Shown in pieces: positions 1 to 64,000 of a stretch of 64,000 nt of DNA. How positions within the stretch are numbered: position 1 is the stretch's first letter; each line of letters opens with the position of its first letter. The notes under the pieces are model-generated. The model made no database searches. It was given only the letters and a program-made list of their open reading frames with translations, and was not told where the DNA came from. Made by a program: the position numbers and the translations under genes. The DNA is from a virus (lineage: Duplodnaviria; Heunggongvirae; Uroviricota; Caudoviricetes): positions 17,878 to 81,877 of the IMG/VR virus record IMGVR_UViG_3300028601_000028. One strand, given 5' to 3'.

Positions 1-543
1 ATTAATCCATATCATACCATCATTCGTGTTATCTATATTAGTTGCGAATCCTAGTTCTGAATCAGTTGCTATTTTTTTTAAAACTTCAAAACTAGTATTT
101 GGATAAGACGAGAATGAATTAAAATATAAATTATTAACATTCAGTATACCAACAATAGAATAAATTAGATCATTCTTTTCATTTTCTTTATTCTTTATAA
201 TATTAAAATCTAATATTTTAAAATCCATTCTAATCGGCATTAATATTTCACTATTGGATTGTATAAATAAACTTAATATCTCATTGTCAACTGGAAAAAG
301 AACATCAAATAATCTATTAGTTGGATCTCTAAATTGTACTTCTATTTTAGGCAAAAATTGATTATTATACAGTATTGTTTGTATCATGTTATTAATTTCT
401 ATAACCGTATCTCCAATTTGTAGATATGGATATTTCCCAATTTGTTCAACATAATACTTAATATCATCATCATTTGTATCACCTTCATAATCAATAACTA
501 AATCTCTTAATATTATAGAAGGTCTTTGTATAACTTTAATCAT
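1..543 (-). CDS. hypothetical protein, 3' partial at window edge (start codon ATG at 543 on minus strand); last gene of a minus-strand late-gene block
   Basis: Open frame on the minus strand from 543 to the window edge (MIKVIQRPSIILRDLVIDYEGD...). Tightly packed after ORF 544..999. No recognisable motif. Confidence 0.3.
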   Translation of the reverse strand, partial: MIKVIQRPSIILRDLVIDYEGDTNDDDIKYYVEQIGKYPYLQIGDTVIEINNMIQTILYNNQFLPKIEVQFRDPTNRLFDVLFPVDNEILSLFIQSNSEILMPIRMDFKILDFNIIKNKENEKNDLIYSIVGILNVNNLYFNSFSSYPNTSFEVLKKIATDSELGFATNIDNTNDGMIWIN

Positions 544-999
544 TTATCTAAATTTATTTATTAATTTAATTTTTTTAGAATCAAAATTAACATCTATTTG
601 TTTTAAATTATCTGGTTTTATAGTAGGTGGTGATCCTAGTCTATTCGGATCTTTTTTAGTAGTTTTATTTTTATTCATATTAAGAATTCTATCTTTTTGT
701 TCATTTGTATCTGGATCTTTATCATATAAAAAATCAAAATCACTTTTATTAGGTGGATAATAAATTATATCACCTGACTTTATTGTAAATGGATTAATAA
801 TATTATTTATAACCATTAATTCTTCTATATAATTTGTACTACCATATAGGAACATAGATATGAGATCTAATCTACCTGAATATTCATCAGTGACTACAAA
901 ATAATTAATATTTACATCATCTGACATCTTTATTGTCTTTTGAAATATGTCATAAAAATTGTTATTCATTTTTAATTTATTTAAAGAATAAAATTCCAT
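544..999 (-). CDS. LysM-like domain protein (possible baseplate/tail-associated protein)
   Basis: Central segment YFVVTDEYSGRLDLISMFLYGSTNYIEELMVINNIINPFTIKSGDIIYYP fits the LysM pattern (Y.V..gD.L..Is......l..lN.i....i..Gd.i.iP). Sits in a minus-strand structural block. Confidence 0.4.
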   Translation of the reverse strand: MEFYSLNKLKMNNNFYDIFQKTIKMSDDVNINYFVVTDEYSGRLDLISMFLYGSTNYIEELMVINNIINPFTIKSGDIIYYPPNKSDFDFLYDKDPDTNEQKDRILNMNKNKTTKKDPNRLGSPPTIKPDNLKQIDVNFDSKKIKLINKFR

Positions 1000-1004
1000 A
1001 TTAA

Positions 1005-2438
1005 TTATTTTATTTTATTATAACTTCTTTTATATTGAATACCAAGTGAATCTAAAATTTCATTTTTTCCCATGTTTCTACCTTGTGATATATCAATACT
1101 AGCAGTTATATATTTTGGAATATCATTATATTGCATATCTCCATTTAATTTAACTGTAATGTTATCAACTTTTATATTATTTAAAGATAATAATGGGGCA
1201 TATGGGTTTCCTATTGTTAAATGCCATGGTGTTGCTGCTTCACCAGTTAACATTGCAATAGAACCTCTTAATGGCCATACATATTTACCAACAGTAGATG
1301 CCAATATATTTTTTACTAAACTACCATGTAACACTTTATTTAATATAGATGTTTGTTTTTCTACAGATTCTAATCTTTTTTTATCATCTCCTGTATATGA
1401 TTCACTTCTTTCTTTTTCATCTTCTTCTCTTTTTTTCTCTTCTGCTTCTATAACTTCTTTAGATTTAGGACTAGGTTTTAATTGTCTATTAACTGCACCA
1501 AGAAATGAATTAAAAACTTCTTTAATTAAATCAATCCAAGCAGATACATCTGTTGAATTATTATTAGCACTTCTTAATTTATTTAAAATACTTGAATTTA
1601 AATTTCCGATATATCTAATATCTGATGTACCCATAGTTAATAAATTTCTAATTATATTATATGTAGATGCAGTCATATCTACCCCACCAATATATTTTTG
1701 TTCATATACAGTTTCAAAACTAATGTTAAATTTAGATGTATGTCCTACATCTTCAGTTGATCTGGTTAATGATTCTCTTAATACATTAGGATCACCAAAT
1801 GGTACTTTTGTATCAGGACTTACTAAACCAATTGTTTTAAGTATTCCAAATAATGATCCAGCTAACCATCCTGGCACAGGTGCCATTGAATCTAACCCAA
1901 TTCCAAACTCTTTAGACATCATTTGATTTATTAATAAGTGTAACATTTCATCTTTATTTTGAGTTCTCCAATTTTCATTAAATGAAAAATTTAATATCTC
2001 ATCTGAATCTGATTTTACCCACCCTACAATAACTGATACAGGTTCTACATTCATTTTAGATAAATCCTTTCTAACAACTGCCCCTTCAGGAAATCTTCTA
2101 AGTATTATTAATCTATTTAATGGGTAAACACCAATATCTCTTAAATAAGAAAAATCAGTAGGTTTTAATTTTAAACTTTTTGACATATTGCTATCACTAC
2201 CTTCTCCGTTAAAATCCTTTAATAATTGAATATATGGATTTCTGCTAGTTGCATCATATGGAGCATTTACGCTAGAACTAATATAATTTTTAACATCACC
2301 TTGTGTTATAATATAATTATTTATACCGAATGTGTCATCTTCATTTTGGTTATATCTAACATCAGTGGATTGTATTTCTCCATATTCATTAGATATATAG
2401 TTTTCCATTTCAAATAAAAACTTCATTTCATCAAACAT
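1005..2438 (-). CDS. putative virion structural protein (baseplate/tail region), 477 aa, with internal K/E-rich low-complexity linker
   Basis: Long ORF, stop/start-coupled to its neighbours. Beta-rich composition with a charged linker (EAEEKKREEDEKERSE). No catalytic motif. The structural assignment is from context only. Confidence 0.25.
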   Translation of the reverse strand: MFDEMKFLFEMENYISNEYGEIQSTDVRYNQNEDDTFGINNYIITQGDVKNYISSSVNAPYDATSRNPYIQLLKDFNGEGSDSNMSKSLKLKPTDFSYLRDIGVYPLNRLIILRRFPEGAVVRKDLSKMNVEPVSVIVGWVKSDSDEILNFSFNENWRTQNKDEMLHLLINQMMSKEFGIGLDSMAPVPGWLAGSLFGILKTIGLVSPDTKVPFGDPNVLRESLTRSTEDVGHTSKFNISFETVYEQKYIGGVDMTASTYNIIRNLLTMGTSDIRYIGNLNSSILNKLRSANNNSTDVSAWIDLIKEVFNSFLGAVNRQLKPSPKSKEVIEAEEKKREEDEKERSESYTGDDKKRLESVEKQTSILNKVLHGSLVKNILASTVGKYVWPLRGSIAMLTGEAATPWHLTIGNPYAPLLSLNNIKVDNITVKLNGDMQYNDIPKYITASIDISQGRNMGKNEILDSLGIQYKRSYNKIK

Positions 2439-2497
2439 TATAAAAATGATTAATTTTTTAATAGTGTGTAAATATAAATGTATATATAAAAATAATT

Positions 2498-2899
2498 TTA
2501 ATAACTTTTTAATATTTGAGATGCGTCAAATATATTCATGTTTGATAGAATAGATTGATATATATCTTCATCATTTTTAAATTCATCAAAAAATATTAAT
2601 ATGTTAAATTTTATATTTGAATCTAATACTTTTTTTATTTTAAAAATATCATTAACATCTAATTTTTTATTACTAAAATTGGGTATGTAATAAATATCTC
2701 TATTTTTAGAAAAAGATTGCACTATTTTATTATATATTAATAAATTAAAATAGCTTTTATAAATATCATAATTATTATGGATGTCGTATTCTTCTAATTG
2801 TTGTTTTATATCAATGATAACCTTATTTCTAATCTTATTAACTTTAACATATTTATCAAACTTTTTTTTACTTTTTGTAAACACTAAATAAAAATTCAT
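2498..2899 (-). CDS. hypothetical protein (133 aa)
   Basis: ORF with an AT-rich divergent intergenic region upstream (2900..3052). Confidence 0.3.
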   Translation of the reverse strand: MNFYLVFTKSKKKFDKYVKVNKIRNKVIIDIKQQLEEYDIHNNYDIYKSYFNLLIYNKIVQSFSKNRDIYYIPNFSNKKLDVNDIFKIKKVLDSNIKFNILIFFDEFKNDEDIYQSILSNMNIFDASQILKSY

Positions 2900-3052
2900 A
2901 TTATTAAATTATATTTTTATTATATATTGAATAGTAATAGTTCAGAATATATATTTTAAAATAAATTTAACTATAAATTAAACTTTTTATAGTATTTATA
3001 ATAAAATTATAAAAATATAAAGATAATATCTTAAAAAATTAATAGATTATGC

Positions 3053-4249
3053 ATGGCAAAGAAAAAATCAAATTCAAAAACGTTCTCGATATCACAATTA
3101 TCAGGTTTAATAGATAAAATATCAGATGAAACAGAAATAATTGTACAAGGTAATGAAGATTCTGGTTTTATTGATACTGGTGTTTATATTTTAAATGCTC
3201 TTTTTTCAAAAAGTATTTTAAATGGTGGTATTCCAGATGACAGAATAACAATATTTGCAGGTGAACCAAATACAGGTAAATCATATTTATTGTATAATAT
3301 TGCTAGAAATGCTCAAAAAAGAGGAGACTTTATAGTATTTATTGACACTGAACATTCTGTTAGTAAATCTACATTACAATCATTCGGTATTGATTCAAGT
3401 CCTGAAAAATTAAAACTTATATCTTCTAATAAAGTTGAAGATTTAAAAATATTCCTAACCAAATTTCTAGATGGTCTTAAACAAGAGAAAAAATCAGGAT
3501 CAGAAATTCCTAAAATTATAATTTTATTAGATAGTATAGGTCAATTAGCATCAGAAAAAGAAATTGAAGATGCTAAAGAAGGTAAAAACAAAGCTGATAT
3601 GACAAGAGCTAAAGCTATTAAACAATTGTTCAGAATTATTAACTCTGATTTAGGATATTTAGGAATTCCAATGGTAGCAACAAACCATACTTATCAAGAT
3701 ACTAGTTCATTTTTCCCTGTTCCAGTTATGGCAGGTGGAAAAGGAGCAGAATATTCAGCATCTACTATTATATTTTTAAGTACTGCTAAATTAAAAACTG
3801 GCAGAGAAGATGACTTAGATTTAAGTTCAACTGGTGTATTGGTTACAGCACAAGCAAAGAAAAACAGACTAGCTAAACCTAAGAAAGTTAAATTTGAAAT
3901 TGATCATAGTTATGGTACAAATCCATATAAAGGATTAGAATTTTTCTTTACTCCACAAAATTTTGAAAATTTAGGTGTAGCAAAAGGAAAATTAAACGAT
4001 AAGGGTGAGTTTGAACCAGGTGGAACAAGATGGTATATTAAACATTTAAATAAATCGGTTTTTGAAAAACAATTATTTACATCAGAAGTTTTTACGAAAG
4101 AATTATTAGAAAAATTAGAACCAATAATTTATAAATATTTTGATTACTCATCATTTGAAGAACAAGAATTATTTTTATCTAAAATGGACGAGCATGGAGA
4201 AGATTTAGATGCAGATTTTGATGATATTGATAATGATGATTTATTTTAA
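3053..4249 (+). CDS. uvsX: UvsX-type RecA-like recombinase
   Basis: Walker A GEPNTGKS. The block IDSIGQLASEKEIEDAKEGKNKADMTRAKAIKQLFRII...GIPMVATNHTY aligns closely with T4 UvsX (IDSLGNLASKKETEDAL..SDMTRAKTMKSLFRIV...IPCIAINHTY). Acidic C-tail as in UvsX. Confidence 0.85.
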   Translation: MAKKKSNSKTFSISQLSGLIDKISDETEIIVQGNEDSGFIDTGVYILNALFSKSILNGGIPDDRITIFAGEPNTGKSYLLYNIARNAQKRGDFIVFIDTEHSVSKSTLQSFGIDSSPEKLKLISSNKVEDLKIFLTKFLDGLKQEKKSGSEIPKIIILLDSIGQLASEKEIEDAKEGKNKADMTRAKAIKQLFRIINSDLGYLGIPMVATNHTYQDTSSFFPVPVMAGGKGAEYSASTIIFLSTAKLKTGREDDLDLSSTGVLVTAQAKKNRLAKPKKVKFEIDHSYGTNPYKGLEFFFTPQNFENLGVAKGKLNDKGEFEPGGTRWYIKHLNKSVFEKQLFTSEVFTKELLEKLEPIIYKYFDYSSFEEQELFLSKMDEHGEDLDADFDDIDNDDLF

Positions 4250-4270
4250 TAAAATTTTAAAAATTAAAAA

Positions 4271-4984
4271 ATGGGAGCTAATACAAATTTAGAAAAATTA
4301 TTTTTTGCCAAGATCTTAGAAGAACCTAATCAATTTTATAAAGTAGAATCAAAATACTTTGAAAATGAATTGATTAGGTTTGTATATGATGTTATTAGAG
4401 AATATTATATAAATTCAAAAGATAAAATTGTACCTAGTCCAAAACAAGTTTGGTCTATGGTAAGTTTACAAGATGATAAAAAATTAGTTTCAAAAGAAGC
4501 TTTAAAATCATTGTTTACAGAAACAACACAAGATATAACTGATGAATGGTTAGATAGATCATTTAAAGCATGGAAATCATCAAAATATACAAGAGATAAA
4601 ATTTATGAATCCATTGATATTATAAAAAACATGGATGAAGTAAATTATGACAATGTTATGGATATTGTCGGTAGATTAAAAAAGAATTTTAGTGAGATAG
4701 ATATTATATCAAATGATGATGAAGATTTAGGGGGAGATTTTGATGATCCAGAAGAACATAAACAATTGATATCATTAAGAAAAATACCGACAGGATGGTC
4801 AAATTTAGATAAAATATTAGGTGGTGGATGGGATCATGCTACTTTTAACATAATAATGGGAGAAACTAATGTGGGTAAGTGTCTTATTTTCAACACTTTA
4901 ATAAAAATTAAAAACAAAAAAACTAATAAAATCGAAAAAATAAAAATTGGTGATTTTTTTAATATGATAAAAAAATCTTCCTAA
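4271..4984 (+). CDS. replicative DnaB-like helicase (T4 gp41-type), N-terminal fragment ending in a short split-intein N-piece
   Basis: DnaB/gp41 N-domain. Walker A GETNVGK is immediately followed by Cys204 and an intein block-A-like CLIFNTLIKIKNKKTNKIEKIKIGDF, then a stop. The rest of the helicase continues at 6543 in another frame. Confidence 0.8.
   Translation: MGANTNLEKLFFAKILEEPNQFYKVESKYFENELIRFVYDVIREYYINSKDKIVPSPKQVWSMVSLQDDKKLVSKEALKSLFTETTQDITDEWLDRSFKAWKSSKYTRDKIYESIDIIKNMDEVNYDNVMDIVGRLKKNFSEIDIISNDDEDLGGDFDDPEEHKQLISLRKIPTGWSNLDKILGGGWDHATFNIIMGETNVGKCLIFNTLIKIKNKKTNKIEKIKIGDFFNMIKKSS
4880..4984 (+). mobile_element. split intein N-fragment (34 aa, atypically short) inserted in the helicase P-loop
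   Basis: Starts with Cys directly after NVGK, where T4 gp41 has NVGKS. Block A-like sequence, followed by a stop codon. Confidence 0.6.
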
Positions 4985-5019
4985 ATTGGATTCACTTATT
5001 TTTATATATAAAAGTAAAA

Positions 5020-6138
5020 ATGATTATGAAATGTAAAATTTGTAATAATGAATCTAAAGATATTAGAGGATTATCTATTCATTTAGTAAAAAAACACCAT
5101 TTTAATAAAAATGATATTAAAAATTATTATGATAAATATTTAAAAAAAGATAATGAAGGTAAATGTTATTTTTGTGGAAAAAATTCAATTTTTAAAGATT
5201 TATCTAATGGATATCATAATATATGTGATTCTAAAGAATGTTTAGGTAAAACAAGAGCAACAGGTACATATGAATTTTTAATGTATAAATATAATTTATC
5301 AAAAGATGATGCTATAAAAATGATGAATGAAAGAGCATCTGAAAGAGGCAAAAAAATTAAAAAATCATTAAATGAAAAATTTGAAAATAATAAAAATTTT
5401 TTTAAAGAAAGATCACATCAATCAATTAACTACTGGCTGAAAAGAGGATATTCTGAAGATGATGCTAAAATAAAAGTTAAGAAAGTTACTGATATGATAC
5501 ATGAAAAAACATGGAAAAAGAGAAGAGAATATCCAGAATTATATGATGATGTTAGTCCAACACAATTAAAATATTGGTTAAAAAAAGGATATAATGAAGA
5601 AGAAGCAAAAGAAAAAGTAAAAGATAGACAAAGAACTTTTACATTAGAAAAATGTATTAAAAAATATGGTGAAGACGATGGTATAGATATTTGGATAAAA
5701 AGAAATAAAAGATGGTCTAAAAAAATGAAAGATATTTTATTAAAAAATGGAAATTATAAACAAGACTCATCAAATTTAGAAAAAATTTTTATAAATGATA
5801 TTTTAAATGAAACGAATATTAATGAATATAATTGTTATATAAATAAGCAATTTATAATATTTTGTAATAGTGATTTTTATTACACTTATGATTTCAAGTA
5901 TAATAATAAAATAATAGAATTCAATGGTGATTACTGGCATTGTAATCCTATTAAATATGATATGGATTATTTTAATATGAGAAAACAAATGTATGCTAAA
6001 GATATATGGATATATGATAAATTAAAAATTCAAAAAGCTAAAAAAGAAGGATATGATGTATTAGTTATATGGGAAAGTGATTATAAGAAAAATAAAGAAA
6101 AAATTATACAAGAATGTGTAAATTTTTTAAACAAATAA
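5020..6138 (+). CDS. free-standing homing-endonuclease-like protein (Zn-finger N-terminus, Vsr/DUF559-like PD-(D/E)xK C-domain) lying between the two helicase halves
   Basis: CxxC...CxxC motifs at the N-terminus. Repeated YWLKRGYSEDDAK-type helices. C-terminal FDFKYNNKIIEFNGDYWHCNP...GYDVLVIWESDY resembles Vsr (GCFWH...VWE). Paralogous to 8903..9883 and 25733..26791. Confidence 0.7.
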   Translation: MIMKCKICNNESKDIRGLSIHLVKKHHFNKNDIKNYYDKYLKKDNEGKCYFCGKNSIFKDLSNGYHNICDSKECLGKTRATGTYEFLMYKYNLSKDDAIKMMNERASERGKKIKKSLNEKFENNKNFFKERSHQSINYWLKRGYSEDDAKIKVKKVTDMIHEKTWKKRREYPELYDDVSPTQLKYWLKKGYNEEEAKEKVKDRQRTFTLEKCIKKYGEDDGIDIWIKRNKRWSKKMKDILLKNGNYKQDSSNLEKIFINDILNETNINEYNCYINKQFIIFCNSDFYYTYDFKYNNKIIEFNGDYWHCNPIKYDMDYFNMRKQMYAKDIWIYDKLKIQKAKKEGYDVLVIWESDYKKNKEKIIQECVNFLNK

Positions 6139-6176
6139 GAGATAATATTATAAAATATAAAAACAAAATTGTATAA

Positions 6177-6542
6177 ATGATAAGTGACAATACATATAAA
6201 AAATTTATAGAAACATTTGATGTATCAGATTGGCAAATAGAAACCGATACGGGATGGGAAGATATAAAAGAAGTTGGTAAAACAATTGAATATGATGAAT
6301 GGGTAGTAAAAACAGAAGATGGTTTAGAATTAATTTGTGCGGATGAACATATTTTATTTGATAAAAATTATAATGAAATATATGTAAAAAATTTAAAAAT
6401 AGGGGATTATATTTTATCAAAAAATGGTATTTCTAAAATAAAAGAAGTATATAAAACTGATAAAAAGTCAAATATGTATGACTTGTCTTTGTCTGATGAT
6501 TCAAATCGTAGATATTATACAAATGATATTTTATCTCACAAT
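6177..6542 (+). mobile_element. split intein C-fragment (IntC) of the helicase intein
   Basis: Ends ...TNDILSHN with +1 Ser at 6543. Block B and block F/G-like motifs present. Confidence 0.6.
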
Positions 6543-7271
6543 TCAATGTGGTTACAAAATATGGCTGCTAAAATGGCAGATAGTGGATATAATGTTGTTT
6601 ACATAACATTAGAGATGGCAAAATATAAATGTATTAAGCGTTTAGGTGCAATGAGATTAAAAATTGATATTGATGAATATGATACAATAAGTAAAGATAG
6701 TACATTTATTAAAAATAAAATAAACGAATTAAAAACAATGGCATCGTCAAATAAATTATTTGATGGTGGTAAGGTTGGTAAATTATATGTTAAAAAATTT
6801 CCAACTAGTGATTGTACAGTAACAGATTTAGAAAATTATGTTAAAAAATTTCAAGAAACAAAAAATATAAAATTAGATGCAATCGTAGTAGATTACATTA
6901 ATATTATGTCAATTGAGAAAGGTTATAATTTAGACACTATGTTATATCTTAAAGGTAAACATTTAGCAGAAGGATTAAGAAGATTAGCTGATAAGTGTGA
7001 TGTTGCTGTTATTACAGCTACACAAGTTGATAAATCAGTATGGGGAGCAAATGATATTAATTTAGATGATATACCAGAAAGTAAAGCAATAGCAGAAGCA
7101 GCGGATTCTGTTTGGGCAATAATTAGAAACCCTTCTATGAAAAAAGAAAATACATATAGATTAAAAATATTAAAATTAAGAGATGGTGAACATCATGAGG
7201 AACAAGTGAAATTTGATTTTAATACTAAATATTTAACAATGGATAATGATATATTATTTGGATCAAAATAA
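6177..7271 (+). CDS. split-intein C-fragment (122 aa) fused to the C-terminal part of the gp41/DnaB-like helicase
   Basis: Intein block B-like GLELICADEHILF and terminal ILSHN. This is followed by SMWLQNMAAKMADSGYNVVYITLEMAKYKCIKRLGAMRL, which aligns with T4 gp41 S-LGLCSLAADYLQLGHNVLYISMEMAEEVCAKRIDANML, the sequence directly after the Walker A motif. Confidence 0.8.
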   Translation: MISDNTYKKFIETFDVSDWQIETDTGWEDIKEVGKTIEYDEWVVKTEDGLELICADEHILFDKNYNEIYVKNLKIGDYILSKNGISKIKEVYKTDKKSNMYDLSLSDDSNRRYYTNDILSHNSMWLQNMAAKMADSGYNVVYITLEMAKYKCIKRLGAMRLKIDIDEYDTISKDSTFIKNKINELKTMASSNKLFDGGKVGKLYVKKFPTSDCTVTDLENYVKKFQETKNIKLDAIVVDYINIMSIEKGYNLDTMLYLKGKHLAEGLRRLADKCDVAVITATQVDKSVWGANDINLDDIPESKAIAEAADSVWAIIRNPSMKKENTYRLKILKLRDGEHHEEQVKFDFNTKYLTMDNDILFGSK

Positions 7272-7287
7272 AAAATAATAAATTGAA

Positions 7288-7974
7288 ATGAGTGATGATA
7301 AAAATTACATAAATTTTGATGACGATTTAAATCAATATGATATAGATGAAGAATCAAATATTAGTAATGATAATATAGAAGAAGATAATAATATTGATGT
7401 TGATGATGATATTATAAATAATGATGATGATAATGATTTTATTGACATTGATGATGTATCTGATATAGAGGATTGTGAAAATTTTGATCTAATTTATAAA
7501 TTTAATACTAATAAACATAGGCAAGAAGGTAAACATAGATTACAAAGAGATACTATTTTTAAAGGCAAATTAGATAAAAAAGAAAATGAAGATAATATAA
7601 GTAACAGTCATATAGATAATGATTATGATAATATTAATATATTTGATATTCATAATGATAGTGATGATTATTTAAGTACAAATGACTTAACTAAAGATGT
7701 CTATGATATACTAGATAAAAATACAGATTTAGATTTTAAACAAAATAGAAGAAAACCAAATAAAGAGGTTTTTAATAATTATTATAATTTATTAATAAGA
7801 GAATTAGGATACAGATATACAAGATCAGAGATATTTGTTGAATTATCATATTATTTTACAGATAACATATTTAATATGTTTAAACTTTTAGATAAAAAAC
7901 CAGCTACATATATAATTAAAGAATTAACACAAAAAGGATTTTTAAAAAACCTTAATGGTATTAATTTTTTATAA
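7288..7974 (+). CDS. highly acidic D/N/E-rich protein with a structured C-terminal domain
   Basis: The first ~150 aa are dominated by D, N, E and I (DDDLNQYDIDEESNISNDNIEEDNNIDVDDD). The C-terminal 80 aa are non-repetitive. Confidence 0.4.
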   Translation: MSDDKNYINFDDDLNQYDIDEESNISNDNIEEDNNIDVDDDIINNDDDNDFIDIDDVSDIEDCENFDLIYKFNTNKHRQEGKHRLQRDTIFKGKLDKKENEDNISNSHIDNDYDNINIFDIHNDSDDYLSTNDLTKDVYDILDKNTDLDFKQNRRKPNKEVFNNYYNLLIRELGYRYTRSEIFVELSYYFTDNIFNMFKLLDKKPATYIIKELTQKGFLKNLNGINFL

Positions 7975-7981
7975 AAATAAA

Positions 7982-7989
7982 TATAAATA
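7982..7989 (+). promoter_or_regulatory. T4 late-promoter-like TATAAATA box about 4 nt upstream of the nrdJ start
   Basis: Exact TATAAATA octamer at 7982..7989, ahead of the ATG at 7993. Matches are expected by chance in AT-rich DNA, so this is weak. Confidence 0.2.
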
Positions 7990-7992
7990 TAA

Positions 7993-8847
7993 ATGAATAA
8001 ATACAATAGAAAAGAAGTAGAAAAAAATACATTAGATTATTTTAAAGGTGATTCTTTAGCTACTGAAGTATGGATAAATAAATATGCATTAAAAGATTCA
8101 GATGGAAATATTTATGAATTAACACCAGATGATATGCACAAAAGATTATCTAAAGAACTAAATAGAATTGAAAATAAATATCCTAATCCATTATCAGAAG
8201 ATTTAATTTATAATCTATTAAAAGATTTTAAATATATTATCCCACAAGGAGGTCCGATGTCAGGTATAGGTAATGATTTACAAATTGTTAGTTTATCAAA
8301 TTGTTTTGTGACTGGAAATGAAAGTGATAGTTATGGTGGTATATGCAGAACTGATGAACAACAAGTACAATTAATGAAAAGAAGAGGTGGTGTAGGTCAT
8401 GATTTATCACATATTAGACCAAAAGGATCACCCGTTAAAAACTCTGCACTAACATCAACAGGAGTTGTTCCTTTTATGGAAAGATATTCTAATTCAACAA
8501 GAGAAGTAGCACAAGATGGTCGTAGAGGTGCACTCATGTTAAGTTGTTTTGCACCAGATACATTCGTATTAGTTGATTATGGTTGGGATAAAATTATTAA
8601 TGTTATTAATAAAATAAAAAACGGAGAAAAAATAAAAGCATGGACACATAATGGTTTTAAAAATATAACAGATATTCAGGAATTTATTAATAGAGATGTT
8701 TATGAAATTGAATGTGAAAATGGCAAAAAGATAGTTGTAACACCAGATCACGAATTTCAAGTTAGAAATAAAAATACAAAAAAAGAATATTTAAAAGCTA
8801 TTATTGATGTTGATATAGAAAACGAAGAATTAGTATTCTTTTTTTAA
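7993..8847 (+). CDS. nrdJ: class II (adenosylcobalamin-type) ribonucleotide reductase NrdJ, N-terminal fragment ending in a split-intein N-piece
   Basis: NrdJ-like N-terminus (KYALKDSDGN..E, GGVGHDLSHIRPKGS). The extein stops at GALMLS. Cys185 then begins an intein with block A CFAPDTFVLVDYGW and block B KKIVVTPDHEF, which runs into a stop. Confidence 0.75.
   Translation: MNKYNRKEVEKNTLDYFKGDSLATEVWINKYALKDSDGNIYELTPDDMHKRLSKELNRIENKYPNPLSEDLIYNLLKDFKYIIPQGGPMSGIGNDLQIVSLSNCFVTGNESDSYGGICRTDEQQVQLMKRRGGVGHDLSHIRPKGSPVKNSALTSTGVVPFMERYSNSTREVAQDGRRGALMLSCFAPDTFVLVDYGWDKIINVINKIKNGEKIKAWTHNGFKNITDIQEFINRDVYEIECENGKKIVVTPDHEFQVRNKNTKKEYLKAIIDVDIENEELVFFF
8545..8847 (+). mobile_element. split intein N-fragment (100 aa) in nrdJ
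   Basis: Intein blocks A and B with the T..H motif. Starts with Cys and ends at a stop codon, with no C-terminal splicing motifs in this ORF. Confidence 0.6.
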
Positions 8848-8862
8848 AAAAAACAAATTCGG

Positions 8863-8896
8863 GGTGTTTTATTTTTATATATAACAATAAAACACC
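8863..8896 (+). other. stem-loop (ggtgttttatt / aataaaacacc) between the nrdJ IntN stop and the endonuclease ORF
   Basis: Perfect 11-bp inverted repeat with a 12-nt loop. It is not followed by a T-tract, so it is not a classic terminator. Confidence 0.35.
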
Positions 8897-8902
8897 TTAA
8901 AA

Positions 8903-9883
8903 ATGAAAATAAAATTAAAGAAAATTAAAGAAGACAGAATTAGAATTATCTATAAAATAGATCAATATGATATTAATTTAGATAATAAAATATTTAAAAT
9001 TAATAAAAATACATCTAATTTGAGTGCATATTTAAATAATAAAGGGGATAATTTGATTAATTTTTTAAATAAATCAATTAATAATAAATGTATAAATTGT
9101 TCAAATACAGTAACGAAAAATAGATTTGAAAGAAATAAATTCATTACGTATAAATTTTGTGATAATTGTAATAATATTGAAAATTGGAATAAATATGATA
9201 AAGTAAATTGTATAATATGTAATACTGAACTTTTTAAAAAAGATATGATATTTTCAACATGTGGAAAAGAAGAATGTAAAAATACACATAGAAATAACAT
9301 TAATAAAATAATTAAAAATACACATTGGACTAAAAAAGAAAATGTTAATGAAATTTTAAAAAAAAGAAGTGAAAAAAGATTGTCTAATGATAAAAAATTA
9401 AATAGAAAATACAAAGCATGGAATAAAGGGAAAAAGGGCATATATACAAAAGAAACAATAGAAAAAATAAGAAATTCTACAATTAAACAAATGAAAGAAG
9501 GTAAAATTAAAAAAACTAAAATTGAAATAATATTTGAAAATTTTTTAATTGAAAATGATATAAAATATGTATATTCTTTTATTTATAAAAAAAGACAATT
9601 CGATTTTTATTTAAAAGATTATAATTTAATAATTGAAATAAATGGTGATTATTGGCACGCAAATCCTAAATTTTGGGATATTTATGGTAATGATAATAAT
9701 AAAAAAAAGTTATACGAAACACAAAAAATGAAGATTAAAGATGACATAATTAAAGAGAAAATGATAGAAGATTCTAATTATAAATTTATTAAATTTTGGG
9801 AAGATGATATACATAATAATTTTTCATTAATTATAGAAACTTTAATTAAAAAATTTAATATAAAAATAAAAAATAAAAAATAA
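8903..9883 (+). CDS. free-standing homing-endonuclease-like protein (Zn-finger + Vsr/DUF559-like), between the nrdJ halves
   Basis: Multiple Cx2C Zn-binding motifs. C-terminal QFDFYLKDYNLIIEINGDYWHANPKFWD...KFIKFWEDD motif shared with 5020..6138 and 25733..26791. Its stop is only 3 nt before the IntC start at 9887, in the same frame. Confidence 0.65.
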   Translation: MKIKLKKIKEDRIRIIYKIDQYDINLDNKIFKINKNTSNLSAYLNNKGDNLINFLNKSINNKCINCSNTVTKNRFERNKFITYKFCDNCNNIENWNKYDKVNCIICNTELFKKDMIFSTCGKEECKNTHRNNINKIIKNTHWTKKENVNEILKKRSEKRLSNDKKLNRKYKAWNKGKKGIYTKETIEKIRNSTIKQMKEGKIKKTKIEIIFENFLIENDIKYVYSFIYKKRQFDFYLKDYNLIIEINGDYWHANPKFWDIYGNDNNKKKLYETQKMKIKDDIIKEKMIEDSNYKFIKFWEDDIHNNFSLIIETLIKKFNIKIKNKK

Positions 9884-9886
9884 AAA

Positions 9887-10003
9887 ATGGATAAAACTTA
9901 TAGTAAAATATTTAAAATAACAAAAAAGGGTAAAAGTAATGTTTATGATTTTACTGTTGATGAAACACATAGAATACTCGCTAATAATTTTTATACTTCA
10001 AAT
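9887..10003 (+). mobile_element. split intein C-fragment (39 aa) of the first nrdJ intein
   Basis: Block F/G-like VYDFTVDETHRILANNFYTSN followed by +1 Cys (CHVKHPD...). Confidence 0.55.
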
Positions 10004-13000
10004 TGTCATGTCAAACATCCTGACGCAGAGGATTTTATAGATGCTAAAATGACACAGGGAAAAGTTACTGGTGCTAATGTTTCTGTTAAATTGGATGACG
10101 AATTTATGAAATGTGTTATCGAAGAAAAACCATATATACAAAAATATCCAATCGATTCTGATAATCCAATTTTCACAAAAGAAATAGATGCTAAAAAATT
10201 ATGGAAAAAAATTATTTATAATGCTTGGAAATCTGCTGAACCAGGTTTGCTATTTTGGGATACTGTTATTAAAGAATCAGTACCTGATTGTTATACTGAA
10301 CATGGGTTTAAAACGGTGAGCACTAACCCCTGTGTTGTGGGTGATACTAAAATATCCGTTGCTGATGGAAGAATGGGTGTAACAATTAAAGAATTAGCAG
10401 AAGAATCAAAAGATGTACCTGTTTATTGTTTAGATAATAATGGGGAATTAGCAATTCGTATAATGAGAAATCCACGTATAACAGGTTATAATAAACAAAT
10501 TTATAAAATTACATTAGACAATGGACAATATATTAGGGTTACTGGTAATCATAAATTTAGATTAAAAAACGGAACATATATAGAAGCTAAAGATTTAAAA
10601 AATGGTGATAGTCTTGATGTTTTTTCAAAGGTTATTATAAATAATAATAAAAGAAAAAACAATTACTATACATTAGTAAATAATTCTAATTCATATCTTG
10701 AACATAGAATGGTATCAGAATTTAATAACGGTAGAAAATTAAATGAAAATGAAGTAGTTCATCATATCGATTATAATGGATTAAATAATAATATTAACAA
10801 TTTAAAAATTATGACTATTGATGAACATAATTCATTACATAGAATTGATAAATTAGGTAATAAAAATCCATATCACAGGATGTCAGATGAATGGAAATTT
10901 AATTTTGCATCAAGAAAGGGTGACACAAATAATAAATTTTGTGGTATATATAATGATGAAATTAAAGAACATTTTATAAAACTAACAAAAAAATTAAATA
11001 GAAGAATATCTAAAAAAGATTGGGTTGAATATGCTAAAGAAAACAATTTACCTCAATATTTTTCTTCTTATAGAAGAAATTACGGAGGAGATATTGTATC
11101 ATTAGCTAAATTAGTATCATTAGAATTAAATATAGATAATAATTTTGTTGATGTAGATCCTAGAATTGTAAAAACTTATAAAAAATCTTTATCAGAAGGT
11201 TATAATTCTAAAATAGATAATAATTCAGTAATAGTAGAAAAACAATGTGAACATTGTGGTGAATTATTTTGGGTAGATTATCAAAAAAGAGAAATTAGTT
11301 TTTGTTCACAAAAATGTGCAAATGTTTATATAAATACCGATAAAAATATTAAATTAAAGAGAAAAATATCTATTAATGATACATATAAACAAAAGATGAT
11401 AAACATCAAAAATAAACAAATGGATATTTTCAAAAAATTAGAATTTAATTTAAAAAGGTGTCCTAAATTAAAAGAATGGGAAAAAGAATGTAAATTAAAT
11501 AATATTCCATATAGATTAAAAACTAAATATGGTTATCAAACATTTAGTGATATTAAAAAAGAATCAGAATATTATAACCATAGAGTAATATCTATTGAGT
11601 TAGATGGATTTGAAAATGTATATAATGGAACAGTTGATGATTTTCATAATTTTTTCAGTGGTGAATTTGAAGAAACTACAAAAACAAATAATAAAAAATA
11701 TGTTTATATTAATCAATTAAACTGTGGTGAGATCCCCTTAAATGTAGGTGACTCTTGTAGATTACTGGCATTAAATTTATATTCTTATGTAGAAAACCCA
11801 TTTACAAAAGATGCAAAATTTAACTATGATTTATTTAAAGAACATGTTATTTATGCACAAAGATTTATGGATGATATTGTTGATTTAGAAATAGAAAAAA
11901 TTGATCAAATTTTAAATAAAATTGATAATGATCCAGAGCCAGAACATATTAAAAGAGTTGAAAGAGAATTGTGGAAATTGATTAAAGACAATGCAGTAAA
12001 AGGTAGAAGAACAGGATTAGGAATTACATCAGAAGGTGATATGATTGCAGCGATGGGGTTAATTTATGGCACATCAGAAGCTACTGATTTTGCAGAAAAT
12101 ATACATAAAATATTGGCTACTTATGCTTATAAATCTTCTATAATAATGGCAGAAGAAAGAGGTTCATTTACAGTATTTAATAAGGATAATGAAAAAAATA
12201 ACCCATTTGTAAATAGAGTTCTTAATTCTTTGAAAGAATTTAAAGAAAATGATATTATAGAAAAGTATAATAAAACAGGACGAAGAAATATATCATTACT
12301 TACAATTGCACCAACTGGTTCTGTTAGTATAGTTACACAAACGACATCTGGAATAGAACCAGTATTTTTACCATCTTATACTAGAAGAAGAAAAATAAAC
12401 CCAAATGATAAAAATACTAAAACATCATTTATTGATGAAGTTGGTGATCATTGGGAAGAATATAATGTATTTCATCATAAGTTTAAAACATGGGCTGAAA
12501 TAAATGGTTATGATACATCTAAACTAGAAACAATGAAACAATCCGAACTAGATGATATAATCAAAAAATCCCCATATTTTAAAGCAACATCTAACGATGT
12601 TAATTGGGTAGAAAAGGTTAGAATGCAGGGTAAAATTCAAAAATGGGTAGATCATTCTATATCTGTTACTATTAATTTACCTTCAGATGTTACAGAAGAA
12701 TTAGTATCACAAGTATATCAAACAGGGTGGGAGTCTGGATGTAAAGGAATTACTGTATATAGAGATGGTTCTAGAAGTGGTGTATTGATAACAAAAACAG
12801 ATAATAAGAAAGCAAATATTTTTCAAGAAAATAATGCACCAAAAAGACCAGAATCATTACAGTGTGATGTTTATAGATTCCAAAATAAGGGAGATAAATG
12901 GATTGGGTTTATGGGATTATTAGATAATAAACCATATGAGATATTTACAGGTCTGCAAGAAAGTGTAAATATACCTAATAATATAACAAAAGGTGAGATT

Positions 13001-13381
13001 AAAAAAGTTAAATCAGCTGAATCTGATGGACATTCTAGATATGATTTTATTTATATAGATAAAGATGGATATAAACAAGAATTTAGAGGGTTATCTAGGG
13101 CATTTAATAGAGAATTTTGGAATACAGGTAGATTGATTTCCGCAGTTCTAAGACATGGTATGCCGTTACCAAATGTTTTACAAATAATGGATAAATTAAT
13201 ATTTGATAGTGATGATGTTATAACATCATGGAAACAAGGTATTAAAAGAATTATAAAAAAATATATAAAAGAAGGAACATTAGTAAAAGGACAAACATGT
13301 GATGTATGTGGTTCATCTAATATAGTTTTTAAAGAAGGTTGCATGACTTGTATGGATTGTGGTACATCTAAATGTGAATAG
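9887..13381 (+). CDS. nrdJ: NrdJ C-terminal portion: split-intein C-fragment (39 aa) + RNR extein, itself interrupted by a second, contiguous HNH-containing intein
   Basis: Starts with an IntC ending VYDFTVDETHRILANNFYTSN|C. The extein then runs to STNP. A Cys-initiated intein follows (aa 149-612) with an HNH motif. The extein resumes with CGEIPL, the class II RNR active-site motif TNPCGEIxL. The C-terminal zinc ribbon CDVCGSS..CMTCMDCG is typical of NrdJ. Confidence 0.8.
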   Translation: MDKTYSKIFKITKKGKSNVYDFTVDETHRILANNFYTSNCHVKHPDAEDFIDAKMTQGKVTGANVSVKLDDEFMKCVIEEKPYIQKYPIDSDNPIFTKEIDAKKLWKKIIYNAWKSAEPGLLFWDTVIKESVPDCYTEHGFKTVSTNPCVVGDTKISVADGRMGVTIKELAEESKDVPVYCLDNNGELAIRIMRNPRITGYNKQIYKITLDNGQYIRVTGNHKFRLKNGTYIEAKDLKNGDSLDVFSKVIINNNKRKNNYYTLVNNSNSYLEHRMVSEFNNGRKLNENEVVHHIDYNGLNNNINNLKIMTIDEHNSLHRIDKLGNKNPYHRMSDEWKFNFASRKGDTNNKFCGIYNDEIKEHFIKLTKKLNRRISKKDWVEYAKENNLPQYFSSYRRNYGGDIVSLAKLVSLELNIDNNFVDVDPRIVKTYKKSLSEGYNSKIDNNSVIVEKQCEHCGELFWVDYQKREISFCSQKCANVYINTDKNIKLKRKISINDTYKQKMINIKNKQMDIFKKLEFNLKRCPKLKEWEKECKLNNIPYRLKTKYGYQTFSDIKKESEYYNHRVISIELDGFENVYNGTVDDFHNFFSGEFEETTKTNNKKYVYINQLNCGEIPLNVGDSCRLLALNLYSYVENPFTKDAKFNYDLFKEHVIYAQRFMDDIVDLEIEKIDQILNKIDNDPEPEHIKRVERELWKLIKDNAVKGRRTGLGITSEGDMIAAMGLIYGTSEATDFAENIHKILATYAYKSSIIMAEERGSFTVFNKDNEKNNPFVNRVLNSLKEFKENDIIEKYNKTGRRNISLLTIAPTGSVSIVTQTTSGIEPVFLPSYTRRRKINPNDKNTKTSFIDEVGDHWEEYNVFHHKFKTWAEINGYDTSKLETMKQSELDDIIKKSPYFKATSNDVNWVEKVRMQGKIQKWVDHSISVTINLPSDVTEELVSQVYQTGWESGCKGITVYRDGSRSGVLITKTDNKKANIFQENNAPKRPESLQCDVYRFQNKGDKWIGFMGLLDNKPYEIFTGLQESVNIPNNITKGEIKKVKSAESDGHSRYDFIYIDKDGYKQEFRGLSRAFNREFWNTGRLISAVLRHGMPLPNVLQIMDKLIFDSDDVITSWKQGIKRIIKKYIKEGTLVKGQTCDVCGSSNIVFKEGCMTCMDCGTSKCE
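10331..11722 (+). mobile_element. contiguous intein (464 aa) with HNH homing-endonuclease domain inserted between TNP and CGEIPL of NrdJ
   Basis: Begins CVVGDTKISVADG (block A) directly after STNP. Internal HNH motif VVHHIDYNGLNNNINNLKIMTIDEHNSLH. Ends ...YINQLN, followed by extein CGEIPLNVGDSC. Confidence 0.7.
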
Positions 13382-13386
13382 ATAAA

Positions 13387-13418
13387 AAGACTCATTTAAA
13401 TGAGTCTTTTTTATTTTA
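13387..13418 (+). terminator. rho-independent terminator after nrdJ
   Basis: Perfect palindrome aagactcattt-aaatgagtctt followed by ttttttatttt. Confidence 0.7.
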
Positions 13419-13473
13419 AAATGATTTTAGAACCATTGTTATATTATATATAATAATAAAAACATATATTAAA

Positions 13474-13677
13474 ATGGAAGAACAAATTACAATAGAACAA
13501 TTAATAGAAATTTTAGAAGATGCTAAACAAGATTATGATAAATTTTATGGCAGAAATATTAAAGCAGCGTCAACTAGACTTAGAAAAAAAATACAAGATG
13601 TTTCTAAACTAACAAAAGTAATGAGAAAACAAATAATTGATTATAAAAAGACAATTAAGAAAAAAGGGGAAATTTAA
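13474..13677 (+). CDS. small lysine-rich protein (67 aa)
   Basis: ORF with its stop codon inside the loop of the downstream terminator hairpin. Confidence 0.35.
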   Translation: MEEQITIEQLIEILEDAKQDYDKFYGRNIKAASTRLRKKIQDVSKLTKVMRKQIIDYKKTIKKKGEI

Positions 13678-13692
13678 ATTTCCCCTTTTTTT
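13661..13692. terminator. bidirectional rho-independent terminator between convergent genes
   Basis: aaaaagggg-aaatttaaattt-cccctttttt: GGGG/CCCC stem with A-run and T-run flanks. Stops of both convergent ORFs abut it. Confidence 0.75.
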
Positions 13693-14038
13693 ACATATTA
13701 AAAATATCTTTTATTACTTCTTTAAATTTATCTTTGCTTACACCCCCAACCATCATTTGTGGCTTTTCATCAACAGGTATAAATAATAAACTAGGTACAC
13801 TTTTAATCCCGAACATAGCTGATAATTCTTGCTCTTCTTCTACATCTATTTTATAAAAATTGATATTATCATATTCATTATCTAATTCATCTAAAATTGG
13901 TTGAATTTGCTTGCAAGGCTGACACCATGAAGCTGTAAATTTTAAAATTGTAGGTTTATTTCCTAAATATTTCCAATCTTGATTATTTTCAAAATCAAAT
14001 ATTTCTGTTTTAAATGTTTCTAATGTTAAATTGTTCAT
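13691..14038 (-). CDS. trx: thioredoxin
   Basis: WCQPCK active-site motif (WCxPC). Size of 115 aa and the thioredoxin fold pattern (FYKIDVEE...VPSLLF). Adjacent to the RNR gene. Confidence 0.7.
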   Translation of the reverse strand: MNNLTLETFKTEIFDFENNQDWKYLGNKPTILKFTASWCQPCKQIQPILDELDNEYDNINFYKIDVEEEQELSAMFGIKSVPSLLFIPVDEKPQMMVGGVSKDKFKEVIKDIFNM

Positions 14039-14109
14039 AATTTTATTTTTTATTTATACATAGTAAAAAAAACAAATAAAGTTTATTTATATATACAATA
14101 AAAACCAAT

Positions 14110-14592
14110 ATGGATAATATACTTACATATCTAGAACAATCTATTGAAATCGAATTAAATATATCTGAATTATATAAGTTGTTTTTTCTTAATTTTGAAG
14201 AAGATTATGATTTTTGGTGGAGATTATATATAGAAGAAATAAATCATGCATCATTATTAAAATCAGGTAAAGATTTTATAAAAACGAATGATTTTCCAAA
14301 AGGTTTGTTATTAGATAATATAGAGGATATTGTTAGTATAAATAGTAGAATTCTATCATACATTGATTATTTCAAAAATAATTCATCAAGAGAACAATCA
14401 TTTAAAATCGCACTTGAAATTGAAGGTTCAGCAGCAGAATTACATTTTGAAAATTTCATGAATAGTATATCTAACAATAAAGTGGTTAATATTTTCCAAA
14501 AATTGAATGGTTTTGATATAGAACATTATAATAGAATAAAAAAATATATTGAAGATAATAATATTAATATTAATATTGATAATATTAAATAA
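14110..14592 (+). CDS. hypothetical helical protein (160 aa)
   Basis: ORF with no confident motif. A weak ExxH-like segment (IEEINHA) is noted but not relied on. Confidence 0.35.
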   Translation: MDNILTYLEQSIEIELNISELYKLFFLNFEEDYDFWWRLYIEEINHASLLKSGKDFIKTNDFPKGLLLDNIEDIVSINSRILSYIDYFKNNSSREQSFKIALEIEGSAAELHFENFMNSISNNKVVNIFQKLNGFDIEHYNRIKKYIEDNNININIDNIK

Positions 14593-14625
14593 ATTTATTA
14601 TTTTTGTAAATTAAAATTAAATAAT

Positions 14626-15183
14626 ATGACAAAAGAAATTAAAAAATTTAATGAATTTGAAACGGATTTAAATAAGTTAAAAAATGATATTATAGATATT
14701 CCAGATTTTCCAAAACCTGGAATTTTATTTAGAGATATATCTACACTATTATCACAACCTAGTAAGATTAGATTAATGGTAAATAGTTTTTATAATTATT
14801 TAAAGAATAAAGATATAGATATTGTTGTTGGTTTAGATGCTCGTGGTTTCATTTTAGGTTCAATGATTGCAGATAAATTAGATGTAGGATTTGCTATGGC
14901 TAGAAAAAAAGGTAAAGCACCTGACCATTATGTATATAAAAAATATGATTTAGAATATGGTAGTAATGAAATGGGATTATCACCATTAATTATTAAAGAA
15001 GGTATGAGAGTTCATATTCATGATGATTTATTAGCAACCGGTGGTTCATCTAAAAATATTATAAATATAATTGAAAGCTTTGGTGCCATTGTAGATTCTA
15101 TTTCATTTATAATTGAATTAGAAAATTTAAACGGTAAAGAAATATTAAAAGGATATGATATATATTCATTAATAAAATACTAA
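14626..15183 (+). CDS. apt: adenine phosphoribosyltransferase (type I PRTase)
   Basis: DARGFILGSMIADKLDVGFAMARKKGK...YDLEYGSNEM...GMRVHIHDDLLATGGS matches the APRT consensus (DARGF..G...A..LG.G...iRK.GKLP...Y.LEYG...VvvvDDLLATGGT). Confidence 0.7.
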   Translation: MTKEIKKFNEFETDLNKLKNDIIDIPDFPKPGILFRDISTLLSQPSKIRLMVNSFYNYLKNKDIDIVVGLDARGFILGSMIADKLDVGFAMARKKGKAPDHYVYKKYDLEYGSNEMGLSPLIIKEGMRVHIHDDLLATGGSSKNIINIIESFGAIVDSISFIIELENLNGKEILKGYDIYSLIKY

Positions 15184-15200
15184 AAAATAATATAATAAAA

Positions 15201-15392
15201 ATGATTAAAAAATTTAGCCAAATGAATGAATCAATTAGTATGAATTATACTAATACATTAATATCATTTTCAGGTGATGATTGGGTAGGTATTTATAAAG
15301 ATGGTATTCTTTATCAACAAGGACATAGTATATATTGGAAAAATTTACTAAAAGATCTAATTAATGATAAAGTTGATTTATATTCGTCTTGA
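15201..15392 (+). CDS. small hypothetical protein (63 aa)
   Basis: Short ORF. A hairpin lies immediately downstream. Confidence 0.25.
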   Translation: MIKKFSQMNESISMNYTNTLISFSGDDWVGIYKDGILYQQGHSIYWKNLLKDLINDKVDLYSS

Positions 15393-15399
15393 AAGAAAA

Positions 15400-15422
15400 C
15401 CAATAAATCTTTAGTTTATTGG
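15400..15422 (+). other. perfect 8-bp stem-loop ccaataaa-tctttag-tttattgg upstream of tnpB; possible terminator or IS200/605 left-end-like hairpin
   Basis: Inverted repeat read directly from the sequence. No T-tract follows. Confidence 0.3.
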
Positions 15423-15572
15423 ATGAATTTCAATTAAATTTTTTAAAATATTTTTAAACTATAAATAACTATAAATCAATATTTTAACCATTTAATTTTT
15501 AAAAATGGAAAAAATGATATTTTTCATTTAATATATAATTATACAGATAAATCAAAAAAAGGTTGTATAAAA

Positions 15573-16808
15573 ATGAAAACATATCAAATAAGATTATATC
15601 CTACTAAAAATCAAATAGATGAATTGAATGAATTATCATTCACCAGAAGTGAAATATGGAATGAATTATTGGATATACAACAAAAATCATATGAAAATAA
15701 TAAATCTATATACAACAAGTTTGATCTTAACAATATGTTACCTAAATTAAAAGAAAAATACCCAACATGGAAAAAATTAAACTCTAAATCAATTCAAACA
15801 ATATCAACAGAATTATTTGGTTCTTATAGATCATTTTTCAATTTAATTAAAAAAGATAAAAATACTAGACCTCCGAAAAAGATAGAATTTAATGATTACC
15901 ATACGATTACATGGAATCAATCTGGTTGGATAATAAAAGAAAATAATATTATAATAATAAATAAAATATCTTTTAGATATAAATCTAATTTGGATATTAA
16001 AAACTTAAATATTAAAGAAATTAGAGTTAAACATGTAAGAAATAAATGGTTATGTGATTTAATTGTTAATGATGAAATTAAATATAAAAATGATTTAAAT
16101 ATTAAAACAAATGTTTTAGCCTTTGATTTGGGTTTGAGTAAATTAGCAACAGGAATAGATAACAAAGGAAATCAAATAGTAGTAGAGAACAAAAGTAAAA
16201 AAATAAATAAATATTTTCAAAAACAAATAGGCAAAGTACAAGAAAAAAGAAGTAAAACTAAAAAAGGTTCAAAAAGAAATAAAAAGTTAAGAAAAGATTT
16301 AAATAAATTATATCATAGAAAGAACGAACAAATAAAACAAACTCTCCATATTCAGAGTAAAAAATTAGCGAATATGAACTATAATACAATTATAGTTGGT
16401 GATCTATCAGTTAAAAAATTAATGGAAAAAGAAGGAACAAATAAAAAGAAAAAAGGTATTAGAAAGTCATTTCATCAATCTAATATCAATATGTTTTTAC
16501 AATTTCTTTCTTATAAGTGCCAGAGTAAAAATATTAATTTAACAAAAATTGATGAAAAATGGACAAGTCAATTAAATTGTTTAACCGGTAAATTATTTGA
16601 TAAAAAAATAGAATTGAATAACAGAAAAGTTAAATTATCAAATGAAATAACAATAGATCGAGATTTAAATTCAGCCATAAATATAATAAAAAGATGGTTT
16701 GAAAATCATTTTGCTTCCATGAACGAGCCATTGGATTTAACCAATGTACTTGAAAAGTATAATCTTTCCAATGAAACACACAAATCTTTACCATTCATGG
16801 TTATTTAG
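15573..16808 (+). CDS. tnpB: IS200/IS605-family TnpB (OrfB)-like protein; RuvC-II glutamate replaced by Gly and zinc-finger cysteines lost
   Basis: Typical TnpB N-terminus (MKTYQIRLYPTKNQIDELNEL). RuvC-I AFDLGLSKLATG and RuvC-III IDRDLNSAINI are present. At the RuvC-II position, where TnpB normally has I-V-x-E-D-L, the sequence is NTIIVGDLSVKKL. The Zn finger TSQxCxxCG reads TSQLNCLTG, and the second CxxC is absent. Confidence 0.8.
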   Translation: MKTYQIRLYPTKNQIDELNELSFTRSEIWNELLDIQQKSYENNKSIYNKFDLNNMLPKLKEKYPTWKKLNSKSIQTISTELFGSYRSFFNLIKKDKNTRPPKKIEFNDYHTITWNQSGWIIKENNIIIINKISFRYKSNLDIKNLNIKEIRVKHVRNKWLCDLIVNDEIKYKNDLNIKTNVLAFDLGLSKLATGIDNKGNQIVVENKSKKINKYFQKQIGKVQEKRSKTKKGSKRNKKLRKDLNKLYHRKNEQIKQTLHIQSKKLANMNYNTIIVGDLSVKKLMEKEGTNKKKKGIRKSFHQSNINMFLQFLSYKCQSKNINLTKIDEKWTSQLNCLTGKLFDKKIELNNRKVKLSNEITIDRDLNSAINIIKRWFENHFASMNEPLDLTNVLEKYNLSNETHKSLPFMVI

Positions 16809-16944
16809 TTTGTGTGTAGTTCATCAATAAATGATATATATGATGAAGAATTCTGGAACAAATCAGGATATAATTGTCCAAATACAATAAATGAGTTAGT
16901 TAATATTTGTAAAGAATTAAATATAAAAATAAAAATAAAATAGT

Positions 16945-17352
16945 ATGTATAAAAATATCATTAAAAAAACATGTGAAGAATGTGGATATTATGGTGATTT
17001 TGAAGAAATTTTAACGGAACAGGATGAATATTTTATAAATTGTAATAGATGTGGATATTTTAAACAAAAAATGATAAAAAATGTTATTAATGATATTAAT
17101 AAGATAAAAGAAACATTTCCTAAATATACAGAAGATGAAAGGTTTATAACAGTAATAAAAGGTGGTTTTGGGACTTGGAAAATTATACAGAATAATGTTA
17201 AAAATGAAGGTTCATTTGTAGATCAAAATCATATAAATGATTTTCTATCTAATATAGAAAAAATTATTGATATTGAAGGTGTAACTGAAATTTCATATAA
17301 TATAAAAGTTAATAATAATTGGGAATATAAAGAAATAAAAAAACCTTCTTAA
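16945..17352 (+). CDS. zinc-ribbon protein (CEECGYYG...CNRCGYF)
   Basis: Two CxxCGY pairs at the N-terminus, 135 aa. Terminator directly downstream. Confidence 0.4.
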   Translation: MYKNIIKKTCEECGYYGDFEEILTEQDEYFINCNRCGYFKQKMIKNVINDINKIKETFPKYTEDERFITVIKGGFGTWKIIQNNVKNEGSFVDQNHINDFLSNIEKIIDIEGVTEISYNIKVNNNWEYKEIKKPS

Positions 17353-17367
17353 AGAAGGTTTTTTTAT
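17342..17367. terminator. bidirectional rho-independent terminator (stop codon in loop)
   Basis: aaaccttctt-aaagaaggtttttttatt hairpin with a T-run. Lies between convergent ORFs 16945..17352 and 17368..18024. Confidence 0.7.
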
Positions 17368-18024
17368 TTATAAATCATTAAATCTTCGTATAATTTTCTT
17401 ATTATTATCTGATATTGTTTCTATTGGTTTATACTGTTTAGTTTTAGTTAATGTATCTTTTTTATTATCTCTGCTCTCATTTTTTGGCTTATTATCTACA
17501 TTTTCTTCGATTTTTGATTCTTCTTCTAATTTTTTCATTTGTTGAACCAATTCTATTTCTTTTTGTTTTTCTCTTTCTAAGATATCATCTATGTTATTAA
17601 CATGTTTAACAGTTGGTATTACTTTTTCTTCAACTTTTTTTGGTTTTTCTTCAACTAATGGTTTATCTTTTTCTAAAATAGCGTCAACCATTACTTTAGG
17701 TTTAGATGGTTTTTCTATTTCTTGATAAAGTTCTTCTATTTTTACATTGGCTCTTGTTTTAATTTCAAATTCATCTGACCAAACAGGAAAATATAATTCT
17801 TCTGATATTATTTCGAATTTTATTTTTCCGGTCTCACCTTTATTATAATTTGATAATTGTGGAATATTAAATGTACAAATATTATCTGTAACATTACCAA
17901 AAAATAAATAATTATTATTTTCATTAGTTATAATTAATCTAGGTTCAATATTATTAATATCGATTCCTTCTATATTAATTTTAAATTTTAATTTATCGTT
18001 CTTTTCATTATTGTAGAATTCCAT
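17368..18024 (-). CDS. hypothetical protein with N-terminal beta domain and K/E-rich coiled-coil C-half
   Basis: ORF. Long charged helical segment (KPKKVEEKVIPTVKHV...EKQKEIELVQQMKKLEEESK). Confidence 0.4.
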   Translation of the reverse strand: MEFYNNEKNDKLKFKINIEGIDINNIEPRLIITNENNNYLFFGNVTDNICTFNIPQLSNYNKGETGKIKFEIISEELYFPVWSDEFEIKTRANVKIEELYQEIEKPSKPKVMVDAILEKDKPLVEEKPKKVEEKVIPTVKHVNNIDDILEREKQKEIELVQQMKKLEEESKIEENVDNKPKNESRDNKKDTLTKTKQYKPIETISDNNKKIIRRFNDL

Positions 18025-18142
18025 AATTGTTAAAATTCTTTTTTATTATATATAAAAAAATAAAAATCATTTTTATTAAAAATAATAAAATACATATTTT
18101 TTATTTAATATATATATTAAAATATACAATTAATATATTTCT

Positions 18143-18400
18143 ATGATGAATAGATTAAGATTACATAATATTTTAATAAATAGTGGGTATGAATTAAATA
18201 GTGATAAAGTCATAATTTATAGCAATCCATCTAAATTTTACTATAAAGATGGTATAATTATAAAGTTTTTTGATGATAGAAGTGTTATAATAGATGATAC
18301 TTTTTATAATAGAAAGTATAAATTTAATAAAAATGATAGTAATTATATAATATCTAATTTTATAAAAATGTTAGAAAAAAATCCAGATAAAGTTTTTTAG
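18143..18400 (+). CDS. hypothetical protein (85 aa)
   Basis: ORF after an AT-rich divergent intergenic region. Confidence 0.3.
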   Translation: MMNRLRLHNILINSGYELNSDKVIIYSNPSKFYYKDGIIIKFFDDRSVIIDDTFYNRKYKFNKNDSNYIISNFIKMLEKNPDKVF

Positions 18401-18450
18401 ATTAAAAATTATTTTATATATTTGCATCTAATTTGTTAATTTAGATAAAA

Positions 18451-19485
18451 ATGAATAAAATAAACAACAGATTTAATATTCTATACAAAACAATAAACGA
18501 CTTCAATTTAAATATAATAAATAAACAGAATATTTATAGTAAATATTCTGACATTCATGGTATTAGAATATCAAATGATTTATTGTCGTTTTTTACAAAT
18601 CTCAATGATACTAATAATAAAGCAGAATACATATTACAGTTATTATTTAGTAATACAATGAATTATGATTATTGCAATCATATTAAAAATAATTTTTTAG
18701 TAGATTTAATTAGTTTATCATTTGGTGATAATGGTTATATAAATACACATAATGATAAACAAAAAATAAAACTTGGTAAATTTATAAATAAAATAGTATT
18801 ATTAGTAAATCAATATGGTTATAATGAATGTATAACTGATGATCAAATTGAAAAAATTGTTGATAAATATAAATCATTTAATACACCTAATGATAACATA
18901 TATTTTAATATACTAGAAGGTGATGATATTTTAAAGGGGTATCAGATAGATAATTACGAAAAAAGAAACTCTAGTGCACTACATGGATCTTGTATGAATA
19001 ATAAATCTGATCTATTAAAATTGTATACACAAAATAAAAATAAAGTAAAATTATTAACATTAAATCGAAATGATAAGATAATCGGAAGATCGTTAATATG
19101 GGATTTAGATAAACCTAAATACATATTTATGGATAGAATATATGCAGTTGATAATTATTTATATAAAATATTTGAAGATTTCGCAATATCTAATAATTGG
19201 ATATATAGGGAAAATTATGCTAGAAATGTTTTTAAAGTAAATTGTTATTTTAAAAGTAAAAATTCACATATTGAAAAACTATCAAATAAAATACGTTTAA
19301 CAGTAAAATTAAATACTGATAATATTAAACTATATCCATATATGGATTCATTTGTATATAGAAGTCATTTAACTAACAAATTTTATATAAATAGTAAAAA
19401 TATGATAAATTACACATATTATCAATCTACTAATGGTGGTAAAACAACCATTAAAAATATACCAATGTTATCATTATTTAGTTAA
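18451..19485 (+). CDS. member of a three-copy paralogous family in this window (with 62050..63582 and 63583..64000)
   Basis: Shared block HGSCMNNKSDLLKLYTQNKNKVKLLTLNRNDKIIGRSLIWDLD...IFMDRIYAVDNY versus RGSCMRYEECGDYLKFYAINPDKVKLIILMDEDHDDKIKGRALLWKID...YFMDRIYFIDNE in 62050..63582. Confidence 0.45.
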   Translation: MNKINNRFNILYKTINDFNLNIINKQNIYSKYSDIHGIRISNDLLSFFTNLNDTNNKAEYILQLLFSNTMNYDYCNHIKNNFLVDLISLSFGDNGYINTHNDKQKIKLGKFINKIVLLVNQYGYNECITDDQIEKIVDKYKSFNTPNDNIYFNILEGDDILKGYQIDNYEKRNSSALHGSCMNNKSDLLKLYTQNKNKVKLLTLNRNDKIIGRSLIWDLDKPKYIFMDRIYAVDNYLYKIFEDFAISNNWIYRENYARNVFKVNCYFKSKNSHIEKLSNKIRLTVKLNTDNIKLYPYMDSFVYRSHLTNKFYINSKNMINYTYYQSTNGGKTTIKNIPMLSLFS

Positions 19486-20082
19486 TTTTAATTGAATTGA
19501 TTGTATTATTTGTAAATATTTATTTTGTATATACTTTATAATATCATTTTTTTTACTAATATCTGATGTAGTTAATAATTTATTTACTATGTCTTGTATC
19601 AATTCATCTCTGTTATATTCAGATATAAAATGAGATAATTTTATATTATTATGGTATATTTTATTTAATATTATTATATCATTATCGAAATTAGTATTTA
19701 CTATTTCTACAATTTTTTCGTATATAAGTGATTTTTTAGGAATAAACATTGTTTTTTCGTTATTAAATAAAATATTATCTATAATATCATTTACAGAATT
19801 TGTTACATCTACTAATGATGTTTTTAATGTTAAAGATATCATATTTATACTGGATTGATCATCTAATATATTTTTATGTTCTCTTAGTTGTTCTATTTTA
19901 TCTATTATTTTATTATTTTGTTCTTCAAAACTATTAACAATTTCTTTAATTTTTTTTCTATCATTTCTCTTATTATAAATAATAGTAAATACATATGCTA
20001 ATGTTATTATTATTAAAGCAGATAACTTGTAAATACTATCAATAGAATCTATCACACTAGGATCAATTTGAAGCAATAACAT
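19474..20082 (-). CDS. membrane-anchored coiled-coil protein
   Basis: N-terminal hydrophobic segment LSALIIITLAYVFTIIY followed by heptad-like helical sequence. Confidence 0.4.
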   Translation of the reverse strand: MLLLQIDPSVIDSIDSIYKLSALIIITLAYVFTIIYNKRNDRKKIKEIVNSFEEQNNKIIDKIEQLREHKNILDDQSSINMISLTLKTSLVDVTNSVNDIIDNILFNNEKTMFIPKKSLIYEKIVEIVNTNFDNDIIILNKIYHNNIKLSHFISEYNRDELIQDIVNKLLTTSDISKKNDIIKYIQNKYLQIIQSIQLKLTK

Positions 20083-20157
20083 AAATATTTATTTTTATTT
20101 TATATATAAAATTAAGAATATTAAATTTTAATATATAGATAAAAATATGTGAATTAG

Positions 20158-22605
20158 ATGTATTATTTACTAGATAAAAAATCAGATGAAACTTTTACAA
20201 TAAATTTTATAGGTTCAGAAAAATTTGATATTGGTAATAAACTAATATTAAAGATGCCTGAATGTGTAAAGGGAATAACTAAAATAACATCATTTAATGA
20301 TATAATTATAGGAGAAACAAAGACATCATTTTTAAAAAAATCATTCAGATATAAAAATGGAAAAACATATGAATGGTCTAATATTTTATCAATAGATGAA
20401 ATAACAAATATAGAAATATGTCCATCTAGATGTTTAGAATTAGAAATAATATATTTTAGAGTAGATGATAATAGAGATAATAATACTGAGATTTTCTTAA
20501 ACGGTGTAACTATAAATGGGGAATATAATATAATGAAATCTGATAGTTTTGTAACTTTAACTATTGATAATCCTTTACAAATATTAGAAGTAGGTGATTT
20601 ATTAAAAATATTCTCAATTGATGCTTTTGAAATAATATCTACATCTAAACTAGATGATCATTTTACAATAAAATATAGATATTCACAAAATGATAAAAGA
20701 TCATGGACAAAATGGGAACCATTAACAAAAGAAAATATATCTACTGCAAAATGGGATAAATTAAGATTTGTTGAATTACAATATCTATTTGAACTATCAC
20801 CAAATGTTATAAAACCAGTTAAAATATATGACGTTATATTATATGGCGATTTCCAAAATGTAACAGCTAACTATAAAAAAATCAATAAATTCGGATTAAA
20901 AGAAAACTGTGTGAATTTAGCATTTAAACCTTCTGATATAAAAGAACAAACAAGTGGTATAGATGAAACTATACCAGCTAAATCTTTAGATTCTAATACA
21001 TTATCATTGATAAAGGAAACATCAGAATACCAATTAAGAATGAATTGGTTAACACAAGGTATAAATTGTTATTCTAATGTATTATCATCTGAAGGTATGA
21101 CACAATTAGATGTGTTAAATGCTGAAAATAAAGCTAACTCTGCTAATTTTTGGAATCCTTATGAATTTGATAAGATAACAAATTTTCATGATATGTTAGC
21201 TAAACAAATATCAGATATGTTGGGTATGACAGTGGAATACCATCTGACCGATCCTGATGGAAATGGTATAGATAGAGTAATTCATGAGTATCAATTACAT
21301 AACATAATAGATTATAAAAATATTAAAGTATTAGTACCTGATAATCAATTCCCAGAAAATCAAATTATAATAAATCAGTTTAATCTTGATTTATTTGATA
21401 CATTTAAGGTACATATATTAAAAAGTGATTTTAAAGAAGTATTTGGTATAGGTAAAAGACCTGGACAAGAAGATGTTTTATATTTTTGTCAAGTTAATAG
21501 AATGTATATTGTAAAACATGCTCAAATTCATAAGAATATTATGAATGCTGGTATTTATTATGATGTTGTTCTTGAGAAATATGAAAAAAGATCTAATGTT
21601 ATTAATAGGGTTGAAGAATCTAAATCAAGAATTGAACAACTTACAAGAAATACAACAATTGATGAATTATTTGGTTTTGAAGAAGAACAAGACTTTAAAA
21701 AGGTTGCAAATAAAATTCAGTTAAAACCAAAATCATTCGATTTTATAAGATCAAATATAAATAAAGATACTAAAATTGTTAAAAATGATATTTATAATGG
21801 AAGTATTAAAGTAATGGAAAATTATTATGATATTTCAAGAGTTCAATCATCAGATAACGCTGTAACTTATAAAAAAGCAGATAATAAATTATTAAAATCT
21901 GATAACAGGTCATTTATATTTTGGTTTAAATTTCCTAATGAATATGATGTTAACAAAGCAATAACTAAAAGAGTGATAAATGGTTATGATATAGATGATA
22001 ATAGATATTATTTTTTAGTAAATTATGATGATGATAGTGGATTAGGCTATTCTATATTTTATCAAAGTGGATATATATATCTTCAAATAAATGATAATTT
22101 ATATAAGATGGAATCAGATATTATGACAAATGTTTGGTTTAGTTTAATTATTAATTTAGAACAAAGACAGAATAGTATTACAATGAAACTATATAGAAGA
22201 AATACATCAGTTAATGTTTTACTATTCAATCCATTATCATATGATAGAATTCAATTAAATATTGAAGATATTGAAGACATTGATTATGAAATGAGAGTTA
22301 ATGGATTTAGAGCAGTAGATAATATTGAGATAAATTCAGAAGAAGTTAAATCTAAATATTTATTAATAAACTCATTAGAACAACAAATAAACCCAATTGA
22401 TTTTGAACATGTGAAAGATATGTATATACCTGGTTCTAAGATGAGTATATCTAATATAAGAATATTTAATGATATTATTCCTAATGATTATGATAATATA
22501 ATATTAAACCAGTTAATTATAAAAGATGAGCAGAATTTGATATTATCAGATAATGCAAATAAAAAATTAATAACTACAAATTATCCAAATAAACAATGGA
22601 GATAA
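20158..22605 (+). CDS. large hypothetical (structural?) protein, 815 aa, with a LamG/ConA-like beta-sandwich signature
   Basis: Segment FIFWFKFPNEYDV...YYFLVNYDDDSGLGYSIFYQSGYIYLQINDNLYK...NVWFSLIINL resembles laminin-G/concanavalin-like jelly-roll patterns. Confidence 0.4.
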   Translation: MYYLLDKKSDETFTINFIGSEKFDIGNKLILKMPECVKGITKITSFNDIIIGETKTSFLKKSFRYKNGKTYEWSNILSIDEITNIEICPSRCLELEIIYFRVDDNRDNNTEIFLNGVTINGEYNIMKSDSFVTLTIDNPLQILEVGDLLKIFSIDAFEIISTSKLDDHFTIKYRYSQNDKRSWTKWEPLTKENISTAKWDKLRFVELQYLFELSPNVIKPVKIYDVILYGDFQNVTANYKKINKFGLKENCVNLAFKPSDIKEQTSGIDETIPAKSLDSNTLSLIKETSEYQLRMNWLTQGINCYSNVLSSEGMTQLDVLNAENKANSANFWNPYEFDKITNFHDMLAKQISDMLGMTVEYHLTDPDGNGIDRVIHEYQLHNIIDYKNIKVLVPDNQFPENQIIINQFNLDLFDTFKVHILKSDFKEVFGIGKRPGQEDVLYFCQVNRMYIVKHAQIHKNIMNAGIYYDVVLEKYEKRSNVINRVEESKSRIEQLTRNTTIDELFGFEEEQDFKKVANKIQLKPKSFDFIRSNINKDTKIVKNDIYNGSIKVMENYYDISRVQSSDNAVTYKKADNKLLKSDNRSFIFWFKFPNEYDVNKAITKRVINGYDIDDNRYYFLVNYDDDSGLGYSIFYQSGYIYLQINDNLYKMESDIMTNVWFSLIINLEQRQNSITMKLYRRNTSVNVLLFNPLSYDRIQLNIEDIEDIDYEMRVNGFRAVDNIEINSEEVKSKYLLINSLEQQINPIDFEHVKDMYIPGSKMSISNIRIFNDIIPNDYDNIILNQLIIKDEQNLILSDNANKKLITTNYPNKQWR

Positions 22606-22656
22606 TTTTTTTATTCAAAAAAAATTATTATATTTGCAAATAATTTCATAATAAAA

Positions 22657-23235
22657 ATGGATAAATTATATACAAGAGTTAATTTAATAATCGAAGTTAA
22701 AGACTATCCTGTTGGTGGTATAGTAAAAATGCATTTTTGGTTAAATTATATATTAGACGTTGAAGATGTTGATAAATTTATCAAAGATAATATAGAATTT
22801 AATCAAGATTTTAAAAATAAATATACTATAAATAAGGTATCAGTGGGAGGAATTCATTATTGTTCAAGTATGTCTAATAAAGAAGGATTTGGTAATTTAA
22901 TATTTGATTCTTATATTAGACACACACCAATATTTAATAAAGATAATAAAAATGAAAATAATACTGAATATAAAAAGAAAAAAAACATAACATTAGATGA
23001 TATTGATCTTTTTAATATAGATAATGAAGAATTAAAAAATTATATAAAAAAGATAAATAATGAATTATTTAAAAGAGAATATTTTTTAAGTGATGATGAA
23101 TTTAATTTTTATGATAAATCTAATGGATCAATTGATATAAAAGATGTTAAAAATATTTATAAGAAATATAATGGTGATTTAATAAAGTACAAAAAAGATA
23201 TAATAAGAAATAAATTAAAATGTCTAACTATATAG
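22657..23235 (+). CDS. hypothetical protein (192 aa)
   Basis: ORF. Confidence 0.35.
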   Translation: MDKLYTRVNLIIEVKDYPVGGIVKMHFWLNYILDVEDVDKFIKDNIEFNQDFKNKYTINKVSVGGIHYCSSMSNKEGFGNLIFDSYIRHTPIFNKDNKNENNTEYKKKKNITLDDIDLFNIDNEELKNYIKKINNELFKREYFLSDDEFNFYDKSNGSIDIKDVKNIYKKYNGDLIKYKKDIIRNKLKCLTI

Positions 23236-23713
23236 TTAGACATTTTCTTATATCTTTTGAGTTATAGTATACAAATATCTTATCTCTTTGTTTAACATTT
23301 ATAATATCTAAGTTTTTAACTTTATCTGATATTTCATTTATATAATCTTTTAATTCTTTTAATGATTGAGTATAATTAAATGGTGGGTTATAATAATCAG
23401 GAAATTTATCTAAATATGTTGATATTTCTTTAGTTATAGTATTTTTATTTATATATAACTCGTCTTTTATAATATTACTTTTTATTTGTAATATATCTAA
23501 TATATTTTCATTGAATCGATGTATTAGGTTATTGGTTTCTATTATTTTTAATAATCCAATTGCATAAGCATCATTTTCACTTAACGATATTGGTTTATTA
23601 TCATTTACTATTTTTTTTATTTGATCTTCATCTTTATCATGTAAACAAAACTTTTTATATTTATCCCATAAACATCTTTGTATTATATCATTTGGTGTAA
23701 CTATTATTTGCAT
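23228..23713 (-). CDS. hypothetical protein (161 aa)
   Basis: ORF. Confidence 0.35.
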   Translation of the reverse strand: MQIIVTPNDIIQRCLWDKYKKFCLHDKDEDQIKKIVNDNKPISLSENDAYAIGLLKIIETNNLIHRFNENILDILQIKSNIIKDELYINKNTITKEISTYLDKFPDYYNPPFNYTQSLKELKDYINEISDKVKNLDIINVKQRDKIFVYYNSKDIRKCLTI

Positions 23714-23722
23714 ATATTATAT

Positions 23723-24037
23723 TTATTTTTTAATATTATTTTCATTTAAATAGATATTAATAGTTTCATACTTTTTACAATTATTTATAAAATTTACTTC
23801 ATCATAAATGTCTAATTTAAACCATTCTCCATTAACTTTTTTATGTCTATAAATATTATGTAATGTTTTTTCTATTATTTTACTATAATCTGATTGATAT
23901 TCATCAACTATAATAATTTTATTAGGACAACCTGTTTGTAAATTTTTTAATCTTGAATTTACTGTACTTTTTGTATATCCTATTTTATATATTGGAGAAT
24001 TATCATCAATCATTTTTAATAAGTATACTTTTGGCAT
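23723..24037 (-). CDS. small GIY-YIG-like (T5orf172/MUG113-type) domain protein
   Basis: VYLLKMIDDNSPIYKIGYTKSTVNSRLKNLQTGCP...EKTLHNIYRHKKVNGEWFKL matches the T5orf172 pattern (YiY...g.iKIG.T.....Rl..l......E..lH..f...r..gEWF). Confidence 0.5.
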   Translation of the reverse strand: MPKVYLLKMIDDNSPIYKIGYTKSTVNSRLKNLQTGCPNKIIIVDEYQSDYSKIIEKTLHNIYRHKKVNGEWFKLDIYDEVNFINNCKKYETINIYLNENNIKK

Positions 24038-24090
24038 ATATAATATTCTTTTTGGTTATATATTATAATATATATGTCCAAAAAGAATAT

Positions 24091-24354
24091 TTATTTACTT
24101 ATATCTTCGGTATTAATATCTACATTAAGATCAACATCAACATCGATATCTAAATCTACATCTACATCTACATTAGTATTTTCATTTTCTACCACATTAG
24201 ATATTTGCTGCTGATTTTTTAATTGAAATTCTTTAACCTTTTCAAAATAATCTTTTATTTTTTGTTCTTTTAATCTCTTATTGGTTACTTGAATTTGTCT
24301 TTTATATTCCGCTACTTTCTTTTTGTGTTTTTTCCCATGTTTTGATTTTGGCAT
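24091..24354 (-). CDS. small protein with lysine-rich N-terminus and (D-V/I/L)n acidic dipeptide-repeat C-terminus
   Basis: MPKSKHGKKHKKK... followed by NVDVDVDLDIDVDVDLNVDIN. The DNA shows the corresponding hexamer periodicity at 24120..24180. Confidence 0.35.
   Translation of the reverse strand: MPKSKHGKKHKKKVAEYKRQIQVTNKRLKEQKIKDYFEKVKEFQLKNQQQISNVVENENTNVDVDVDLDIDVDVDLNVDINTEDISK
24120..24180. repeat. short tandem hexanucleotide-period repeat (gatgtt/gatatc/tagatg variants)
   Basis: Directly visible periodicity, acatcaacatcgatatctaaatctacatctacatctaca, encoding the DV repeats. Confidence 0.5.
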
Positions 24355-24410
24355 AATTAATTTGTTATTTTTTAAAATTATTTAATTATTTATTATATTT
24401 TATTAATGTT

Positions 24411-24713
24411 TTAAAGTTTATTTTCATTTAAAAAATTATTTAGTATTTCTTCTGTATTTGGTATGCTATTATGTATAAAATAGATTAATTCGTTTATTTT
24501 ATCATAGTCATAAATATTATCAATGTTTAATTTTATTAATAATTTGTCTTCTGGTACTATTCTAATATTTCCATTTCTATCATACCAATATCCTATTTCA
24601 TATATATCTTCACCTGCAATCATATTTAATAATAACGCTACACCATTATCTATTTTACCAATATAATCAATTATACTTATGGATATTGGTAAATCTTTAA
24701 TAATATCATTCAT
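24411..24713 (-). CDS. hypothetical protein (100 aa)
   Basis: ORF. Confidence 0.35.
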   Translation of the reverse strand: MNDIIKDLPISISIIDYIGKIDNGVALLLNMIAGEDIYEIGYWYDRNGNIRIVPEDKLLIKLNIDNIYDYDKINELIYFIHNSIPNTEEILNNFLNENKL

Positions 24714-24764
24714 ATAAATAGAAACATTTTATTTTTATATATAATAGAAAATAATATTTGTTTT

Positions 24765-25136
24765 ATGCCAAACGCGGATATTAAAGATTTTAATATTAGA
24801 TATAAAGGACATCCAAAATTTAAAGATTTAAAATTAATAGAGGATAGAACATTAGAAGTAATAATACAGAAATTAGAAATGATGCTTTTTACAAATAAAG
24901 GCGAAGTTCTAAATGATTATAATTTTGGTGCCAATTTAGAGTATTATTTATGGTCAACTAAAGTACCTGTAAATAGAATAAAAGATGAAATACAAGAACA
25001 AATAAATCAATATATACCAGAATTAAATAATTATGAATATACAATTGATACAAAATTATATAATGGTACAAAAAGAGATATTTTATTTATAAATATAAAT
25101 ATAAAAGATATTGAAGTTACATTTCTCTTAAAATAA
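24765..25136 (+). CDS. gp25/GPW-like baseplate wedge protein
   Basis: LEVIIQKLEMMLFTNKGEVLNDYNFGANLEYYLW...IKDEIQEQINQYIPEL follows the T4 gp25 pattern LRSIKNSLLGIITTRKGSRPFDPEFGCDLSDQLFE...VERNIESAVRNYEPRI. Confidence 0.5.
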   Translation: MPNADIKDFNIRYKGHPKFKDLKLIEDRTLEVIIQKLEMMLFTNKGEVLNDYNFGANLEYYLWSTKVPVNRIKDEIQEQINQYIPELNNYEYTIDTKLYNGTKRDILFININIKDIEVTFLLK

Positions 25137-25145
25137 AAATGTATT

Positions 25146-25670
25146 ATGAAATTAAATAAAAATGAGTTAGATGAAAAGTATATTAATATATTAACAACCA
25201 ATAGAGTTAATGATATTATAGAAAAACAAAATTTAAATTTAAAATTAACCAAAGATGAACATATATGGTTTGATAGGCAATTTGGTGTTCGTAGAGCAAA
25301 TCTAAAATTTGCACATACAAAAAAAGAATTAGAGGAATATACCAAATGTAAGATGGATATTCATTATTTTGCTGATAATTATTGTCAAATAAAAAGAGAA
25401 GATGGTACAATAGGACCAATGAAATTAAGAGATTACCAAAAAGATATTTTAGATTTATATGCAAATAACAGGTACTCAATATTAATGGCTAGCCGGCAAA
25501 TGGGAAAATGCAACTCTTTGATTTCTAAAGTGTTAGTAAAAGATAATAATGGAAAAGAGTTTAATATAACAATCGGTGAATTATATTATACTTATATTCA
25601 ACAAGAAAGAAAATTAACACTAATAGAAATATTAAAATTATTTTTATATAAAATATTGTCATTTTTATAA
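25146..25670 (+). CDS. terL: large terminase subunit (T4 gp17-type), N-terminal fragment ending in a split-intein N-piece
   Basis: Walker A SRQMGK (T4: SRQLGKT). The threonine position is taken by Cys122, which starts the intein block A CNSLISKVLVKDNNGKEFNITIGEL. A stop follows after 53 aa. Confidence 0.8.
   Translation: MKLNKNELDEKYINILTTNRVNDIIEKQNLNLKLTKDEHIWFDRQFGVRRANLKFAHTKKELEEYTKCKMDIHYFADNYCQIKREDGTIGPMKLRDYQKDILDLYANNRYSILMASRQMGKCNSLISKVLVKDNNGKEFNITIGELYYTYIQQERKLTLIEILKLFLYKILSFL
25509..25670 (+). mobile_element. split intein N-fragment (53 aa) in terL Walker A
   Basis: Cys-initiated block A. No block B within this piece; block B is in the downstream ORF. Confidence 0.6.
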
Positions 25671-25732
25671 ATTACTTTACCAAATTATCTTTTAGCCATA
25701 AAATTTTTATATATAAAAGAAAAAATAAAAAT

Positions 25733-26791
25733 ATGAAAATTAAAATATTAAGTAAATTAAAAGAAAAAAATATTGTTATTAAAGAAAATATAATAATTAA
25801 TGATAATGATGAATCTGTTACATCTAGAATTGATGGAACTCAAAGAAAAAGGATATATGGTAAATATTTAAAAAGTATTGGTTTAACAAGCGAAGAATAT
25901 AAAATATTATTTCCTGATGCACCATTGATGGCAAAATCTGATTATAAAAATACTACTAAAAATTCAGGTCAACATATGAAACAAGAAAAATATAAACGAC
26001 TTTTTTCAGAAAAAATTAAAGGATGTAAAAATCCAAATCATAAATCAAAAACTACAGAAAAAGAAAGAAAAGAACGAAGTCCTTTTAGTAAAGATTTTTA
26101 TAAAAATAAATATAAAAATATAACAGATAAAGATATTGATTATATTAGAAAAAATTTTATAAAAGACTTTATTAAAGATAGAGTCACAACAACTCAAATC
26201 GAATATTATTTAAATAAAGGTTATGATGAAAAAACATCAAAAAAAATGTTGTCTGAAAGACAAAAAACATTTAGTTTAGATTTATGTATTAAAAAATATG
26301 GCAACGATAAAGGAAAAGAAATTTGGAATAATAGGCAAATAAAATGGCAAAAATCGTTATTACAAAATGGTAATTTAAAATGTGGATATTCCAAAATATC
26401 ACAAAAATTATTTTATGATATTTTAAATAAATATAATATTAATGATAAATCTTATATTTATTTTGCTACAAAAAATCAAGAATATTATTTATCTGGTGGA
26501 AAAGAATTATTTTATCAATATGATTTTGTTGATTTAAAAAATAAAAAGATAATAGAATATAATGGAGATCAATATCACGCTAATCCAAAAATATATGAAT
26601 CAAATGATAATCCACACCCGTTTAGAAAAAACATAACAGCTCAAGAAATTTGGGATAAAGATAATAATAAAATACAATTAGCTCACGATAATGGATTTGA
26701 AGTATTAATAGTATGGGATTCAGAATATAAAGAAAATAAAGAAATAATATTAAAAAAATGTTTAAATTTTTTAAATATTAATAAAAAATAA
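25733..26791 (+). CDS. free-standing homing-endonuclease-like protein (same family as 5020..6138), between the terL halves
   Basis: YYLNKGYDEKTSKKM / RQKTFSLDLCIKKYGNDKGKEIW repeats, then QYDFVDLKNKKIIEYNGDQYHANPKIYE...GFEVLIVWDSEYKENKEIILKKCLNFL. Closely parallels 5020..6138. Confidence 0.7.
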   Translation: MKIKILSKLKEKNIVIKENIIINDNDESVTSRIDGTQRKRIYGKYLKSIGLTSEEYKILFPDAPLMAKSDYKNTTKNSGQHMKQEKYKRLFSEKIKGCKNPNHKSKTTEKERKERSPFSKDFYKNKYKNITDKDIDYIRKNFIKDFIKDRVTTTQIEYYLNKGYDEKTSKKMLSERQKTFSLDLCIKKYGNDKGKEIWNNRQIKWQKSLLQNGNLKCGYSKISQKLFYDILNKYNINDKSYIYFATKNQEYYLSGGKELFYQYDFVDLKNKKIIEYNGDQYHANPKIYESNDNPHPFRKNITAQEIWDKDNNKIQLAHDNGFEVLIVWDSEYKENKEIILKKCLNFLNINKK

Positions 26792-26798
26792 ATGGTTT

Positions 26799-27248
26799 AT
26801 GTTTAAACTTATATTAAGATTTATTATTTATAAAATAATAGAATTTATTGAAAAAATAGAATACCGAAACTATAAATTTGATAATGATAATCCATTTAAT
26901 AAAATAATCAATATTATAAATAATAATGATTTATTAATTAAAACTGATTATGGATTTGTACCATTTAGTGAAATAAATTTAACATCGCCTTTGCCACTTT
27001 ATAGATTAGAATTAGAAAACGGTGATTGGTTAGAATGTGCTGATTATCATATAGTTTTTATAAAAGGACATCATCAAAAATTCGTTAAAGATTTAACTAT
27101 TGATGATTATGTTTTATGTAAAGGTGATTATATAAATGGTGTGAAGGTAAAACGAATAACAAATTTAAAATCTAAAGTTAGTATGGTTGATATTACTGTG
27201 GATACCAATGAACGAAGTTATTATTCCAATAATATATTGTCACACAAC
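26799..27248 (+). mobile_element. split intein C-fragment (IntC) of the terL intein
   Basis: Ends SYYSNNILSHN with +1 Thr at 27249, which is the Thr of the GKT P-loop. Confidence 0.6.
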
Positions 27249-29048
27249 ACGATAAGTGCTGCCATTTTAATTCTCCATTTTTGTCTATTTAATAAAGATA
27301 AAGGGGTTATGATTGTTGCTAATAAAGGAGCAACAGTTGTTGAAATCATAGAAAAAATCAAGAGTATATACAAATTATTACCTTTCTTTTTAAAGGTTGG
27401 AATTGTTAACTGGAACCAATCTAGTATAACATTTGATAATGGGTGTAGAATAAAAACAGATAAAAGAACAAAAGAACCAGCAATCGGTTTTACGATTGAT
27501 CTACTTTATTTAGATGAATTTGCACATATACCTAATAATATTGTAGAACCATATTATACATCAGTTGTTCCAGTAGTATCATCTGTAAATAATTCAAAAA
27601 TAATAATAACATCAACCCCAAAAGGTTTAAACTTGTTTCATAAATTATTAACAGAATCAGAATTACCAGAAGATGATCCAAACTGGAATGGATATAGATC
27701 ATTAAGAATATATTGGTGGCAAATGAAATCTAGAAGAAATACAAAAATATTTTTTAATGATAAAAAATTAAGAAAATTTAAAATTAGAAAAGATGATATT
27801 AAAAAATTTTTAATAAATAAAGGTTATGATATATATTCAGAAAAAGAAAATGGTATGGATGGGATATTTATTGAACATGATAAAAAGAATGAAGAAACAA
27901 ATATAGAATTTATAAGAATGTTGAGAATGAATGATTTACCATTAGCTGAATTAGGAATCATTACCAACTGGCAAGAACAACAAACAAAATTAATTGGTGG
28001 TGAAGATGCATTTAAACAAGAATTTGATCTACACTTTATTACAGGTAATAAGATGTTATTTGATAATATTACAATTGAAAAAATAATAGAAGATAGATTA
28101 AAATTTGAATATGTTGATATAGATAAGTTTAACAAAAGATTAAAAATACCATATAATGGATTACAATTTGTAAAGGATAAAAATTTATTTAATTTAGATG
28201 AATGTAAAAATTATCATATTGGTATATCCATAGATTTAGGAGAAGGCTTAGGAAATGATTATAGTATAATAAATATATTTAGATTATTGCCAAAAACTAA
28301 AGAAGAAATAGATATACATAAGAAAAAATTTACAGATAAATATGACTATTTTAAATTAGAACAAATTGGAATATTTAAATCTAATATTTATTCAGTAAAA
28401 GAAATATCTGATATCTTATATATGATAGTATTTGAATTATTTGATGAAAACAAAGTTAAAATTGCATTAGAAAGAAATACATATGGTGATGAACTTTTAG
28501 CACACATACCACACGTGTTTAATGATAATAATAATTATTCAAATCATGTTTTCTTAAGATATAAACATAGAATTGAAGATAAAAATACTAAATTAGGTAT
28601 CAAAATAACACAAAATAAAAAAATATTAATAAAAGATTATCAGATAAATACCAAAAAAGGAAATATTATCATACATGATCAATATACAATAAATGAAATA
28701 AGTACATTTACTAGACATGATTTAGCATCAGGTGATATAACATTCAGAAGTGAATCTGGTCATGATGATGCTATTATGTCAACAATAGTTATGTCAACAA
28801 TATTTTCAATGATTAGTTATAGGGATATGATAGATGAGTATATGGAAAATAATTCATTGAATATTACAGAAGATATAAACACATTTATAGACGAATATGC
28901 AGACGATTCTCCTGATCTCATAACAATAGTAGGTGGGTATAAAAAAGTCTATAATAACCCACATAAAACACCAAATAATGGAAATTTTAATAAAAGATTC
29001 ACTCCGGTTAATCCATTATCTAAATTTCCTAGTAAAAATAGATTTTAA
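26799..29048 (+). CDS. terL: split-intein C-fragment (150 aa) fused to the remainder of the large terminase (ATPase core + nuclease domain)
   Basis: Intein block B WLECADYHIVF and terminal ILSHN. This is followed by TISAAILILHFCLFNKDKGVMIVANKGATVVEIIEKIKSIYKLLPFF, which aligns with T4 gp17 [48 protein letters not shown]. Downstream LYLDEFAHIP corresponds to gp17 IYIEDCAFIP, and IIITSTPKG to IIITTTPNG. Confidence 0.85.
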   Translation: MFKLILRFIIYKIIEFIEKIEYRNYKFDNDNPFNKIINIINNNDLLIKTDYGFVPFSEINLTSPLPLYRLELENGDWLECADYHIVFIKGHHQKFVKDLTIDDYVLCKGDYINGVKVKRITNLKSKVSMVDITVDTNERSYYSNNILSHNTISAAILILHFCLFNKDKGVMIVANKGATVVEIIEKIKSIYKLLPFFLKVGIVNWNQSSITFDNGCRIKTDKRTKEPAIGFTIDLLYLDEFAHIPNNIVEPYYTSVVPVVSSVNNSKIIITSTPKGLNLFHKLLTESELPEDDPNWNGYRSLRIYWWQMKSRRNTKIFFNDKKLRKFKIRKDDIKKFLINKGYDIYSEKENGMDGIFIEHDKKNEETNIEFIRMLRMNDLPLAELGIITNWQEQQTKLIGGEDAFKQEFDLHFITGNKMLFDNITIEKIIEDRLKFEYVDIDKFNKRLKIPYNGLQFVKDKNLFNLDECKNYHIGISIDLGEGLGNDYSIINIFRLLPKTKEEIDIHKKKFTDKYDYFKLEQIGIFKSNIYSVKEISDILYMIVFELFDENKVKIALERNTYGDELLAHIPHVFNDNNNYSNHVFLRYKHRIEDKNTKLGIKITQNKKILIKDYQINTKKGNIIIHDQYTINEISTFTRHDLASGDITFRSESGHDDAIMSTIVMSTIFSMISYRDMIDEYMENNSLNITEDINTFIDEYADDSPDLITIVGGYKKVYNNPHKTPNNGNFNKRFTPVNPLSKFPSKNRF

Positions 29049-29049
29049 T

Positions 29050-29766
29050 ATGAAATATAGTAATAAAAAATCAAATACATTAGAATTTATAAAGAGGTCT
29101 AATAATGTACATAATGATAAATATGATTATTCAATTGTGGATTATAAAAACAATTCAACTAAAGTTAAAATTATATGCAAACAACATGGTGTTTTTGAAC
29201 AATTACCTGTTGCACATATTAATTTTAAACAAGGATGTCCTAAATGTAAAGGTGGTGTATCTATAACAAAAGAAGATTTTATTAAAAATTCAACAAAAAT
29301 ACATTATGACAATTATGATTATACTCTAGTAGAATATAAAAATATGAAAACTAAGGTTAAAATTATATGTAAAAAACATGGTGTTTTCGAACAGATACCA
29401 GATAATCATATTCGTAAAAAATATGGTTGTCCAAAATGTAAAAAATCTAAAAATGAAATATTAATCGAAAAAATATTTATTGATAATAATATTAAATTTG
29501 AAACACAAAAAACATTTGATGGGTGTAAATATAAACAAAAACTAAAATTTGATTTTTATTTAACAGATTTTAATACTTGTATTGAGTATGATGGGGAACA
29601 ACATTTTAAAAAATATAGATTCGAAAAGGATGATAGTAATTTAAATATTAGAAAATTAAGAGATCAAATAAAAACAGATTATTGTAAAAATAATAATATT
29701 CAGTTAATTAGAATAAAATACAATGAAAATATTGAAAAAAAATTAAACTTTTTAATTAATATATAA
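29050..29766 (+). CDS. homing-endonuclease-like protein with duplicated Zn-finger module and DUF559/Vsr-like C-domain
   Basis: Two copies of YDYSIVDYKNNSTKVKIICKQHGVFEQLPVAHI..GCPKCK. C-terminal FDFYLTDFNTCIEYDGEQHF...NNIQLIRIKY (restriction-endonuclease-like D..EvDG..H). The six-frame ORF starts at 28933 inside terL; the ATG at 29050, just after the terL stop, is the likely start. Confidence 0.6.
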   Translation: MKYSNKKSNTLEFIKRSNNVHNDKYDYSIVDYKNNSTKVKIICKQHGVFEQLPVAHINFKQGCPKCKGGVSITKEDFIKNSTKIHYDNYDYTLVEYKNMKTKVKIICKKHGVFEQIPDNHIRKKYGCPKCKKSKNEILIEKIFIDNNIKFETQKTFDGCKYKQKLKFDFYLTDFNTCIEYDGEQHFKKYRFEKDDSNLNIRKLRDQIKTDYCKNNNIQLIRIKYNENIEKKLNFLINI

Positions 29767-29783
29767 TAAATATTTGTACAAAT

Positions 29784-29855
29784 GCAAGAATAGTGTAGTG
29801 GTAGCATGATTTACTTCCAGTAAATAGGGTTCGGTTCGATTCCGGTGTCTTTGCT
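29784..29855 (+). tRNA. tRNA, probably tRNA-Gly (anticodon UCC)
   Basis: Cloverleaf read by hand: acceptor GCAAGAA/TCTTTGC (one mismatch, one G-U), D-arm GTGT-AGTGGTA-GCAT, anticodon stem ATTTA/TAAAT with loop CTTCCAG (U33, anticodon TCC, A37), and T-arm with GGTTCGATTCC. No encoded CCA. Followed by a terminator. Confidence 0.6.
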
Positions 29856-29860
29856 CAAAA

Positions 29861-29891
29861 AGGAATAAATTATTTAATTTATTCCTTTTTA
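29861..29891 (+). terminator. rho-independent terminator after the tRNA
   Basis: aggaataaatta-ttt-aatttattcct perfect hairpin followed by ttttat. Confidence 0.65.
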
Positions 29892-29944
29892 TATTTAAAA
29901 CAAAAATATTTTTTTAATATAAAATATAAAAACATAAAAATAAT

Positions 29945-30736
29945 ATGGCAAAAACATTAGAAATCCCATTTAAAATAACCAGCGAAAATCTATTAAAAAT
30001 TATAAACATACTTAAAGATTTAAGTGTTATACATGATAAATCATTATTTAAATTTGATAAGAATAATCTTTTAATATATTCTATGGTTGGTGAAGGTAAT
30101 GGTATAAATGCTTTTAAAAGTTATACATTTAGTATAAAAGATATAATTGATATTAATGTTGATGAATTGGATGTAAGTGTAGATTTTATAGCAAAAGATA
30201 TTAAAAGTATTTATAGAAATCTACAAATAATGGTTGATATGAATAAAGATATAACTGGTAAATTATACTATGATCAAATTGGTGATAAATATTTTTCAGA
30301 TAGACTATTTTTTAAAGTTGATAGTAAATTAAAATTAAATTTTTATGGCAGTGATCCAATGTCATTTAATACAAATATCACTATTAATCATATTAATAAA
30401 CTAACAAATATAGATAATTCAGAATTTAGTTTTGAACTAAAAATAGATGACTTTAATAATATTAAAAAATTATCACTTACAAATAAGGAATCTGATGTTT
30501 TTTATTTGAATACATTTGAAAAGGATGGTAAGTATTTAATATCAATAGGAGAAAGCAGTTGGGATTTAATATTGGGTGATATAGATAAGGATATTATAAA
30601 AACTTTATCATTTCCAAAGAAATATTTAAAAATAATAAATGTGGATGATATATCTAAAATATATGTATTTGATAGGTTTTTAATGATTAAATCAGATAAT
30701 TCTAATTTATTAATTAGTACAGAAATAACAGTATAA
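29945..30736 (+). CDS. possible sliding clamp (gp45-like) or other beta-rich protein, 263 aa
   Basis: Size and alternating beta pattern only. No direct motif match could be confirmed by eye. Confidence 0.25.
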   Translation: MAKTLEIPFKITSENLLKIINILKDLSVIHDKSLFKFDKNNLLIYSMVGEGNGINAFKSYTFSIKDIIDINVDELDVSVDFIAKDIKSIYRNLQIMVDMNKDITGKLYYDQIGDKYFSDRLFFKVDSKLKLNFYGSDPMSFNTNITINHINKLTNIDNSEFSFELKIDDFNNIKKLSLTNKESDVFYLNTFEKDGKYLISIGESSWDLILGDIDKDIIKTLSFPKKYLKIINVDDISKIYVFDRFLMIKSDNSNLLISTEITV

Positions 30737-30966
30737 TGGAAATAACGAGAATAATTAAAGAAGCAATAAACTTCTATAAAAATGATCCAGTAAAAAATTG
30801 CACATTATATAAATCGGTTGGTTGTTCTCATATAGATTCATTTTTATGTGATTTTCCAGAATGTATTATGTATAAAGAACATTGGAGTAGTATAGAAAGA
30901 TATTTTAAAATTAAGAATATAATTAAAAAGGGGTTAAAAAATAATTCCCCTTTTAATATTATTTAA
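30736..30966 (+). CDS. small Cys/His-containing protein (76 aa)
   Basis: ORF coupled (ATGG overlap) to the upstream gene. Contains C..C...H..C residues and a GC hairpin near its 3' end. Confidence 0.3.
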   Translation: MEITRIIKEAINFYKNDPVKNCTLYKSVGCSHIDSFLCDFPECIMYKEHWSSIERYFKIKNIIKKGLKNNSPFNII

Positions 30967-30975
30967 CTTTTAATA

Positions 30976-31599
30976 TTATTTAACGAATTTTACTTCATTT
31001 CCGAATTCCCATGTTTTTATATAAACATATCTATTTTTTTCATCAATTTGATCAGATAAGTCATTTTTTTCAAATTCTTCACCCCAATCATCAGAACATT
31101 CATTATCTATAAATTTTCTAACATGTTCAATTTCATCATCTGTTAATTCTTCATCAGATATAACATCAATAATAAATAGACTTTCATCGATATTAAAATC
31201 AGTCATTTTAATTTTAATATCCTTATTAATATTTAATTTTTTAGATTCATTATAGTTATTAAAATCAGATGATACAATTTCAAATATTTTGGTTATTAAT
31301 TTTTCATCAATATCATTAAGTGTGTATTCATTATTTAATTCATTTATAATATCATTCCAAAACTCATCTACAATATCATTAAATATTTCACTTTTCGACA
31401 TAGATATATAATCATCATACTCTTCTTCATTATCGCTATTAACATCTAATCTATATTCATATTCATCAATAATAAAATTTAAATCTATATCATATTCTTT
31501 TTCTAATTTTTTAATATCTTTTATTGATTCTATGTCAAATTTTGTATCATCTACCTGATATAATACTTTGACTGGTGATGTAAATTTGTAATTATACAT
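30976..31599 (-). CDS. acidic hypothetical protein (207 aa)
   Basis: ORF rich in D and E. Confidence 0.4.
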   Translation of the reverse strand: MYNYKFTSPVKVLYQVDDTKFDIESIKDIKKLEKEYDIDLNFIIDEYEYRLDVNSDNEEEYDDYISMSKSEIFNDIVDEFWNDIINELNNEYTLNDIDEKLITKIFEIVSSDFNNYNESKKLNINKDIKIKMTDFNIDESLFIIDVISDEELTDDEIEHVRKFIDNECSDDWGEEFEKNDLSDQIDEKNRYVYIKTWEFGNEVKFVK

Positions 31600-31620
31600 A
31601 ATACATTATTATTTTTCTGT

Positions 31621-32007
31621 TTATATATGTAGTTTCTTTAAAAGTTTAGAAATTATATTATTTAATTTATAATTTCTTTTAATATCAATTGGTGTTAAAC
31701 AATCAATTATCCAATTTTTTAAATTATGATAATCATCATTGTCTAATACTATTTCATATCTTAAAGATTCATGATTAAATATTATTGTACTATTTTCTAT
31801 TAATATATTAGAAACATTATTTAAATCATCCCCATAATTATAATATTCAGATTTAAATATTTGTAGTACTCTATCTCTTCCTTGATAACTCACAAATACA
31901 ATTAATCCATTTATTGTTATTGCTATATAATTTGTAATATATAAATTATAAATATTATTTAATGAATCTTTATATGTATATATTTCATTATTCATAATTA
32001 TATTCAA
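31621..32007 (-). CDS. hypothetical protein (128 aa)
   Basis: ORF overlapping the upstream gene start by 20 nt. Confidence 0.35.
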   Translation of the reverse strand: MNIIMNNEIYTYKDSLNNIYNLYITNYIAITINGLIVFVSYQGRDRVLQIFKSEYYNYGDDLNNVSNILIENSTIIFNHESLRYEIVLDNDDYHNLKNWIIDCLTPIDIKRNYKLNNIISKLLKKLHI

Positions 32008-33871
32008 ATTTTAAGTTTCCTGAATTATATATTCTATATATTTTTCTTTCTAACATTATATCATGTTCTGATTTGGTTGGATCAAATCCTTCTTTAATTA
32101 AAATGTCTTTTCTAAATCCAAATCTATATTTTTTAATACCATTAACTACATAATAGTAGTTAGGTTTTGTTATATGTCGTAATTTAAATTTAAGTTTTTT
32201 ATATAAATCACCATTACTATAATTTCTATCTGCATATGATATAATTTTCTTAGGATTATAATTTTTAATAAAATAATTAAATAGTTTAGATCCACCTCCA
32301 ATGACAATGGTGTTGAGTTTATTACAAAATCTTAACATCTCATATTCATCATTTTTAGATATATTATTCATAGATTTCCTCAATTTACCAAATGTCATTA
32401 AACTAACTAGTTCATCATTATAAAATAAACCTATTTTATGTTTTGAACCAACAAAACCTTGAATATGGTTTTCATCTAAAAACTTTTTAATCAATTCGTT
32501 ATTATTTACTTCTTTAATTTTACATTTTCTTGCAAATATTTTATTAGATATTCTATTTAATTTATTCAATATCATTGATTTGATTATTTCTTGTTTATAA
32601 ACCCAATCGTCTTCATAAATATGTATTAACTGAATTCCATTTCTTGTACATAAATCGGTTTTCATTTTATGATAATTATTATCACAATATAACTCGTTAT
32701 GCCAATATACACCATTAAATTCAAATGCTAATTTTAAGTCAGGTAAATAAATATCTAATTCATACGGGTTTATTATTTTTCTATCATTTTCTATAATATC
32801 ACCATTATAATTTTCTTTAATAAAATTTAACAATTTAATTTCTAATCCTGATGTATGTAACCCAATAGGGTTACAAATTATACACGGTATGGTATTTGAA
32901 TGTAATCTTTGGTTAAGAAGAACGTAATTAATTATATATTCATTGTTACACAATGGACATTTAACTAAATATTTTTTATCATAATAATTTAATAAATCTA
33001 TATTATATTTTTCTTTATATAATTTTTTATTTTTAATAAATAAAGTTGATAATATATTATTTTTAATTTTATTAGATATATGTAAATTACATGATGGTAC
33101 ATGTGATCCATATTTTTCTAAATTTGTATTAATTGTATTATTTCTAATAATATTGTTTTGTTGTGGATGTTTAAATCCATATTTTTTTAAATTAGTTTTT
33201 ATTATTTTTTCTTTTATAAATTCATTCTGAAAAACATTTTCAACTCCATATTTTTCTAAATTTGTATTAATTAATTTTTGTTTTATTTCTTCCGAATACA
33301 TAGGATGTTCAACACCATACTTATCAGTTAATGTTTTCTTAATTTTATCTTTAATATTGTCATTTAAAAGAGGTGTTATATTTCCATATTTTTGTAAATT
33401 AGTATTATCTTTCTTTTTTTTAATATCAGGTGATGACAATCCATAATCATATCCATATTTTTCTAAATTAGTACTAATTAACTTTTGTTTTATTTCTTCC
33501 GAATGCATTGGATGATCAACACCATACTTATCAATTAATGTTTTTTTAGATTTTTCTTTTATTTCTTCTAATTGAAAAACATTATCAACACCATATTTAT
33601 TTTGTAATCTCTTTTTACATTTATTGTTTGCGCATTTCTTACTACAACAATAATCTTCTTTTAAACCATTAGTATTCTTGTAATAATTATGATATTGGGT
33701 TTTTTTGGTTTTTCCACATATATCACATTTAACATCTATTTTATAATGACTACTATGTGGTAAATCTGTTATTTTAACAATAGAATTATCAGTTGAAACA
33801 TCATATCCAATTGATTTATAATAATTCTTTAATTTTCTATTGTTTACAGTTATATATTCATCTATTATCAT
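31988..33871 (-). CDS. large free-standing homing-endonuclease-like protein: Zn-finger, six tandem KYG(V/Y)-helix repeats, Vsr-like nuclease motif and an extra C-terminal domain
   Basis: KCDICGKTKKTQYHNYYKN...CCSKKCANNKC. Repeats such as KYGVDNVFQLEEIKEKSKKTLIDKYGVDHPMHSEEIKQKLISTNLEKYG. Nuclease motif DIYLPDLKLAFEFNGVYWHNE...GIQLIHIYEDDW. Confidence 0.55.
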   Translation of the reverse strand: MIIDEYITVNNRKLKNYYKSIGYDVSTDNSIVKITDLPHSSHYKIDVKCDICGKTKKTQYHNYYKNTNGLKEDYCCSKKCANNKCKKRLQNKYGVDNVFQLEEIKEKSKKTLIDKYGVDHPMHSEEIKQKLISTNLEKYGYDYGLSSPDIKKKKDNTNLQKYGNITPLLNDNIKDKIKKTLTDKYGVEHPMYSEEIKQKLINTNLEKYGVENVFQNEFIKEKIIKTNLKKYGFKHPQQNNIIRNNTINTNLEKYGSHVPSCNLHISNKIKNNILSTLFIKNKKLYKEKYNIDLLNYYDKKYLVKCPLCNNEYIINYVLLNQRLHSNTIPCIICNPIGLHTSGLEIKLLNFIKENYNGDIIENDRKIINPYELDIYLPDLKLAFEFNGVYWHNELYCDNNYHKMKTDLCTRNGIQLIHIYEDDWVYKQEIIKSMILNKLNRISNKIFARKCKIKEVNNNELIKKFLDENHIQGFVGSKHKIGLFYNDELVSLMTFGKLRKSMNNISKNDEYEMLRFCNKLNTIVIGGGSKLFNYFIKNYNPKKIISYADRNYSNGDLYKKLKFKLRHITKPNYYYVVNGIKKYRFGFRKDILIKEGFDPTKSEHDIMLERKIYRIYNSGNLKFEYNYE

Positions 33872-35436
33872 AATTTAACTTTCATCTCGTTAACAGGAAA
33901 TCCTTGTTTTTGATAGATTTTATCTCTTCTACTTATATATTGATTATATAATATGTTATTATACTTTTTTGATAATTTATCTGTAATATCAAATACTACT
34001 AATTTACTCTTTTCTTTATGCAACCTTAATCCCCTACCAATGGACTGTCTAATTAATTTATCAGATTTAAAACTATCCGCAAAAACAATATTAAATATCG
34101 ATTTTATGTTTATTCCTGTTGAAAAAGTACCAAAAGATGCAACCAATATTTTTGGTTTATCTTCTGTTATTTCCATTAATTTTTTAATAGTTTCTCTTTT
34201 TTCTTTTATTGTTGTACCGTCAACATAATATAAATGTTTATTTATACAATTATCTCTTAAATATTCATATAACATTTTACCATACTCTATATTATGGAAT
34301 AATATTAATGAGTTATTATTAAATCTGTCACATAATTTTTTAAAAAATAATTTTCTTCTTAGTGATTTCTGAACAAATTCTTTTTCAAGTAAATAGGCTC
34401 TTTTCCCATCCCCTCTTTTTTTAATCATAAAAACATTTTCAGCAAACTCATTTTCATTGTGATCTAATATTATTGAATTAATTTTTACTTTTGATACTAA
34501 ACCTTTGTCCATTAATTCTTTTGCTTTAACAGTAATTAATTTTGGACCCATTAAGGATTGTATGGTAAGATATTCAGCAGAATCATTATTGGGATATGTA
34601 CCAGATAAACCAATACGATATTTGGCAAATCCAAAAGTTTTTGATAGTATGGTATCTAAACTCTTACTTTTTGCAGTATGTGATTCATCACATACTACAA
34701 CATCAAATTGTTCAAAAAATTCTTTTGGATAATTAATTAAACTTTGATATGTTCCGATAAAAACATTTGGTTTAATTCCATCTCTTACTTTTCTTGGTTT
34801 ATCAGAAAATATCTCTTCTACTCTTAAATCAAATGGTTCTTTTTGTTCCTTATTATAACCTAAATTATAATCAATAATATCGTCATAAAACTGAGTTACC
34901 AAACTCATTTGAGGAACTATAAGTAAGAATTTATAATCAGGATTAATATATTTAAGAATATAGAACATAAATACTGCAAAAATTAGAGATTTACCACCTG
35001 CGGTTGCCACTTCAACTATACCAAACTTATATTTTAACATATTAAAAACTGCATCAGTTTGGTGTTCATATGGTATAAAATATCCTTCTGGATTATTTTC
35101 AGTTGGTTTTACTCTATAATCTTTAAAATATTCTGTGCAAAAATTTACAATATCTTCTTTTTTTATATCTAAATCAAATGGAAATTGTGATTTATCTATT
35201 TCAAATTTATAACCATGATCTTTACAACATTTATATATCTCCTTCCAAAGACCATATCTCATTATACCGTTTTTAAAATGATCTATACTACCATCCCATA
35301 ATCCCATCTTATGTCTTTTTTTAAAAAAATAGTTATCTACTTTTCTGGTAAGATGTAATTTAAGTTGATGATATTCTTCTCGTGTTGATTCTTTTAAAAC
35401 GATTTTACTTTTATCTTCTGTTATATTTAATTTCAT
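33868..35436 (-). CDS. uvsW: UvsW-type SF2 DNA helicase
   Basis: YEHQTDAVFNML, ATAGGKSLIFAVF, LLIVPQMSLVTQFYDDIIDYN, VVVCDESHTAKSKSL, IGLSGTYPN, KVKINSIIL, ILVASFGTFSTGINIK, QSIGRGLRLHKEK. Each aligns with the corresponding T4 UvsW block (HWYQKDAVFEGL, PTSAGRSLIQAL, ILIIVPTTALTTQMADDFVDY, MMMNDECHLATGKSI, FGLSGSL, ELKINSIFL, IIVASYGVFSTGISVK, QTIGRVLRKHGSK). Confidence 0.85.
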   Translation of the reverse strand: MKLNITEDKSKIVLKESTREEYHQLKLHLTRKVDNYFFKKRHKMGLWDGSIDHFKNGIMRYGLWKEIYKCCKDHGYKFEIDKSQFPFDLDIKKEDIVNFCTEYFKDYRVKPTENNPEGYFIPYEHQTDAVFNMLKYKFGIVEVATAGGKSLIFAVFMFYILKYINPDYKFLLIVPQMSLVTQFYDDIIDYNLGYNKEQKEPFDLRVEEIFSDKPRKVRDGIKPNVFIGTYQSLINYPKEFFEQFDVVVCDESHTAKSKSLDTILSKTFGFAKYRIGLSGTYPNNDSAEYLTIQSLMGPKLITVKAKELMDKGLVSKVKINSIILDHNENEFAENVFMIKKRGDGKRAYLLEKEFVQKSLRRKLFFKKLCDRFNNNSLILFHNIEYGKMLYEYLRDNCINKHLYYVDGTTIKEKRETIKKLMEITEDKPKILVASFGTFSTGINIKSIFNIVFADSFKSDKLIRQSIGRGLRLHKEKSKLVVFDITDKLSKKYNNILYNQYISRRDKIYQKQGFPVNEMKVKL

Positions 35437-35585
35437 TTTCTTAATTTTCTTATAAATTTATTATTAAACAAATAACAATAAATTATCCATTTTTGTAATT
35501 TATACCATCTATATATTTTTATATAAAATGGTTCATTATCCATTTCTTTTAATAAATCATCTATTATTTCGATATTATAACTCAT
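35433..35585 (-). CDS. small ORF (50 aa) between uvsY-like and uvsW genes, ATGA-coupled to uvsW (uvsY.-1/.-2-like position)
   Basis: Hand-translated: MSYNIEIIDDLLKEMDNEPFYIKIYRWYKLQKWIIYCYLFNNKFIRKLRK. Its stop overlaps the uvsW ATG. It is absent from the supplied ORF track, presumably because of a length cutoff. Confidence 0.3.
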   Translation of the reverse strand: MSYNIEIIDDLLKEMDNEPFYIKIYRWYKLQKWIIYCYLFNNKFIRKLRK

Positions 35586-35586
35586 A

Positions 35587-36054
35587 TTATAACCCTAATG
35601 CGTTCATTAATTCAATTCTATTCTTCACTGCATAATTGAGTGATTCTAAATTAGATGCAGTATCTCTTAAAAATTGAATATGTATTTCTAGTAATTCACT
35701 TCTTTGTCTAATTCTTGCAATATCAGCTTCAACTAATGATTTTTTAGCAGTATCATTTTTAACATTTAATTGATATTTAGTAGAATAAAATTCATATCTT
35801 TGTTTTATTAATTCTTTTATTTGTGTATTATTTTTAGATAACATTAAAGCATAAGTTTTTATTTCTTCTGATGCTATTTGACTATAACTAATTATTTCTG
35901 CTTGATACTCTATTAATTTTTTAATATCAGCATATATATTTCTAGTTTGTTGTTTTACTATTTTTGACCAATTTTTAGATTCGATATCCATTTTATTTTC
36001 TAATGATTTAGTATCTTCAATAAAAATATTTAATTTATCATCATTATTTGCCAT
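35587..36054 (-). CDS. uvsY: UvsY-like recombination mediator (tentative)
   Basis: Length 155 aa. Position immediately upstream of uvsW, as in T4. Weak pattern similarity to T4 UvsY (…YYSG…/…FYSTKY…; C-terminal amphipathic helix LNYAVKNRIELMNA vs RGFAIKHIQDMRA). Confidence 0.4.
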   Translation of the reverse strand: MANNDDKLNIFIEDTKSLENKMDIESKNWSKIVKQQTRNIYADIKKLIEYQAEIISYSQIASEEIKTYALMLSKNNTQIKELIKQRYEFYSTKYQLNVKNDTAKKSLVEADIARIRQRSELLEIHIQFLRDTASNLESLNYAVKNRIELMNALGL

Positions 36055-36084
36055 TTTAATAATTTATTTTTAAATGATATAGGT

Positions 36085-36795
36085 TTATATTCTAATAAAG
36101 TTTAGAACAAAATAGTAATCAAATTTATATAATTTTGATGTTTTTGTTTGTTTATAATTTAATTCTACATTATTTTCAAAAATAATTGAATTTGCATTTT
36201 TTATTAAATTATCTTGATTTTTAATATTTACATCAAATTTTGGATTATATTGTAAATTTGATTTTTTATTAAAATCCCCATCATCTAATGTTTTATATTC
36301 AACATAGAAATTAATTGTATTTAATTCATATCTATTTAATATATTTTTATCAATATAATTTTTAATATAAAGGTTTATATTGTTACCTAAAACATCATTA
36401 TATTTTATTCCTTTAAATACTCTTTTTTCTTTTATTTTATAAAATAAATATTCTTTTAATATATTTCTCCATTGTATATTTATAGTCCAATTTGTATTTG
36501 TTATTTTATCCATATCAGATTGAGGTGATAATACAATTGTATGATTATTATTTTTTATATCAATTAAATCTATTAAATATATTTTCTCATTCTCATATAT
36601 ATCATTATAGTATTGATAACCATTGTTATTTGTATTATCATTTATTTCACTATATTGTATCGTCTTTTCATCAATTATTATAGTATTCTCAACATTTATC
36701 ATTTTTGAACCAAAAAATGTCCTTGGTTCATAATATGATTTTGTTCCTATTATTGGTTCACTTTTAAATCTTGTTATTATTAAATCGTTTTTCAT
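36085..36795 (-). CDS. hypothetical protein (236 aa), possibly baseplate-associated by position
   Basis: ORF directly downstream, in the transcription sense, of the giant structural genes. Confidence 0.35.
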   Translation of the reverse strand: MKNDLIITRFKSEPIIGTKSYYEPRTFFGSKMINVENTIIIDEKTIQYSEINDNTNNNGYQYYNDIYENEKIYLIDLIDIKNNNHTIVLSPQSDMDKITNTNWTINIQWRNILKEYLFYKIKEKRVFKGIKYNDVLGNNINLYIKNYIDKNILNRYELNTINFYVEYKTLDDGDFNKKSNLQYNPKFDVNIKNQDNLIKNANSIIFENNVELNYKQTKTSKLYKFDYYFVLNFIRI

Positions 36796-36815
36796 AATAT
36801 ATTATATGTTTTTAT

Positions 36816-39800
36816 TTATACTGCAATTCCACCTGAAAAGTATATATTCCTAACATTAACTGATATTACTCCATGATCAGGATTTGTTAATATAGTAAAT
36901 GGTTTATTACTCCAATCTTCGTTATCTCTAACACATTGAACTGTTATTGAACTAATTCCACTACTGCCACTTGATGGATAAACATTAAAATAGGTACCAT
37001 ATGTATTATTTATTGTCCAATTAGAACTAGATGTTATTTCAATTATAACTTGATATACAATTGAATATCCACCATGTTGAAATATTACTGATATTGGACT
37101 AATATATATACCATTTAACGTAGTTACTGATTTAGTTTCACCTAAAAATAATTGTTCACCAACTTTTACATATGATCTATAATAATATGTTGTACCTGGT
37201 AATAAATTACTAATTAAAGAATTATAACTATTTGTTGATAATGAACTATTGTGATTAATAGATTGAAGTGGTATAAATGTATTAGATAATGAGTATTGTA
37301 TACCATATTCAGTAATAAAATAAATATCACCATCTGTTATAATACCGCCAGCTCTAAAGGATTTCATTGTTAAATCAGTATAATTTGTTGTTGATAATGT
37401 TATATCCAATATATGTTCAAATTCCCATATATAAGTATCAGCAAATTCAATATTTGATATATCTGTAGTACCTGGATTCATAGATTGATTATTATTAATA
37501 ATTTTACCCCCTCCTATAATATATCCTTTGTTATTTGATGTAGCAAATGCACAATATGTTCTATTTATACCTGTAAATGATAAATTATCGTATTCTTGAA
37601 CGACTATAGAATTTATTCTATTAACATACATCTTATTATCTATATCTGATGAAAATTTATTTGATAGTGTCATATATATTTTATTACCATTTAAAAGAAA
37701 TGATGATCCACTTCCTCCTAATTGTTCAATATCAGTAAGACTAAAATTATATATTGTTATATTATCATTACTACTAGATGATGATATACTATTATATTTA
37801 TAAATATTAGTACCTGTATTAGTTGTGTTATCTATATTTATATAACCACCAATTTTATAATATTTATCATCGTAAATGACACTTGAACTATCATATGTTC
37901 TTTGTGAACTTATAGCACTATTATCCATTTGTTCATTGATTCCACCATAGGCATTAATAGTGTATTTTTTATCAGATAATCCAGATGATGTTCTACCTCC
38001 TCTTATACATAAAAAATCACCTTTTACAAATGAATCAGCATAAGCTAATCCCGCTGATAATGTAAAATGATAAGAATCGAATGTATTTAAATTTATATTA
38101 TATCTAGATATTGATGTAATATATCCTGTAGAATTTATACCACCTGTTATATATATGTGTGTTCCATCTGTACATATTGATGAAAATGCTCTAGGTATAT
38201 TATTATCTAATTCTGTTATAATTTTAGTATTTACATTATATTTATAAAAATCACTCTTATAACCAACTGATGATCTACCCATACCATAATAAATATAATC
38301 ACCGATTCCTATTGCTACCATACCAATTCTACCATTTGATCCAAAAATAGGTTCTTGTTCCTTTACTACTTTCCAATATTGCTCAACTTCAATTGTTTCT
38401 TCTACAAATACTCTATTATTTGTATCTTCTTGATTTAAATCAAATATATTAACCGGATATTCTACTGCAAATACAATTTTCTTCTCTGTAAATCCACCAA
38501 CCAAAGGAAATGTTATATTATCGAATGATACATCGACTTCTAATGTACCTACTGATACTGTTTGTTCACTCATTATATGATAATCTAACATAGAATCATC
38601 TATTATCATCAATTTAACAGTAGCATTATGAGTTGGTTTAATATTATTTCTACCATTATTTCTAAATTTCATACTAAAATCATATGATTGATTTGGTATG
38701 TATGTTATACCAGTTTGCAATTCATATTCTAATATTTCGTAATTAATATCATCATTATATAGATCAAATCTTATATCATTATTACTATATAATATTTCAC
38801 TTGGTTCTTCTAAACTATAAAATTCAAATCTACAAACAGTTGTAGTTTTTATTTGATTATCATCATATTCTATTGGTCTATTAAATTCTATATTTTTTTG
38901 TATTGTAACATCTTTTCCTATTGTACCCAATGATTCATCAGATATTAATGTACTAGATTGTTGATTTAACTTATCATAATATAATTTAACACCATATGTT
39001 TTAGAAACAATTGATAAATTAGTTACATTAAATCTAAATGTTATTTTATCGCTAGGGTTATTCTTATTAAATCCATATATCATATTATAAGTTGTTACTG
39101 CTGCACCACTTCTTCTAGATGCTTCTCCTCCCACTTGTTCTTCACCGGTTGTATAAAATTCTAATCCTAATGGATCAGATACTGAAATACTATTAACAGA
39201 TAGTATTGCTTGATATGATATAATATAAGTTGGAGACTTAACAAAATCTGAATATAATGTATGTTCATTTAATGTTTTTAAATAAAAATTACTATCCCAC
39301 GAAGATAAAAATATATTTCTACTTGTTTGTGATAATCCAATTTCATCAACCATTGGATATATACTTCTATCAGTAGATATATTATTTAATTTTAGAAAAT
39401 TACCATCATCACTAACTTTCGAATATACCATTTCTCTTATTGTTCCAAAATCAGATACATCATTATCAAAACAATAATTTTTATCTAATCCATAATACCT
39501 ATTTTCATCTGACCAATAATATAAAGGTTTAAATACATTAATATCATGAAATACTGGATCATAATACCCGATAAATCTTTTAATTAATTTATCATTCTCT
39601 ATTCTTTCGCCATGCCTTACTATATTTATAGTTTCATCTTTTTTATTAATAACTATTTTTCTAGATAATGGTTGATCTATTATAGATTGAGTAACAGGCA
39701 TATCATCTAGATATATCATATACTTATCATAGATATTATAAGATGGTCCTTTTATTGGATAAATATTATAAGAATTTTTCTTTAATAAAATATCATCAGG

Positions 39801-42800
39801 TAAAGATACTTCAACATAAAAACTAGGTATCTTATTATTTAATTGATTTAATTTAAATTTACTAACATTATTACCATTTATTTCATAATATATTATATGT
39901 TGATCAAATATACCCTTTTCATTTAAATTATTCATCGATTGAATAAAATAATAAGCTGTTAATTTATTTGGATCATATGTATTGATAGATAATCCATCTA
40001 CAGATGGCATAGTATTATAATCATCTTTAGTTTTAGAATAATATATACCATTTGATTCTCCAAATACTTTAGTATTATTAAATGATATCCATTCTTTATT
40101 TATTGGTATATTTTGATTTATTATTATAATAATATTTTTAAAATTATAATTGACAATAACATGTATACCATTCTTATCGGGTGAGTCTAATGTAGCATTT
40201 AAATCGTCAATTGGTGATGATACACTATTTATAAAAATAGGATTACTATATACTCCTGAATTTTCATCAAAATCATAATAATGATATCTATCATTTAATA
40301 TAACAGATAGTTTATATTCATTAAAAATATTACCACCTCCTGGTATTATACTTCTAATTGATCCGTCATTATTAAATACAATATCTTCAATTGAATTTAT
40401 TTTATATTCAATTCCTCTAAATAATGATGATGCTGGTAATTCATTATCACCTCCATTAAAATATGAATATTTTTTATAATATTTTTTATATAAATTTCCA
40501 TTATCTTCTATATACATTTTATTATTAAAGAAATACTTAAAATAATCAAAGTAATTGGCTTCATATAGTGATAAGTCAAATTTATCATTATCTAATAATG
40601 ATGTTTGAATATTAGTGCTTTGGTTTAAATAGTAATTAAATTCTATTTCTGTTACTATAATTTCTTTAAATGTACAATTTACATATCCACTATATAATGT
40701 TATATAACCATTTTTACATTTACCCATGAATGATATAATCACATCATTTCCGGTTGTAAATTGATTTGATTTACCATTATCAAAAGAACTATCATATATA
40801 CCAACAGACCAATTATTATTGGGTATTGCATCATCAATTGTTATCCTTAAATATACATAATAGTAATTATCTGTACCTAAATATGTAGTATAAATAGATT
40901 TATTTTCTGATGTGTTATTTGAACATATTAATGTATTATTTAAGTACGTCCAATATGTGCCTGTGTCCCATTCACCTGCATTAAATTGTTCAACAACATT
41001 ATCATCTTTTTTACTAAAAAAATTACCAATTCTATAAAAATAGTCATGTGTTTTTTCTTTAACACTAGATACTGATGTATCACAATTTGTAGTTCTATTA
41101 TAAACACCGCCGTGTTTTTTAGAGTTATTTAATTTATAGATATAATCAGAATGACTTATAGAACCAATATATCCCCATTTACATATATTTTGGTTCTTTT
41201 CCCATATATAACTTATACTATTATCCAATAATTCAAATGTTTCGTCACCTGCTGAATATTCTGATGATATATTTAATGGTTTGTATTGTCCATTGCTTCC
41301 TTTATCATGTGTTTTAACTCTTTTTGGTACACTAAAATCTCTATATTCAATTGCATTTAATTTATCTTCTTCTGTTTCTACATAAACATTTTTTTCATAT
41401 TCAAAATCAGAATATCTTGTATTTATTCTATCAAAGTCAAAATCTTTTATATCAGAAAATTTTAATCTATAAATATTATATTGTAATGGTATATCATCAT
41501 TTACTATTTTCTTTGTTATAGTATTATTAACACCACCTTTCCAATATTTTAAATATTTATTATCAGATGTAATTGCATAATCTCCGCCTATATAAAAATT
41601 ATTAATATATTTATTAGTTGTGTTATCAAAATATTTATCATTTTTTAAAACATGATATATACCATCAATTTCAATTAAATATAAATCAGCTGGTAATTCA
41701 TCAACGTGTCCTTCATTATTAATAAATTTATCTATTGTTAATTCAAGTTGATCATTTAAATTTTTTATATTTGTTCTGTTATTTACATATTCTATTTTAA
41801 TTTTATTAGAATTAAATATAGTCATATCATTTGATGATATATCAAAATCTGATATTAATTTATAATAACCATTGTTCAGTTTTTTTATTTCGTAAAGTTT
41901 GTTATTATACATTATCCATCCATTTTCTTTTATTTTATTAGTAAATGGGTTTACTGCATTATCATTATTATCAACAAATATATTATTTTCTATTCTTATA
42001 TTTACATTATCATCAAGATCATCAAGATCATAAGTTGTTAAAGATTTTATATGTTCAAATTTATCGATATAAAATCCAAAATATCTATTAATAGAATATT
42101 CATTGTATTTATCTGGATCTCCTGGTTTATCATCAAATAAATATTTAATATTAAGTATATATGGATATATTAATCCGTTATTTTCAAATCCTTTTGTTAT
42201 AAAATCTTCTAATACAAAATGGGGATTTTCATAATATAATTTATCATCTAGTATTGTTTCGCTAGTTGTATAAATACCATTTTTATAATTTAATCCAGAC
42301 CATTTTGAAAAGTTAAACTTTTTAGTATCAAAAAAGAATGAAAATTCAGGAAATCTATTATTATCATTTATATTTCTTTTTAAGAAATTACCAAAATTAG
42401 AGTTTTCACTTAGATCTATAACTTTTACACATTTCCATTTATCAATTATTTCACTTCTAAAATTATCTTTATTTAAACCAATTAATCTATAATCAGTATC
42501 ATAAATATCATAAATACCTGGATCATCTACTCTTAATATTATAAATTTCTCTGGTATATTACCCTTCTTAATATATAATGGTGCAAAATATTCAAATTCT
42601 TCGTTATACCATTGATCTTCAGCATTTTTAGCACCCGCAAAATATGTATCATCAAATTGATTGTTGAATGAATCATACATTATATTTACATCAAAATCAG
42701 TTTTAGGTGAAAATGCTAAGTTTTTTGGCAAAGAGTCATAGTATTTTGGTAATTCATCTTCTAATAATGCCTCTTTATTTAATAATTTATGTTTATACTT

Positions 42801-42926
42801 ATCATCACTTAACTCTTTACAAGAATCAAAACTTTCAAAATATAAATTATATTTACTATCAACAACTAATTTAATATTAGTTGTTAATCTTGGATTAGTT
42901 CGTATTAGTTGAAAACTTTTTTCCAT
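36816..42926 (-). CDS. giant virion structural protein (2036 aa) with kelch-like beta-propeller repeats and a fibronectin-III-like domain near the C-terminus; tail fibre/baseplate-like
   Basis: Uninterrupted 6.1 kb ORF. Kelch-like repeats (GDYIYYGMGRSS...IYITGGINSTGY...GDFLCIRGGRTSSG...YKIGGYIN...IYMTL...GYIIGGGKI). FN3-like LPGTTYYYRSYVKVGEQLFLGETKSVTT. Confidence 0.55.
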   Translation of the reverse strand: MEKSFQLIRTNPRLTTNIKLVVDSKYNLYFESFDSCKELSDDKYKHKLLNKEALLEDELPKYYDSLPKNLAFSPKTDFDVNIMYDSFNNQFDDTYFAGAKNAEDQWYNEEFEYFAPLYIKKGNIPEKFIILRVDDPGIYDIYDTDYRLIGLNKDNFRSEIIDKWKCVKVIDLSENSNFGNFLKRNINDNNRFPEFSFFFDTKKFNFSKWSGLNYKNGIYTTSETILDDKLYYENPHFVLEDFITKGFENNGLIYPYILNIKYLFDDKPGDPDKYNEYSINRYFGFYIDKFEHIKSLTTYDLDDLDDNVNIRIENNIFVDNNDNAVNPFTNKIKENGWIMYNNKLYEIKKLNNGYYKLISDFDISSNDMTIFNSNKIKIEYVNNRTNIKNLNDQLELTIDKFINNEGHVDELPADLYLIEIDGIYHVLKNDKYFDNTTNKYINNFYIGGDYAITSDNKYLKYWKGGVNNTITKKIVNDDIPLQYNIYRLKFSDIKDFDFDRINTRYSDFEYEKNVYVETEEDKLNAIEYRDFSVPKRVKTHDKGSNGQYKPLNISSEYSAGDETFELLDNSISYIWEKNQNICKWGYIGSISHSDYIYKLNNSKKHGGVYNRTTNCDTSVSSVKEKTHDYFYRIGNFFSKKDDNVVEQFNAGEWDTGTYWTYLNNTLICSNNTSENKSIYTTYLGTDNYYYVYLRITIDDAIPNNNWSVGIYDSSFDNGKSNQFTTGNDVIISFMGKCKNGYITLYSGYVNCTFKEIIVTEIEFNYYLNQSTNIQTSLLDNDKFDLSLYEANYFDYFKYFFNNKMYIEDNGNLYKKYYKKYSYFNGGDNELPASSLFRGIEYKINSIEDIVFNNDGSIRSIIPGGGNIFNEYKLSVILNDRYHYYDFDENSGVYSNPIFINSVSSPIDDLNATLDSPDKNGIHVIVNYNFKNIIIIINQNIPINKEWISFNNTKVFGESNGIYYSKTKDDYNTMPSVDGLSINTYDPNKLTAYYFIQSMNNLNEKGIFDQHIIYYEINGNNVSKFKLNQLNNKIPSFYVEVSLPDDILLKKNSYNIYPIKGPSYNIYDKYMIYLDDMPVTQSIIDQPLSRKIVINKKDETINIVRHGERIENDKLIKRFIGYYDPVFHDINVFKPLYYWSDENRYYGLDKNYCFDNDVSDFGTIREMVYSKVSDDGNFLKLNNISTDRSIYPMVDEIGLSQTSRNIFLSSWDSNFYLKTLNEHTLYSDFVKSPTYIISYQAILSVNSISVSDPLGLEFYTTGEEQVGGEASRRSGAAVTTYNMIYGFNKNNPSDKITFRFNVTNLSIVSKTYGVKLYYDKLNQQSSTLISDESLGTIGKDVTIQKNIEFNRPIEYDDNQIKTTTVCRFEFYSLEEPSEILYSNNDIRFDLYNDDINYEILEYELQTGITYIPNQSYDFSMKFRNNGRNNIKPTHNATVKLMIIDDSMLDYHIMSEQTVSVGTLEVDVSFDNITFPLVGGFTEKKIVFAVEYPVNIFDLNQEDTNNRVFVEETIEVEQYWKVVKEQEPIFGSNGRIGMVAIGIGDYIYYGMGRSSVGYKSDFYKYNVNTKIITELDNNIPRAFSSICTDGTHIYITGGINSTGYITSISRYNINLNTFDSYHFTLSAGLAYADSFVKGDFLCIRGGRTSSGLSDKKYTINAYGGINEQMDNSAISSQRTYDSSSVIYDDKYYKIGGYINIDNTTNTGTNIYKYNSISSSSSNDNITIYNFSLTDIEQLGGSGSSFLLNGNKIYMTLSNKFSSDIDNKMYVNRINSIVVQEYDNLSFTGINRTYCAFATSNNKGYIIGGGKIINNNQSMNPGTTDISNIEFADTYIWEFEHILDITLSTTNYTDLTMKSFRAGGIITDGDIYFITEYGIQYSLSNTFIPLQSINHNSSLSTNSYNSLISNLLPGTTYYYRSYVKVGEQLFLGETKSVTTLNGIYISPISVIFQHGGYSIVYQVIIEITSSSNWTINNTYGTYFNVYPSSGSSGISSITVQCVRDNEDWSNKPFTILTNPDHGVISVNVRNIYFSGGIAV

Positions 42927-42929
42927 TTA

Positions 42930-45900
42930 TTAGTTATTTTTTCTTTTAATATTAAATTTAACACTAAATTCAAAACTAGAATTTAATGATGATGGATTTA
43001 ATCTAATTCTTATGGATTTATTATGCTCTACTTGTGATAATGTATTTAAATTTACAATTGTGTCAATTGCCGTTTTAAATCTCCAATATATATTAAATGG
43101 AATAATAATATAATTAGATGGATTAACTGATTTAAAGTTAGTTCCAATATTTTCTATTGATATTAAATCATTTATCGAATTAACAGATGGACATATTAAA
43201 GTTGCTAAAGTATCACCAATATACCAATCATTATTAGTAAGTGGCGTTCCTTCTCCTAATGCGTTATAACCATTTCCTTCTAGATTACCATCTTTACCTT
43301 TATTTATATAATCTCCACTAAGACCTGGTAATTTATCTGTGCTAATTATAGCACTATTTATCTTAGAGTATCCTGGTATTGATGGATCATGAAAAGTATT
43401 ACCACTATATAATAAATCACCGCCTGATTTATCACAGAAATAGATAAATTGATTTGGTTCTTGTACAACAAATTGATTATCTTTATCAACCAAACATGGT
43501 AAATTATCATAACCTGTTCTTATTGTAGTTCCGCTATTATAATTATCTCTAACTAAAAATGATAATTGTGTATTTGATATATTTTCTAGTTTTATATAAT
43601 AATCTGTATTAACATATATATTATTTTTGTACTGTGATCCAATTGTTCTTATTGCGTTCTTTTCACATATAAAATCTAAATTAACTGTTGAATTATTATC
43701 TACATTTATTTCATCTATACCATTAAAAATAGATACTTTTAATTTACCTTTAGCAGAATATACAATATCTTCTAAACTTTTTATTTTATTTGTAAGATAT
43801 TCAAGATATTCTTTTAATGTAAAGGATTCACCTGTATCATCCTTATATCCTGTTTGTATATTATCATCATAGTGAGCAATAAATTGATCATTTAATGTAA
43901 AAGAATCTCTAACATGTCTATTTATTCCTTTTGATTCTAATGTTTGTTCAAATTGAATAACCATGTTATCTTGTGATGCTTCTTCTAATATATATTGATT
44001 AGAATCTAATATATCATTTAGATCATCTGGGAATTCAACTGTTATAATATCTGACCAATCACTTTCTATTATTGAATCTGGATATCCAACTTCTGATATT
44101 GATGATACTCTAATTTCAACTTTTTCCCCTTGTTGTATTGGTATATCTAATTGATTAATATTAGGAGTATCTGCTTCTGATATATCTTCTATTTTCCATA
44201 CCCACTCTCTTTTCATGTCATCGTATACTCTCTTTCTTAAATCTGATTTTATTGATACCCAGTTTGAAAAATAACCAGTTTTTCTAACCTCTTCATTTGA
44301 TGTAATTACACTATATCCTTCTGTTTGATTTTCTAATCCACTTTTAGATGAATATCTATATTGTATATTAAATTGTACTACCTCTTGTGGTCTATATCCA
44401 GCTTGTGTCTTTGGTTCTGGCATATTCCAAAATCCCCTTACTCTAAATTTAGGTTCACTTTTTGTTAATGTATTACTTTGACTCTTTATCTGTGTAGTTA
44501 TAGATTGCATCAATTTAGATAATGATTCTTGTTCTTGTACCAATTTAGTTAATTCATTTTGAGATTTATCTTTTTCTGCAATTGTTTGGTATTTTTTTAC
44601 AGATAACTCTTTATTTTTTTGTGATATTGAATTATTTACCTGATCTAATTTTGTTTTTATCTTATTCTTTTCTGAATTTAGATCTTTTAATTTTTTAGTA
44701 TCAGACGTATTAGTTAAATGTTTATTTATTTGAACAACTTTAAAATTTTCATTATTTAATACTGGTGAATCTGGTTTTATTGCATATTGACTTGGTATGG
44801 TTTTATTTATTAAATCTCTTAATAATTCACCATAATCATAAACAGTGTCTAAGTAATATTTTGCCATAGATACACTATTATCAGTACTTAATACTAAATC
44901 GTTTGTGTATAATCCAGTACCTTTAGACCAAACACTTCCTTTAATTCTATTTTTACTATTTGTTGGTTTCATAAAAACAACAAGGTATTCATCAAAACCA
45001 ACTGATATATTAACAGTTTTTTTAATACTTACATTACCATAAAATTTTAAAATATTTGTTCCTGTTGGAAGCGGATCAAAACCTTCAATTCGTTCTACCC
45101 TTATTCTAAAATCAGATTCTGCTACACTAGTTTCTATAATCTTCCATCTAGTAACAGACTCTTGTTTATTTAAAACTAATTCATCACCTGATTTAAGTGT
45201 TTTTTCTTCTCCGTTTAATGTTGCATAATTAAATGGGTAAATATGATACCACATTTTATTATTTATTGTATCTATATCTTGTTTTAAAATTGAAAATATA
45301 CCATGTTCTGTTATTTCTTGATAATCAAATGTAAAATGTTGTTCATCATAATTCATTGTTCTATTATTTATAACACCTAAATTTGTAGGATTAGTATACC
45401 AATTAATAAAGTCATTATAATTTATATTATCATTATTAACAAATTTATCAATAAAATCATTTCTAGATTTTAATCCATTAGTTGTATATTCACCATCAGA
45501 ATCTCTTTCAAATGATACTATATATCTTCTTGATATAACACCATCTACTGTTCTATCAACTTTATCAGTCATATCAAACTGTAAAGAAATTAAAGGATTC
45601 ATTAATGATTCAAAAAACCAATTATTTTTTGAATTAAATTGAGTAACTTTACCTAGTAAATTAATATTATTTGGTTCTCTATTTAAATCTGATAAATATA
45701 CTTTTTTAGTTGATTTTCCATCTATTATATGTACATTATTATCATTTAAACCTGATAATCTCATAATATTATTATTTATAGTATTAATATCACTTTGTAA
45801 TTTACCCACTGTTGGTAATGAATAATTTGTTTCATTTCCTTGTTCATCTAATTGGGTTACATTTACAACAGAATCACTACTTGATACAATATCACTGATT

Positions 45901-45983
45901 CTACTTAAAACTTCAACAGAATTTTTATTTAGTAAACTAATTTGTTCTGCAATACTTACAAAACTATTCTTTTTTGATGGCAT
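42930..45983 (-). CDS. large virion structural protein (1017 aa) with central coiled-coil segment; tail/baseplate-like
   Basis: 3 kb ORF immediately upstream of, and 4 nt from, the 2036-aa gene. Coiled-coil stretch KKLKDLNSEKNKIKTKLDQVNNSISQKNKELSVKKYQTIAEKDKSQNELTKLVQEQESLSKLMQSITTQIKSQ. Confidence 0.5.
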   Translation of the reverse strand: MPSKKNSFVSIAEQISLLNKNSVEVLSRISDIVSSSDSVVNVTQLDEQGNETNYSLPTVGKLQSDINTINNNIMRLSGLNDNNVHIIDGKSTKKVYLSDLNREPNNINLLGKVTQFNSKNNWFFESLMNPLISLQFDMTDKVDRTVDGVISRRYIVSFERDSDGEYTTNGLKSRNDFIDKFVNNDNINYNDFINWYTNPTNLGVINNRTMNYDEQHFTFDYQEITEHGIFSILKQDIDTINNKMWYHIYPFNYATLNGEEKTLKSGDELVLNKQESVTRWKIIETSVAESDFRIRVERIEGFDPLPTGTNILKFYGNVSIKKTVNISVGFDEYLVVFMKPTNSKNRIKGSVWSKGTGLYTNDLVLSTDNSVSMAKYYLDTVYDYGELLRDLINKTIPSQYAIKPDSPVLNNENFKVVQINKHLTNTSDTKKLKDLNSEKNKIKTKLDQVNNSISQKNKELSVKKYQTIAEKDKSQNELTKLVQEQESLSKLMQSITTQIKSQSNTLTKSEPKFRVRGFWNMPEPKTQAGYRPQEVVQFNIQYRYSSKSGLENQTEGYSVITSNEEVRKTGYFSNWVSIKSDLRKRVYDDMKREWVWKIEDISEADTPNINQLDIPIQQGEKVEIRVSSISEVGYPDSIIESDWSDIITVEFPDDLNDILDSNQYILEEASQDNMVIQFEQTLESKGINRHVRDSFTLNDQFIAHYDDNIQTGYKDDTGESFTLKEYLEYLTNKIKSLEDIVYSAKGKLKVSIFNGIDEINVDNNSTVNLDFICEKNAIRTIGSQYKNNIYVNTDYYIKLENISNTQLSFLVRDNYNSGTTIRTGYDNLPCLVDKDNQFVVQEPNQFIYFCDKSGGDLLYSGNTFHDPSIPGYSKINSAIISTDKLPGLSGDYINKGKDGNLEGNGYNALGEGTPLTNNDWYIGDTLATLICPSVNSINDLISIENIGTNFKSVNPSNYIIIPFNIYWRFKTAIDTIVNLNTLSQVEHNKSIRIRLNPSSLNSSFEFSVKFNIKRKNN

Positions 45984-46024
45984 ATTGTTGTTATTAATTT
46001 TTATTATATATAAATATAATATGG

Positions 46025-47098
46025 TTAATCAATAGTAAAATAATAATAAACCTTATTATATATATTTGTATTTATTGACCATTTATATTTAAATGGCATT
46101 TTTTTAAAAATATTATCATTTATTATATTATATAAATATTTTTTATTTATAACATCATTATTACTTGATTCTATAATCACACAAAATTTATTATTATTTA
46201 TTGATATATAAACATCAATATCATCATATAAATGCAAAACATTTATAAATACTTTTTTATAATGATTTATTAATTTTAAAGTAGATAAAAATTTATTAGA
46301 TAATATATCAATATTTATATCGGTATCATTTGATATTATAATATCTGATATTTTTTTAATATCAATAGTTTTATACTTAAATTTACCTATATTTATTCTT
46401 TTGTTATTTATAATATACCCAAAATTTAAATACGAATAATGATCAATACCAATATAAAATTTTATCTGAATATTATTATCAGTATATAAATCAATAGATG
46501 TAACAACAGTAGATAATATTTTACTATATTTAAATTCTCTTTTTACATCTGTACTATTAATACTATTAGTTTCAAAATAAATATCATAATTATCGTGATT
46601 TAAAGAGTTATTAATACCTTTAATATATTGATTATTTAAAATAAATTTAAGTTTTAAATTTTTTAACCTATTAATAAAATTATAAAATAAACTATTTGAT
46701 ACAATTTTTAATGATTCTAATATAACATCATCTTTAACATCTAATTCATTATCATTATTAATAACAGTTATTTTATAATATTTATCTATTAAATTTTTTG
46801 CAGATTCTAATGATGATAATCCATCATTATAATATTTCTCTATCTCTTTATTTATATCTATATGTTTTTTATAATTTGGTGATAATAAATTATCAGTAAA
46901 TATGGTAGCCTTATCTTCTGACATATCTTTATTCTTTATTAATTCATTAACAATATTTTTCCTGATTTTTTCTTTAAATCCTTTAAAAAGAATAGAATAA
47001 GCATCATCACCTGTATTTAATTTATAATCTTTAAATGATACTTTAAATTGTGTATTTCTATATGGTCTATAAAAAAAATTATTAAAATAATCTGACAT
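46025..47098 (-). CDS. hypothetical protein (357 aa)
   Basis: ORF at the head of the minus-strand structural block. Confidence 0.4.
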   Translation of the reverse strand: MSDYFNNFFYRPYRNTQFKVSFKDYKLNTGDDAYSILFKGFKEKIRKNIVNELIKNKDMSEDKATIFTDNLLSPNYKKHIDINKEIEKYYNDGLSSLESAKNLIDKYYKITVINNDNELDVKDDVILESLKIVSNSLFYNFINRLKNLKLKFILNNQYIKGINNSLNHDNYDIYFETNSINSTDVKREFKYSKILSTVVTSIDLYTDNNIQIKFYIGIDHYSYLNFGYIINNKRINIGKFKYKTIDIKKISDIIISNDTDINIDILSNKFLSTLKLINHYKKVFINVLHLYDDIDVYISINNNKFCVIIESSNNDVINKKYLYNIINDNIFKKMPFKYKWSINTNIYNKVYYYFTID

Positions 47099-47127
47099 TT
47101 AAATATGAGTTTTTATGTATATATAAA

Positions 47128-47158
47128 ATAAAAAAGGTGAATTTTTAGATTCACCTTT
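47128..47158 (-). terminator. rho-independent terminator for the minus-strand gene 47174..47578
   Basis: aaaggtgaat-ttttag-attcaccttt hairpin. The A-run on the plus strand at 47128..47132 is the T-run for the minus-strand transcript. Confidence 0.65.
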
Positions 47159-47173
47159 TAAATAAAAAAATTA

Positions 47174-47578
47174 TTATTTTACAAAATCTCTTGCTTTTTC
47201 AGGACCTATATATTTTTTATATTCATCAATTAAAAATTGAGCAAATCTTTTTGTTTTATAATAATCTGTATCCATTTTTACACCACCAATCAAAAAAACA
47301 GCTGATGATAATTCTTCATCAAGAGACCATTGTACTTCAATTGTAATTTTTTCGTCACCTGTATTATAATGATATTGACCAGGTAGGTAATAAGGCGTTC
47401 TAATACCTATGTTTTTTGATACTGTGATCTTTGATGGATCAAAATTATTTTTAATTTTTGATACTATTTTATCAAATATCCAATCATCTTTTCTTTCTTC
47501 TGATTTTAATTTTGATTTTTTACCGAAAAAATCTATTTCTTCATTTACAAAATTTTCAAAATTTTTAATATTTTTCAT
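47174..47578 (-). CDS. hypothetical protein (134 aa)
   Basis: ORF. Confidence 0.4.
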   Translation of the reverse strand: MKNIKNFENFVNEEIDFFGKKSKLKSEERKDDWIFDKIVSKIKNNFDPSKITVSKNIGIRTPYYLPGQYHYNTGDEKITIEVQWSLDEELSSAVFLIGGVKMDTDYYKTKRFAQFLIDEYKKYIGPEKARDFVK

Positions 47579-47640
47579 AATCGTTTTTTTTTGGTTCTAC
47601 CATATTTTAATATTATATATTTAATTTAAAAACTCGATTT

Positions 47641-47982
47641 TTAATTAAATTCTTCAAATTTTAAGATTGTTCTATCAGAAAACATTTCTATTTCATAATT
47701 TTTATTTTCTTTTACTGGTACCATCTTAAATAATTGATCTTTTGTTATTTCTACCCCCTTTTCGTCAACTGGTACAACATTCCATACATATTCTTCTATT
47801 TCTCCTTTTTCTGTATTAATAGTTAATTTAGCAGTAATTGGTTTTCCTGTTACTTTTAATACTTCTCCCCACAAATCAATATTTTCTGGTTTACCATATT
47901 TTTCGTTTTTAATAATTTTAACGAAATCACCTTTCTCGTAAAAAATATTAAATGTTTTATCATTATAAATTTTAATTTTCAT
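47641..47982 (-). CDS. hypothetical protein (113 aa)
   Basis: ORF. Confidence 0.4.
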   Translation of the reverse strand: MKIKIYNDKTFNIFYEKGDFVKIIKNEKYGKPENIDLWGEVLKVTGKPITAKLTINTEKGEIEEYVWNVVPVDEKGVEITKDQLFKMVPVKENKNYEIEMFSDRTILKFEEFN

Positions 47983-48009
47983 ATCACCATTTTTATTTTT
48001 AACTATATA

Positions 48010-48297
48010 TTAAATCTTATCTTTCAATTTCCATTCTTTATCTTTTATAGACCAATATGCTGACCATGTTTCATTGTTATAATTAATAACAACTTGCATC
48101 CAATCCTCATTATCATTCCAATATGGAGATATAACAATTTCTGAATTAATATATCTATCTGTATCAAATAAATTGACTTTTATTATATCACCAATCTTAT
48201 ATTTCTTAAACTTATTTAAAGTTTTATCTATACTATTTTGTTTAGTTTTTATAAGACTATTTACACTTTCACTAACAAATTGTTTAAACGTTTTCAT
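48010..48297 (-). CDS. hypothetical protein (95 aa)
   Basis: ORF. Confidence 0.35.
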   Translation of the reverse strand: MKTFKQFVSESVNSLIKTKQNSIDKTLNKFKKYKIGDIIKVNLFDTDRYINSEIVISPYWNDNEDWMQVVINYNNETWSAYWSIKDKEWKLKDKI

Positions 48298-48412
48298 ATT
48301 TTTAATTTTTTCTCATTTTTTTTATAAAACTATATATTAATTTAAAAAACTAACTTTTTAAAAACATTTTATCATATTCAATCTATATTTTAAAAAACTA
48401 TTTTATATTTAA

Positions 48413-50041
48413 ATGTACGAAAACAAAATTTATCACCCCCTAAAATATAACCCAAGGGATATACAAATAGATGCATTAAACTTTACCAAAACAAATATAA
48501 ACAGAGGCAAAAAATATATACTTATTAATGCTCCAACAGGAATAGGTAAATCATTTTTTTCTGTTATGTTCATGAATTGGTATTTAAACTATATAAACGA
48601 TGATGCAAGATTCGATATACTAACTAATAGTAAAATACTTCAAAATCAATATGTTAAAGAATTCCCTTTTATGAAAAGTTTAAAGGGTAGAAATAGTTAT
48701 ACATGTGATACTTATAATTGTTCTTGTGCAGAAGGTAAAGAATTTAATAAGGCATTAAAGAAAAAATGTACAGATTGTCCTTATGATAGAGCCTTTTCTG
48801 AATGGAAATCAACAAATACAGCGATGACCAATTTTCACTTGTTTAATACAATTCATTTATTTTTACCTAAATTAATAGAAGAAAAAAAATCTAATGTATT
48901 AATAATAGATGAAGCAGACTCATTTGAATCAGTATTATGTGATTACATATCAATGAAAATATCACACAGAAGTTTAAAATTAATGGGGTTTAATGACACT
49001 AATATTAATCATGTATATCGTGAAATATCAAAAGTTAAGAACATATTTCATTATATTGATTTTGTTAAAAATTACTTTTTAAATATATTGGATGAAATAT
49101 CAGAATCATTATTACAGAAATTGGGAAATCCTTCTATTATACAGTCTGAAAAAATTAAAATTAGTAAATATATAACAAATATAAATGGAGCAAAAGAATC
49201 ATATACTGCATTTATAAATGATATAGATGGAGAAGAAGGTAATATTAATAATTGGGTTATTGATATAGATAAAGATGAATCTAAAATATTTCCAACTAAC
49301 TATTCAATTCAACCAGTATGGTCAAATAAATATTTATATGATGTTATTTGGAAACATTATGATCATGTTATATTTATGTCTGGTACTATATTAGACAAAG
49401 ATATGTTTGCATATATGAATGGATTAGATACTAAATTATGCTGCTATTACAGTGTACCATCACCATTTAAAGTTAGAAATAGACCAATTTATTATATAAA
49501 AGTTGGTAAAATGACATATACAGAAAAAGAAAAAACATGGGAAAAACAAAAACTAATTATAGATAAAATAATAAAGAAGAATAAAAATAATAAAGGTATA
49601 ATTCATACAACAAATTATGAACTATCAAATTGGTTACAAGAATATTATAAAAATGATGATAGATTTATATTCCATAAATCAGATGATAGAGATCAAGCAT
49701 TATATAAACATATAACATCCACTAAACCAACAATATTGGTAAGTCCTTCGATGATGTCCGGTGTAGACCTTAAAGATGAATTATCTAGATTTCAAATAAT
49801 CATGAAGATACCATATCCAAATATTTCAAGTAATAAAATTAAAAAAAGACAAAAAGATAATAAAGATTGGTATTCATGGAGGACTGTTGCTGATATTATA
49901 CAAAGTTATGGTCGCTCTATTAGATCAGATGATGATTTTGCAGAAACTTATATAATTGATGAATCTTTTTCTAATATATTAAGATATAATTATAAATTTT
50001 TACCCGATTGGTTTACTGATGCTATTAAGACACTCAAATAA
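48413..50041 (+). CDS. DinG/XPD(Rad3)-like SF2 helicase with Fe-S cluster cysteines
   Basis: Motif I INAPTGIGKS. Four-Cys cluster CDTYNCSCAEG...CTDCPYD between motifs I and II. Motif II IIDEADSFE (DEAD). Motif V SPSMMSGVDL. Motif VI QSYGRSIRSDDD. Confidence 0.6.
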   Translation: MYENKIYHPLKYNPRDIQIDALNFTKTNINRGKKYILINAPTGIGKSFFSVMFMNWYLNYINDDARFDILTNSKILQNQYVKEFPFMKSLKGRNSYTCDTYNCSCAEGKEFNKALKKKCTDCPYDRAFSEWKSTNTAMTNFHLFNTIHLFLPKLIEEKKSNVLIIDEADSFESVLCDYISMKISHRSLKLMGFNDTNINHVYREISKVKNIFHYIDFVKNYFLNILDEISESLLQKLGNPSIIQSEKIKISKYITNINGAKESYTAFINDIDGEEGNINNWVIDIDKDESKIFPTNYSIQPVWSNKYLYDVIWKHYDHVIFMSGTILDKDMFAYMNGLDTKLCCYYSVPSPFKVRNRPIYYIKVGKMTYTEKEKTWEKQKLIIDKIIKKNKNNKGIIHTTNYELSNWLQEYYKNDDRFIFHKSDDRDQALYKHITSTKPTILVSPSMMSGVDLKDELSRFQIIMKIPYPNISSNKIKKRQKDNKDWYSWRTVADIIQSYGRSIRSDDDFAETYIIDESFSNILRYNYKFLPDWFTDAIKTLK

Positions 50042-50520
50042 TTTTTCTTCTATATTTTCATCATATTTTATCCTTAATAAATTAATATTGTTATTTTTAC
50101 AGTATTCGTTTTTTATTTGATCTCTTTTTTTAATTATTTTTAATTGGGTTTTTCCTCCCCAAATTTCTTTAGTTTTAAAATGTTGTTCTCCGTCATATTC
50201 TATACATAAATTATATTTTGATAAATATAAATCAAATGGTAATGGGTATTTATATCTACAATCTTTAAATCTTTTTTTGTGACTCAAATTTTATATTATT
50301 TTTGTTTAAATATTTTTTTATTTCTTTTTCTCATCTAGATTCATTACACATATAACACCCATTATTTTGAATATGTGCATCTGGTTTTTGTTCAAAAATA
50401 CCATGTTTAGGGCATATTATTTTAACTTTAGTCGAGTTATTTTTATATTCAACTAAAGAATAATCATACTTATTACCATGAATTTTTTAGCTTCTTCTAT
50501 AAATTGTTCAGTTGTTTTTC
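50000..50520 (-). pseudogene. decayed homing-endonuclease gene (same Zn-finger/DUF559 family as 29050..29766) with one in-frame stop and two frameshifts
   Basis: Hand-translated minus strand. MTRKTTEQFIEEAKKF is followed, after a shift of frame, by HGNKYDYSLVEYKNNSTKVKIICPKHGIFEQKPDAHIQNNGCYMCNESR, then a TGA stop. After another shift at an A-run comes the listed ORF MSHKKRFKDCRYKYPLPFDLYLSKYNLCIEYDGEQHF...NNINLLRIKYDEN, ending at 50000. The segments are collinear with the intact paralog 29050..29766. Confidence 0.55.
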
Positions 50521-50755
50521 TTGTCATTTAAACAATTTATTATTTTTTCTAATTGTTTTTCTATCCAATTATTCATTTTGTAACTATTTTTATTACAGTA
50601 TTCTTTAATATCATTATGCAATTTTGGTGATATTTTAATTGTTTTAAACTGGCTCATTTCTATTTTTTTATCCATAAACATTTTTATTTTTTAACTATAT
50701 ATAAAAAACAAAAGTGTAAAAATGTGTAATTAAAATAAAAAATAATAAAATAATC

Positions 50756-51031
50756 ATGAATGAATCTAATTTAACAAACGGAGAAATTAAAGAGTTAAGA
50801 GATAAACTTAATAATGAACATATTAAGTTTGAACCCAATTTATTAAACAATAATAGATTTGAAATATATTCAGTCTTAAAAGATAAAAGTACAATTAAAA
50901 TAGGTGATATAGAAGATCGTGGTATTATATCTGATTTTTTTATAGATGATAATATGATATATGTTAGATACGCAAATATATTAAGAGGACATGACAAAAT
51001 AAAGATTAAGAAAAACGTATGTAAATTATAA
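50756..51031 (+). CDS. small hypothetical protein (91 aa)
   Basis: First of five tightly coupled small plus-strand ORFs. Preferred over the overlapping minus-strand shadow ORFs. Confidence 0.3.
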   Translation: MNESNLTNGEIKELRDKLNNEHIKFEPNLLNNNRFEIYSVLKDKSTIKIGDIEDRGIISDFFIDDNMIYVRYANILRGHDKIKIKKNVCKL

Positions 51032-51309
51032 TGAAAAAAGATATAAAAATAAATTCCATATATGATGACGTAATATCAGAATACAAAGAATTTGGTATGG
51101 ATATGATATGGGTTATGAAGGACGGGAAAGAAATTAAAATAAAAAATATGGAAACATCACATGTTAAAAATTGTATTAATATGTTAAATAGAAAAAGAGA
51201 AAATGAAACTAGAATAGCATGGATTGATATTTTCACAGATGTATTAATGAAAAGAAGAGAAAACAAATTAAATAAAATATTAGATAACATAAATGAGAAC
51301 AGAATATGA
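51031..51309 (+). CDS. small hypothetical protein (92 aa)
   Basis: Start overlaps the previous stop (TAATG). Confidence 0.3.
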   Translation: MKKDIKINSIYDDVISEYKEFGMDMIWVMKDGKEIKIKNMETSHVKNCINMLNRKRENETRIAWIDIFTDVLMKRRENKLNKILDNINENRI

Positions 51310-51625
51310 ATATGGTGAAAAAAATGTTTTTTATGTTAAAAAAACAAAAGATCTAAAATTATTTAATAATAGTATAATTAAAATTTATAATTGTACTAAT
51401 TCAGAAGACTTTTATGAAGTAAAAATAAATTATGATTTATATAAAAGATTAGTTAAATTAAATAAAATATCAAAATCAGAAAAAATAGACAATATTATTA
51501 AAATGGTCGATTATATTGAGAAAAATATGACATCATTTAATAATATATTTGAACATGAATTGGTTAAAGAATTAACAAAAGAAATTGATAAACAGATACT
51601 TAAAAATTTATTAGATTTAAAATGA
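51293..51625 (+). CDS. small hypothetical protein (110 aa)
   Basis: Overlapping coupling with neighbours. Confidence 0.3.
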   Translation: MRTEYEYGEKNVFYVKKTKDLKLFNNSIIKIYNCTNSEDFYEVKINYDLYKRLVKLNKISKSEKIDNIIKMVDYIEKNMTSFNNIFEHELVKELTKEIDKQILKNLLDLK

Positions 51626-51909
51626 TAAACGAAATAATAATATTTAAAGTAAATATTGATGATTATTATGATAGACAATTAATAGAACAACAAATGTTAA
51701 AATATCCATTTATTGAATCTATGGGAGTTAGTAGAATTGATGCTAAAATGTTAATAAAAATAAAAACTGATATATTAACTGAAAGAAAAAATAAATTAAA
51801 TAAATTACTTAATAAACCATCAGATATTGATATATTCTTAGAAAAGTATAAAAATAAAATTCAATATGTTGATCTTTTTAAAAATATCAACAAAAACGAC
51901 TTAAATTAA
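51622..51909 (+). CDS. small hypothetical protein (95 aa)
   Basis: ATGA overlap with the upstream ORF. Confidence 0.3.
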   Translation: MINEIIIFKVNIDDYYDRQLIEQQMLKYPFIESMGVSRIDAKMLIKIKTDILTERKNKLNKLLNKPSDIDIFLEKYKNKIQYVDLFKNINKNDLN

Positions 51910-51925
51910 AAAATAAAAATATGAT

Positions 51926-52201
51926 GTGATATTAAAATTTTGGTATTATGGTGATTGTAACTTACAAATTGTAAAAAAGTTTAAGAAAGTAAACGATTAT
52001 GGTACAACAATTTGGCCATATTTCCAAGTTCAATTATCTAAAAATACAATAGATATAATTTTTAATGAAAAATATGAAATATTGCAACAACTATTTCGTA
52101 GAATTAAGATAGAAAAAATGAATACTAATAGTATTAAATTTGATAATGAATTTTTAATATTTTATATAGAAAATATTGATAATATAAACATAACAAAATA
52201 A
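51926..52201 (+). CDS. small hypothetical protein (91 aa)
   Basis: ORF directly upstream of the clamp loader gene. Confidence 0.3.
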   Translation: MILKFWYYGDCNLQIVKKFKKVNDYGTTIWPYFQVQLSKNTIDIIFNEKYEILQQLFRRIKIEKMNTNSIKFDNEFLIFYIENIDNINITK

Positions 52202-52206
52202 AGAAT

Positions 52207-53163
52207 ATGGCAAACTTAAAAGAATTGTTGTTTTGGGAAAAGTATAGACCAAAAACATTAAAACAGATGATATTAATACCTAGAATAGAATCCATTATTA
52301 ATAATGGTGTCTTTGATAATAAGATTTTATATGGTACACCAGGCACAGGAAAAAGCACATTAGCGAATATATTATCAGAACAAAACAGTTTTATTAAAAT
52401 AAATGCATCAATGGAGAATGGAATTGATGTATTAAGAAATACAATTGATAATTATATAGATACATTGGATTTTAGTTCTATAGATGGATATAAAGTTATA
52501 TATTTAGATGAATTTGATAGAGCGAGTGTTCAATTACAAGATGCATTAAAAGGATATGTTGAGACTCATCATGATAGGGTTAGATTTATATTTACTACGA
52601 ATCATATTCATAAAATAACACCAGAATTAAGATCCAGATTTACTGAAATTTGTTTTAATCCAATTGGTTCAAATGAAAGAAAATTTTTATATGAAAAACA
52701 AGTTAATTATTTAAGGGCAATTTGTAAAAAAGAGAATTGTGATTTATATAATGATAAAGAACCATTTAAAAAAATTGTTAATAAATATTTTCCAGATTTA
52801 AGAAAATCTATACAATTATTAGGACATATTATAAAATCAGGTGATTTATCTATAATAGAATCCGATATAAATACAGAAGTTGTTGATGTATATAAATTTA
52901 TAATTGATGGTGATTTAAATCCTATTATAAACTATGATTATGTCATGAATAATTTTTATACAAATTATGAAGAAGTATTTGAACAATTAGGAAGACCTTT
53001 TTTTGAATATCTAAAAGAATACCATATCGAAAAAATATTAGAAAAGGGTTCATTAATATTAAATATTCAAAATGAATATAATAATAATATATCAATTTCA
53101 CCAGATCCATTAATACTTTTAATAAATTACATTTTATCACTAAAAAAGGCATTAATAAATTAA
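52207..53163 (+). CDS. clamp loader large subunit (T4 gp44 / RFC-like AAA+ ATPase)
   Basis: Walker A GTPGTGKST. VIYLDEFDRAS compared with T4 VIVIDEFDRSG. TPELRSRFTEICF (SRC motif) compared with LQSRCRVITF. KYFPDLRKSIQLL compared with KNFPDFRKTIGEL. Confidence 0.8.
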   Translation: MANLKELLFWEKYRPKTLKQMILIPRIESIINNGVFDNKILYGTPGTGKSTLANILSEQNSFIKINASMENGIDVLRNTIDNYIDTLDFSSIDGYKVIYLDEFDRASVQLQDALKGYVETHHDRVRFIFTTNHIHKITPELRSRFTEICFNPIGSNERKFLYEKQVNYLRAICKKENCDLYNDKEPFKKIVNKYFPDLRKSIQLLGHIIKSGDLSIIESDINTEVVDVYKFIIDGDLNPIINYDYVMNNFYTNYEEVFEQLGRPFFEYLKEYHIEKILEKGSLILNIQNEYNNNISISPDPLILLINYILSLKKALIN

Positions 53164-53174
53164 TATATATCTTC

Positions 53175-53570
53175 ATGATATATGATTACTTAAAAGATAA
53201 TAATATTTCCAATCTAGGTTGTGTTGCTATTATAAATGATAGCTATTATCTTTTTATTATAACCGAAAAAGAAATTATGAAGGGTATACCAATAGATGAT
53301 AATGAAGGTATATATGATGGTTTACAATATAATGATATAGCATTAGTTGGTGTAAATATTATAGGAGAAGATGATTTTATTGATGCTTCACAAATAACAG
53401 ATGATAATATGGTTTCATTATTATATGCTATTAGTATATTATATATTTATACTTTAAAAACAGATGGATTAATAATAGAAGATATTGTAGATCTAAGTCT
53501 ATTTGAATATTTAATAGATAAAGTAATTGATGATTTTGAAACTAATAATTATTTAAAAAATTTATCATAG
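53175..53570 (+). CDS. hypothetical acidic protein in the clamp-loader small-subunit (gp62) position
   Basis: Position only. No sequence similarity to gp62 could be confirmed by eye. Confidence 0.25.
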   Translation: MIYDYLKDNNISNLGCVAIINDSYYLFIITEKEIMKGIPIDDNEGIYDGLQYNDIALVGVNIIGEDDFIDASQITDDNMVSLLYAISILYIYTLKTDGLIIEDIVDLSLFEYLIDKVIDDFETNNYLKNLS

Positions 53571-53839
53571 ATTATTTCTGCACTATATTTTTTCCTATAA
53601 CCTAGTTTTTCATGTTCTTCTATATTTTTTAAAATATCTTGATTATTATGAACAGATAATTTAGTTGATTCTATTATATCATCATATCTTTTAAAATCTT
53701 TTTCAGATACTCTATTTTCTTCTCTTACTATTTCTATTATATTAGAAATAACATCTTTTAAATATGATGGTTTATAATTAAATATAGAATCTATACTTTC
53801 ATTTAATTCATTGAACTTTTTTATTTTCATATTATTCAT
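53549..53839 (-). CDS. hypothetical protein (96 aa)
   Basis: ORF. Confidence 0.3.
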   Translation of the reverse strand: MNNMKIKKFNELNESIDSIFNYKPSYLKDVISNIIEIVREENRVSEKDFKRYDDIIESTKLSVHNNQDILKNIEEHEKLGYRKKYSAEIIYDKFFK

Positions 53840-54308
53840 TATTTTTTAATACAGACAACGCCTTTTTGGTATTTTTAATTCTTATATTCATTGGTACACT
53901 TATATCATAACTATTTAAGCTATCGTTATAAATTTTATCATAATTTTCTTTTTTAAACCATAATGGTATATTTTTATTATAGAATACATTATACCAGTTT
54001 ATATAATCAGGAAATTTTTTTATAATATTAATTAATTCTTCTTCGTTATAATTTGGATTGTCTAAAACATTATCAATAAAAGACGGAAATAATTTTAAAT
54101 CTTTATATTTATCTATAAAATCAATACTCAATTTAATATTTCTTAATGCATTTTCAAATTTATATCTAAAATCAGAAAATCTAATATTATTTAATTTTCT
54201 CATAACAATATTCCAATTATTATGACCTATAAAATCTAAAATTTGTTTTCTTTCATCTTTTAAGGAATCATTACCTTCTAATACGTATTCATTAAAGTTT
54301 TTAATCAT
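53832..54308 (-). CDS. hypothetical protein (158 aa)
   Basis: ORF. Confidence 0.35.
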   Translation of the reverse strand: MIKNFNEYVLEGNDSLKDERKQILDFIGHNNWNIVMRKLNNIRFSDFRYKFENALRNIKLSIDFIDKYKDLKLFPSFIDNVLDNPNYNEEELINIIKKFPDYINWYNVFYNKNIPLWFKKENYDKIYNDSLNSYDISVPMNIRIKNTKKALSVLKNNE

Positions 54309-54721
54309 TATATTTCAATAATATTTTGAGATAATTCACAATCAACAAATTCTCTTTTAGTTTGTGTACCATCTTGATTTTTAGTTCTTAATTTAGCTCT
54401 TAAAAATTGACCTTGATAAAAAGTACCATTGAATATTATTCCATCTTTAAAAAGTCCATCTTTCCAAACACCATTAAACCAAACACCATCTTCCCATGTA
54501 CCAAATTTCCATTCTCCCCCTCTAAATGCACCAAATTTCCATACACCATTATACCATGTACCAGCATTAAAAACTAGTGTATCATTTAAAATTTCTAATC
54601 TGGTTTTAAATGTTTCGGCATCAATAAACCATGACATTTTTTCTTTAACTAAAATTTCTTCTATCTGATATGGTTCAGTATATATCTTTCCTTTATATTT
54701 TAATTCTATATATTTACTCAT
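54308..54721 (-). CDS. MORN-like repeat protein
   Basis: Tandem G(T/A)W.NGVWKFGAFRGGEWKFGTWEDGVWFNGVWKDGLFKDGIIFNGTFYQGQF glycine/tryptophan repeats with about 11-aa periodicity. Confidence 0.4.
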   Translation of the reverse strand: MSKYIELKYKGKIYTEPYQIEEILVKEKMSWFIDAETFKTRLEILNDTLVFNAGTWYNGVWKFGAFRGGEWKFGTWEDGVWFNGVWKDGLFKDGIIFNGTFYQGQFLRAKLRTKNQDGTQTKREFVDCELSQNIIEI

Positions 54722-54750
54722 ACTTAAAATATATTTTTTAGTATATATTA

Positions 54751-54780
54751 AAAAATAAAAACCATCTTTTTAAGATGGTT
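54751..54780 (-). terminator. rho-independent terminator for minus-strand gene 54780..55457
   Basis: accatctt-ttt-aagatggt hairpin. A plus-strand A-run at 54751..54760 precedes it and gives the T-tract on the minus strand. Confidence 0.6.
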
Positions 54781-55457
54781 TAAATTGTTCTTTCTATTTT
54801 TTTAGATTTATAATATGGTATTAGTTTTAGTTCTGTTAATGTATTAATATCATCAGAATCTATTTTAGATAACACTTTTTTGTTTTTTAATAATATATTA
54901 ATATATGAATAATTTTTAATTTCAATTGAAAGTTTAAGTGCTTTATTATTTGCATAAGAAGGATCAAATCTATTATCACATAATAACATATTTAATATTT
55001 CATATCTATAATCATTCATATTATATTCAATAAAATCAGTAAATAGGTTATTAATATGGTCGGTTATTTTTATATCTGGTAATGATAAGAAATATGATAA
55101 TATCTCTAATTTATTAGAATGTAGACAATTATAAATTATTGTTTTTAATAGATTATCTATTTTATTTTTTACTCTTTTATCATTTATTAAAATTTTAAAA
55201 ACTTCTAAATTAGATTTTTCTATACAAAGTTCGAATGCATGATAATTAAAATCTAATGGATTTACACTATTAAATTTAAGTAATTCCTTTAATATTTCTA
55301 TTTCATTGTAGTATGATGCCCATCTTAATGCATAATTTTGATCAGAATCAACATTTACATTTTTCTTTGTTTTTAATATGTGAATAATATAATTGGGGTT
55401 AACAGTACCAACTGTATTATACAATATTTCTTTAATATTATATACTTCTTTACTCAT
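54780..55457 (-). CDS. ankyrin-repeat-like protein
   Basis: ALRWASYYNEIEILKELLKFNSVNP and further about 33-aa repeats with the ..L..A...g..eil..LL motif. Confidence 0.4.
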   Translation of the reverse strand: MSKEVYNIKEILYNTVGTVNPNYIIHILKTKKNVNVDSDQNYALRWASYYNEIEILKELLKFNSVNPLDFNYHAFELCIEKSNLEVFKILINDKRVKNKIDNLLKTIIYNCLHSNKLEILSYFLSLPDIKITDHINNLFTDFIEYNMNDYRYEILNMLLCDNRFDPSYANNKALKLSIEIKNYSYINILLKNKKVLSKIDSDDINTLTELKLIPYYKSKKIERTI

Positions 55458-55492
55458 AATATAAAAAATTTATGATGCAAAGGTAATAAAAA

Positions 55493-56032
55493 TTATTTGA
55501 TTTTCGTGCTTAAAAATATAAAAAATTCTCTAACTTCAGTAACATTTATTTTAAACATTTTTCCGTTATATTCAAAAAACCCTTTTCTTGCTTCGTTTTC
55601 TGGTTTGAATATTCTTATTCTGCCTAAATTATCACTTTCATATTCTATATGAATTGATGATTTTTTTGAACCGTCTATTTCTTCAATTGTATTACCAATT
55701 GATATTTTATGATAAATATTATTATCTATTTCAAATTTTATTTCTTTTTTAATAAAATCAAATGAAATATCATTATCATCATTCATTCTTTTTATTTTTC
55801 GATAATTTAATTCTCTTTCCATTTGATCTCTTTCATTATTATCCATAAAATTTTTATCAAATTGATTAAATTTTTTTATAATAGGCATTATTAAGTATTT
55901 ATTTTTTAAACAATAATTAAACTTTTTACTATATATAAAAAAAATTAGACAAAAATGAGCCAATTTTATAAAAAAGATGATGCACAAAGAAAGATTGTAA
56001 CAATTGTTGATGAACAAGATATATTTTATCAA
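55493..56032 (-). CDS. hypothetical protein with N-terminal hydrophobic segment
   Basis: ORF. The N-terminus ILFINNCYNLSLCIIFFIKLAHFCLIFFIY is hydrophobic. The true start may be a downstream Met. Confidence 0.3.
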   Translation of the reverse strand: MIKYILFINNCYNLSLCIIFFIKLAHFCLIFFIYSKKFNYCLKNKYLIMPIIKKFNQFDKNFMDNNERDQMERELNYRKIKRMNDDNDISFDFIKKEIKFEIDNNIYHKISIGNTIEEIDGSKKSSIHIEYESDNLGRIRIFKPENEARKGFFEYNGKMFKINVTEVREFFIFLSTKIK

Positions 56033-56983
56033 TTATCAGATGGACAAATGATTAAAAAAGATATCTTTAATAAATATTATTTACCATTTGTATCAAAACA
56101 AAATACAAATATAAATAATCCACCATTAAATGAATCAAGTGAAATTGATCCTGTATCTTTTTTTAATACACCATCAGTAAAACAAGATGTAATTCAAAAA
56201 ATAAAGAATACAGATACATCAAATATACCAGACGTTAAAATGCCACCACAAGTTGTAAATAAACCAATTGATAATTTACCAAATCAACAAATGGTTAATG
56301 AAAGTATAGTTAAACAAGTTGAAGATTTACCTATACCTAATAATACAAATACTGATGTATCACAATATAAAGTATATGATAATGACGATGATGCATATCA
56401 AGATTTTATTAAAAAAAATCAGCACCCACCAGTTCAACAACCACCAACACCTGCTCCTAAACCTTTAAGTGAAATAGATCAATTATTTGAAGACGAAAAG
56501 ATGGCATTTGGTGAAGAAGAAGCTATAAAAAGAAGAGATATTAGATTAAAAAAGAATCCTGTTGTTCAAAGACAAACAATAGAACAAACACAATCTACTC
56601 ATCAATTTGATCCATCTGAAATGATGTTTAAATCATTTAAGAGAAATCACCCTATTAGTGTAACAATTAAATTTGAAGATAAAATAGGAAATCCTGATTT
56701 TGTTAAAATGATGATGGAAAATATGGATGGTGATATTGTAGGATATTATAAAAAAATAATAATGAATAATATTATTAATAATATTAAACATGTTGAAGAC
56801 GAAGTAGAAAGATGTATAAAATTAGAAATTTTTGGAGAAGAACCAGAAGATGAATTAATTCCAGGTGGAAAAACAAAAGCAGGTAAACAATTATATAAAT
56901 ACATTGACGAAAATGGTAAAATAATTGAAATGTTACCAACCACCGCTAAAAAGAAAAACTTAAAACCTTATAAAACAGAATAA
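55955..56983 (+). CDS. Pro/Gln-rich hypothetical protein (342 aa)
   Basis: ORF with PPVQQPPTPAPKP-type low-complexity segments and a structured C-terminal domain. Confidence 0.4.
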   Translation: MSQFYKKDDAQRKIVTIVDEQDIFYQLSDGQMIKKDIFNKYYLPFVSKQNTNINNPPLNESSEIDPVSFFNTPSVKQDVIQKIKNTDTSNIPDVKMPPQVVNKPIDNLPNQQMVNESIVKQVEDLPIPNNTNTDVSQYKVYDNDDDAYQDFIKKNQHPPVQQPPTPAPKPLSEIDQLFEDEKMAFGEEEAIKRRDIRLKKNPVVQRQTIEQTQSTHQFDPSEMMFKSFKRNHPISVTIKFEDKIGNPDFVKMMMENMDGDIVGYYKKIIMNNIINNIKHVEDEVERCIKLEIFGEEPEDELIPGGKTKAGKQLYKYIDENGKIIEMLPTTAKKKNLKPYKTE

Positions 56984-57402
56984 TGAATATTGTATTAGAT
57001 TTTGATGGAACTTGTGTATCACATGAGTTTCCATCTATTGGAAAAGATATTGGTGCAATACCAGTATTAAAGGAACTTGTAGATAATGGACATAATATAA
57101 TATTATTTACAATGAGAAGTGATAGATTGGAAAATAATGATACTGGTGATGATAATATAGATGATATCACTGGTAATTTTTTAACGGATGCTGTAAATTG
57201 GTTTAATGAAAATGATATACCTTTATATGGTATACAAACAAATCCTACACAAAAAAATTGGACAACATCTCCTAAGGCATATGGAGATATTTATATAGAT
57301 GATGCTGCACTTGGTTGTCCTTTAGTTTATGAACATGGACATCGACCATATGTTGATTGGATAAAAGTTAAAGAAATGTTAAAATTGATGGGATTAATTT
57401 AA
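56983..57402 (+). CDS. small HAD-superfamily phosphatase-like protein
   Basis: N-terminal LDFDGTCV (DxDGT motif I). ILFTMRS (motif II Thr/Ser). IYIDDAA (motif IV acidic pair). 139 aa. Confidence 0.45.
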   Translation: MNIVLDFDGTCVSHEFPSIGKDIGAIPVLKELVDNGHNIILFTMRSDRLENNDTGDDNIDDITGNFLTDAVNWFNENDIPLYGIQTNPTQKNWTTSPKAYGDIYIDDAALGCPLVYEHGHRPYVDWIKVKEMLKLMGLI

Positions 57403-57420
57403 AATCCCATTTTTTATTTT
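57390..57420 (+). terminator. rho-independent terminator (stop codon in loop)
   Basis: gggatt-aatttaaa-aatccc followed by attttttatttt. Confidence 0.65.
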
Positions 57421-57447
57421 TAATATGTACTAAAAAAATATAAAAAT

Positions 57448-57726
57448 ATGATTAAAAAATTTAAACATTATATAAATGATTCTGATAAAATATCAGAAGA
57501 TGATTATAGATATTTTAAAAGAAACTTCTTAGATGATAAAGGTAAATATGTAAAAGATATTAAGGATAATAGAAATAAATGGGAAAAGATGATGTTAGCA
57601 ACATGTAAAAATCATTGGGGTATTGGTGATGGCGGAAAAGATTTCCCAAAAGAAGAAATGAAAAAAGTTATATCTGAATTTTTAGATGATTACATTAAAA
57701 AATTTGATAAGATAGATTCTATTTAA
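57448..57726 (+). CDS. hypothetical protein (92 aa)
   Basis: ORF. Confidence 0.3.
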   Translation: MIKKFKHYINDSDKISEDDYRYFKRNFLDDKGKYVKDIKDNRNKWEKMMLATCKNHWGIGDGGKDFPKEEMKKVISEFLDDYIKKFDKIDSI

Positions 57727-57773
57727 ATTCTTAGATTCATTTAAACAAAAATAATAAAAACAAAATACAAAAT

Positions 57774-57806
57774 TATCCCTATATATATATTATATGGGGA
57801 TTTTTT
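57774..57806 (+). terminator. hairpin + T-run (atccc-(ta)n-ggggat tttttt) immediately upstream of the next ATG
   Basis: Inverted repeat atccctatatatatattatatggggat followed by tttttt and then the ATG at 57807. Confidence 0.4.
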
Positions 57807-58004
57807 ATGACAATGTATTTAACTAAACCACCATCAAATCCTAAAGATGGTGATTCTTTTTATGATAAAACAAACAATCAATTTTATATTTACCATTTTA
57901 ATAAGTGGTATTTGTTTTCTATTGTAAAAAATCAAACAAATATATTATTTGAACGAAAACAAAAAATAAATAAACTTTTATATAATATTAATAATATAAA
58001 CTAA
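57807..58004 (+). CDS. small hypothetical protein (65 aa)
   Basis: ORF. Confidence 0.25.
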   Translation: MTMYLTKPPSNPKDGDSFYDKTNNQFYIYHFNKWYLFSIVKNQTNILFERKQKINKLLYNINNIN

Positions 58005-58029
58005 AATTAAAAATTAAAAACTAAAAATT

Positions 58030-58287
58030 ATGAAAGCAAAAATCGTTAAAAAAGAGTATTATGTAGCTGTTACAAAAGATGGTAAAGAATACTATGTAGA
58101 TATTGAAGATAAATTAATTAAGGATGCTTACAAAAATAAAAAATCCATTAAAGGTAATATTATAGAAGATACAATTGTTAATGTTTATGATGATGGTACA
58201 ATGTCTAGAAGTTATTCTGTTTATGAGAAATTTATACCTATTGAAGATAATTGTAAATGCAATAAAAAATGTGATTGTGAAAAATAA
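58030..58287 (+). CDS. small hypothetical protein with C-terminal Cys cluster (CKCNKKCDCEK)
   Basis: ORF. Confidence 0.3.
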   Translation: MKAKIVKKEYYVAVTKDGKEYYVDIEDKLIKDAYKNKKSIKGNIIEDTIVNVYDDGTMSRSYSVYEKFIPIEDNCKCNKKCDCEK

Positions 58288-58298
58288 TGTAAATAATA

Positions 58299-58691
58299 AT
58301 GAAAATAGATTTACTATATCTAAATGAAGCAAAAAGAATAAGATTAGATTATTTAAATAACCTAAAGTATATATCTGATAAAGAAGAAGATATTAAAAGT
58401 TATTTAAGTAAATTAGATGATATAAAGAAGTATATAACAGAAAATGAAATAGAAGATAGAGGAGAATATAATGATATACTATTAAATATAAATAAAAATA
58501 TCGATATTTTAAAGGATTATATAAGTGTATATAATGATAATATTAAACAATTAGATATAGATCAAAAGAAATTATATTTCAATATTAAAGATAAATATAA
58601 AGATATATCTGATGATGATATAAGAAAACAAATAATAGAGTATATTAAACCATTCGATGAAGAATTTAAAAAAAAATTAAACAATGAATAA
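58299..58691 (+). CDS. hypothetical helical protein (130 aa)
   Basis: ORF overlapping the start of the peptidase gene by 8 nt. Confidence 0.3.
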   Translation: MKIDLLYLNEAKRIRLDYLNNLKYISDKEEDIKSYLSKLDDIKKYITENEIEDRGEYNDILLNINKNIDILKDYISVYNDNIKQLDIDQKKLYFNIKDKYKDISDDDIRKQIIEYIKPFDEEFKKKLNNE

Positions 58692-59751
58692 AGAATTTTT
58701 AATAGATTATTTAAGTACAAACTCTCCTTCTACATATGAATTAGAAGGACAACTATTATGGAAAAATTATTTATCAAAATATGTTGATAATTTTCATGTT
58801 GATAATTATGGTTCAATTGCAGCTATAATTCATAACAATGACATAATGGCTGAAAAATTTAAAGTTGTAATTGAAGCACATGCTGATGAAATTGGTTTTA
58901 TTGTAAATAATATTACAGATGATGGTTATATTAATGTAATCGGTAATGGTGGAATTGATTATAATATTGTACCAGGTACACATGTTAACATAATGGGAAA
59001 TAATGGATTAATTAAAGGTGTATTTGGATGGGTACCTGTTCATCTTATTGAAAAAGAAGATAAATTATCACCTAAACAAGATAATGTTTTTATTGATATT
59101 GGAGCTTCTTCGAAAGAAGAAGTTACTGAAATGGGAATAGAATTAGGACAATTTATTGTATTTAATAGAAAACCAGAAATAATTAATAATAAGATATTTA
59201 GTAAATCTTTAGATAATAAAATAGGTGGATATATTATAGCAGAAGTAGCTAGAAAATTAAAAGAAGAAAACATTAAATTGCCTTATGATTTATACATTAT
59301 AAATGCTGTTCAAGAAGAAGTTGGATTAAGAGGAGCTAGAATGATAACCGAACAAATAAAACCAGATATTGCTATATGTATAGATGTATGTCATGATACC
59401 AATATACCATTAATAGATAAAAAGAAACACGGTGATTATAAAATAGGTGAAGGTATTGTAATAACACAATCCCCTGCTATACAAAGAAACTTTTTAAAAT
59501 TGATGAAAGATACAGCAAAAGAAAATGATATTAAATTTAAATTAGAAATTAATAAATATAATACTGGAACAGATACAGATGCATATAACTTATCTAATGG
59601 TGGTGTAATATCAGGTTTAATTTCTGTGCCAGTTAAATACATGCATACACCAAATGAAGTAGCATCATTAGATGATGTACAAAATGCAATAGACTTCTAT
59701 TTTAATTTATTACAAAATATACAACATCAACATGATTTTAAATACTTCTAA
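58684..59751 (+). CDS. M42-family metallo-aminopeptidase (FrvX/PepA/TET-like)
   Basis: HADEIGF (M42 H.DEIGF metal site). LDNKIGG (Dd..G). QEEVGLRGA, a near-exact match to the M42 signature. Length 355 aa. Confidence 0.7.
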   Translation: MNKEFLIDYLSTNSPSTYELEGQLLWKNYLSKYVDNFHVDNYGSIAAIIHNNDIMAEKFKVVIEAHADEIGFIVNNITDDGYINVIGNGGIDYNIVPGTHVNIMGNNGLIKGVFGWVPVHLIEKEDKLSPKQDNVFIDIGASSKEEVTEMGIELGQFIVFNRKPEIINNKIFSKSLDNKIGGYIIAEVARKLKEENIKLPYDLYIINAVQEEVGLRGARMITEQIKPDIAICIDVCHDTNIPLIDKKKHGDYKIGEGIVITQSPAIQRNFLKLMKDTAKENDIKFKLEINKYNTGTDTDAYNLSNGGVISGLISVPVKYMHTPNEVASLDDVQNAIDFYFNLLQNIQHQHDFKYF

Positions 59752-59762
59752 TCAAATGATTA

Positions 59763-59796
59763 ATAACCACTTAAAAATAAGTGGTTATTTTTTTAT
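59763..59796 (+). terminator. rho-independent terminator after the peptidase gene
   Basis: ataaccactta-aaaa-taagtggttat followed by ttttttt. Confidence 0.7.
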
Positions 59797-59856
59797 AAAA
59801 AATTTGTATAATTAAAAAAAGTTATATACTTTTGTAATCTCATTTGAATTAAAAGA

Positions 59857-60309
59857 ATGCACACTAAATTAGACATTGAGATTACAATAAGTGATTTGAA
59901 ATTATCTGGTAATGGTATATTGAAAGATGATACCATTAAATCTATTTACATTAAATTTAATGATGTTGATGATAGATTTCAAATATTTAATTGTATAAAA
60001 AGACACCAATTATATATTGATACCAATGATATGAGAGTGTTGTGTTCTGATGAAGCACCTACGGGCAGATTAACACATAAAGCTATAATAGTACCATCTT
60101 TATCTAATATAGGTAATGAAGTATCATTAAGTTTTTTTGATGATGAATGTAGAAAAGATTACCTTAAAAAATTATATACTACATTATTAAACTGGGCAAA
60201 TAATTGGCATGGTTTTGATAAAGATTCACCTAGTAATATATCAGTTGTTGATAATAGATGGGTAGTTTATTGTGATAAAAAAAATATGGATGAATATGAT
60301 GAATGTTAA
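59857..60309 (+). CDS. hypothetical protein (150 aa)
   Basis: ORF. Confidence 0.35.
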   Translation: MHTKLDIEITISDLKLSGNGILKDDTIKSIYIKFNDVDDRFQIFNCIKRHQLYIDTNDMRVLCSDEAPTGRLTHKAIIVPSLSNIGNEVSLSFFDDECRKDYLKKLYTTLLNWANNWHGFDKDSPSNISVVDNRWVVYCDKKNMDEYDEC

Positions 60310-60320
60310 AAATAAATAAT

Positions 60321-60425
60321 ATGAAAAAAATTAATTTTGATGATTTAAAATTTATGGTAGGTATAACCATTGGTATTGTGGTATTTGCAGTAATTATGTA
60401 TTCAATTTTTAAAATATTAATTTAA
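60321..60425 (+). CDS. possible 34-aa single-pass membrane peptide (MKKINFDDLKFMVGITIGIVVFAVIMYSIFKILI)
   Basis: Hand-translated short ORF, absent from the supplied track. Hydrophobic core consistent with a TM helix. Confidence 0.2.
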   Translation: MKKINFDDLKFMVGITIGIVVFAVIMYSIFKILI

Positions 60426-60571
60426 TTAAAAATGAAAAAACTAAAAGATTTTCTTTGACAGTATTTAACTATAATTGATAAAGTATCAAATATAGTTCGG
60501 TTGTATCAATCGTTAAAAAGGTAAATAAAACAAAACAATTAAATTATTATTAACTTAAAACAAATTAAATT

Positions 60572-61963
60572 ATGTTAACTTTTTTTGGAGTATTAGCTGT
60601 AATTTTAGGAATTGCACTATTTATTATTAAACCATTTTTATCATTATCTGATGAATACCAAGTAAAAACAGATAGACTTGGAAATCAAGTTAAAGTATTA
60701 GTTAAGAAAAAGTCACACCCATTTTTAATTCAACTAACTAAAAAATGGAATGCATTATCGATCCTATTAGTTGGTTTATTTCTAATTATGATACCGTATT
60801 TATTTTTCTATGCAGAAAGAGGCTATAATTATCTATTAGTATACCCAAATGGTAAAATGGATGCTGTAATGACACAAGGTATTAAATTTAGATGGTTTGC
60901 AAAAATTGATCAATGGCAAAAATATATTGATGTAAAAGTTGTGAATGAAACTAATCAAAAAGAAACAGATGTCAGTGAATTGGAGGGTGTAATGAGACCT
61001 GTTCCTATTAGATTTATTGATCAGGTAACAGCAGATGGTTATGTTTCTCTTAGGTTTCAAATACCAGAAGTTAAAGAACTATTTATTGAATTAGCCGTAA
61101 AATATAGAACAATGAGTAATTTGGTTTATAATACAATTATACCAACCGCACGTGAACAACTTATTAATACTGGTTATATGTTTGCTGCGCAAGATTATAT
61201 TTCAGGAGATGCTCAAAGTTTTAGACAAACATTTGAAGAACAATTAAAAAATGGCACATATGCTGTTAATAAAATTGAAAAAATTGATACAGTATATGCA
61301 GATATAGAAATGAAAGATAATTCAAGAAGAATTAAAGAAATAAAAACTAGATATGAAGTAAAACGTATTGAAGTAGATGGTATAGTTAAACGTATCCCAC
61401 ATGAATTATCAGAGAATAATATTATTGTATCACAGGTTATTGTAGATGATATTGATCTTGAAAAAGCATTTAAAACAAGATTGGAAAAACAGAGGGATGA
61501 ATCAGCAAAAAGACAACTTGAACAACAAATGATTGAAACTGCTAAAGCAGAACAACAACGTATCATTGCTCAAGGTGAACGTGATAAAGCACAAGAAAGA
61601 GTAAATCAAGAAAAAGAACAAGTATCTAAACTTATTGCAATTGAAACTAAACTTAAACAAGAGTCAACAGAACGAGATTTAGCAAAAATTGCACTCGAAA
61701 CTGAAAAATTAAAATCACAAGCAGTTAAAGTAAAAGCAGATGCAGAATCATATCAAAATAGACAACTTGTTAATGCTGGTCTTACTCCACAGGAAAGAGC
61801 TAAAATTGATAAAGAGACCGCTATTGGTGTAGCAGCTGAGTTAGCTAAAATGAAATTTCCTACCTATATGGTTATTGGTGGAGAAAATGGTGAAAGTAAT
61901 CCTATTGAAGCATTAATAGGATCAGCAATGGCAAAACAACTCTTAGAACCAACAAAAAAATAA
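60572..61963 (+). CDS. SPFH/band-7 (HflK/C-, flotillin-like) membrane protein
   Basis: N-terminal TM (LTFFGVLAVILGIALFII). Central SPFH-like region ending IVSQVIVDDIDLEKAFKTRLEKQR. Long Ala/Glu/Gln-rich coiled coil (QQRIIAQGERDKAQERVNQEKEQ...), as in HflK/flotillin. Confidence 0.5.
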   Translation: MLTFFGVLAVILGIALFIIKPFLSLSDEYQVKTDRLGNQVKVLVKKKSHPFLIQLTKKWNALSILLVGLFLIMIPYLFFYAERGYNYLLVYPNGKMDAVMTQGIKFRWFAKIDQWQKYIDVKVVNETNQKETDVSELEGVMRPVPIRFIDQVTADGYVSLRFQIPEVKELFIELAVKYRTMSNLVYNTIIPTAREQLINTGYMFAAQDYISGDAQSFRQTFEEQLKNGTYAVNKIEKIDTVYADIEMKDNSRRIKEIKTRYEVKRIEVDGIVKRIPHELSENNIIVSQVIVDDIDLEKAFKTRLEKQRDESAKRQLEQQMIETAKAEQQRIIAQGERDKAQERVNQEKEQVSKLIAIETKLKQESTERDLAKIALETEKLKSQAVKVKADAESYQNRQLVNAGLTPQERAKIDKETAIGVAAELAKMKFPTYMVIGGENGESNPIEALIGSAMAKQLLEPTKK

Positions 61964-61982
61964 TTAAATTATAATTATTTTT

Positions 61983-62016
61983 AAACCCTGTCTCAAAAAG
62001 ATAGGGTTTTTTATTT
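61983..62016 (+). terminator. rho-independent terminator after the SPFH gene
   Basis: aaaccctgtct-caaaa-agatagggtttttt with a T-run. Confidence 0.7.
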
Positions 62017-62049
62017 TATATATATGGGTATAAAAAATATTCTTAATAT

Positions 62050-63582
62050 ATGAAATTGATAAAAACACATCAAGATTACTTAGAATATCTAATAATTGAA
62101 TCTATTAATAATGATGAATTTCTTTTTATTATTTCTTCTGAATTATATAATTTATTAAAAACAATTAATCATCCCATTGCAGAAGAATTAGTAACACAAT
62201 ACTTAGGTATTTATGATAATTTAAAAAAACAAACATTTTTAGATATTGTTTATGATGAACATGATAAATTTTATTTTGTTAATAGTAATAAATTGATATC
62301 CGTTATTAATAAAGATTATCCAGAATCATGGAAAAAATATAATCCAAATAGATATATAATTGATTTAGTTAGAGAAAATCCATCAATTATAAATAAAATA
62401 AGAACTAAAATCAGAATAGGTAGATTAATAAAAAAATTATTTGGTGATAAATTTCCAGAAAGCGGAAAACCAGGAGAAGATATACAATCATTCATGGATG
62501 AATACGCAAGACAATTTGAAGTAAAAGGGGATTTTAGAGTAGTAGAAGGTGAAGATATTATAAAATATTATAATGTAAATAAATATTCTCAATCTACTAA
62601 ATCAAATCCATTAAGAGGGTCATGTATGAGATATGAAGAATGTGGGGATTATTTAAAATTTTATGCAATTAATCCAGATAAAGTTAAACTTATTATATTA
62701 ATGGATGAAGATCATGATGATAAAATAAAAGGCAGAGCATTATTATGGAAGATAGATGAAATAAATGAAGAAAAAGTAGACGATGTTTATTTTATGGATC
62801 GAATATATTTTATTGATAATGAAACACTTAATAATTTTGTTGCTTATGCTATACAAAATGGTTATCTTTATAAAATGAATCAAACATCACAAAATGATGA
62901 GAAAATTGTTAATCCTAAATTACAAATATCTGATAAATTAATATTAAAAGTTAAAGATATAAATTATGATAAGAATTTATTATTCCCATATTTAGATACA
63001 TTATATATGTATAATCCATATGAAAAGATATTAACTAATGATGATCAAAAATATGGAGCAAAACAAAATTATGTGACATTAGATGCATTAGAAGGTAAAA
63101 CTAAAATAATTTGGTCAGATAGATATAATGATATTTTATTAAAAAAAATCAATTCATACTATTCTGAATATTTAAAAGAATATATTAAAAAAGAAGATAG
63201 TGAAACAGTTGTAATTAATGGTGTATATGATAATATAACAAAAGAAGATTTAAAAAAACTTAAATTTAGTAAAGAGTATCAAACATATTATGATGAAAAA
63301 AATGTTATATACCTAGAAGAATATGACGATTATATACCTTTAAATAAATTAGATTTATATTTCGTATATTCAGACTTTTTTAATAGATATTATAGAGATA
63401 CAGATGCAATATATTCTAAATATATGAATGATTATATACCGATTGAACATGCAATAAGAGTTTATACTGATAAAAATCGTAATAATTACTATATTACATT
63501 GATAGATGATCCAAATGAAAATTTTTACAAATATAACGGAGAATATTATTCAAATGATGTTAAAAAAGAAGATTTAAAATAA
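62050..63582 (+). CDS. paralogous-family protein (510 aa), tandem with the next gene
   Basis: Shares KIRIGRLIKKLFGDKFPESG and the GSCM...KVKL...GRAL.W...FMDRIY core with 18451..19485 and 63583..64000. Confidence 0.45.
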   Translation: MKLIKTHQDYLEYLIIESINNDEFLFIISSELYNLLKTINHPIAEELVTQYLGIYDNLKKQTFLDIVYDEHDKFYFVNSNKLISVINKDYPESWKKYNPNRYIIDLVRENPSIINKIRTKIRIGRLIKKLFGDKFPESGKPGEDIQSFMDEYARQFEVKGDFRVVEGEDIIKYYNVNKYSQSTKSNPLRGSCMRYEECGDYLKFYAINPDKVKLIILMDEDHDDKIKGRALLWKIDEINEEKVDDVYFMDRIYFIDNETLNNFVAYAIQNGYLYKMNQTSQNDEKIVNPKLQISDKLILKVKDINYDKNLLFPYLDTLYMYNPYEKILTNDDQKYGAKQNYVTLDALEGKTKIIWSDRYNDILLKKINSYYSEYLKEYIKKEDSETVVINGVYDNITKEDLKKLKFSKEYQTYYDEKNVIYLEEYDDYIPLNKLDLYFVYSDFFNRYYRDTDAIYSKYMNDYIPIEHAIRVYTDKNRNNYYITLIDDPNENFYKYNGEYYSNDVKKEDLK

Positions 63583-64000
63583 ATGAAAATACTATTAGAT
63601 TTTAATGATTATATAATAGATTTAGTTTTAGAGAACATTAGTAAAGATTTACCATTTATTTTATCAGGAAGATTAGTGGATATATTAGAAAACATAGACC
63701 ATGATATTGTAGATGAACTTTTATCAAAACATAACCAATATGAAAAAATATCATTAATTGATATATCAGATGAATTTGATAAATTCACTGTATCAAATTC
63801 ACCAAAAATAATTGAACTTTTATCAAAACATTATAACAAAGATAATATAACAGATATAGATTTTTATAATTATATTGATACAAATAAAGATATATGGGAT
63901 AAATTTAGAAATAAGGTAAAGATAGGTAGATTAATAAAAAAATTATTCGGTGATAAATTCCCTGACAGTGGTAGTGATGATAGTATAGAATCATTTATCA
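63583..64000 (+). CDS. paralogous-family protein, 5' part only (runs off the window end)
   Basis: Starts in the same frame immediately after the stop of 62050..63582. KVKIGRLIKKLFGDKFPDSG is conserved. The DNA at 63925..63965 nearly repeats 62416..62462. Confidence 0.4.
   Translation, partial: MKILLDFNDYIIDLVLENISKDLPFILSGRLVDILENIDHDIVDELLSKHNQYEKISLIDISDEFDKFTVSNSPKIIELLSKHYNKDNITDIDFYNYIDTNKDIWDKFRNKVKIGRLIKKLFGDKFPDSGSDDSIESFI

Follow-up and report, generated by a model that had tools for sequence, protein, structure and literature searches.

A tnpB-only insertion element and its empty allele in AT-rich tailed phages, with a TnpB whose RuvC-II glutamate appears relocated

An insertion element with structured ends carries tnpB

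The stretch of DNA analysed here (the window, 64 kb) belongs to a very AT-rich tailed phage of ~21% GC, which encodes a UvsX-like recombinase (positions 3053-4249) as well as other homing endonucleases and inteins. Within it we found an insertion sequence whose features are collected in Table 1. The first-pass annotation of this DNA had read the 411-aa open reading frame as a TnpB, and this identification is borne out by a full-length match to the NCBIfam model guided_TnpB (NF040570; residues 4-374 of 411, E = 1.4e-47) and by the Pfam domains HTH_OrfB_IS605, OrfB_IS605 and Cas12f1-like_TNB; PHROG 506 is a further family match. An AlphaFold2 (AF2) model from a shallow alignment had pLDDT below 50 over residues 330-411, which left the C-terminus unusable, and a deeper alignment was used instead (pLDDT 90.6). 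Foldseek matched this model to the TnpB proteins of ISFba1 and ISDra2 (8iaz, 8h1j) with TM scores of 0.67-0.75. Domain matches and predicted fold together place the protein in the OMEGA family of RNA-guided nucleases, and dN/dS values of 0.10-0.33 indicate purifying selection.

Table 1. Features of the tnpB element and its insertion site (positions in the window)
Feature	Position	Strand	Basis
5' part of split phage gene (annotated 63-aa ORF; last 3 codons element-encoded, stop 15390-15392)	15201..15381	+
TTTAT, target-adjacent motif (TAM), directly 5' of left end	15377..15381	+	shared across left-end copies
tnpB-only IS200/IS605-family (IS1341-type) insertion sequence, 1443 bp	15382..16824	+	near-identical copy and empty site
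Left-end structure (outer stem 15389-15394/15428-15433; hairpin 15400-15422, loop TCTTTAG)	15389..15433	+	covariation
tnpB, 411 aa	15573..16808	+	ORF call, domain matches, AF2 model
RuvC-I FDLG, D185 codon	16125-16127
Canonical RuvC-II position IIVGDLSV, G276 codon	16398-16400
Putative alternative Glu in IDEKWTSQ, E328 codon	16554-16556
RuvC-III DRDLNSAINI, D364 codon	16662-16664
Candidate ωRNA scaffold, overlapping the tnpB 3' end	16708..16824	+	covariation, fold, model R1
Scaffold helix	16713-16716/16725-16728
Scaffold pseudoknot or closing helix (ATGAAC with GTTCAT)	16719-16724/16819-16824
Scaffold helix	16729-16735/16740-16746
Scaffold helix	16749-16757/16764-16772
Right-end hairpin (stem 16776-16784/16809-16817; loop TCTTTA..G)	16776..16817	+	covariation
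Lineage-specific 17-nt insertion in right-end hairpin loop, supplying the TAG stop 16806-16808	16791-16807	+
Element terminus AGTTCAT	16818-16824	+	every flank diverges directly after
Predicted guide CAATAAATGATATATA (~16 nt, length assumed)	16825..16840	+	first non-element bases past right end
3' part of split 105-aa gene, open frame without its own start codon	16825..16943	+

The exact ends of the element are known because a gapless 1443-bp copy (96.7% identity) lies at another site, in locus L039, between flanks that are unrelated on both sides. That copy is present in L040 too, and a third site is found in L041. Immediately before the first shared base, the window and L039/L040 copies have TTTAT. 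The same motif stands ~10 nt 5' of AAAGAAAA and the hairpin in 10 of 11 left-end copies, the eleventh (L025) having ATTAT/TTATAT, and the sequence further upstream is unrelated among them. A start at 15391/15392 was considered and rejected, because the outer stem of the left end, like the second copy, puts it at 15382.

Both ends are structured. Across the 11 copies, 96.1% of left-end cells are paired, compared with 29-48% in slid controls, with compensatory changes in 11 of 14 pairs; the same structure is predicted when the window is folded as DNA. The right-end hairpin, which overlaps the tnpB stop codon, shows compensatory changes in eight of its nine stem pairs, and the two covarying hairpins have a common loop, TCTTTAG, in the same orientation. 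Of the two hairpins listed by the first-pass annotation, the upstream one (15400..15422) is real, but the conserved downstream one is that in Table 1 and not 16817..16843. The 17-nt loop insertion is common to L039, L040 and L041, so that three sites carry the variant.

The element has no terminal inverted repeats, its junctions no target duplication, and the 191 bp between left end and tnpB no ORF. Like members of the IS1341 group, it has hairpins at both ends, is inserted 3' of a 4-5 nt motif and carries tnpB only. The first-pass annotation had seen no tnpA nearby, and tblastn likewise found none in the 64-kb window or in 39 loci (L001-L039), a weak negative with an IS608 TnpA probe. By its sequence, then, the element is intact, non-autonomous and recently mobile.

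Relatives of this TnpB are encoded by 68 deposited phage records, and the family occurs in 33 IMG/VR viral contigs; the impression that lytic phages seldom carry a TnpB is not supported, and the suggested role in host takeover found no support. Flanks differ at all loci, and the near-identical variant is present at at least three unrelated sites. At the DNA level, deposited phages yielded no useful blastn match to positions 13000-19500.

The catalytic glutamate has probably moved, and the zinc finger is lost

[quoted passage not shown] At the canonical RuvC-II position, both single-sequence and profile alignments set G276 opposite the Glu of solved TnpB-type chains (9yyg, 'iaVEDLnpk'; 9j09; 8iaz), so the manual alignment that had put no Glu there was right. 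The phage protein thus departs from the canonical D-E-D triad with its Glu on beta4 (IxxED). Fifty-two residues after G276 stands E328, an invariant Glu that the earlier reading had overlooked.

Four residues (D185, G276, E328 and D364) are invariant in 121 of 121 family sequences. In a set of 117 diverse representatives, all 33 with Gly in the canonical position have Glu in the alternative one; the other 84 keep the canonical Glu, and none of them has the alternative Glu, its place being taken by P, R, A, S or K. In the AF2 model, E328 directly follows strand 322-327 (beta5) and G276 lies at the end of strand 272-277; E328 also precedes the place of the first zinc-finger Cys by seven residues.

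This arrangement has been described. RuvC-II-rearranged (RIIr) TnpBs have G in place of E and a substitute Glu on beta5 (PMC10691335), at the location seen here (PMC10691335, PMC10530073, PMC13565253), and the class is expected to carry Gly or Pro at the canonical position and the alternative Glu ~45-50 residues further on, some 6 residues ahead of the zinc-finger position (PMC10691335, PMC10530073). One of its branches, RIIr-4, has been described as virus-specific (PMC10691335). TvTnpB and Fanzors cleave DNA, and their alternative Glu is essential (PMC10530073). With an inert residue in place of the canonical Glu and a conserved Glu ~50 residues downstream, the phage TnpB is, by its sequence, a member of this published class (TnpB2/RIIr). 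Its catalytic triad is most likely D185-E328-D364, as judged from alignment and model. Because E328 is invariant and covaries with loss of the canonical Glu, the protein is probably active rather than nuclease-dead. Of the two readings offered by the first-pass annotation, the one in which the Glu is supplied from elsewhere is thus upheld by an invariant, covarying residue that follows beta5 in a confident model.

The zinc finger was correctly noted as degraded: the four cysteines of the CCCC finger expected between RuvC-II and RuvC-III are gone, and C336 alone is left. An NCLTG...LS motif occupies the zinc-finger position in 121 family members, and the 13 of 33 rearranged representatives that have lost the finger form a subclade with conserved NCLTG. 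The zinc finger is absent from some large TnpB branches and so does not strictly define TnpB (PMC10691335). On these alignments the phage protein belongs to a RuvC-II-rearranged subclade that has also lost its zinc finger.

A candidate guide RNA overlaps the 3' end of tnpB

The structured 3' RNA that the first-pass annotation had anticipated is represented by a covarying scaffold that is predicted to overlap the end of the gene. In an alignment of this region, 94.6% of cells are paired, compared with 34-46% in slid controls, and compensatory changes are present in 22 of 34 pairs, a level reached by 0 of 500 shuffles. Covariation is seen in five helices. The window copy, which has two mismatches within one scaffold helix, folds at -27.8 kcal/mol (z = -3.4).

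A custom covariance model, R1, has a single match in the window at 96 bits, a score that is not independent, as the window sequence was in its training alignment; the held-out sister copies in L039 and L040 score 100 bits, and R1 recovers tnpB 3' ends outside its training set. Rfam gave no match to a guide-RNA family, either in evalue mode over 15000-17500 or in gathering mode over the whole window. Their remaining output was one tRNA and, near 17335-17370, terminator-like noise. The window holds no extra scaffold copies or stand-alone guides. A promoter scan gave fewer matches than shuffled sequence and is uninformative at 21% GC.

Filled and empty alleles place the predicted guide beside the TAM

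The element splits a phage gene whose intact 105-aa homologue (P0271; 93% identical, 100% coverage) occupies the corresponding place in L036, L037 and L038. The flanks of these three contigs are 98.8-99.7% identical to the window, and their site is empty. We located it through the protein database; scans of viral contigs with our first guess at the fused ORF and with a neighbouring 135-aa protein gave no match.

In the empty allele, TTTAT is followed directly by the same bases that stand past the right end of the element. The only perfect match to CAATAAATGATATATA in the window is at its own site. The first-pass annotation had proposed comparing any guide with host or phage promoters; the predicted guide equals the flank of the insertion site, in the interior of the 105-aa ORF. 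In the empty allele, two TTTAT motifs enclose 18 nt (CACAATATAAACTTTTAT) that are missing from the occupied allele, a loss unexpected under simple insertion; TTTAT is present at either possible junction of the empty site. The filled and empty alleles, as far as their sequences go, have the guide/target geometry of TnpB homing.

Proposed mechanism and alternative explanations

We hold with good confidence that the locus is an intact tnpB-only insertion sequence, placed 3' of TTTAT in a 105-aa gene, whose RuvC-II-rearranged TnpB takes part in RNA-guided homing; the expression of the RNA, nuclease activity and homing itself are what we infer. At its 3' end, the tnpB transcript would fold into a structured scaffold that stops at 16824, with the next ~16 nt as guide. 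TnpB bound to this RNA would then recognise TTTAT together with the guide-matching sequence and cut element-free alleles. Only these alleles combine TTTAT with the guide sequence, because the element's own end is TTCAT. Recombinational repair from an element-bearing genome, perhaps by the UvsX-like recombinase, would restore or spread the element; insertion at a new site would require a Y1 TnpA in trans. One plausible outcome is that inheritance becomes biased against sibling phages lacking the element.

The other reading in the first-pass annotation was a nuclease-dead, TldR-like regulator that would be guided by RNA to a phage or host promoter and bind it without cutting. Gly at the canonical RuvC-II position and the missing zinc finger fit such a role, and TldRs are phage-borne and often lack ZnF or RuvC parts (PMC10705468). 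We nevertheless think it very improbable. The alternative Glu covaries perfectly with the canonical loss in a full-length protein with RuvC-I and RuvC-III intact; both transposon ends are kept and the element occupies varied genome contexts, whereas TldRs have no ends and a fixed gene partner; and the predicted guide is a flank within a small ORF, not a promoter. Alternative-Glu proteins are moreover a source of spurious 'dead' calls (PMC10705468), and a tempting mis-call is corrected here: a canonical RuvC-II Gly does not imply a dead TnpB. Decay of the window copy, with its protein or its RNA broken, is hardly credible either. The loop insertion with its changed C-terminal peptide, the two helix mismatches and the lack of an autonomous transposase might suggest it, but the ORF is intact with a dN/dS of 0.105 against the nearest copy, all catalytic residues are in place, the loop-insertion variant persists at three sites, and R1 scores the window copy (from within its training alignment) at 96 bits against 100 for the held-out copies.

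An active TnpB might also serve mainly as a weapon, excluding the markers of close element-free phages during co-infection, and spread by homing alone with no TnpA. Such a concept has been discussed for phage homing endonucleases (PMC13565253), and several observations agree with it: the lack of a detected TnpA in the window and the 39 loci, filled and empty alleles in near-identical phages with a perfect match to TAM and guide, and the phage's UvsX-like recombinase, other homing endonucleases and inteins. As a full account we judge it unlikely, since near-identical copies at unrelated sites require true transposition and not homing, and since the covarying end hairpins, the substrate of a Y1 transposase, are maintained. 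Having set these alternatives against it, we retain the mobile, homing element as our explanation.

Beyond this, we put forward tentatively, as a possibility that may well prove wrong, that the Glu-relocated TnpBs without a zinc finger are a lineage specialised for virulent phages of extreme AT content, in which they would work as RNA-guided homing endonucleases. During co-infection such a TnpB would cleave siblings lacking the element at TTTAT plus guide and be copied in by UvsX-type phage recombination, a process of which the 18 nt missing between two TAMs would be the scar. If real, it would parallel the marker exclusion by T4 seg/mob in an RNA-programmed form, and the filled/empty pair would make homing directly testable in metagenomes or culture. 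That natural pair, in near-identical uncultivated phages and with a predicted guide matching the empty site beside the TAM, offers a concrete system in which to ask if inheritance among phages is skewed by TnpB elements. A compact, zinc-free, rearranged-site clade with TAM TTTAT and a ~100-nt scaffold could also interest genome editing.

Comparison with known systems

TldRs (PMC10705468) are alike in their phage-borne origin, substituted canonical catalytic residue and lack of a zinc finger. They differ in having neither compensating residues nor transposon ends, in being tied to fliC or oppF and in targeting promoters, traits that the phage TnpB does not share: D185 and D364 are both retained, with E328 as the putative compensating residue, both ends are present, and the predicted guide comes from the interior of an ORF. 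Fanzor1 and Fanzor2, the TnpB homologues of eukaryotes and giant viruses, have their RuvC-II Glu relocated in the same way, and ApmFanzor2 (9b0l) matches the predicted structure (TM 0.67/0.60); however, Fanzors keep the zinc finger, are larger and reside in eukaryotic transposons, whereas the phage TnpB is compact.

The element itself is organised like those of the ISDra2/IS608 type (Meers et al. 2023; PMC10055086), which likewise lack inverted repeats, have subterminal hairpins at both ends and insert on the 3' side of a short motif, which is at the same time their TAM. There, too, the guide is the right-end flank, so that the element-free allele is the target, and ISDra2 TnpB matches the predicted fold (TM 0.68/0.75). 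In contrast to these elements, ours has no tnpA (IS1341-type), a TAM of TTTAT rather than TTGAT or TTAC, a TnpB with rearranged Glu and no zinc finger, and a phage as its replicon.

The published RIIr/TnpB2 proteins, such as TvTnpB of Thermoplasma volcanium (PMC10530073, PMC10691335), share with the phage TnpB the Gly at the canonical Glu, the alternative Glu ~50 residues downstream at the end of beta5, just before the TSQ/zinc-finger position, the DRDxN form of RuvC-III, a transposon-borne location and a 3' guide RNA, which is predicted here. The phage subclade is set apart by the loss of the four zinc-finger Cys (NCLTG), by its tnpB-only elements and by its very AT-rich phage genomes. The phage TnpB is a fairly ordinary member of this described class, and the current view of TnpB biology stands unchanged.

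A phage TnpB protein with an apparently relocated catalytic site

The tnpB gene encodes a protein of 411 amino acids that matches the NCBIfam model 'RNA-guided endonuclease TnpB family' from end to end (E 1.4e-47), and that is also matched by the Pfam families HTH_OrfB_IS605, OrfB_IS605 and Cas12f1-like_TNB and by PHROG 506. As a first-pass annotation had reported, RuvC-I (FDLG, D185) and RuvC-III (DRDLN, D364) are present but there is no CxxC…CxxC zinc finger. The annotation had also read a substitution at the RuvC-II glutamate by eye, which a profile alignment might have overturned. When the protein was aligned with solved TnpB-type proteins (phmmer and profile alignments), IIVGDLSV fell opposite IAVEDLNPK (9yyg), FEDLNV (9j09) and ITIEDLNVK (ISFba1, 8iaz), and therefore Gly276 occupies the canonical glutamate position.

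Two readings of this substitution had been offered, namely a nuclease-dead regulator comparable to TldR proteins, or an enzyme whose glutamate is supplied from elsewhere in the chain. The loss of the canonical residue is compatible with the former, but D185, G276, Glu328 (in IDEKWTSQ) and D364 are invariant in 121 of 121 family sequences. A further search, through 1.84 billion cluster representatives, gave 117 full-length matches, which we aligned. The canonical glutamate is kept in 84 of these, whose residue at the alternative site (VDPxYTSQ) is P, R, A, S or K, whereas the 33 representatives with glycine at the canonical position have the alternative glutamate without exception (33/33 versus 0/84). 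In the published RuvC-II rearrangement, an E-to-G change is compensated by a glutamate on beta5 instead of beta4 (PMC10691335), approximately 45 residues downstream (PMC10530073) and six residues ahead of the zinc-finger motif (PMC13565253). TvTnpB and Fanzors with the rearranged site cleave DNA, and the alternative glutamate is essential in ApmFanzor (PMC10530073). Proteins of this type produced spurious dead calls in work on TldRs (PMC10705468), which, together with the presence of Glu328, argues against a nuclease-dead regulator. The catalytic site thus appears to be relocated rather than lost, matching the published rearrangement, and the protein would be expected to act as a nuclease.

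Zinc-finger loss, seen in 13 of the 33 rearranged versus none of the 84 canonical representatives, is a subclade trait that accompanies a conserved NCLTG motif. In an AlphaFold2 model built from a deep alignment (pLDDT 90.6, pTM 0.78), strand 272-277 ends at G276/D277, E328 directly follows strand 322-327, and D364 lies at the start of helix 363-378. Residues 330-362, the TNB stretch without a zinc finger, are modeled confidently.

At E ≤ 1e-5, 906 metagenomic proteins are related to this TnpB, and the best 120 of them share 65-97% identity with it. Values of dN/dS of 0.10-0.33 show that the protein is under purifying selection. Relatives are present in 68 deposited phage records, including Campylobacter, Staphylococcus and Lactobacillus phages, and tnpB genes are common in phages, which does not support the earlier suggestion of something unusual for a lytic phage. 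Numerous relatives with 30-33% identity, found by a genome-contig scan in Asgard archaeal MAGs (Odinarchaeota, Promethearchaeota; contigs L043-L057 and others), share the motifs YNTI[VI][VI]GDL and IDRDLNSAI. The sole close cellular matches (96% and 79%) are short contigs of 22% GC binned in a Saccharofermentanales MAG, which are probably phage.

Ends and mobility of the element

We aligned the flanks of 21 relatives on viral contigs to find the element ends. Conservation stops right after a hairpin and AGTTCAT, just beyond the tnpB stop codon, and begins upstream at a hairpin whose loop, TCTTTAG, recurs at the right end. Left-end pairing holds in 96% of cells versus 29-48% in slid controls, with compensatory changes in 11 of 14 pairs. 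The upstream hairpin of the first-pass annotation is real, but the conserved downstream one lies at 16776..16817 and not at 16817..16843. TTTAT occurs approximately 10 nt upstream in 10 of 11 left ends (contig L025 has ATTAT/TTATAT), and the sequence further out is unrelated.

A copy on two other contigs (L039 and L040) is 96.7% identical to the element in a gap-free alignment of 1443 bp that runs from ATTCGTCTTG… to …GTAGTTCAT; TTTAT directly precedes this copy and its flanks are unrelated. The termini and the target-adjacent motif (TAM) are therefore those tabulated below. Contig L041 holds a third insertion site. The element encodes tnpB alone. A weak probe detected no Y1 transposase in the window or in 39 further loci (L001-L039), consistent with the earlier remark that no tnpA is nearby. 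The organization is of the IS1341 type within the IS200/IS605 family.

Features of the tnpB element and its insertion site
Feature	Position	Strand	Basis or remark
Small ORFs flanking the element, halves of one gene	15201..15392 and 16812..16943	+	fused query
TAM, TTTAT	15377-15381	+	precedes element; also precedes L039/L040 copy
Element	15382..16824	+	exact ends from L039/L040 copy
Left-end outer stem	15389-15394/15428-15433	+	covariation
Left-end inner hairpin	15400-15422	+	covariation
tnpB ORF, 411 aa	15573..16808	+	ORF call
Scaffold helix	16713-16716/16725-16728	+	covariation
Scaffold long-range helix, ATGAAC with terminal GTTCAT	16719-16724/16819-16824	+	covariation
Scaffold hairpin	16729-16735/16740-16746	+	covariation
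Scaffold helix	16749-16757/16764-16772	+	covariation
Right-end hairpin	16776-16784/16809-16817	+	covariation

The right-end hairpin loop carries a 17-nt insertion, CCATTCATGGTTATTTA (16791-16807), which makes its own mini-hairpin and shifts the tnpB stop codon, such that the C-terminus changes from ...SLVxV to ...SLPFMVI. L039, L040 and L041 carry the insertion as well, at different sites, and it is therefore no bar to mobility. In contig L008 (9642-9862, minus strand), a different TnpB C-terminus that keeps its zinc finger (WNCPECGSVHDRDFNAAINI) terminates in the same right-end hairpin and AGTTCAT, which suggests that one transposase family mobilizes several TnpB clades. Tandem or adjacent insertions occur in L019 (7237-7290), where 13 nt separate a right end from the next left end (…GGTAGTTCAC TTATAATTTTACA AAGAAAAC…). 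The related viral contig L023 (4009-5546) encodes a 448-aa protein, IscB-like by eye, with RuvC-I-like (GIDSGYKNIG) and HNH-like (HHCKPRS...HEKCH) motifs. It adjoins a truncated tnpB and is flanked by hairpins of the element's type, and nucleases of both kinds may share this type of end.

Filled and empty alleles

A query fusing the two small flanking ORFs retrieved an intact 105-aa protein at 93% identity and full coverage, whose gene lies between the same neighbors in three contigs (L036, L037 and L038) with flanks 98.8% and 99.7% identical to those of the window. The empty allele reads GTTGATTTAT-CACAATATAAACTTTTAT-CAATAAATGATATATATG and the window GTTGATTTAT-[element]-CAATAAATGATATATATG. 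In the empty allele, TTTAT is followed by the exact sequence found 3' of the element's right end, whereas in the filled allele that sequence is preceded by TTCAT; thus, TTTAT plus the right-end downstream sequence exists in the empty allele. Such an arrangement underlies the targeting of vacant sites by TnpB guide RNAs (PMC10055086). Because the phage encodes a UvsX-like recombinase, break-induced copying of the element is plausible, and the element would then be capable of homing. The filled allele also lacks the 18 nt CACAATATAAACTTTTAT between the two TTTAT motifs of the empty allele (window 15377-15381 / 16825; L036 5444-5461). Simple insertion 3' of the TAM does not predict this absence, which may stem from slippage between the two TTTAT repeats or be a side effect of what the transposase or TnpB does.

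A candidate guide-RNA scaffold

Within the element's final ~110 nt, coding sequence included, covariation is strong in 17 copies. Pairing holds in 94.6% of cells versus 34-46% with partners slid, 22 of 34 pairs show compensatory changes, and none of 500 shuffles was as good. The long-range helix reads ATGACA/TGTCAT in L013 and L016 and GTGAAC/GTTCAC in L019. For the window sequence, the fold has an energy of -27.8 kcal/mol (z = -3.4). Rfam has no match to this region. The covariance search that had been suggested for the 3' end was run with a custom model (R1), which includes the window sequence in its training alignment; it detects a single copy in the window, at 96 bits, and recovers 3' ends of tnpB copies outside its training set, down to 42% protein identity. 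The long-range helix and the helix at 16713-16716/16725-16728 cannot both nest, and these two are predicted to form an H-type pseudoknot topology beside the putative guide, which we take to resemble that of the ISDra2 guide RNA. The scaffold would presumably be processed from a longer RNA.

Scaffolds without an adjacent tnpB occur in L019 (2170-2268; R1 77 bits) and L040 (117-204, minus strand; R1 66 bits); the latter accompanies a left-end fragment (399-461, minus strand) and looks like a mini-element of ~350 bp. The sole, sub-threshold Rfam matches near the element come from an AT-rich hairpin with a 17-bp stem (17333-17369), which lies between convergent genes with T runs on both sides and looks like a bidirectional terminator.

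Phage context

The virus is a tailed phage of ~21% GC that encodes a terminase large subunit, a gp25-like baseplate protein, DnaB and other helicases, an intein-interrupted ribonucleotide reductase (RNR) and free-standing homing endonucleases; its description as 'T4-like' is not established. The RNR large-subunit pieces (7993-8847 and 9887-13381) lie in a region rich in selfish elements. A 1164-aa ORF there has intein-splicing and HNH domains (precomputed Pfam); RNR and weak Hint matches come from a 284-aa ORF. Further free-standing endonuclease genes are those of a 627-aa homing-endonuclease/HNH protein (31988-33871, minus strand; PHROG 3339, E 6e-140) and a T5orf172/MUG113-domain protein (~23723-24037, minus strand). 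A 67-aa ORF (13474-13677, plus strand) with a precomputed Pfam match to Hc1 (PF07432) adjoins a thioredoxin gene, and one tRNA-Gly (TCC) gene is present (29784-29856).

Comparison with known systems

This is an IS1341-type element with a RuvC-II-rearranged, zinc-finger-less TnpB, of a kind already known; virus-specific branches of rearranged TnpB proteins have been noted (PMC10691335). Mildly new are the natural occurrence of a clean filled/empty pair among phages and the definition of TAM, ends and candidate scaffold for the zinc-finger-less rearranged subclade. In Foldseek comparisons, the TnpB model aligns with ISFba1 and ISDra2 TnpB at TM scores of 0.67-0.75, and with ApmFanzor2 at 0.67/0.60.

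Follow-up and report, generated by a model that had tools for sequence, protein, structure and literature searches.

A split intein divides the large terminase gene of a very large phage within its ATP-binding loop

The divided terminase gene

The stretch of viral DNA analysed here (64,000 nt; hereafter the window) carries the gene of the DNA-packaging motor (large terminase, TerL) of a very large phage. This gene is cut in two within the ATP-binding loop by a split intein. The features of the locus, and one sister locus in the window, are listed in Table 1.

Table 1. Features of the TerL locus and of the sister helicase locus
Feature	Position	Strand	Description
TerL N ORF	25146..25670	+	174 aa; N-extein and IntN
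TerL N-extein	25146..25508	+	121 aa; ends in SRQMGK, the first six Walker A residues
IntN with TAA stop	25509..25670	+	53 aa (CNSLISKVLV...YKILSFL); block A, helix alpha1, conserved tail helix
ATTTTTATATATAA motif	25703..25716	+	lies 17 nt upstream of where the endonuclease gene starts
Endonuclease ORF	25733..26791	+	352 aa; free-standing, Vsr-like (EDxHD-type) homing endonuclease gene
TerL C ORF	26799..29048	+	749 aa; IntC and C-extein
IntC	26799..27248	+	150 aa; head helix MFKLILRFIIYKIIEFIEKIEYRN, block B ECADYH, block F MVDITVD, block G ILSHN
TerL C-extein with stop	27249..29048	+	599 aa; begins with Walker A Thr+1, TISAAILILHFCLFNKDKGV
DnaB/gp41-like helicase (sister locus)	4271..7271	+	fractured at the corresponding point of Walker A

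The two TerL ORFs lie in frame 0, their starts 25146 and 26799 being divisible by 3, and the endonuclease ORF between them is in a different frame. With a slash marking the splice junction, the DNA on the N side (25500-25511) reads ATG GGA AAA/TGC, in which 25509-25511 is the Cys1 codon. The stop codon of IntN is TAA at 25668-25670, and the downstream ORF carrying IntC has its own ATG at 26799. On the C side, 27243-27251 reads CAC AAC/ACG, that is, His-Asn followed by Thr+1. The ORFs, the DNA and the coordinates therefore bear out the initial annotation, which had described SRQMGK followed by Cys and a 53-aa IntN with block A only and a stop at 25670, a 150-aa IntC with block B that ends in ILSHN, and TerL fragments in one frame with the endonuclease gene between them. 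The junction DNA also confirms that the insertion falls between Lys and Thr of Walker A. The statement that the intein removes the Thr of GKT was wrong, because this Thr stays as the +1 nucleophile and is the first residue of the C-extein.

When the exteins were joined, a protein of 720 aa was obtained in which the SRQMGKT P-loop is restored. In Pfam, the concatenated exteins scored 69.4 bits with Terminase_6N (cutoff 22), the match starting at profile position 1, and the C fragment alone gave 49.9 bits. Against T4 gp17 (PDB 3EZK), the concatenated exteins gave an E value of 1.3e-55, and the alignment was ungapped across SRQMGKT (SRQLGKT in gp17). In the alignment the N-extein matches gp17 from residue 92 on, and the Walker B of the C-extein (LLYLDE), which includes the catalytic Glu, pairs with MIYIDE of gp17. 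A second stretch corresponds to gp17 residues 424-564 (E 0.0015), and the C-extein contains a C-terminal nuclease region. The N-extein was also assigned to the PHROG terminase large subunit (E 6e-21). These results confirm that the protein is, as first proposed, a TerL of the gp17 type.

In a close relative (L003), TerL has no intein and is exactly 720 aa long, with the junction SRQMGK/TISAAIL and 89.5% nucleotide identity; the C-extein of the window is 92% identical to this intein-free allele. The TerL of L009-L012 is also without an intein. The concatenated exteins are thus colinear with T4 gp17 and with the uninterrupted 720-aa allele, so that a lack of colinearity with TerL, named in the initial annotation as a possible refutation, does not apply, and no frameshift or internal stop was found across the 720 extein codons.

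Properties of the intein halves and of the endonuclease

IntN lacks block B and has a tail helix of the form RKLTxxExxKxxLYKxL. Among 8 sequences with 28-68% identity, Cys1, CADxH, the Asp of block F, the Asn at the end and the +1 Thr/Ser were invariant, and Gly23 of IntN was also invariant among the aligned relatives. The class 1 nucleophile set is present, that is, Cys1, Asn150 of IntC and Thr+1. In block B the His is invariant (CADYH), and the position of the Thr is occupied by Ala throughout the family; the penultimate His is Leu in several relatives (ILSLN, ILNLN). This Ala and this Leu are non-canonical, yet both are tolerated in known inteins. The block B His is more critical than the Thr, which varies in known inteins.

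The fused intein scored below the threshold of Pfam Intein_splicing (E 0.0083), and its AF2 model had a pLDDT of 87.7 and a pTM of 0.84. When this model was compared with the PDB by Foldseek, all 53 of the matches at E<=1e-3 were HINT-domain proteins; nearly all of them were inteins, and a few were bacterial intein-like or hedgehog domains. VidaL (6VGV) matched with a TM of 0.84 and an rmsd of 2.4, and Cat (PDB 6DSL) had the highest identity (25%) among the structural matches. The best phmmer match in the PDB was likewise 6DSL_B (CatC; E 0.0034), which is weak but runs end to end over IntC residues 25-149. The model thus supports the prediction that the fused intein adopts a HINT fold.

In IntN, AF2 placed strands at 7-11 and 17-21 and helices at 22-33 and 38-52. 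The tail helix of IntN and the head helix of IntC are predicted to form a two-helix hairpin with the break in its loop. This pairing was obtained for halves fused in silico, from a shallow alignment whose 10 rows mostly lacked IntN. The hairpin helices are better conserved than much of IntN.

The dN/dS values were 0.13-0.39 for IntC, 0.05-0.33 for the exteins and, at a higher level, 0.22-0.62 for IntN; these estimates are rough, dS being near saturation. By these values, purifying selection acts on the exteins and IntC in a similar way to that on intact relatives. In another relative (L002), the last 102 nt of the intein are 100% identical to those of the window, and precisely at the splice junction the identity falls, in the adjoining extein, to about 88%. 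This step, together with the presence/absence polymorphism, may be an indirect trace of the predicted cleavage, at a specific site, of alleles without the element.

The endonuclease ORF has 845 homologs, some of which are named very-short-patch-repair endonuclease. Across 19 sequences no variation was seen at E275, D279, H282 or D310, nor at N277, G278, N284 or P285. In Foldseek no match reached E<=1e-3; those of highest probability were Vsr (1VSR, 1CW0) and the catalytic domain of I-Bth0305I (3R3P), which were not significant (1VSR: prob 0.97, E 0.045; 3R3P: prob 0.98, TMt 0.62, E 0.11). A sequence profile of the endonuclease searched against the PDB gave 3HRL at best (E 0.1) and did not detect the I-Bth0305I entry. 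I-Bth0305I, a member of the EDxHD family, resembles the present protein in the invariant E...D..H...D of its C-terminal catalytic domain and in that its gene lies within an intervening sequence of a phage gene; it differs in that this sequence is a group I intron in recA, whereas the gene here is free-standing between intein halves (PMC3239194).

The ATTTTTATATATAA-type motif is also found upstream of the other two inter-intein endonuclease genes of the window. The window contains 15 matches to it where 5.6 would be expected, and 0 of 100 shuffles gave as many as 15. The motif is promoter-like, and it may function as a promoter.

Sister loci, relatives and known systems

The initial annotation had treated this locus as the third instance of one architecture in the window. 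This held for the helicase locus but not for the RNR locus. The helicase junctions are GETNVGK/C...ILSHN/S, and the intein is a paralogous one with the same atypical break, its IntN being 34 aa long without block B. For the concatenated helicase exteins, the match to DnaB_C covered positions 2-251 and scored 92.5 bits, compared with 68 bits when only the C fragment was used, and an endonuclease gene (5020..6138) sits between the halves. In the RNR locus the break is canonical: block B (TPDHEF) belongs to IntN, and some 39 aa make up IntC. At both of these loci the halves are in different frames.

The kinship proposed for the inteins of TerL and of the helicase was confirmed, with an identity of 37% over 125 aa (E 3e-22); the RNR intein was only remotely similar to that of TerL. 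The endonuclease at the TerL locus is indeed a paralog of that at the helicase locus (42.6% identity over 204 aa, E 6e-43), and its relationship to ORF 8903..9883 is weak (E 4e-4).

The split of TerL recurs independently. Among the best 120 N-fragment clusters, 118 end in GK/C and an IntN that has the same tail and is 52-59 aa long, and the split form is dominant among the close N-fragment relatives retrieved. On 4 contigs, which come from several sources, the 174-aa ORF is identical, and L005 and L008 have the same TerL break. What lies between the halves varies: in L004 it is a different endonuclease on the minus strand, in L006/L007 there are two endonuclease genes, and in the 735-kb phage LR756501 the halves are 12.4 kb apart. 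A sequencing error between 25146..25670 and 26799..29048, raised in the initial annotation as a possible refutation, cannot explain the break because of the orientation in L004 and the distance in LR756501, and it is contradicted by the 118 clusters, which are independent, as well.

The fractured-gene arrangement itself was already described in 2009, a terminase being among the examples (PMC2677866). According to Dassa et al. (NAR 37:2560), a fractured gene consists of a split intein and a free-standing endonuclease gene. Their paper describes intein halves on the halves of phage DNA-metabolism or packaging genes with a GIY-YIG or Vsr-like endonuclease between them, as is the case here, and names gp41 helicase and NrdJ among the host genes. 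It also describes a gp17-like terminase from Lake Gatun whose intein is "fractured at an unusual point", broken after N1, with a C part of 122 residues in which, of the N-terminal motifs, only N1 is missing. Compared with that description, the present IntC has 150 aa with an extra head helix, three fractured genes occur in one 64-kb stretch, and both halves as well as intein-free alleles are at hand.

AceL-, GOS- and Cat-TerL are split class-1 TerL inteins for which trans-splicing has been demonstrated, with an IntN of 25-37 aa without block B and an IntC of 104-115 aa (PMC11766414). The present intein is like them in being naturally split, with a short IntN containing only block A and a long IntC with blocks B, F and G. 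These inteins use Cys+1, and GOS-TerL has Ser1 (PMC11766414), whereas we found Cys1 and Thr+1. Because the +1 residue is Thr and not Cys, the present intein is another allele or lies at another site; AceL, GOS and Cat may sit after Walker B, as suggested by the ends of short IntN sequences (P0006-P0008). The present intein family also has about 25 extra residues in IntN and about 40 in IntC, which are predicted to be the helical hairpin.

Contiguous forms exist at the same site. Vibrio phage VAP7 (Ackermannviridae, MK795384) has a contiguous mini-intein in the TerL P-loop (SRQxGK/C...ILSHN/T) that shares 36% identity with the IntC part (E 5e-16), but an unrelated linker of about 50 aa stands where the hairpin is found here. 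In the metagenomic TerLs P0249, P0251, P0254 and P0286, the hairpin at this site is uninterrupted (RKLTLTEKVK...turn...FIEKIEYRH). Unlike the present locus, VAP7 and these metagenomic genes encode one polypeptide without an endonuclease gene.

The locus also resembles cyanobacterial DnaE, in that an essential enzyme comes from two separately encoded halves, the trans-splicing here being predicted. The DnaE intein has a canonical break with a long IntN and an IntC of roughly 36 aa. The DnaE system differs in the absence of an endonuclease gene and in belonging to a cellular genome. With its distant halves, the LR756501 relative approaches the state of DnaE, in which dnaE-n and dnaE-c are distant loci.

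Proposed origin and its alternatives

We think that terL of this huge T4-like phage, with its split intein and homing endonuclease gene, is very probably a fractured gene. From the comparative series, the ancestor would have been a contiguous mini-intein placed after Lys and before Thr in Walker A of TerL, bearing a two-helix hairpin after its first helix. A Vsr-like homing endonuclease gene with its promoter-like motif would then have entered the DNA encoding the hairpin loop. This arrival would have left an atypically split intein, with an IntN of 53 aa containing block A and an IntC of 150 aa containing blocks B, F and G. From what is known of the family, the two TerL pieces would be translated separately. 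The short IntN would dock on the nearly complete IntC, and the tail and head helices would rebuild the hairpin. Class-1 trans-splicing would follow, in which the N-S shift at Cys1 leads to attack by Thr+1 and then to cyclisation of Asn, and the product would be the 720-aa TerL with its P-loop restored. In co-infection the endonuclease presumably cuts intein-less terL, so that the whole element is copied.

It is also conceivable, although improbable, that the intein halves are dead and that the TerL fragments pair non-covalently through the HINT halves and the hairpin helices. NrdA of Aeromonas phage Aeh1, which is split by a mobile endonuclease gene, provides a precedent because its fragments assemble without splicing (PMC3045599). 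The Ala in block B, the penultimate Leu of some relatives and the stronger conservation of the hairpin helices would be in line with such a pairing. In contrast, all class-1 splicing residues are invariant even at 28-68% identity, the characterised AceL-, GOS- and Cat-TerL relatives splice, and ATP binding is unlikely for a P-loop in which about 200 HINT residues separate Lys from Thr.

It is less probable still that the fractured terL is a decaying pseudogene and that another, intact terminase encoded outside the window packages the DNA. The window does cover only 64 kb of a genome that possibly extends to several hundred kb. However, the exteins and IntC are selected like intact relatives, the 720 codons are undamaged and the split form dominates among the close N-fragment relatives retrieved, all of which argue against decay. 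No second TerL-like sequence was found within the 64-kb window. In the complete 735-kb genome of LR756501, the C-fragment query hit only two places, with the C half on top, and the N-fragment query hit two places, with the N half on top.

Removal at the RNA level, by a group I/II intron with an endonuclease ORF, or a contiguous intein with an endonuclease nested in it that was broken up artificially in assembly or sequencing, hardly deserves consideration and is already largely refuted: other huge phages often have terL split by group I introns with stand-alone endonucleases (PMC12880540) and both TerL ORFs share a frame, but Rfam gave no intron family at gathering thresholds, nor even at E<=10 in 25300-27400, the flanks encode complementary HINT halves with catalytic residues, a TAA stop and an off-frame endonuclease ORF intervene, the halves at the helicase and RNR loci do not share a frame, and the arrangement recurs in the 4 contigs, the 118 clusters, L004 and LR756501 as described above.

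Compared with the fractured genes already published, the insertion site between Lys and Thr of Walker A, here with Thr+1, is modestly new, as are the conserved two-helix hairpin with the break within its loop and the paralogous intein and endonuclease in the helicase P-loop. If the trans-splicing reading of the fractured terL is right, the packaging ATPase should need splicing, because the complete P-loop is absent from either fragment. It is therefore a reasonable inference, as the initial annotation had supposed, that DNA packaging in this phage would be gated by trans-splicing, without any implication that the gate is regulated.

The split terL locus and its intein-free relatives

The gene of the large terminase (TerL, gp17 type) was divided over two ORFs with an endonuclease ORF between them (see the table). 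The initial annotation had proposed these ORFs with their coordinates, a length of 352 aa for the endonuclease, an N fragment in which SRQMGK is followed by Cys, a 53-aa IntN and a stop at 25670, and a 150-aa IntC ending in ILSHN, and all of this was confirmed in the ORFs and in the DNA. That is, the TerL-N ORF closes with ...LMASRQMGK, then CNSLISKVLVKDNNGKEFNITIGELYYTYIQQERKLTLIEILKLFLYKILSFL, and then TAA (25668-25670), the Cys codon being 25509-25511. The first 150 residues of the TerL-C ORF contain ECADYH (block B), MVDITVD (block F), and ILSHN (block G), after which the ORF runs on as TISAAILILHFCLFNKDKGV..., with the His-Asn/Thr codons at 27243-27251. The two TerL ORFs share one reading frame, and the endonuclease ORF lies in another. 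The G+C content of the window is about 21% throughout, and because of this composition a promoter and terminator scan of 24700-29900 was uninformative (0 terminators between the three ORFs; 64 promoter-like sites against 57.6 expected).

Coordinates of the features discussed in the text (a slash marks a splice junction; LR756501 positions refer to L015, i.e. LR756501.1 608500-625500)
Feature	Position	Strand	Length or remark
TerL-N ORF (extein + IntN)	25146..25670	+	174 aa
Endonuclease ORF between the TerL halves	25733..26791	+	352 aa
TerL-C ORF (IntC + extein)	26799..29048	+	749 aa
DnaB/gp41-like helicase, fractured	4271..4984 + 6177..7271		GETNVGK/C...ILSHN/S, equivalent Walker A position
RNR, split	7993..8847 + 9887..13381		canonical break; block B in IntN, IntC ~39 aa
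Motif ATTTTTATATATAA sites	4998-5011, 8871-8884, 24731-24744, 25703-25716	+	
Motif ATTTTTATATATAA sites	2480-2493, 18046-18059, 20100-20113, 46004-46017	-	
RNA hairpin, helicase locus	4970-5040		z -2.25
RNA hairpin, RNR locus	8835-8920		z -3.41
GIY-YIG-like T5orf172/MUG113 small ORF	23723-24037	-	two genes upstream of terL
Free-standing nuclease gene	29050-29766		begins 2 nt past the TerL stop
tRNA gene	29784-29855		Rfam RF00005, 36.8 bits
LR756501 TerL-N (IntN)	15366-15911	-	181 aa
LR756501 IntC-TerL-C	727-2994	-	755 aa

When the two exteins were joined, the resulting 720-aa sequence matched Pfam Terminase_6N from profile position 1 with 69.4 bits, whereas the match of the C fragment alone began at position 11 with 49.9 bits. 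Against solved structures the joined exteins matched T4 gp17 (3EZK, 3CPE, 2O0H; E 1.3e-55), and the alignment was ungapped through lmaSRQMGKTisaaililhfclFNKDKgv, i.e. across the extein junction; a second aligned stretch fell within the nuclease domain. A close relative on an IMG/VR contig, L003, carries an unbroken TerL, which is exactly 720 aa long and reads SRQMGK-TISAAIL at the junction. Its CDS of 2163 nt has the length of the spliced CDS of the window and is 89.5% identical to it, and its empty site reads ...ATGGCATCAAGACAAATGGGTAAA directly followed by ACGATAAGTGCT.... Four further relatives (L009-L012) are also free of the intein. Thus, the colinearity of the exteins with TerL, on which the initial annotation had let its reading depend, was borne out by Terminase_6N, by T4 gp17, and by the intein-free alleles.

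The intein and its break point

To describe the intein, fused IntN and IntC sequences of eight inteins (28-68% identity) were aligned, namely those of the window TerL, the related contigs L004, L005, L006 and L008, the phage LR756501, the contiguous intein of VAP7, and the window helicase. Cys1, Gly23, C-A-D-x-H of block B, M-x-D of block F, I-L-x-x-N of block G, and a Thr or Ser at +1 were invariant. Two positions were non-canonical: the block B Thr is replaced by Ala throughout the family, and the penultimate His by Leu in L005, L006, L008 and LR756501. The AlphaFold2 model of the fused TerL intein (pLDDT 87.7, pTM 0.84) gave 53 Foldseek matches in the PDB at E<=1e-3, all of them HINT-domain proteins and nearly all inteins, including the TFIIB mini-intein, VidaL 6VGV (TM 0.84, rmsd 2.4), gp41-1, NrdJ-1 and Cat 6DSL. 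In sequence searches of the PDB, the top match of IntC was CatC (6DSL_B), the consensus atypical TerL split intein (E 0.0034), and IntN alone had no match. The dN/dS values (Nei-Gojobori), which are rough because dS was 0.5-1.5, were 0.13-0.39 for IntC (five pairs), 0.05-0.33 for the exteins, and 0.22-0.62 for IntN. We infer that the TerL split intein performs protein splicing.

The IntN comprises the first two strands, helix alpha1, and a conserved tail, RKLTxxExxKxxLYKxL. The IntC opens with a conserved head, (F/K)KxxLRxIIYxLIExIEKxEYRN, followed by the remaining HINT strands, and AlphaFold2 modelled tail and head as helices 38-52 and 57-74 on either side of the fusion point. When 1.84 billion representatives were searched exhaustively with phmmer, 524 relatives were obtained at E<=1e-3. 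Several of them are contiguous inteins that occupy the same TerL site, and in these a short turn links the two helices, as in P0251, a metagenomic protein (...ERKLTLTEKVKRQIYRYYHRYKKYYLLKVIQFIEKIEYRH...). The hairpin is therefore older than the split, which falls in the hairpin loop. The likeness of tail and head was also considered as a target-site duplication, and this was rejected: it amounts to 46% identity over 13 aa (E 2.6-9.8, not significant), and the contiguous relatives show the two segments as the arms of one hairpin. At this site between Lys and Thr, Vibrio phage VAP7 (Ackermannviridae) likewise carries a contiguous intein, in which an unrelated linker takes the place of the hairpin.

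The break recurs in related terminases. Four contigs from several repositories carry the identical 174-aa TerL-N ORF, and among the best 120 homologous N-fragment clusters (90% identity), 118 have 166-183 aa and end in SRQxGK/C with an IntN whose length is 52-59 aa (mode 54). The three-ORF layout is retained in L005 and L008 (about 50% extein identity). In L004 (67% identity) the break point is unchanged, and the endonuclease gene is a different one of 535 aa, from another family and on the opposite strand (3281-4888); L006/L007 carry two tandem endonuclease genes between the halves (2862-4993). This varied cargo points to repeated, independent turnover of endonucleases at the same loop. In LR756501, a 735-kb uncultured phage, the halves are separated by 12.4 kb that contain fourteen ORFs of >=100 aa, located on both strands, and both the tail helix and the head helix have remained conserved; its terL is a fully dispersed split terminase gene.

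These observations dispose of a sequencing error as the cause of the break, which the initial annotation had named as a possible objection, since 118 of 120 clusters, the inverted endonuclease of L004, and the 12.4-kb gap of LR756501 all speak against a joined ORF. The known phage recodings affect TAG and TGA and leave TAA, the stop after the IntN, unreassigned. A group I or II intron was likewise rejected, as Rfam gave no intron match: at gathering thresholds the whole window contained only a tRNA, and at E<=10 the region 25300-27400 gave only four chance-level sRNA, snoRNA and miRNA matches. Apart from this, three metagenomic TerL "middle pieces" (P0006, P0007, P0008) start with an IntC of the P-loop intein, and right after Walker B they close with an additional short IntN (LLY/CLDGDSTV..., LLVDE/CVSGNTLV...), and their terminase genes appear to be in three parts, fractured by two atypical split inteins.

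The arrangement of the window terL locus has precedents. The "fractured genes" of ocean metagenomes (Dassa et al. 2009, PMC2677866) have split-intein halves flanking a free-standing GIY-YIG or Vsr-like endonuclease gene, and their host genes were those of gp41 helicase, NrdJ, NrdA, IMPDH, DnaE, a ligase, and a gp17-like terminase. Among atypical split TerL inteins, AceL-TerL (25/104 aa), GOS-TerL (37/115 aa) and Cat-TerL have been characterised biochemically (PMC11766414), and the 25-aa IntN of AceL-TerL, like the first part of the window IntN, holds the first two strands and helix alpha1. In contrast to these three, which have Cys at +1, the window intein has Thr, and it carries the hairpin extension. 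It is a relative of those inteins that represents another allele or site, rather than a system of a new kind. Recognised intein hot spots include terminases and ATPase P-loops (PMC4760082), and reports of a terL broken up by mobile elements are common for huge phages (PMC12880540). Among GenBank phage records, the TerLs closest to that of the window belong to uncultured phages of 634-735 kb (LR756501-4, LR745206). The exact TerL-locus proteins have been deposited as hypothetical or "Hint domain-containing, partial" in MAGs of a Saccharofermentanales bacterium and Trichloromonas sp., presumably mis-binned phage contigs; the window also codes for RecA/UvsX-like and UvsW-like proteins.

The endonucleases and the sister loci

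The 352-aa endonuclease had 845 database relatives at E<=1e-3, several labelled at source as "very-short-patch-repair endonuclease". Among 19 aligned endonucleases E275, N277, G278, D279, H282, N284, P285, D310, K313 and W328 were invariant, which gives the E..D..H..D pattern known from Vsr-like (EDxHD) homing endonucleases. Searches of PDB sequences with the single sequence or a profile gave no meaningful match. With the AlphaFold2 model (pLDDT 81.6), the Foldseek matches of highest probability were E. coli Vsr (0.97) and the catalytic domain of I-Bth0305I (0.98, TMt 0.62), no E-value being significant.

That this endonuclease is a paralog of the one in the helicase locus held true (E 6e-43), and the RNR-locus endonuclease is a distant relative (E 4e-4). 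The helicase intein is an atypical split intein (IntN 34 aa, IntC 122 aa) without the hairpin, and its proposed relationship to the TerL intein was verified (37% identity, E 3e-22). Joining the helicase exteins lengthened the DnaB_C match as far as profile position 2 (92.5 bits, against 68 bits for the C fragment alone). The RNR intein is only remotely similar to that of TerL. The initial annotation regarded terL as the third instance of the same architecture; given the canonical RNR break and the remote RNR intein, this stands for the gene layout of all three loci, and at the level of the intein for TerL and helicase and not for RNR. A second RNR intein, contiguous and with a nested HNH endonuclease, was seen in the C fragment at about residues 156-591 (Pfam Intein_splicing, E 6.5e-16; HNH_3 at residues 272-315), so the window has four inteins.

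The motif ATTTTTATATATAA, with <=1 mismatch, matched 15 times in the window against 5.6 expected, and 0 of 100 shuffles reached 15. It lies roughly 10-30 nt upstream of start codons, including those of all three inter-intein endonuclease genes, and is a candidate phage promoter with one copy per such gene. Stable RNA hairpins overlap the motif and the 5' leader of the endonuclease genes in the helicase and RNR loci, and none was found upstream of the TerL-locus endonuclease gene (z +0.42). Similar hairpins upstream of endonuclease ORFs were reported by Dassa et al. 2009 (PMC2677866).

Several observations concern mobility. The terL alleles are polymorphic for the intein at about 90% nucleotide identity. 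Between L002 and the window, the last 102 nt of IntC are 100% identical, and exactly from the splice junction the identity is about 88%. The contigs L001 and L002 both start within IntC, as would be expected of an assembler if one intein sequence were common to diverged strains. Comparing window 25482-25508 with L003 2274-2297 (GCTAGCCGG vs GCATCAAGA; e.g. AGC CGG vs TCA AGA), we found seven substitutions, all synonymous, in the 21 nt directly 5' of the insertion point, and no difference in the 24 nt that follow on its 3' side. The CGG codon is unusual in a 21% GC genome. This cluster could reflect immunity of the endonuclease site or the edge of a co-conversion tract; codon choice there was inconsistent across the other intein-plus and intein-minus alleles, including more distant ones.

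Around terL, the free-standing nuclease gene that follows it matches DUF723/zinc-ribbon domains and PHROG homing and HNH endonuclease families. Identity between the window and both L003 and L002 is 100% in this gene and about 88-90% in the TerL body; the region is a recombination mosaic with its boundary at the nuclease gene. A tRNA gene lies just 3' of it, and a GIY-YIG-like small ORF upstream of terL. The neighbourhood is dense in mobile nuclease genes.

Probable mode of action and significance

We consider it highly probable that the TerL halves would be translated separately, that an atypically split class-1 intein would trans-splice them with restoration of the SRQMGKT P-loop, and that the Vsr-like homing endonuclease would spread the element. 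It is rather unlikely that the phage lineage has domesticated the element. If it had, the conserved two-helix hairpin split in its loop would be a built-in handle for heterodimerisation and would keep the atypical split intein efficient even with halves 12 kb apart; TerL-C would be expressed separately, downstream of the promoter-like motif of the endonuclease gene; and trans-splicing would thereby serve as a checkpoint that times the assembly of the packaging ATPase, with the same logic for the helicase P-loop in parallel. Such domestication, if true, would be a natural case of phage DNA packaging under the control of conditional or regulated protein splicing, and a source of a new hairpin-assisted split-intein tool.

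For annotation, these TerL fragments are now labelled "hypothetical protein" or "Hint domain-containing protein, partial" in bacterial MAG bins, and recognising the split-intein pattern would rescue terL calls in huge-phage genomes. For engineering, this family of at least 118 clusters is a source of candidate tools, namely atypical split inteins of the Cys1/Thr+1 type that have a helix-helix handle. The findings at the terL locus leave the current understanding of inteins unchanged. The fractured-gene class gains a well-documented, complete example, comprising the two halves and the endonuclease as well as alleles that are contiguous or lack the intein. Related huge phages provide a natural series, from a contiguous hairpin mini-intein, through one endonuclease gene in the loop and then two or an inverted one, to halves 12.4 kb apart, and this agrees with a model in which genes can become permanently split through the invasion of their inteins by endonucleases.
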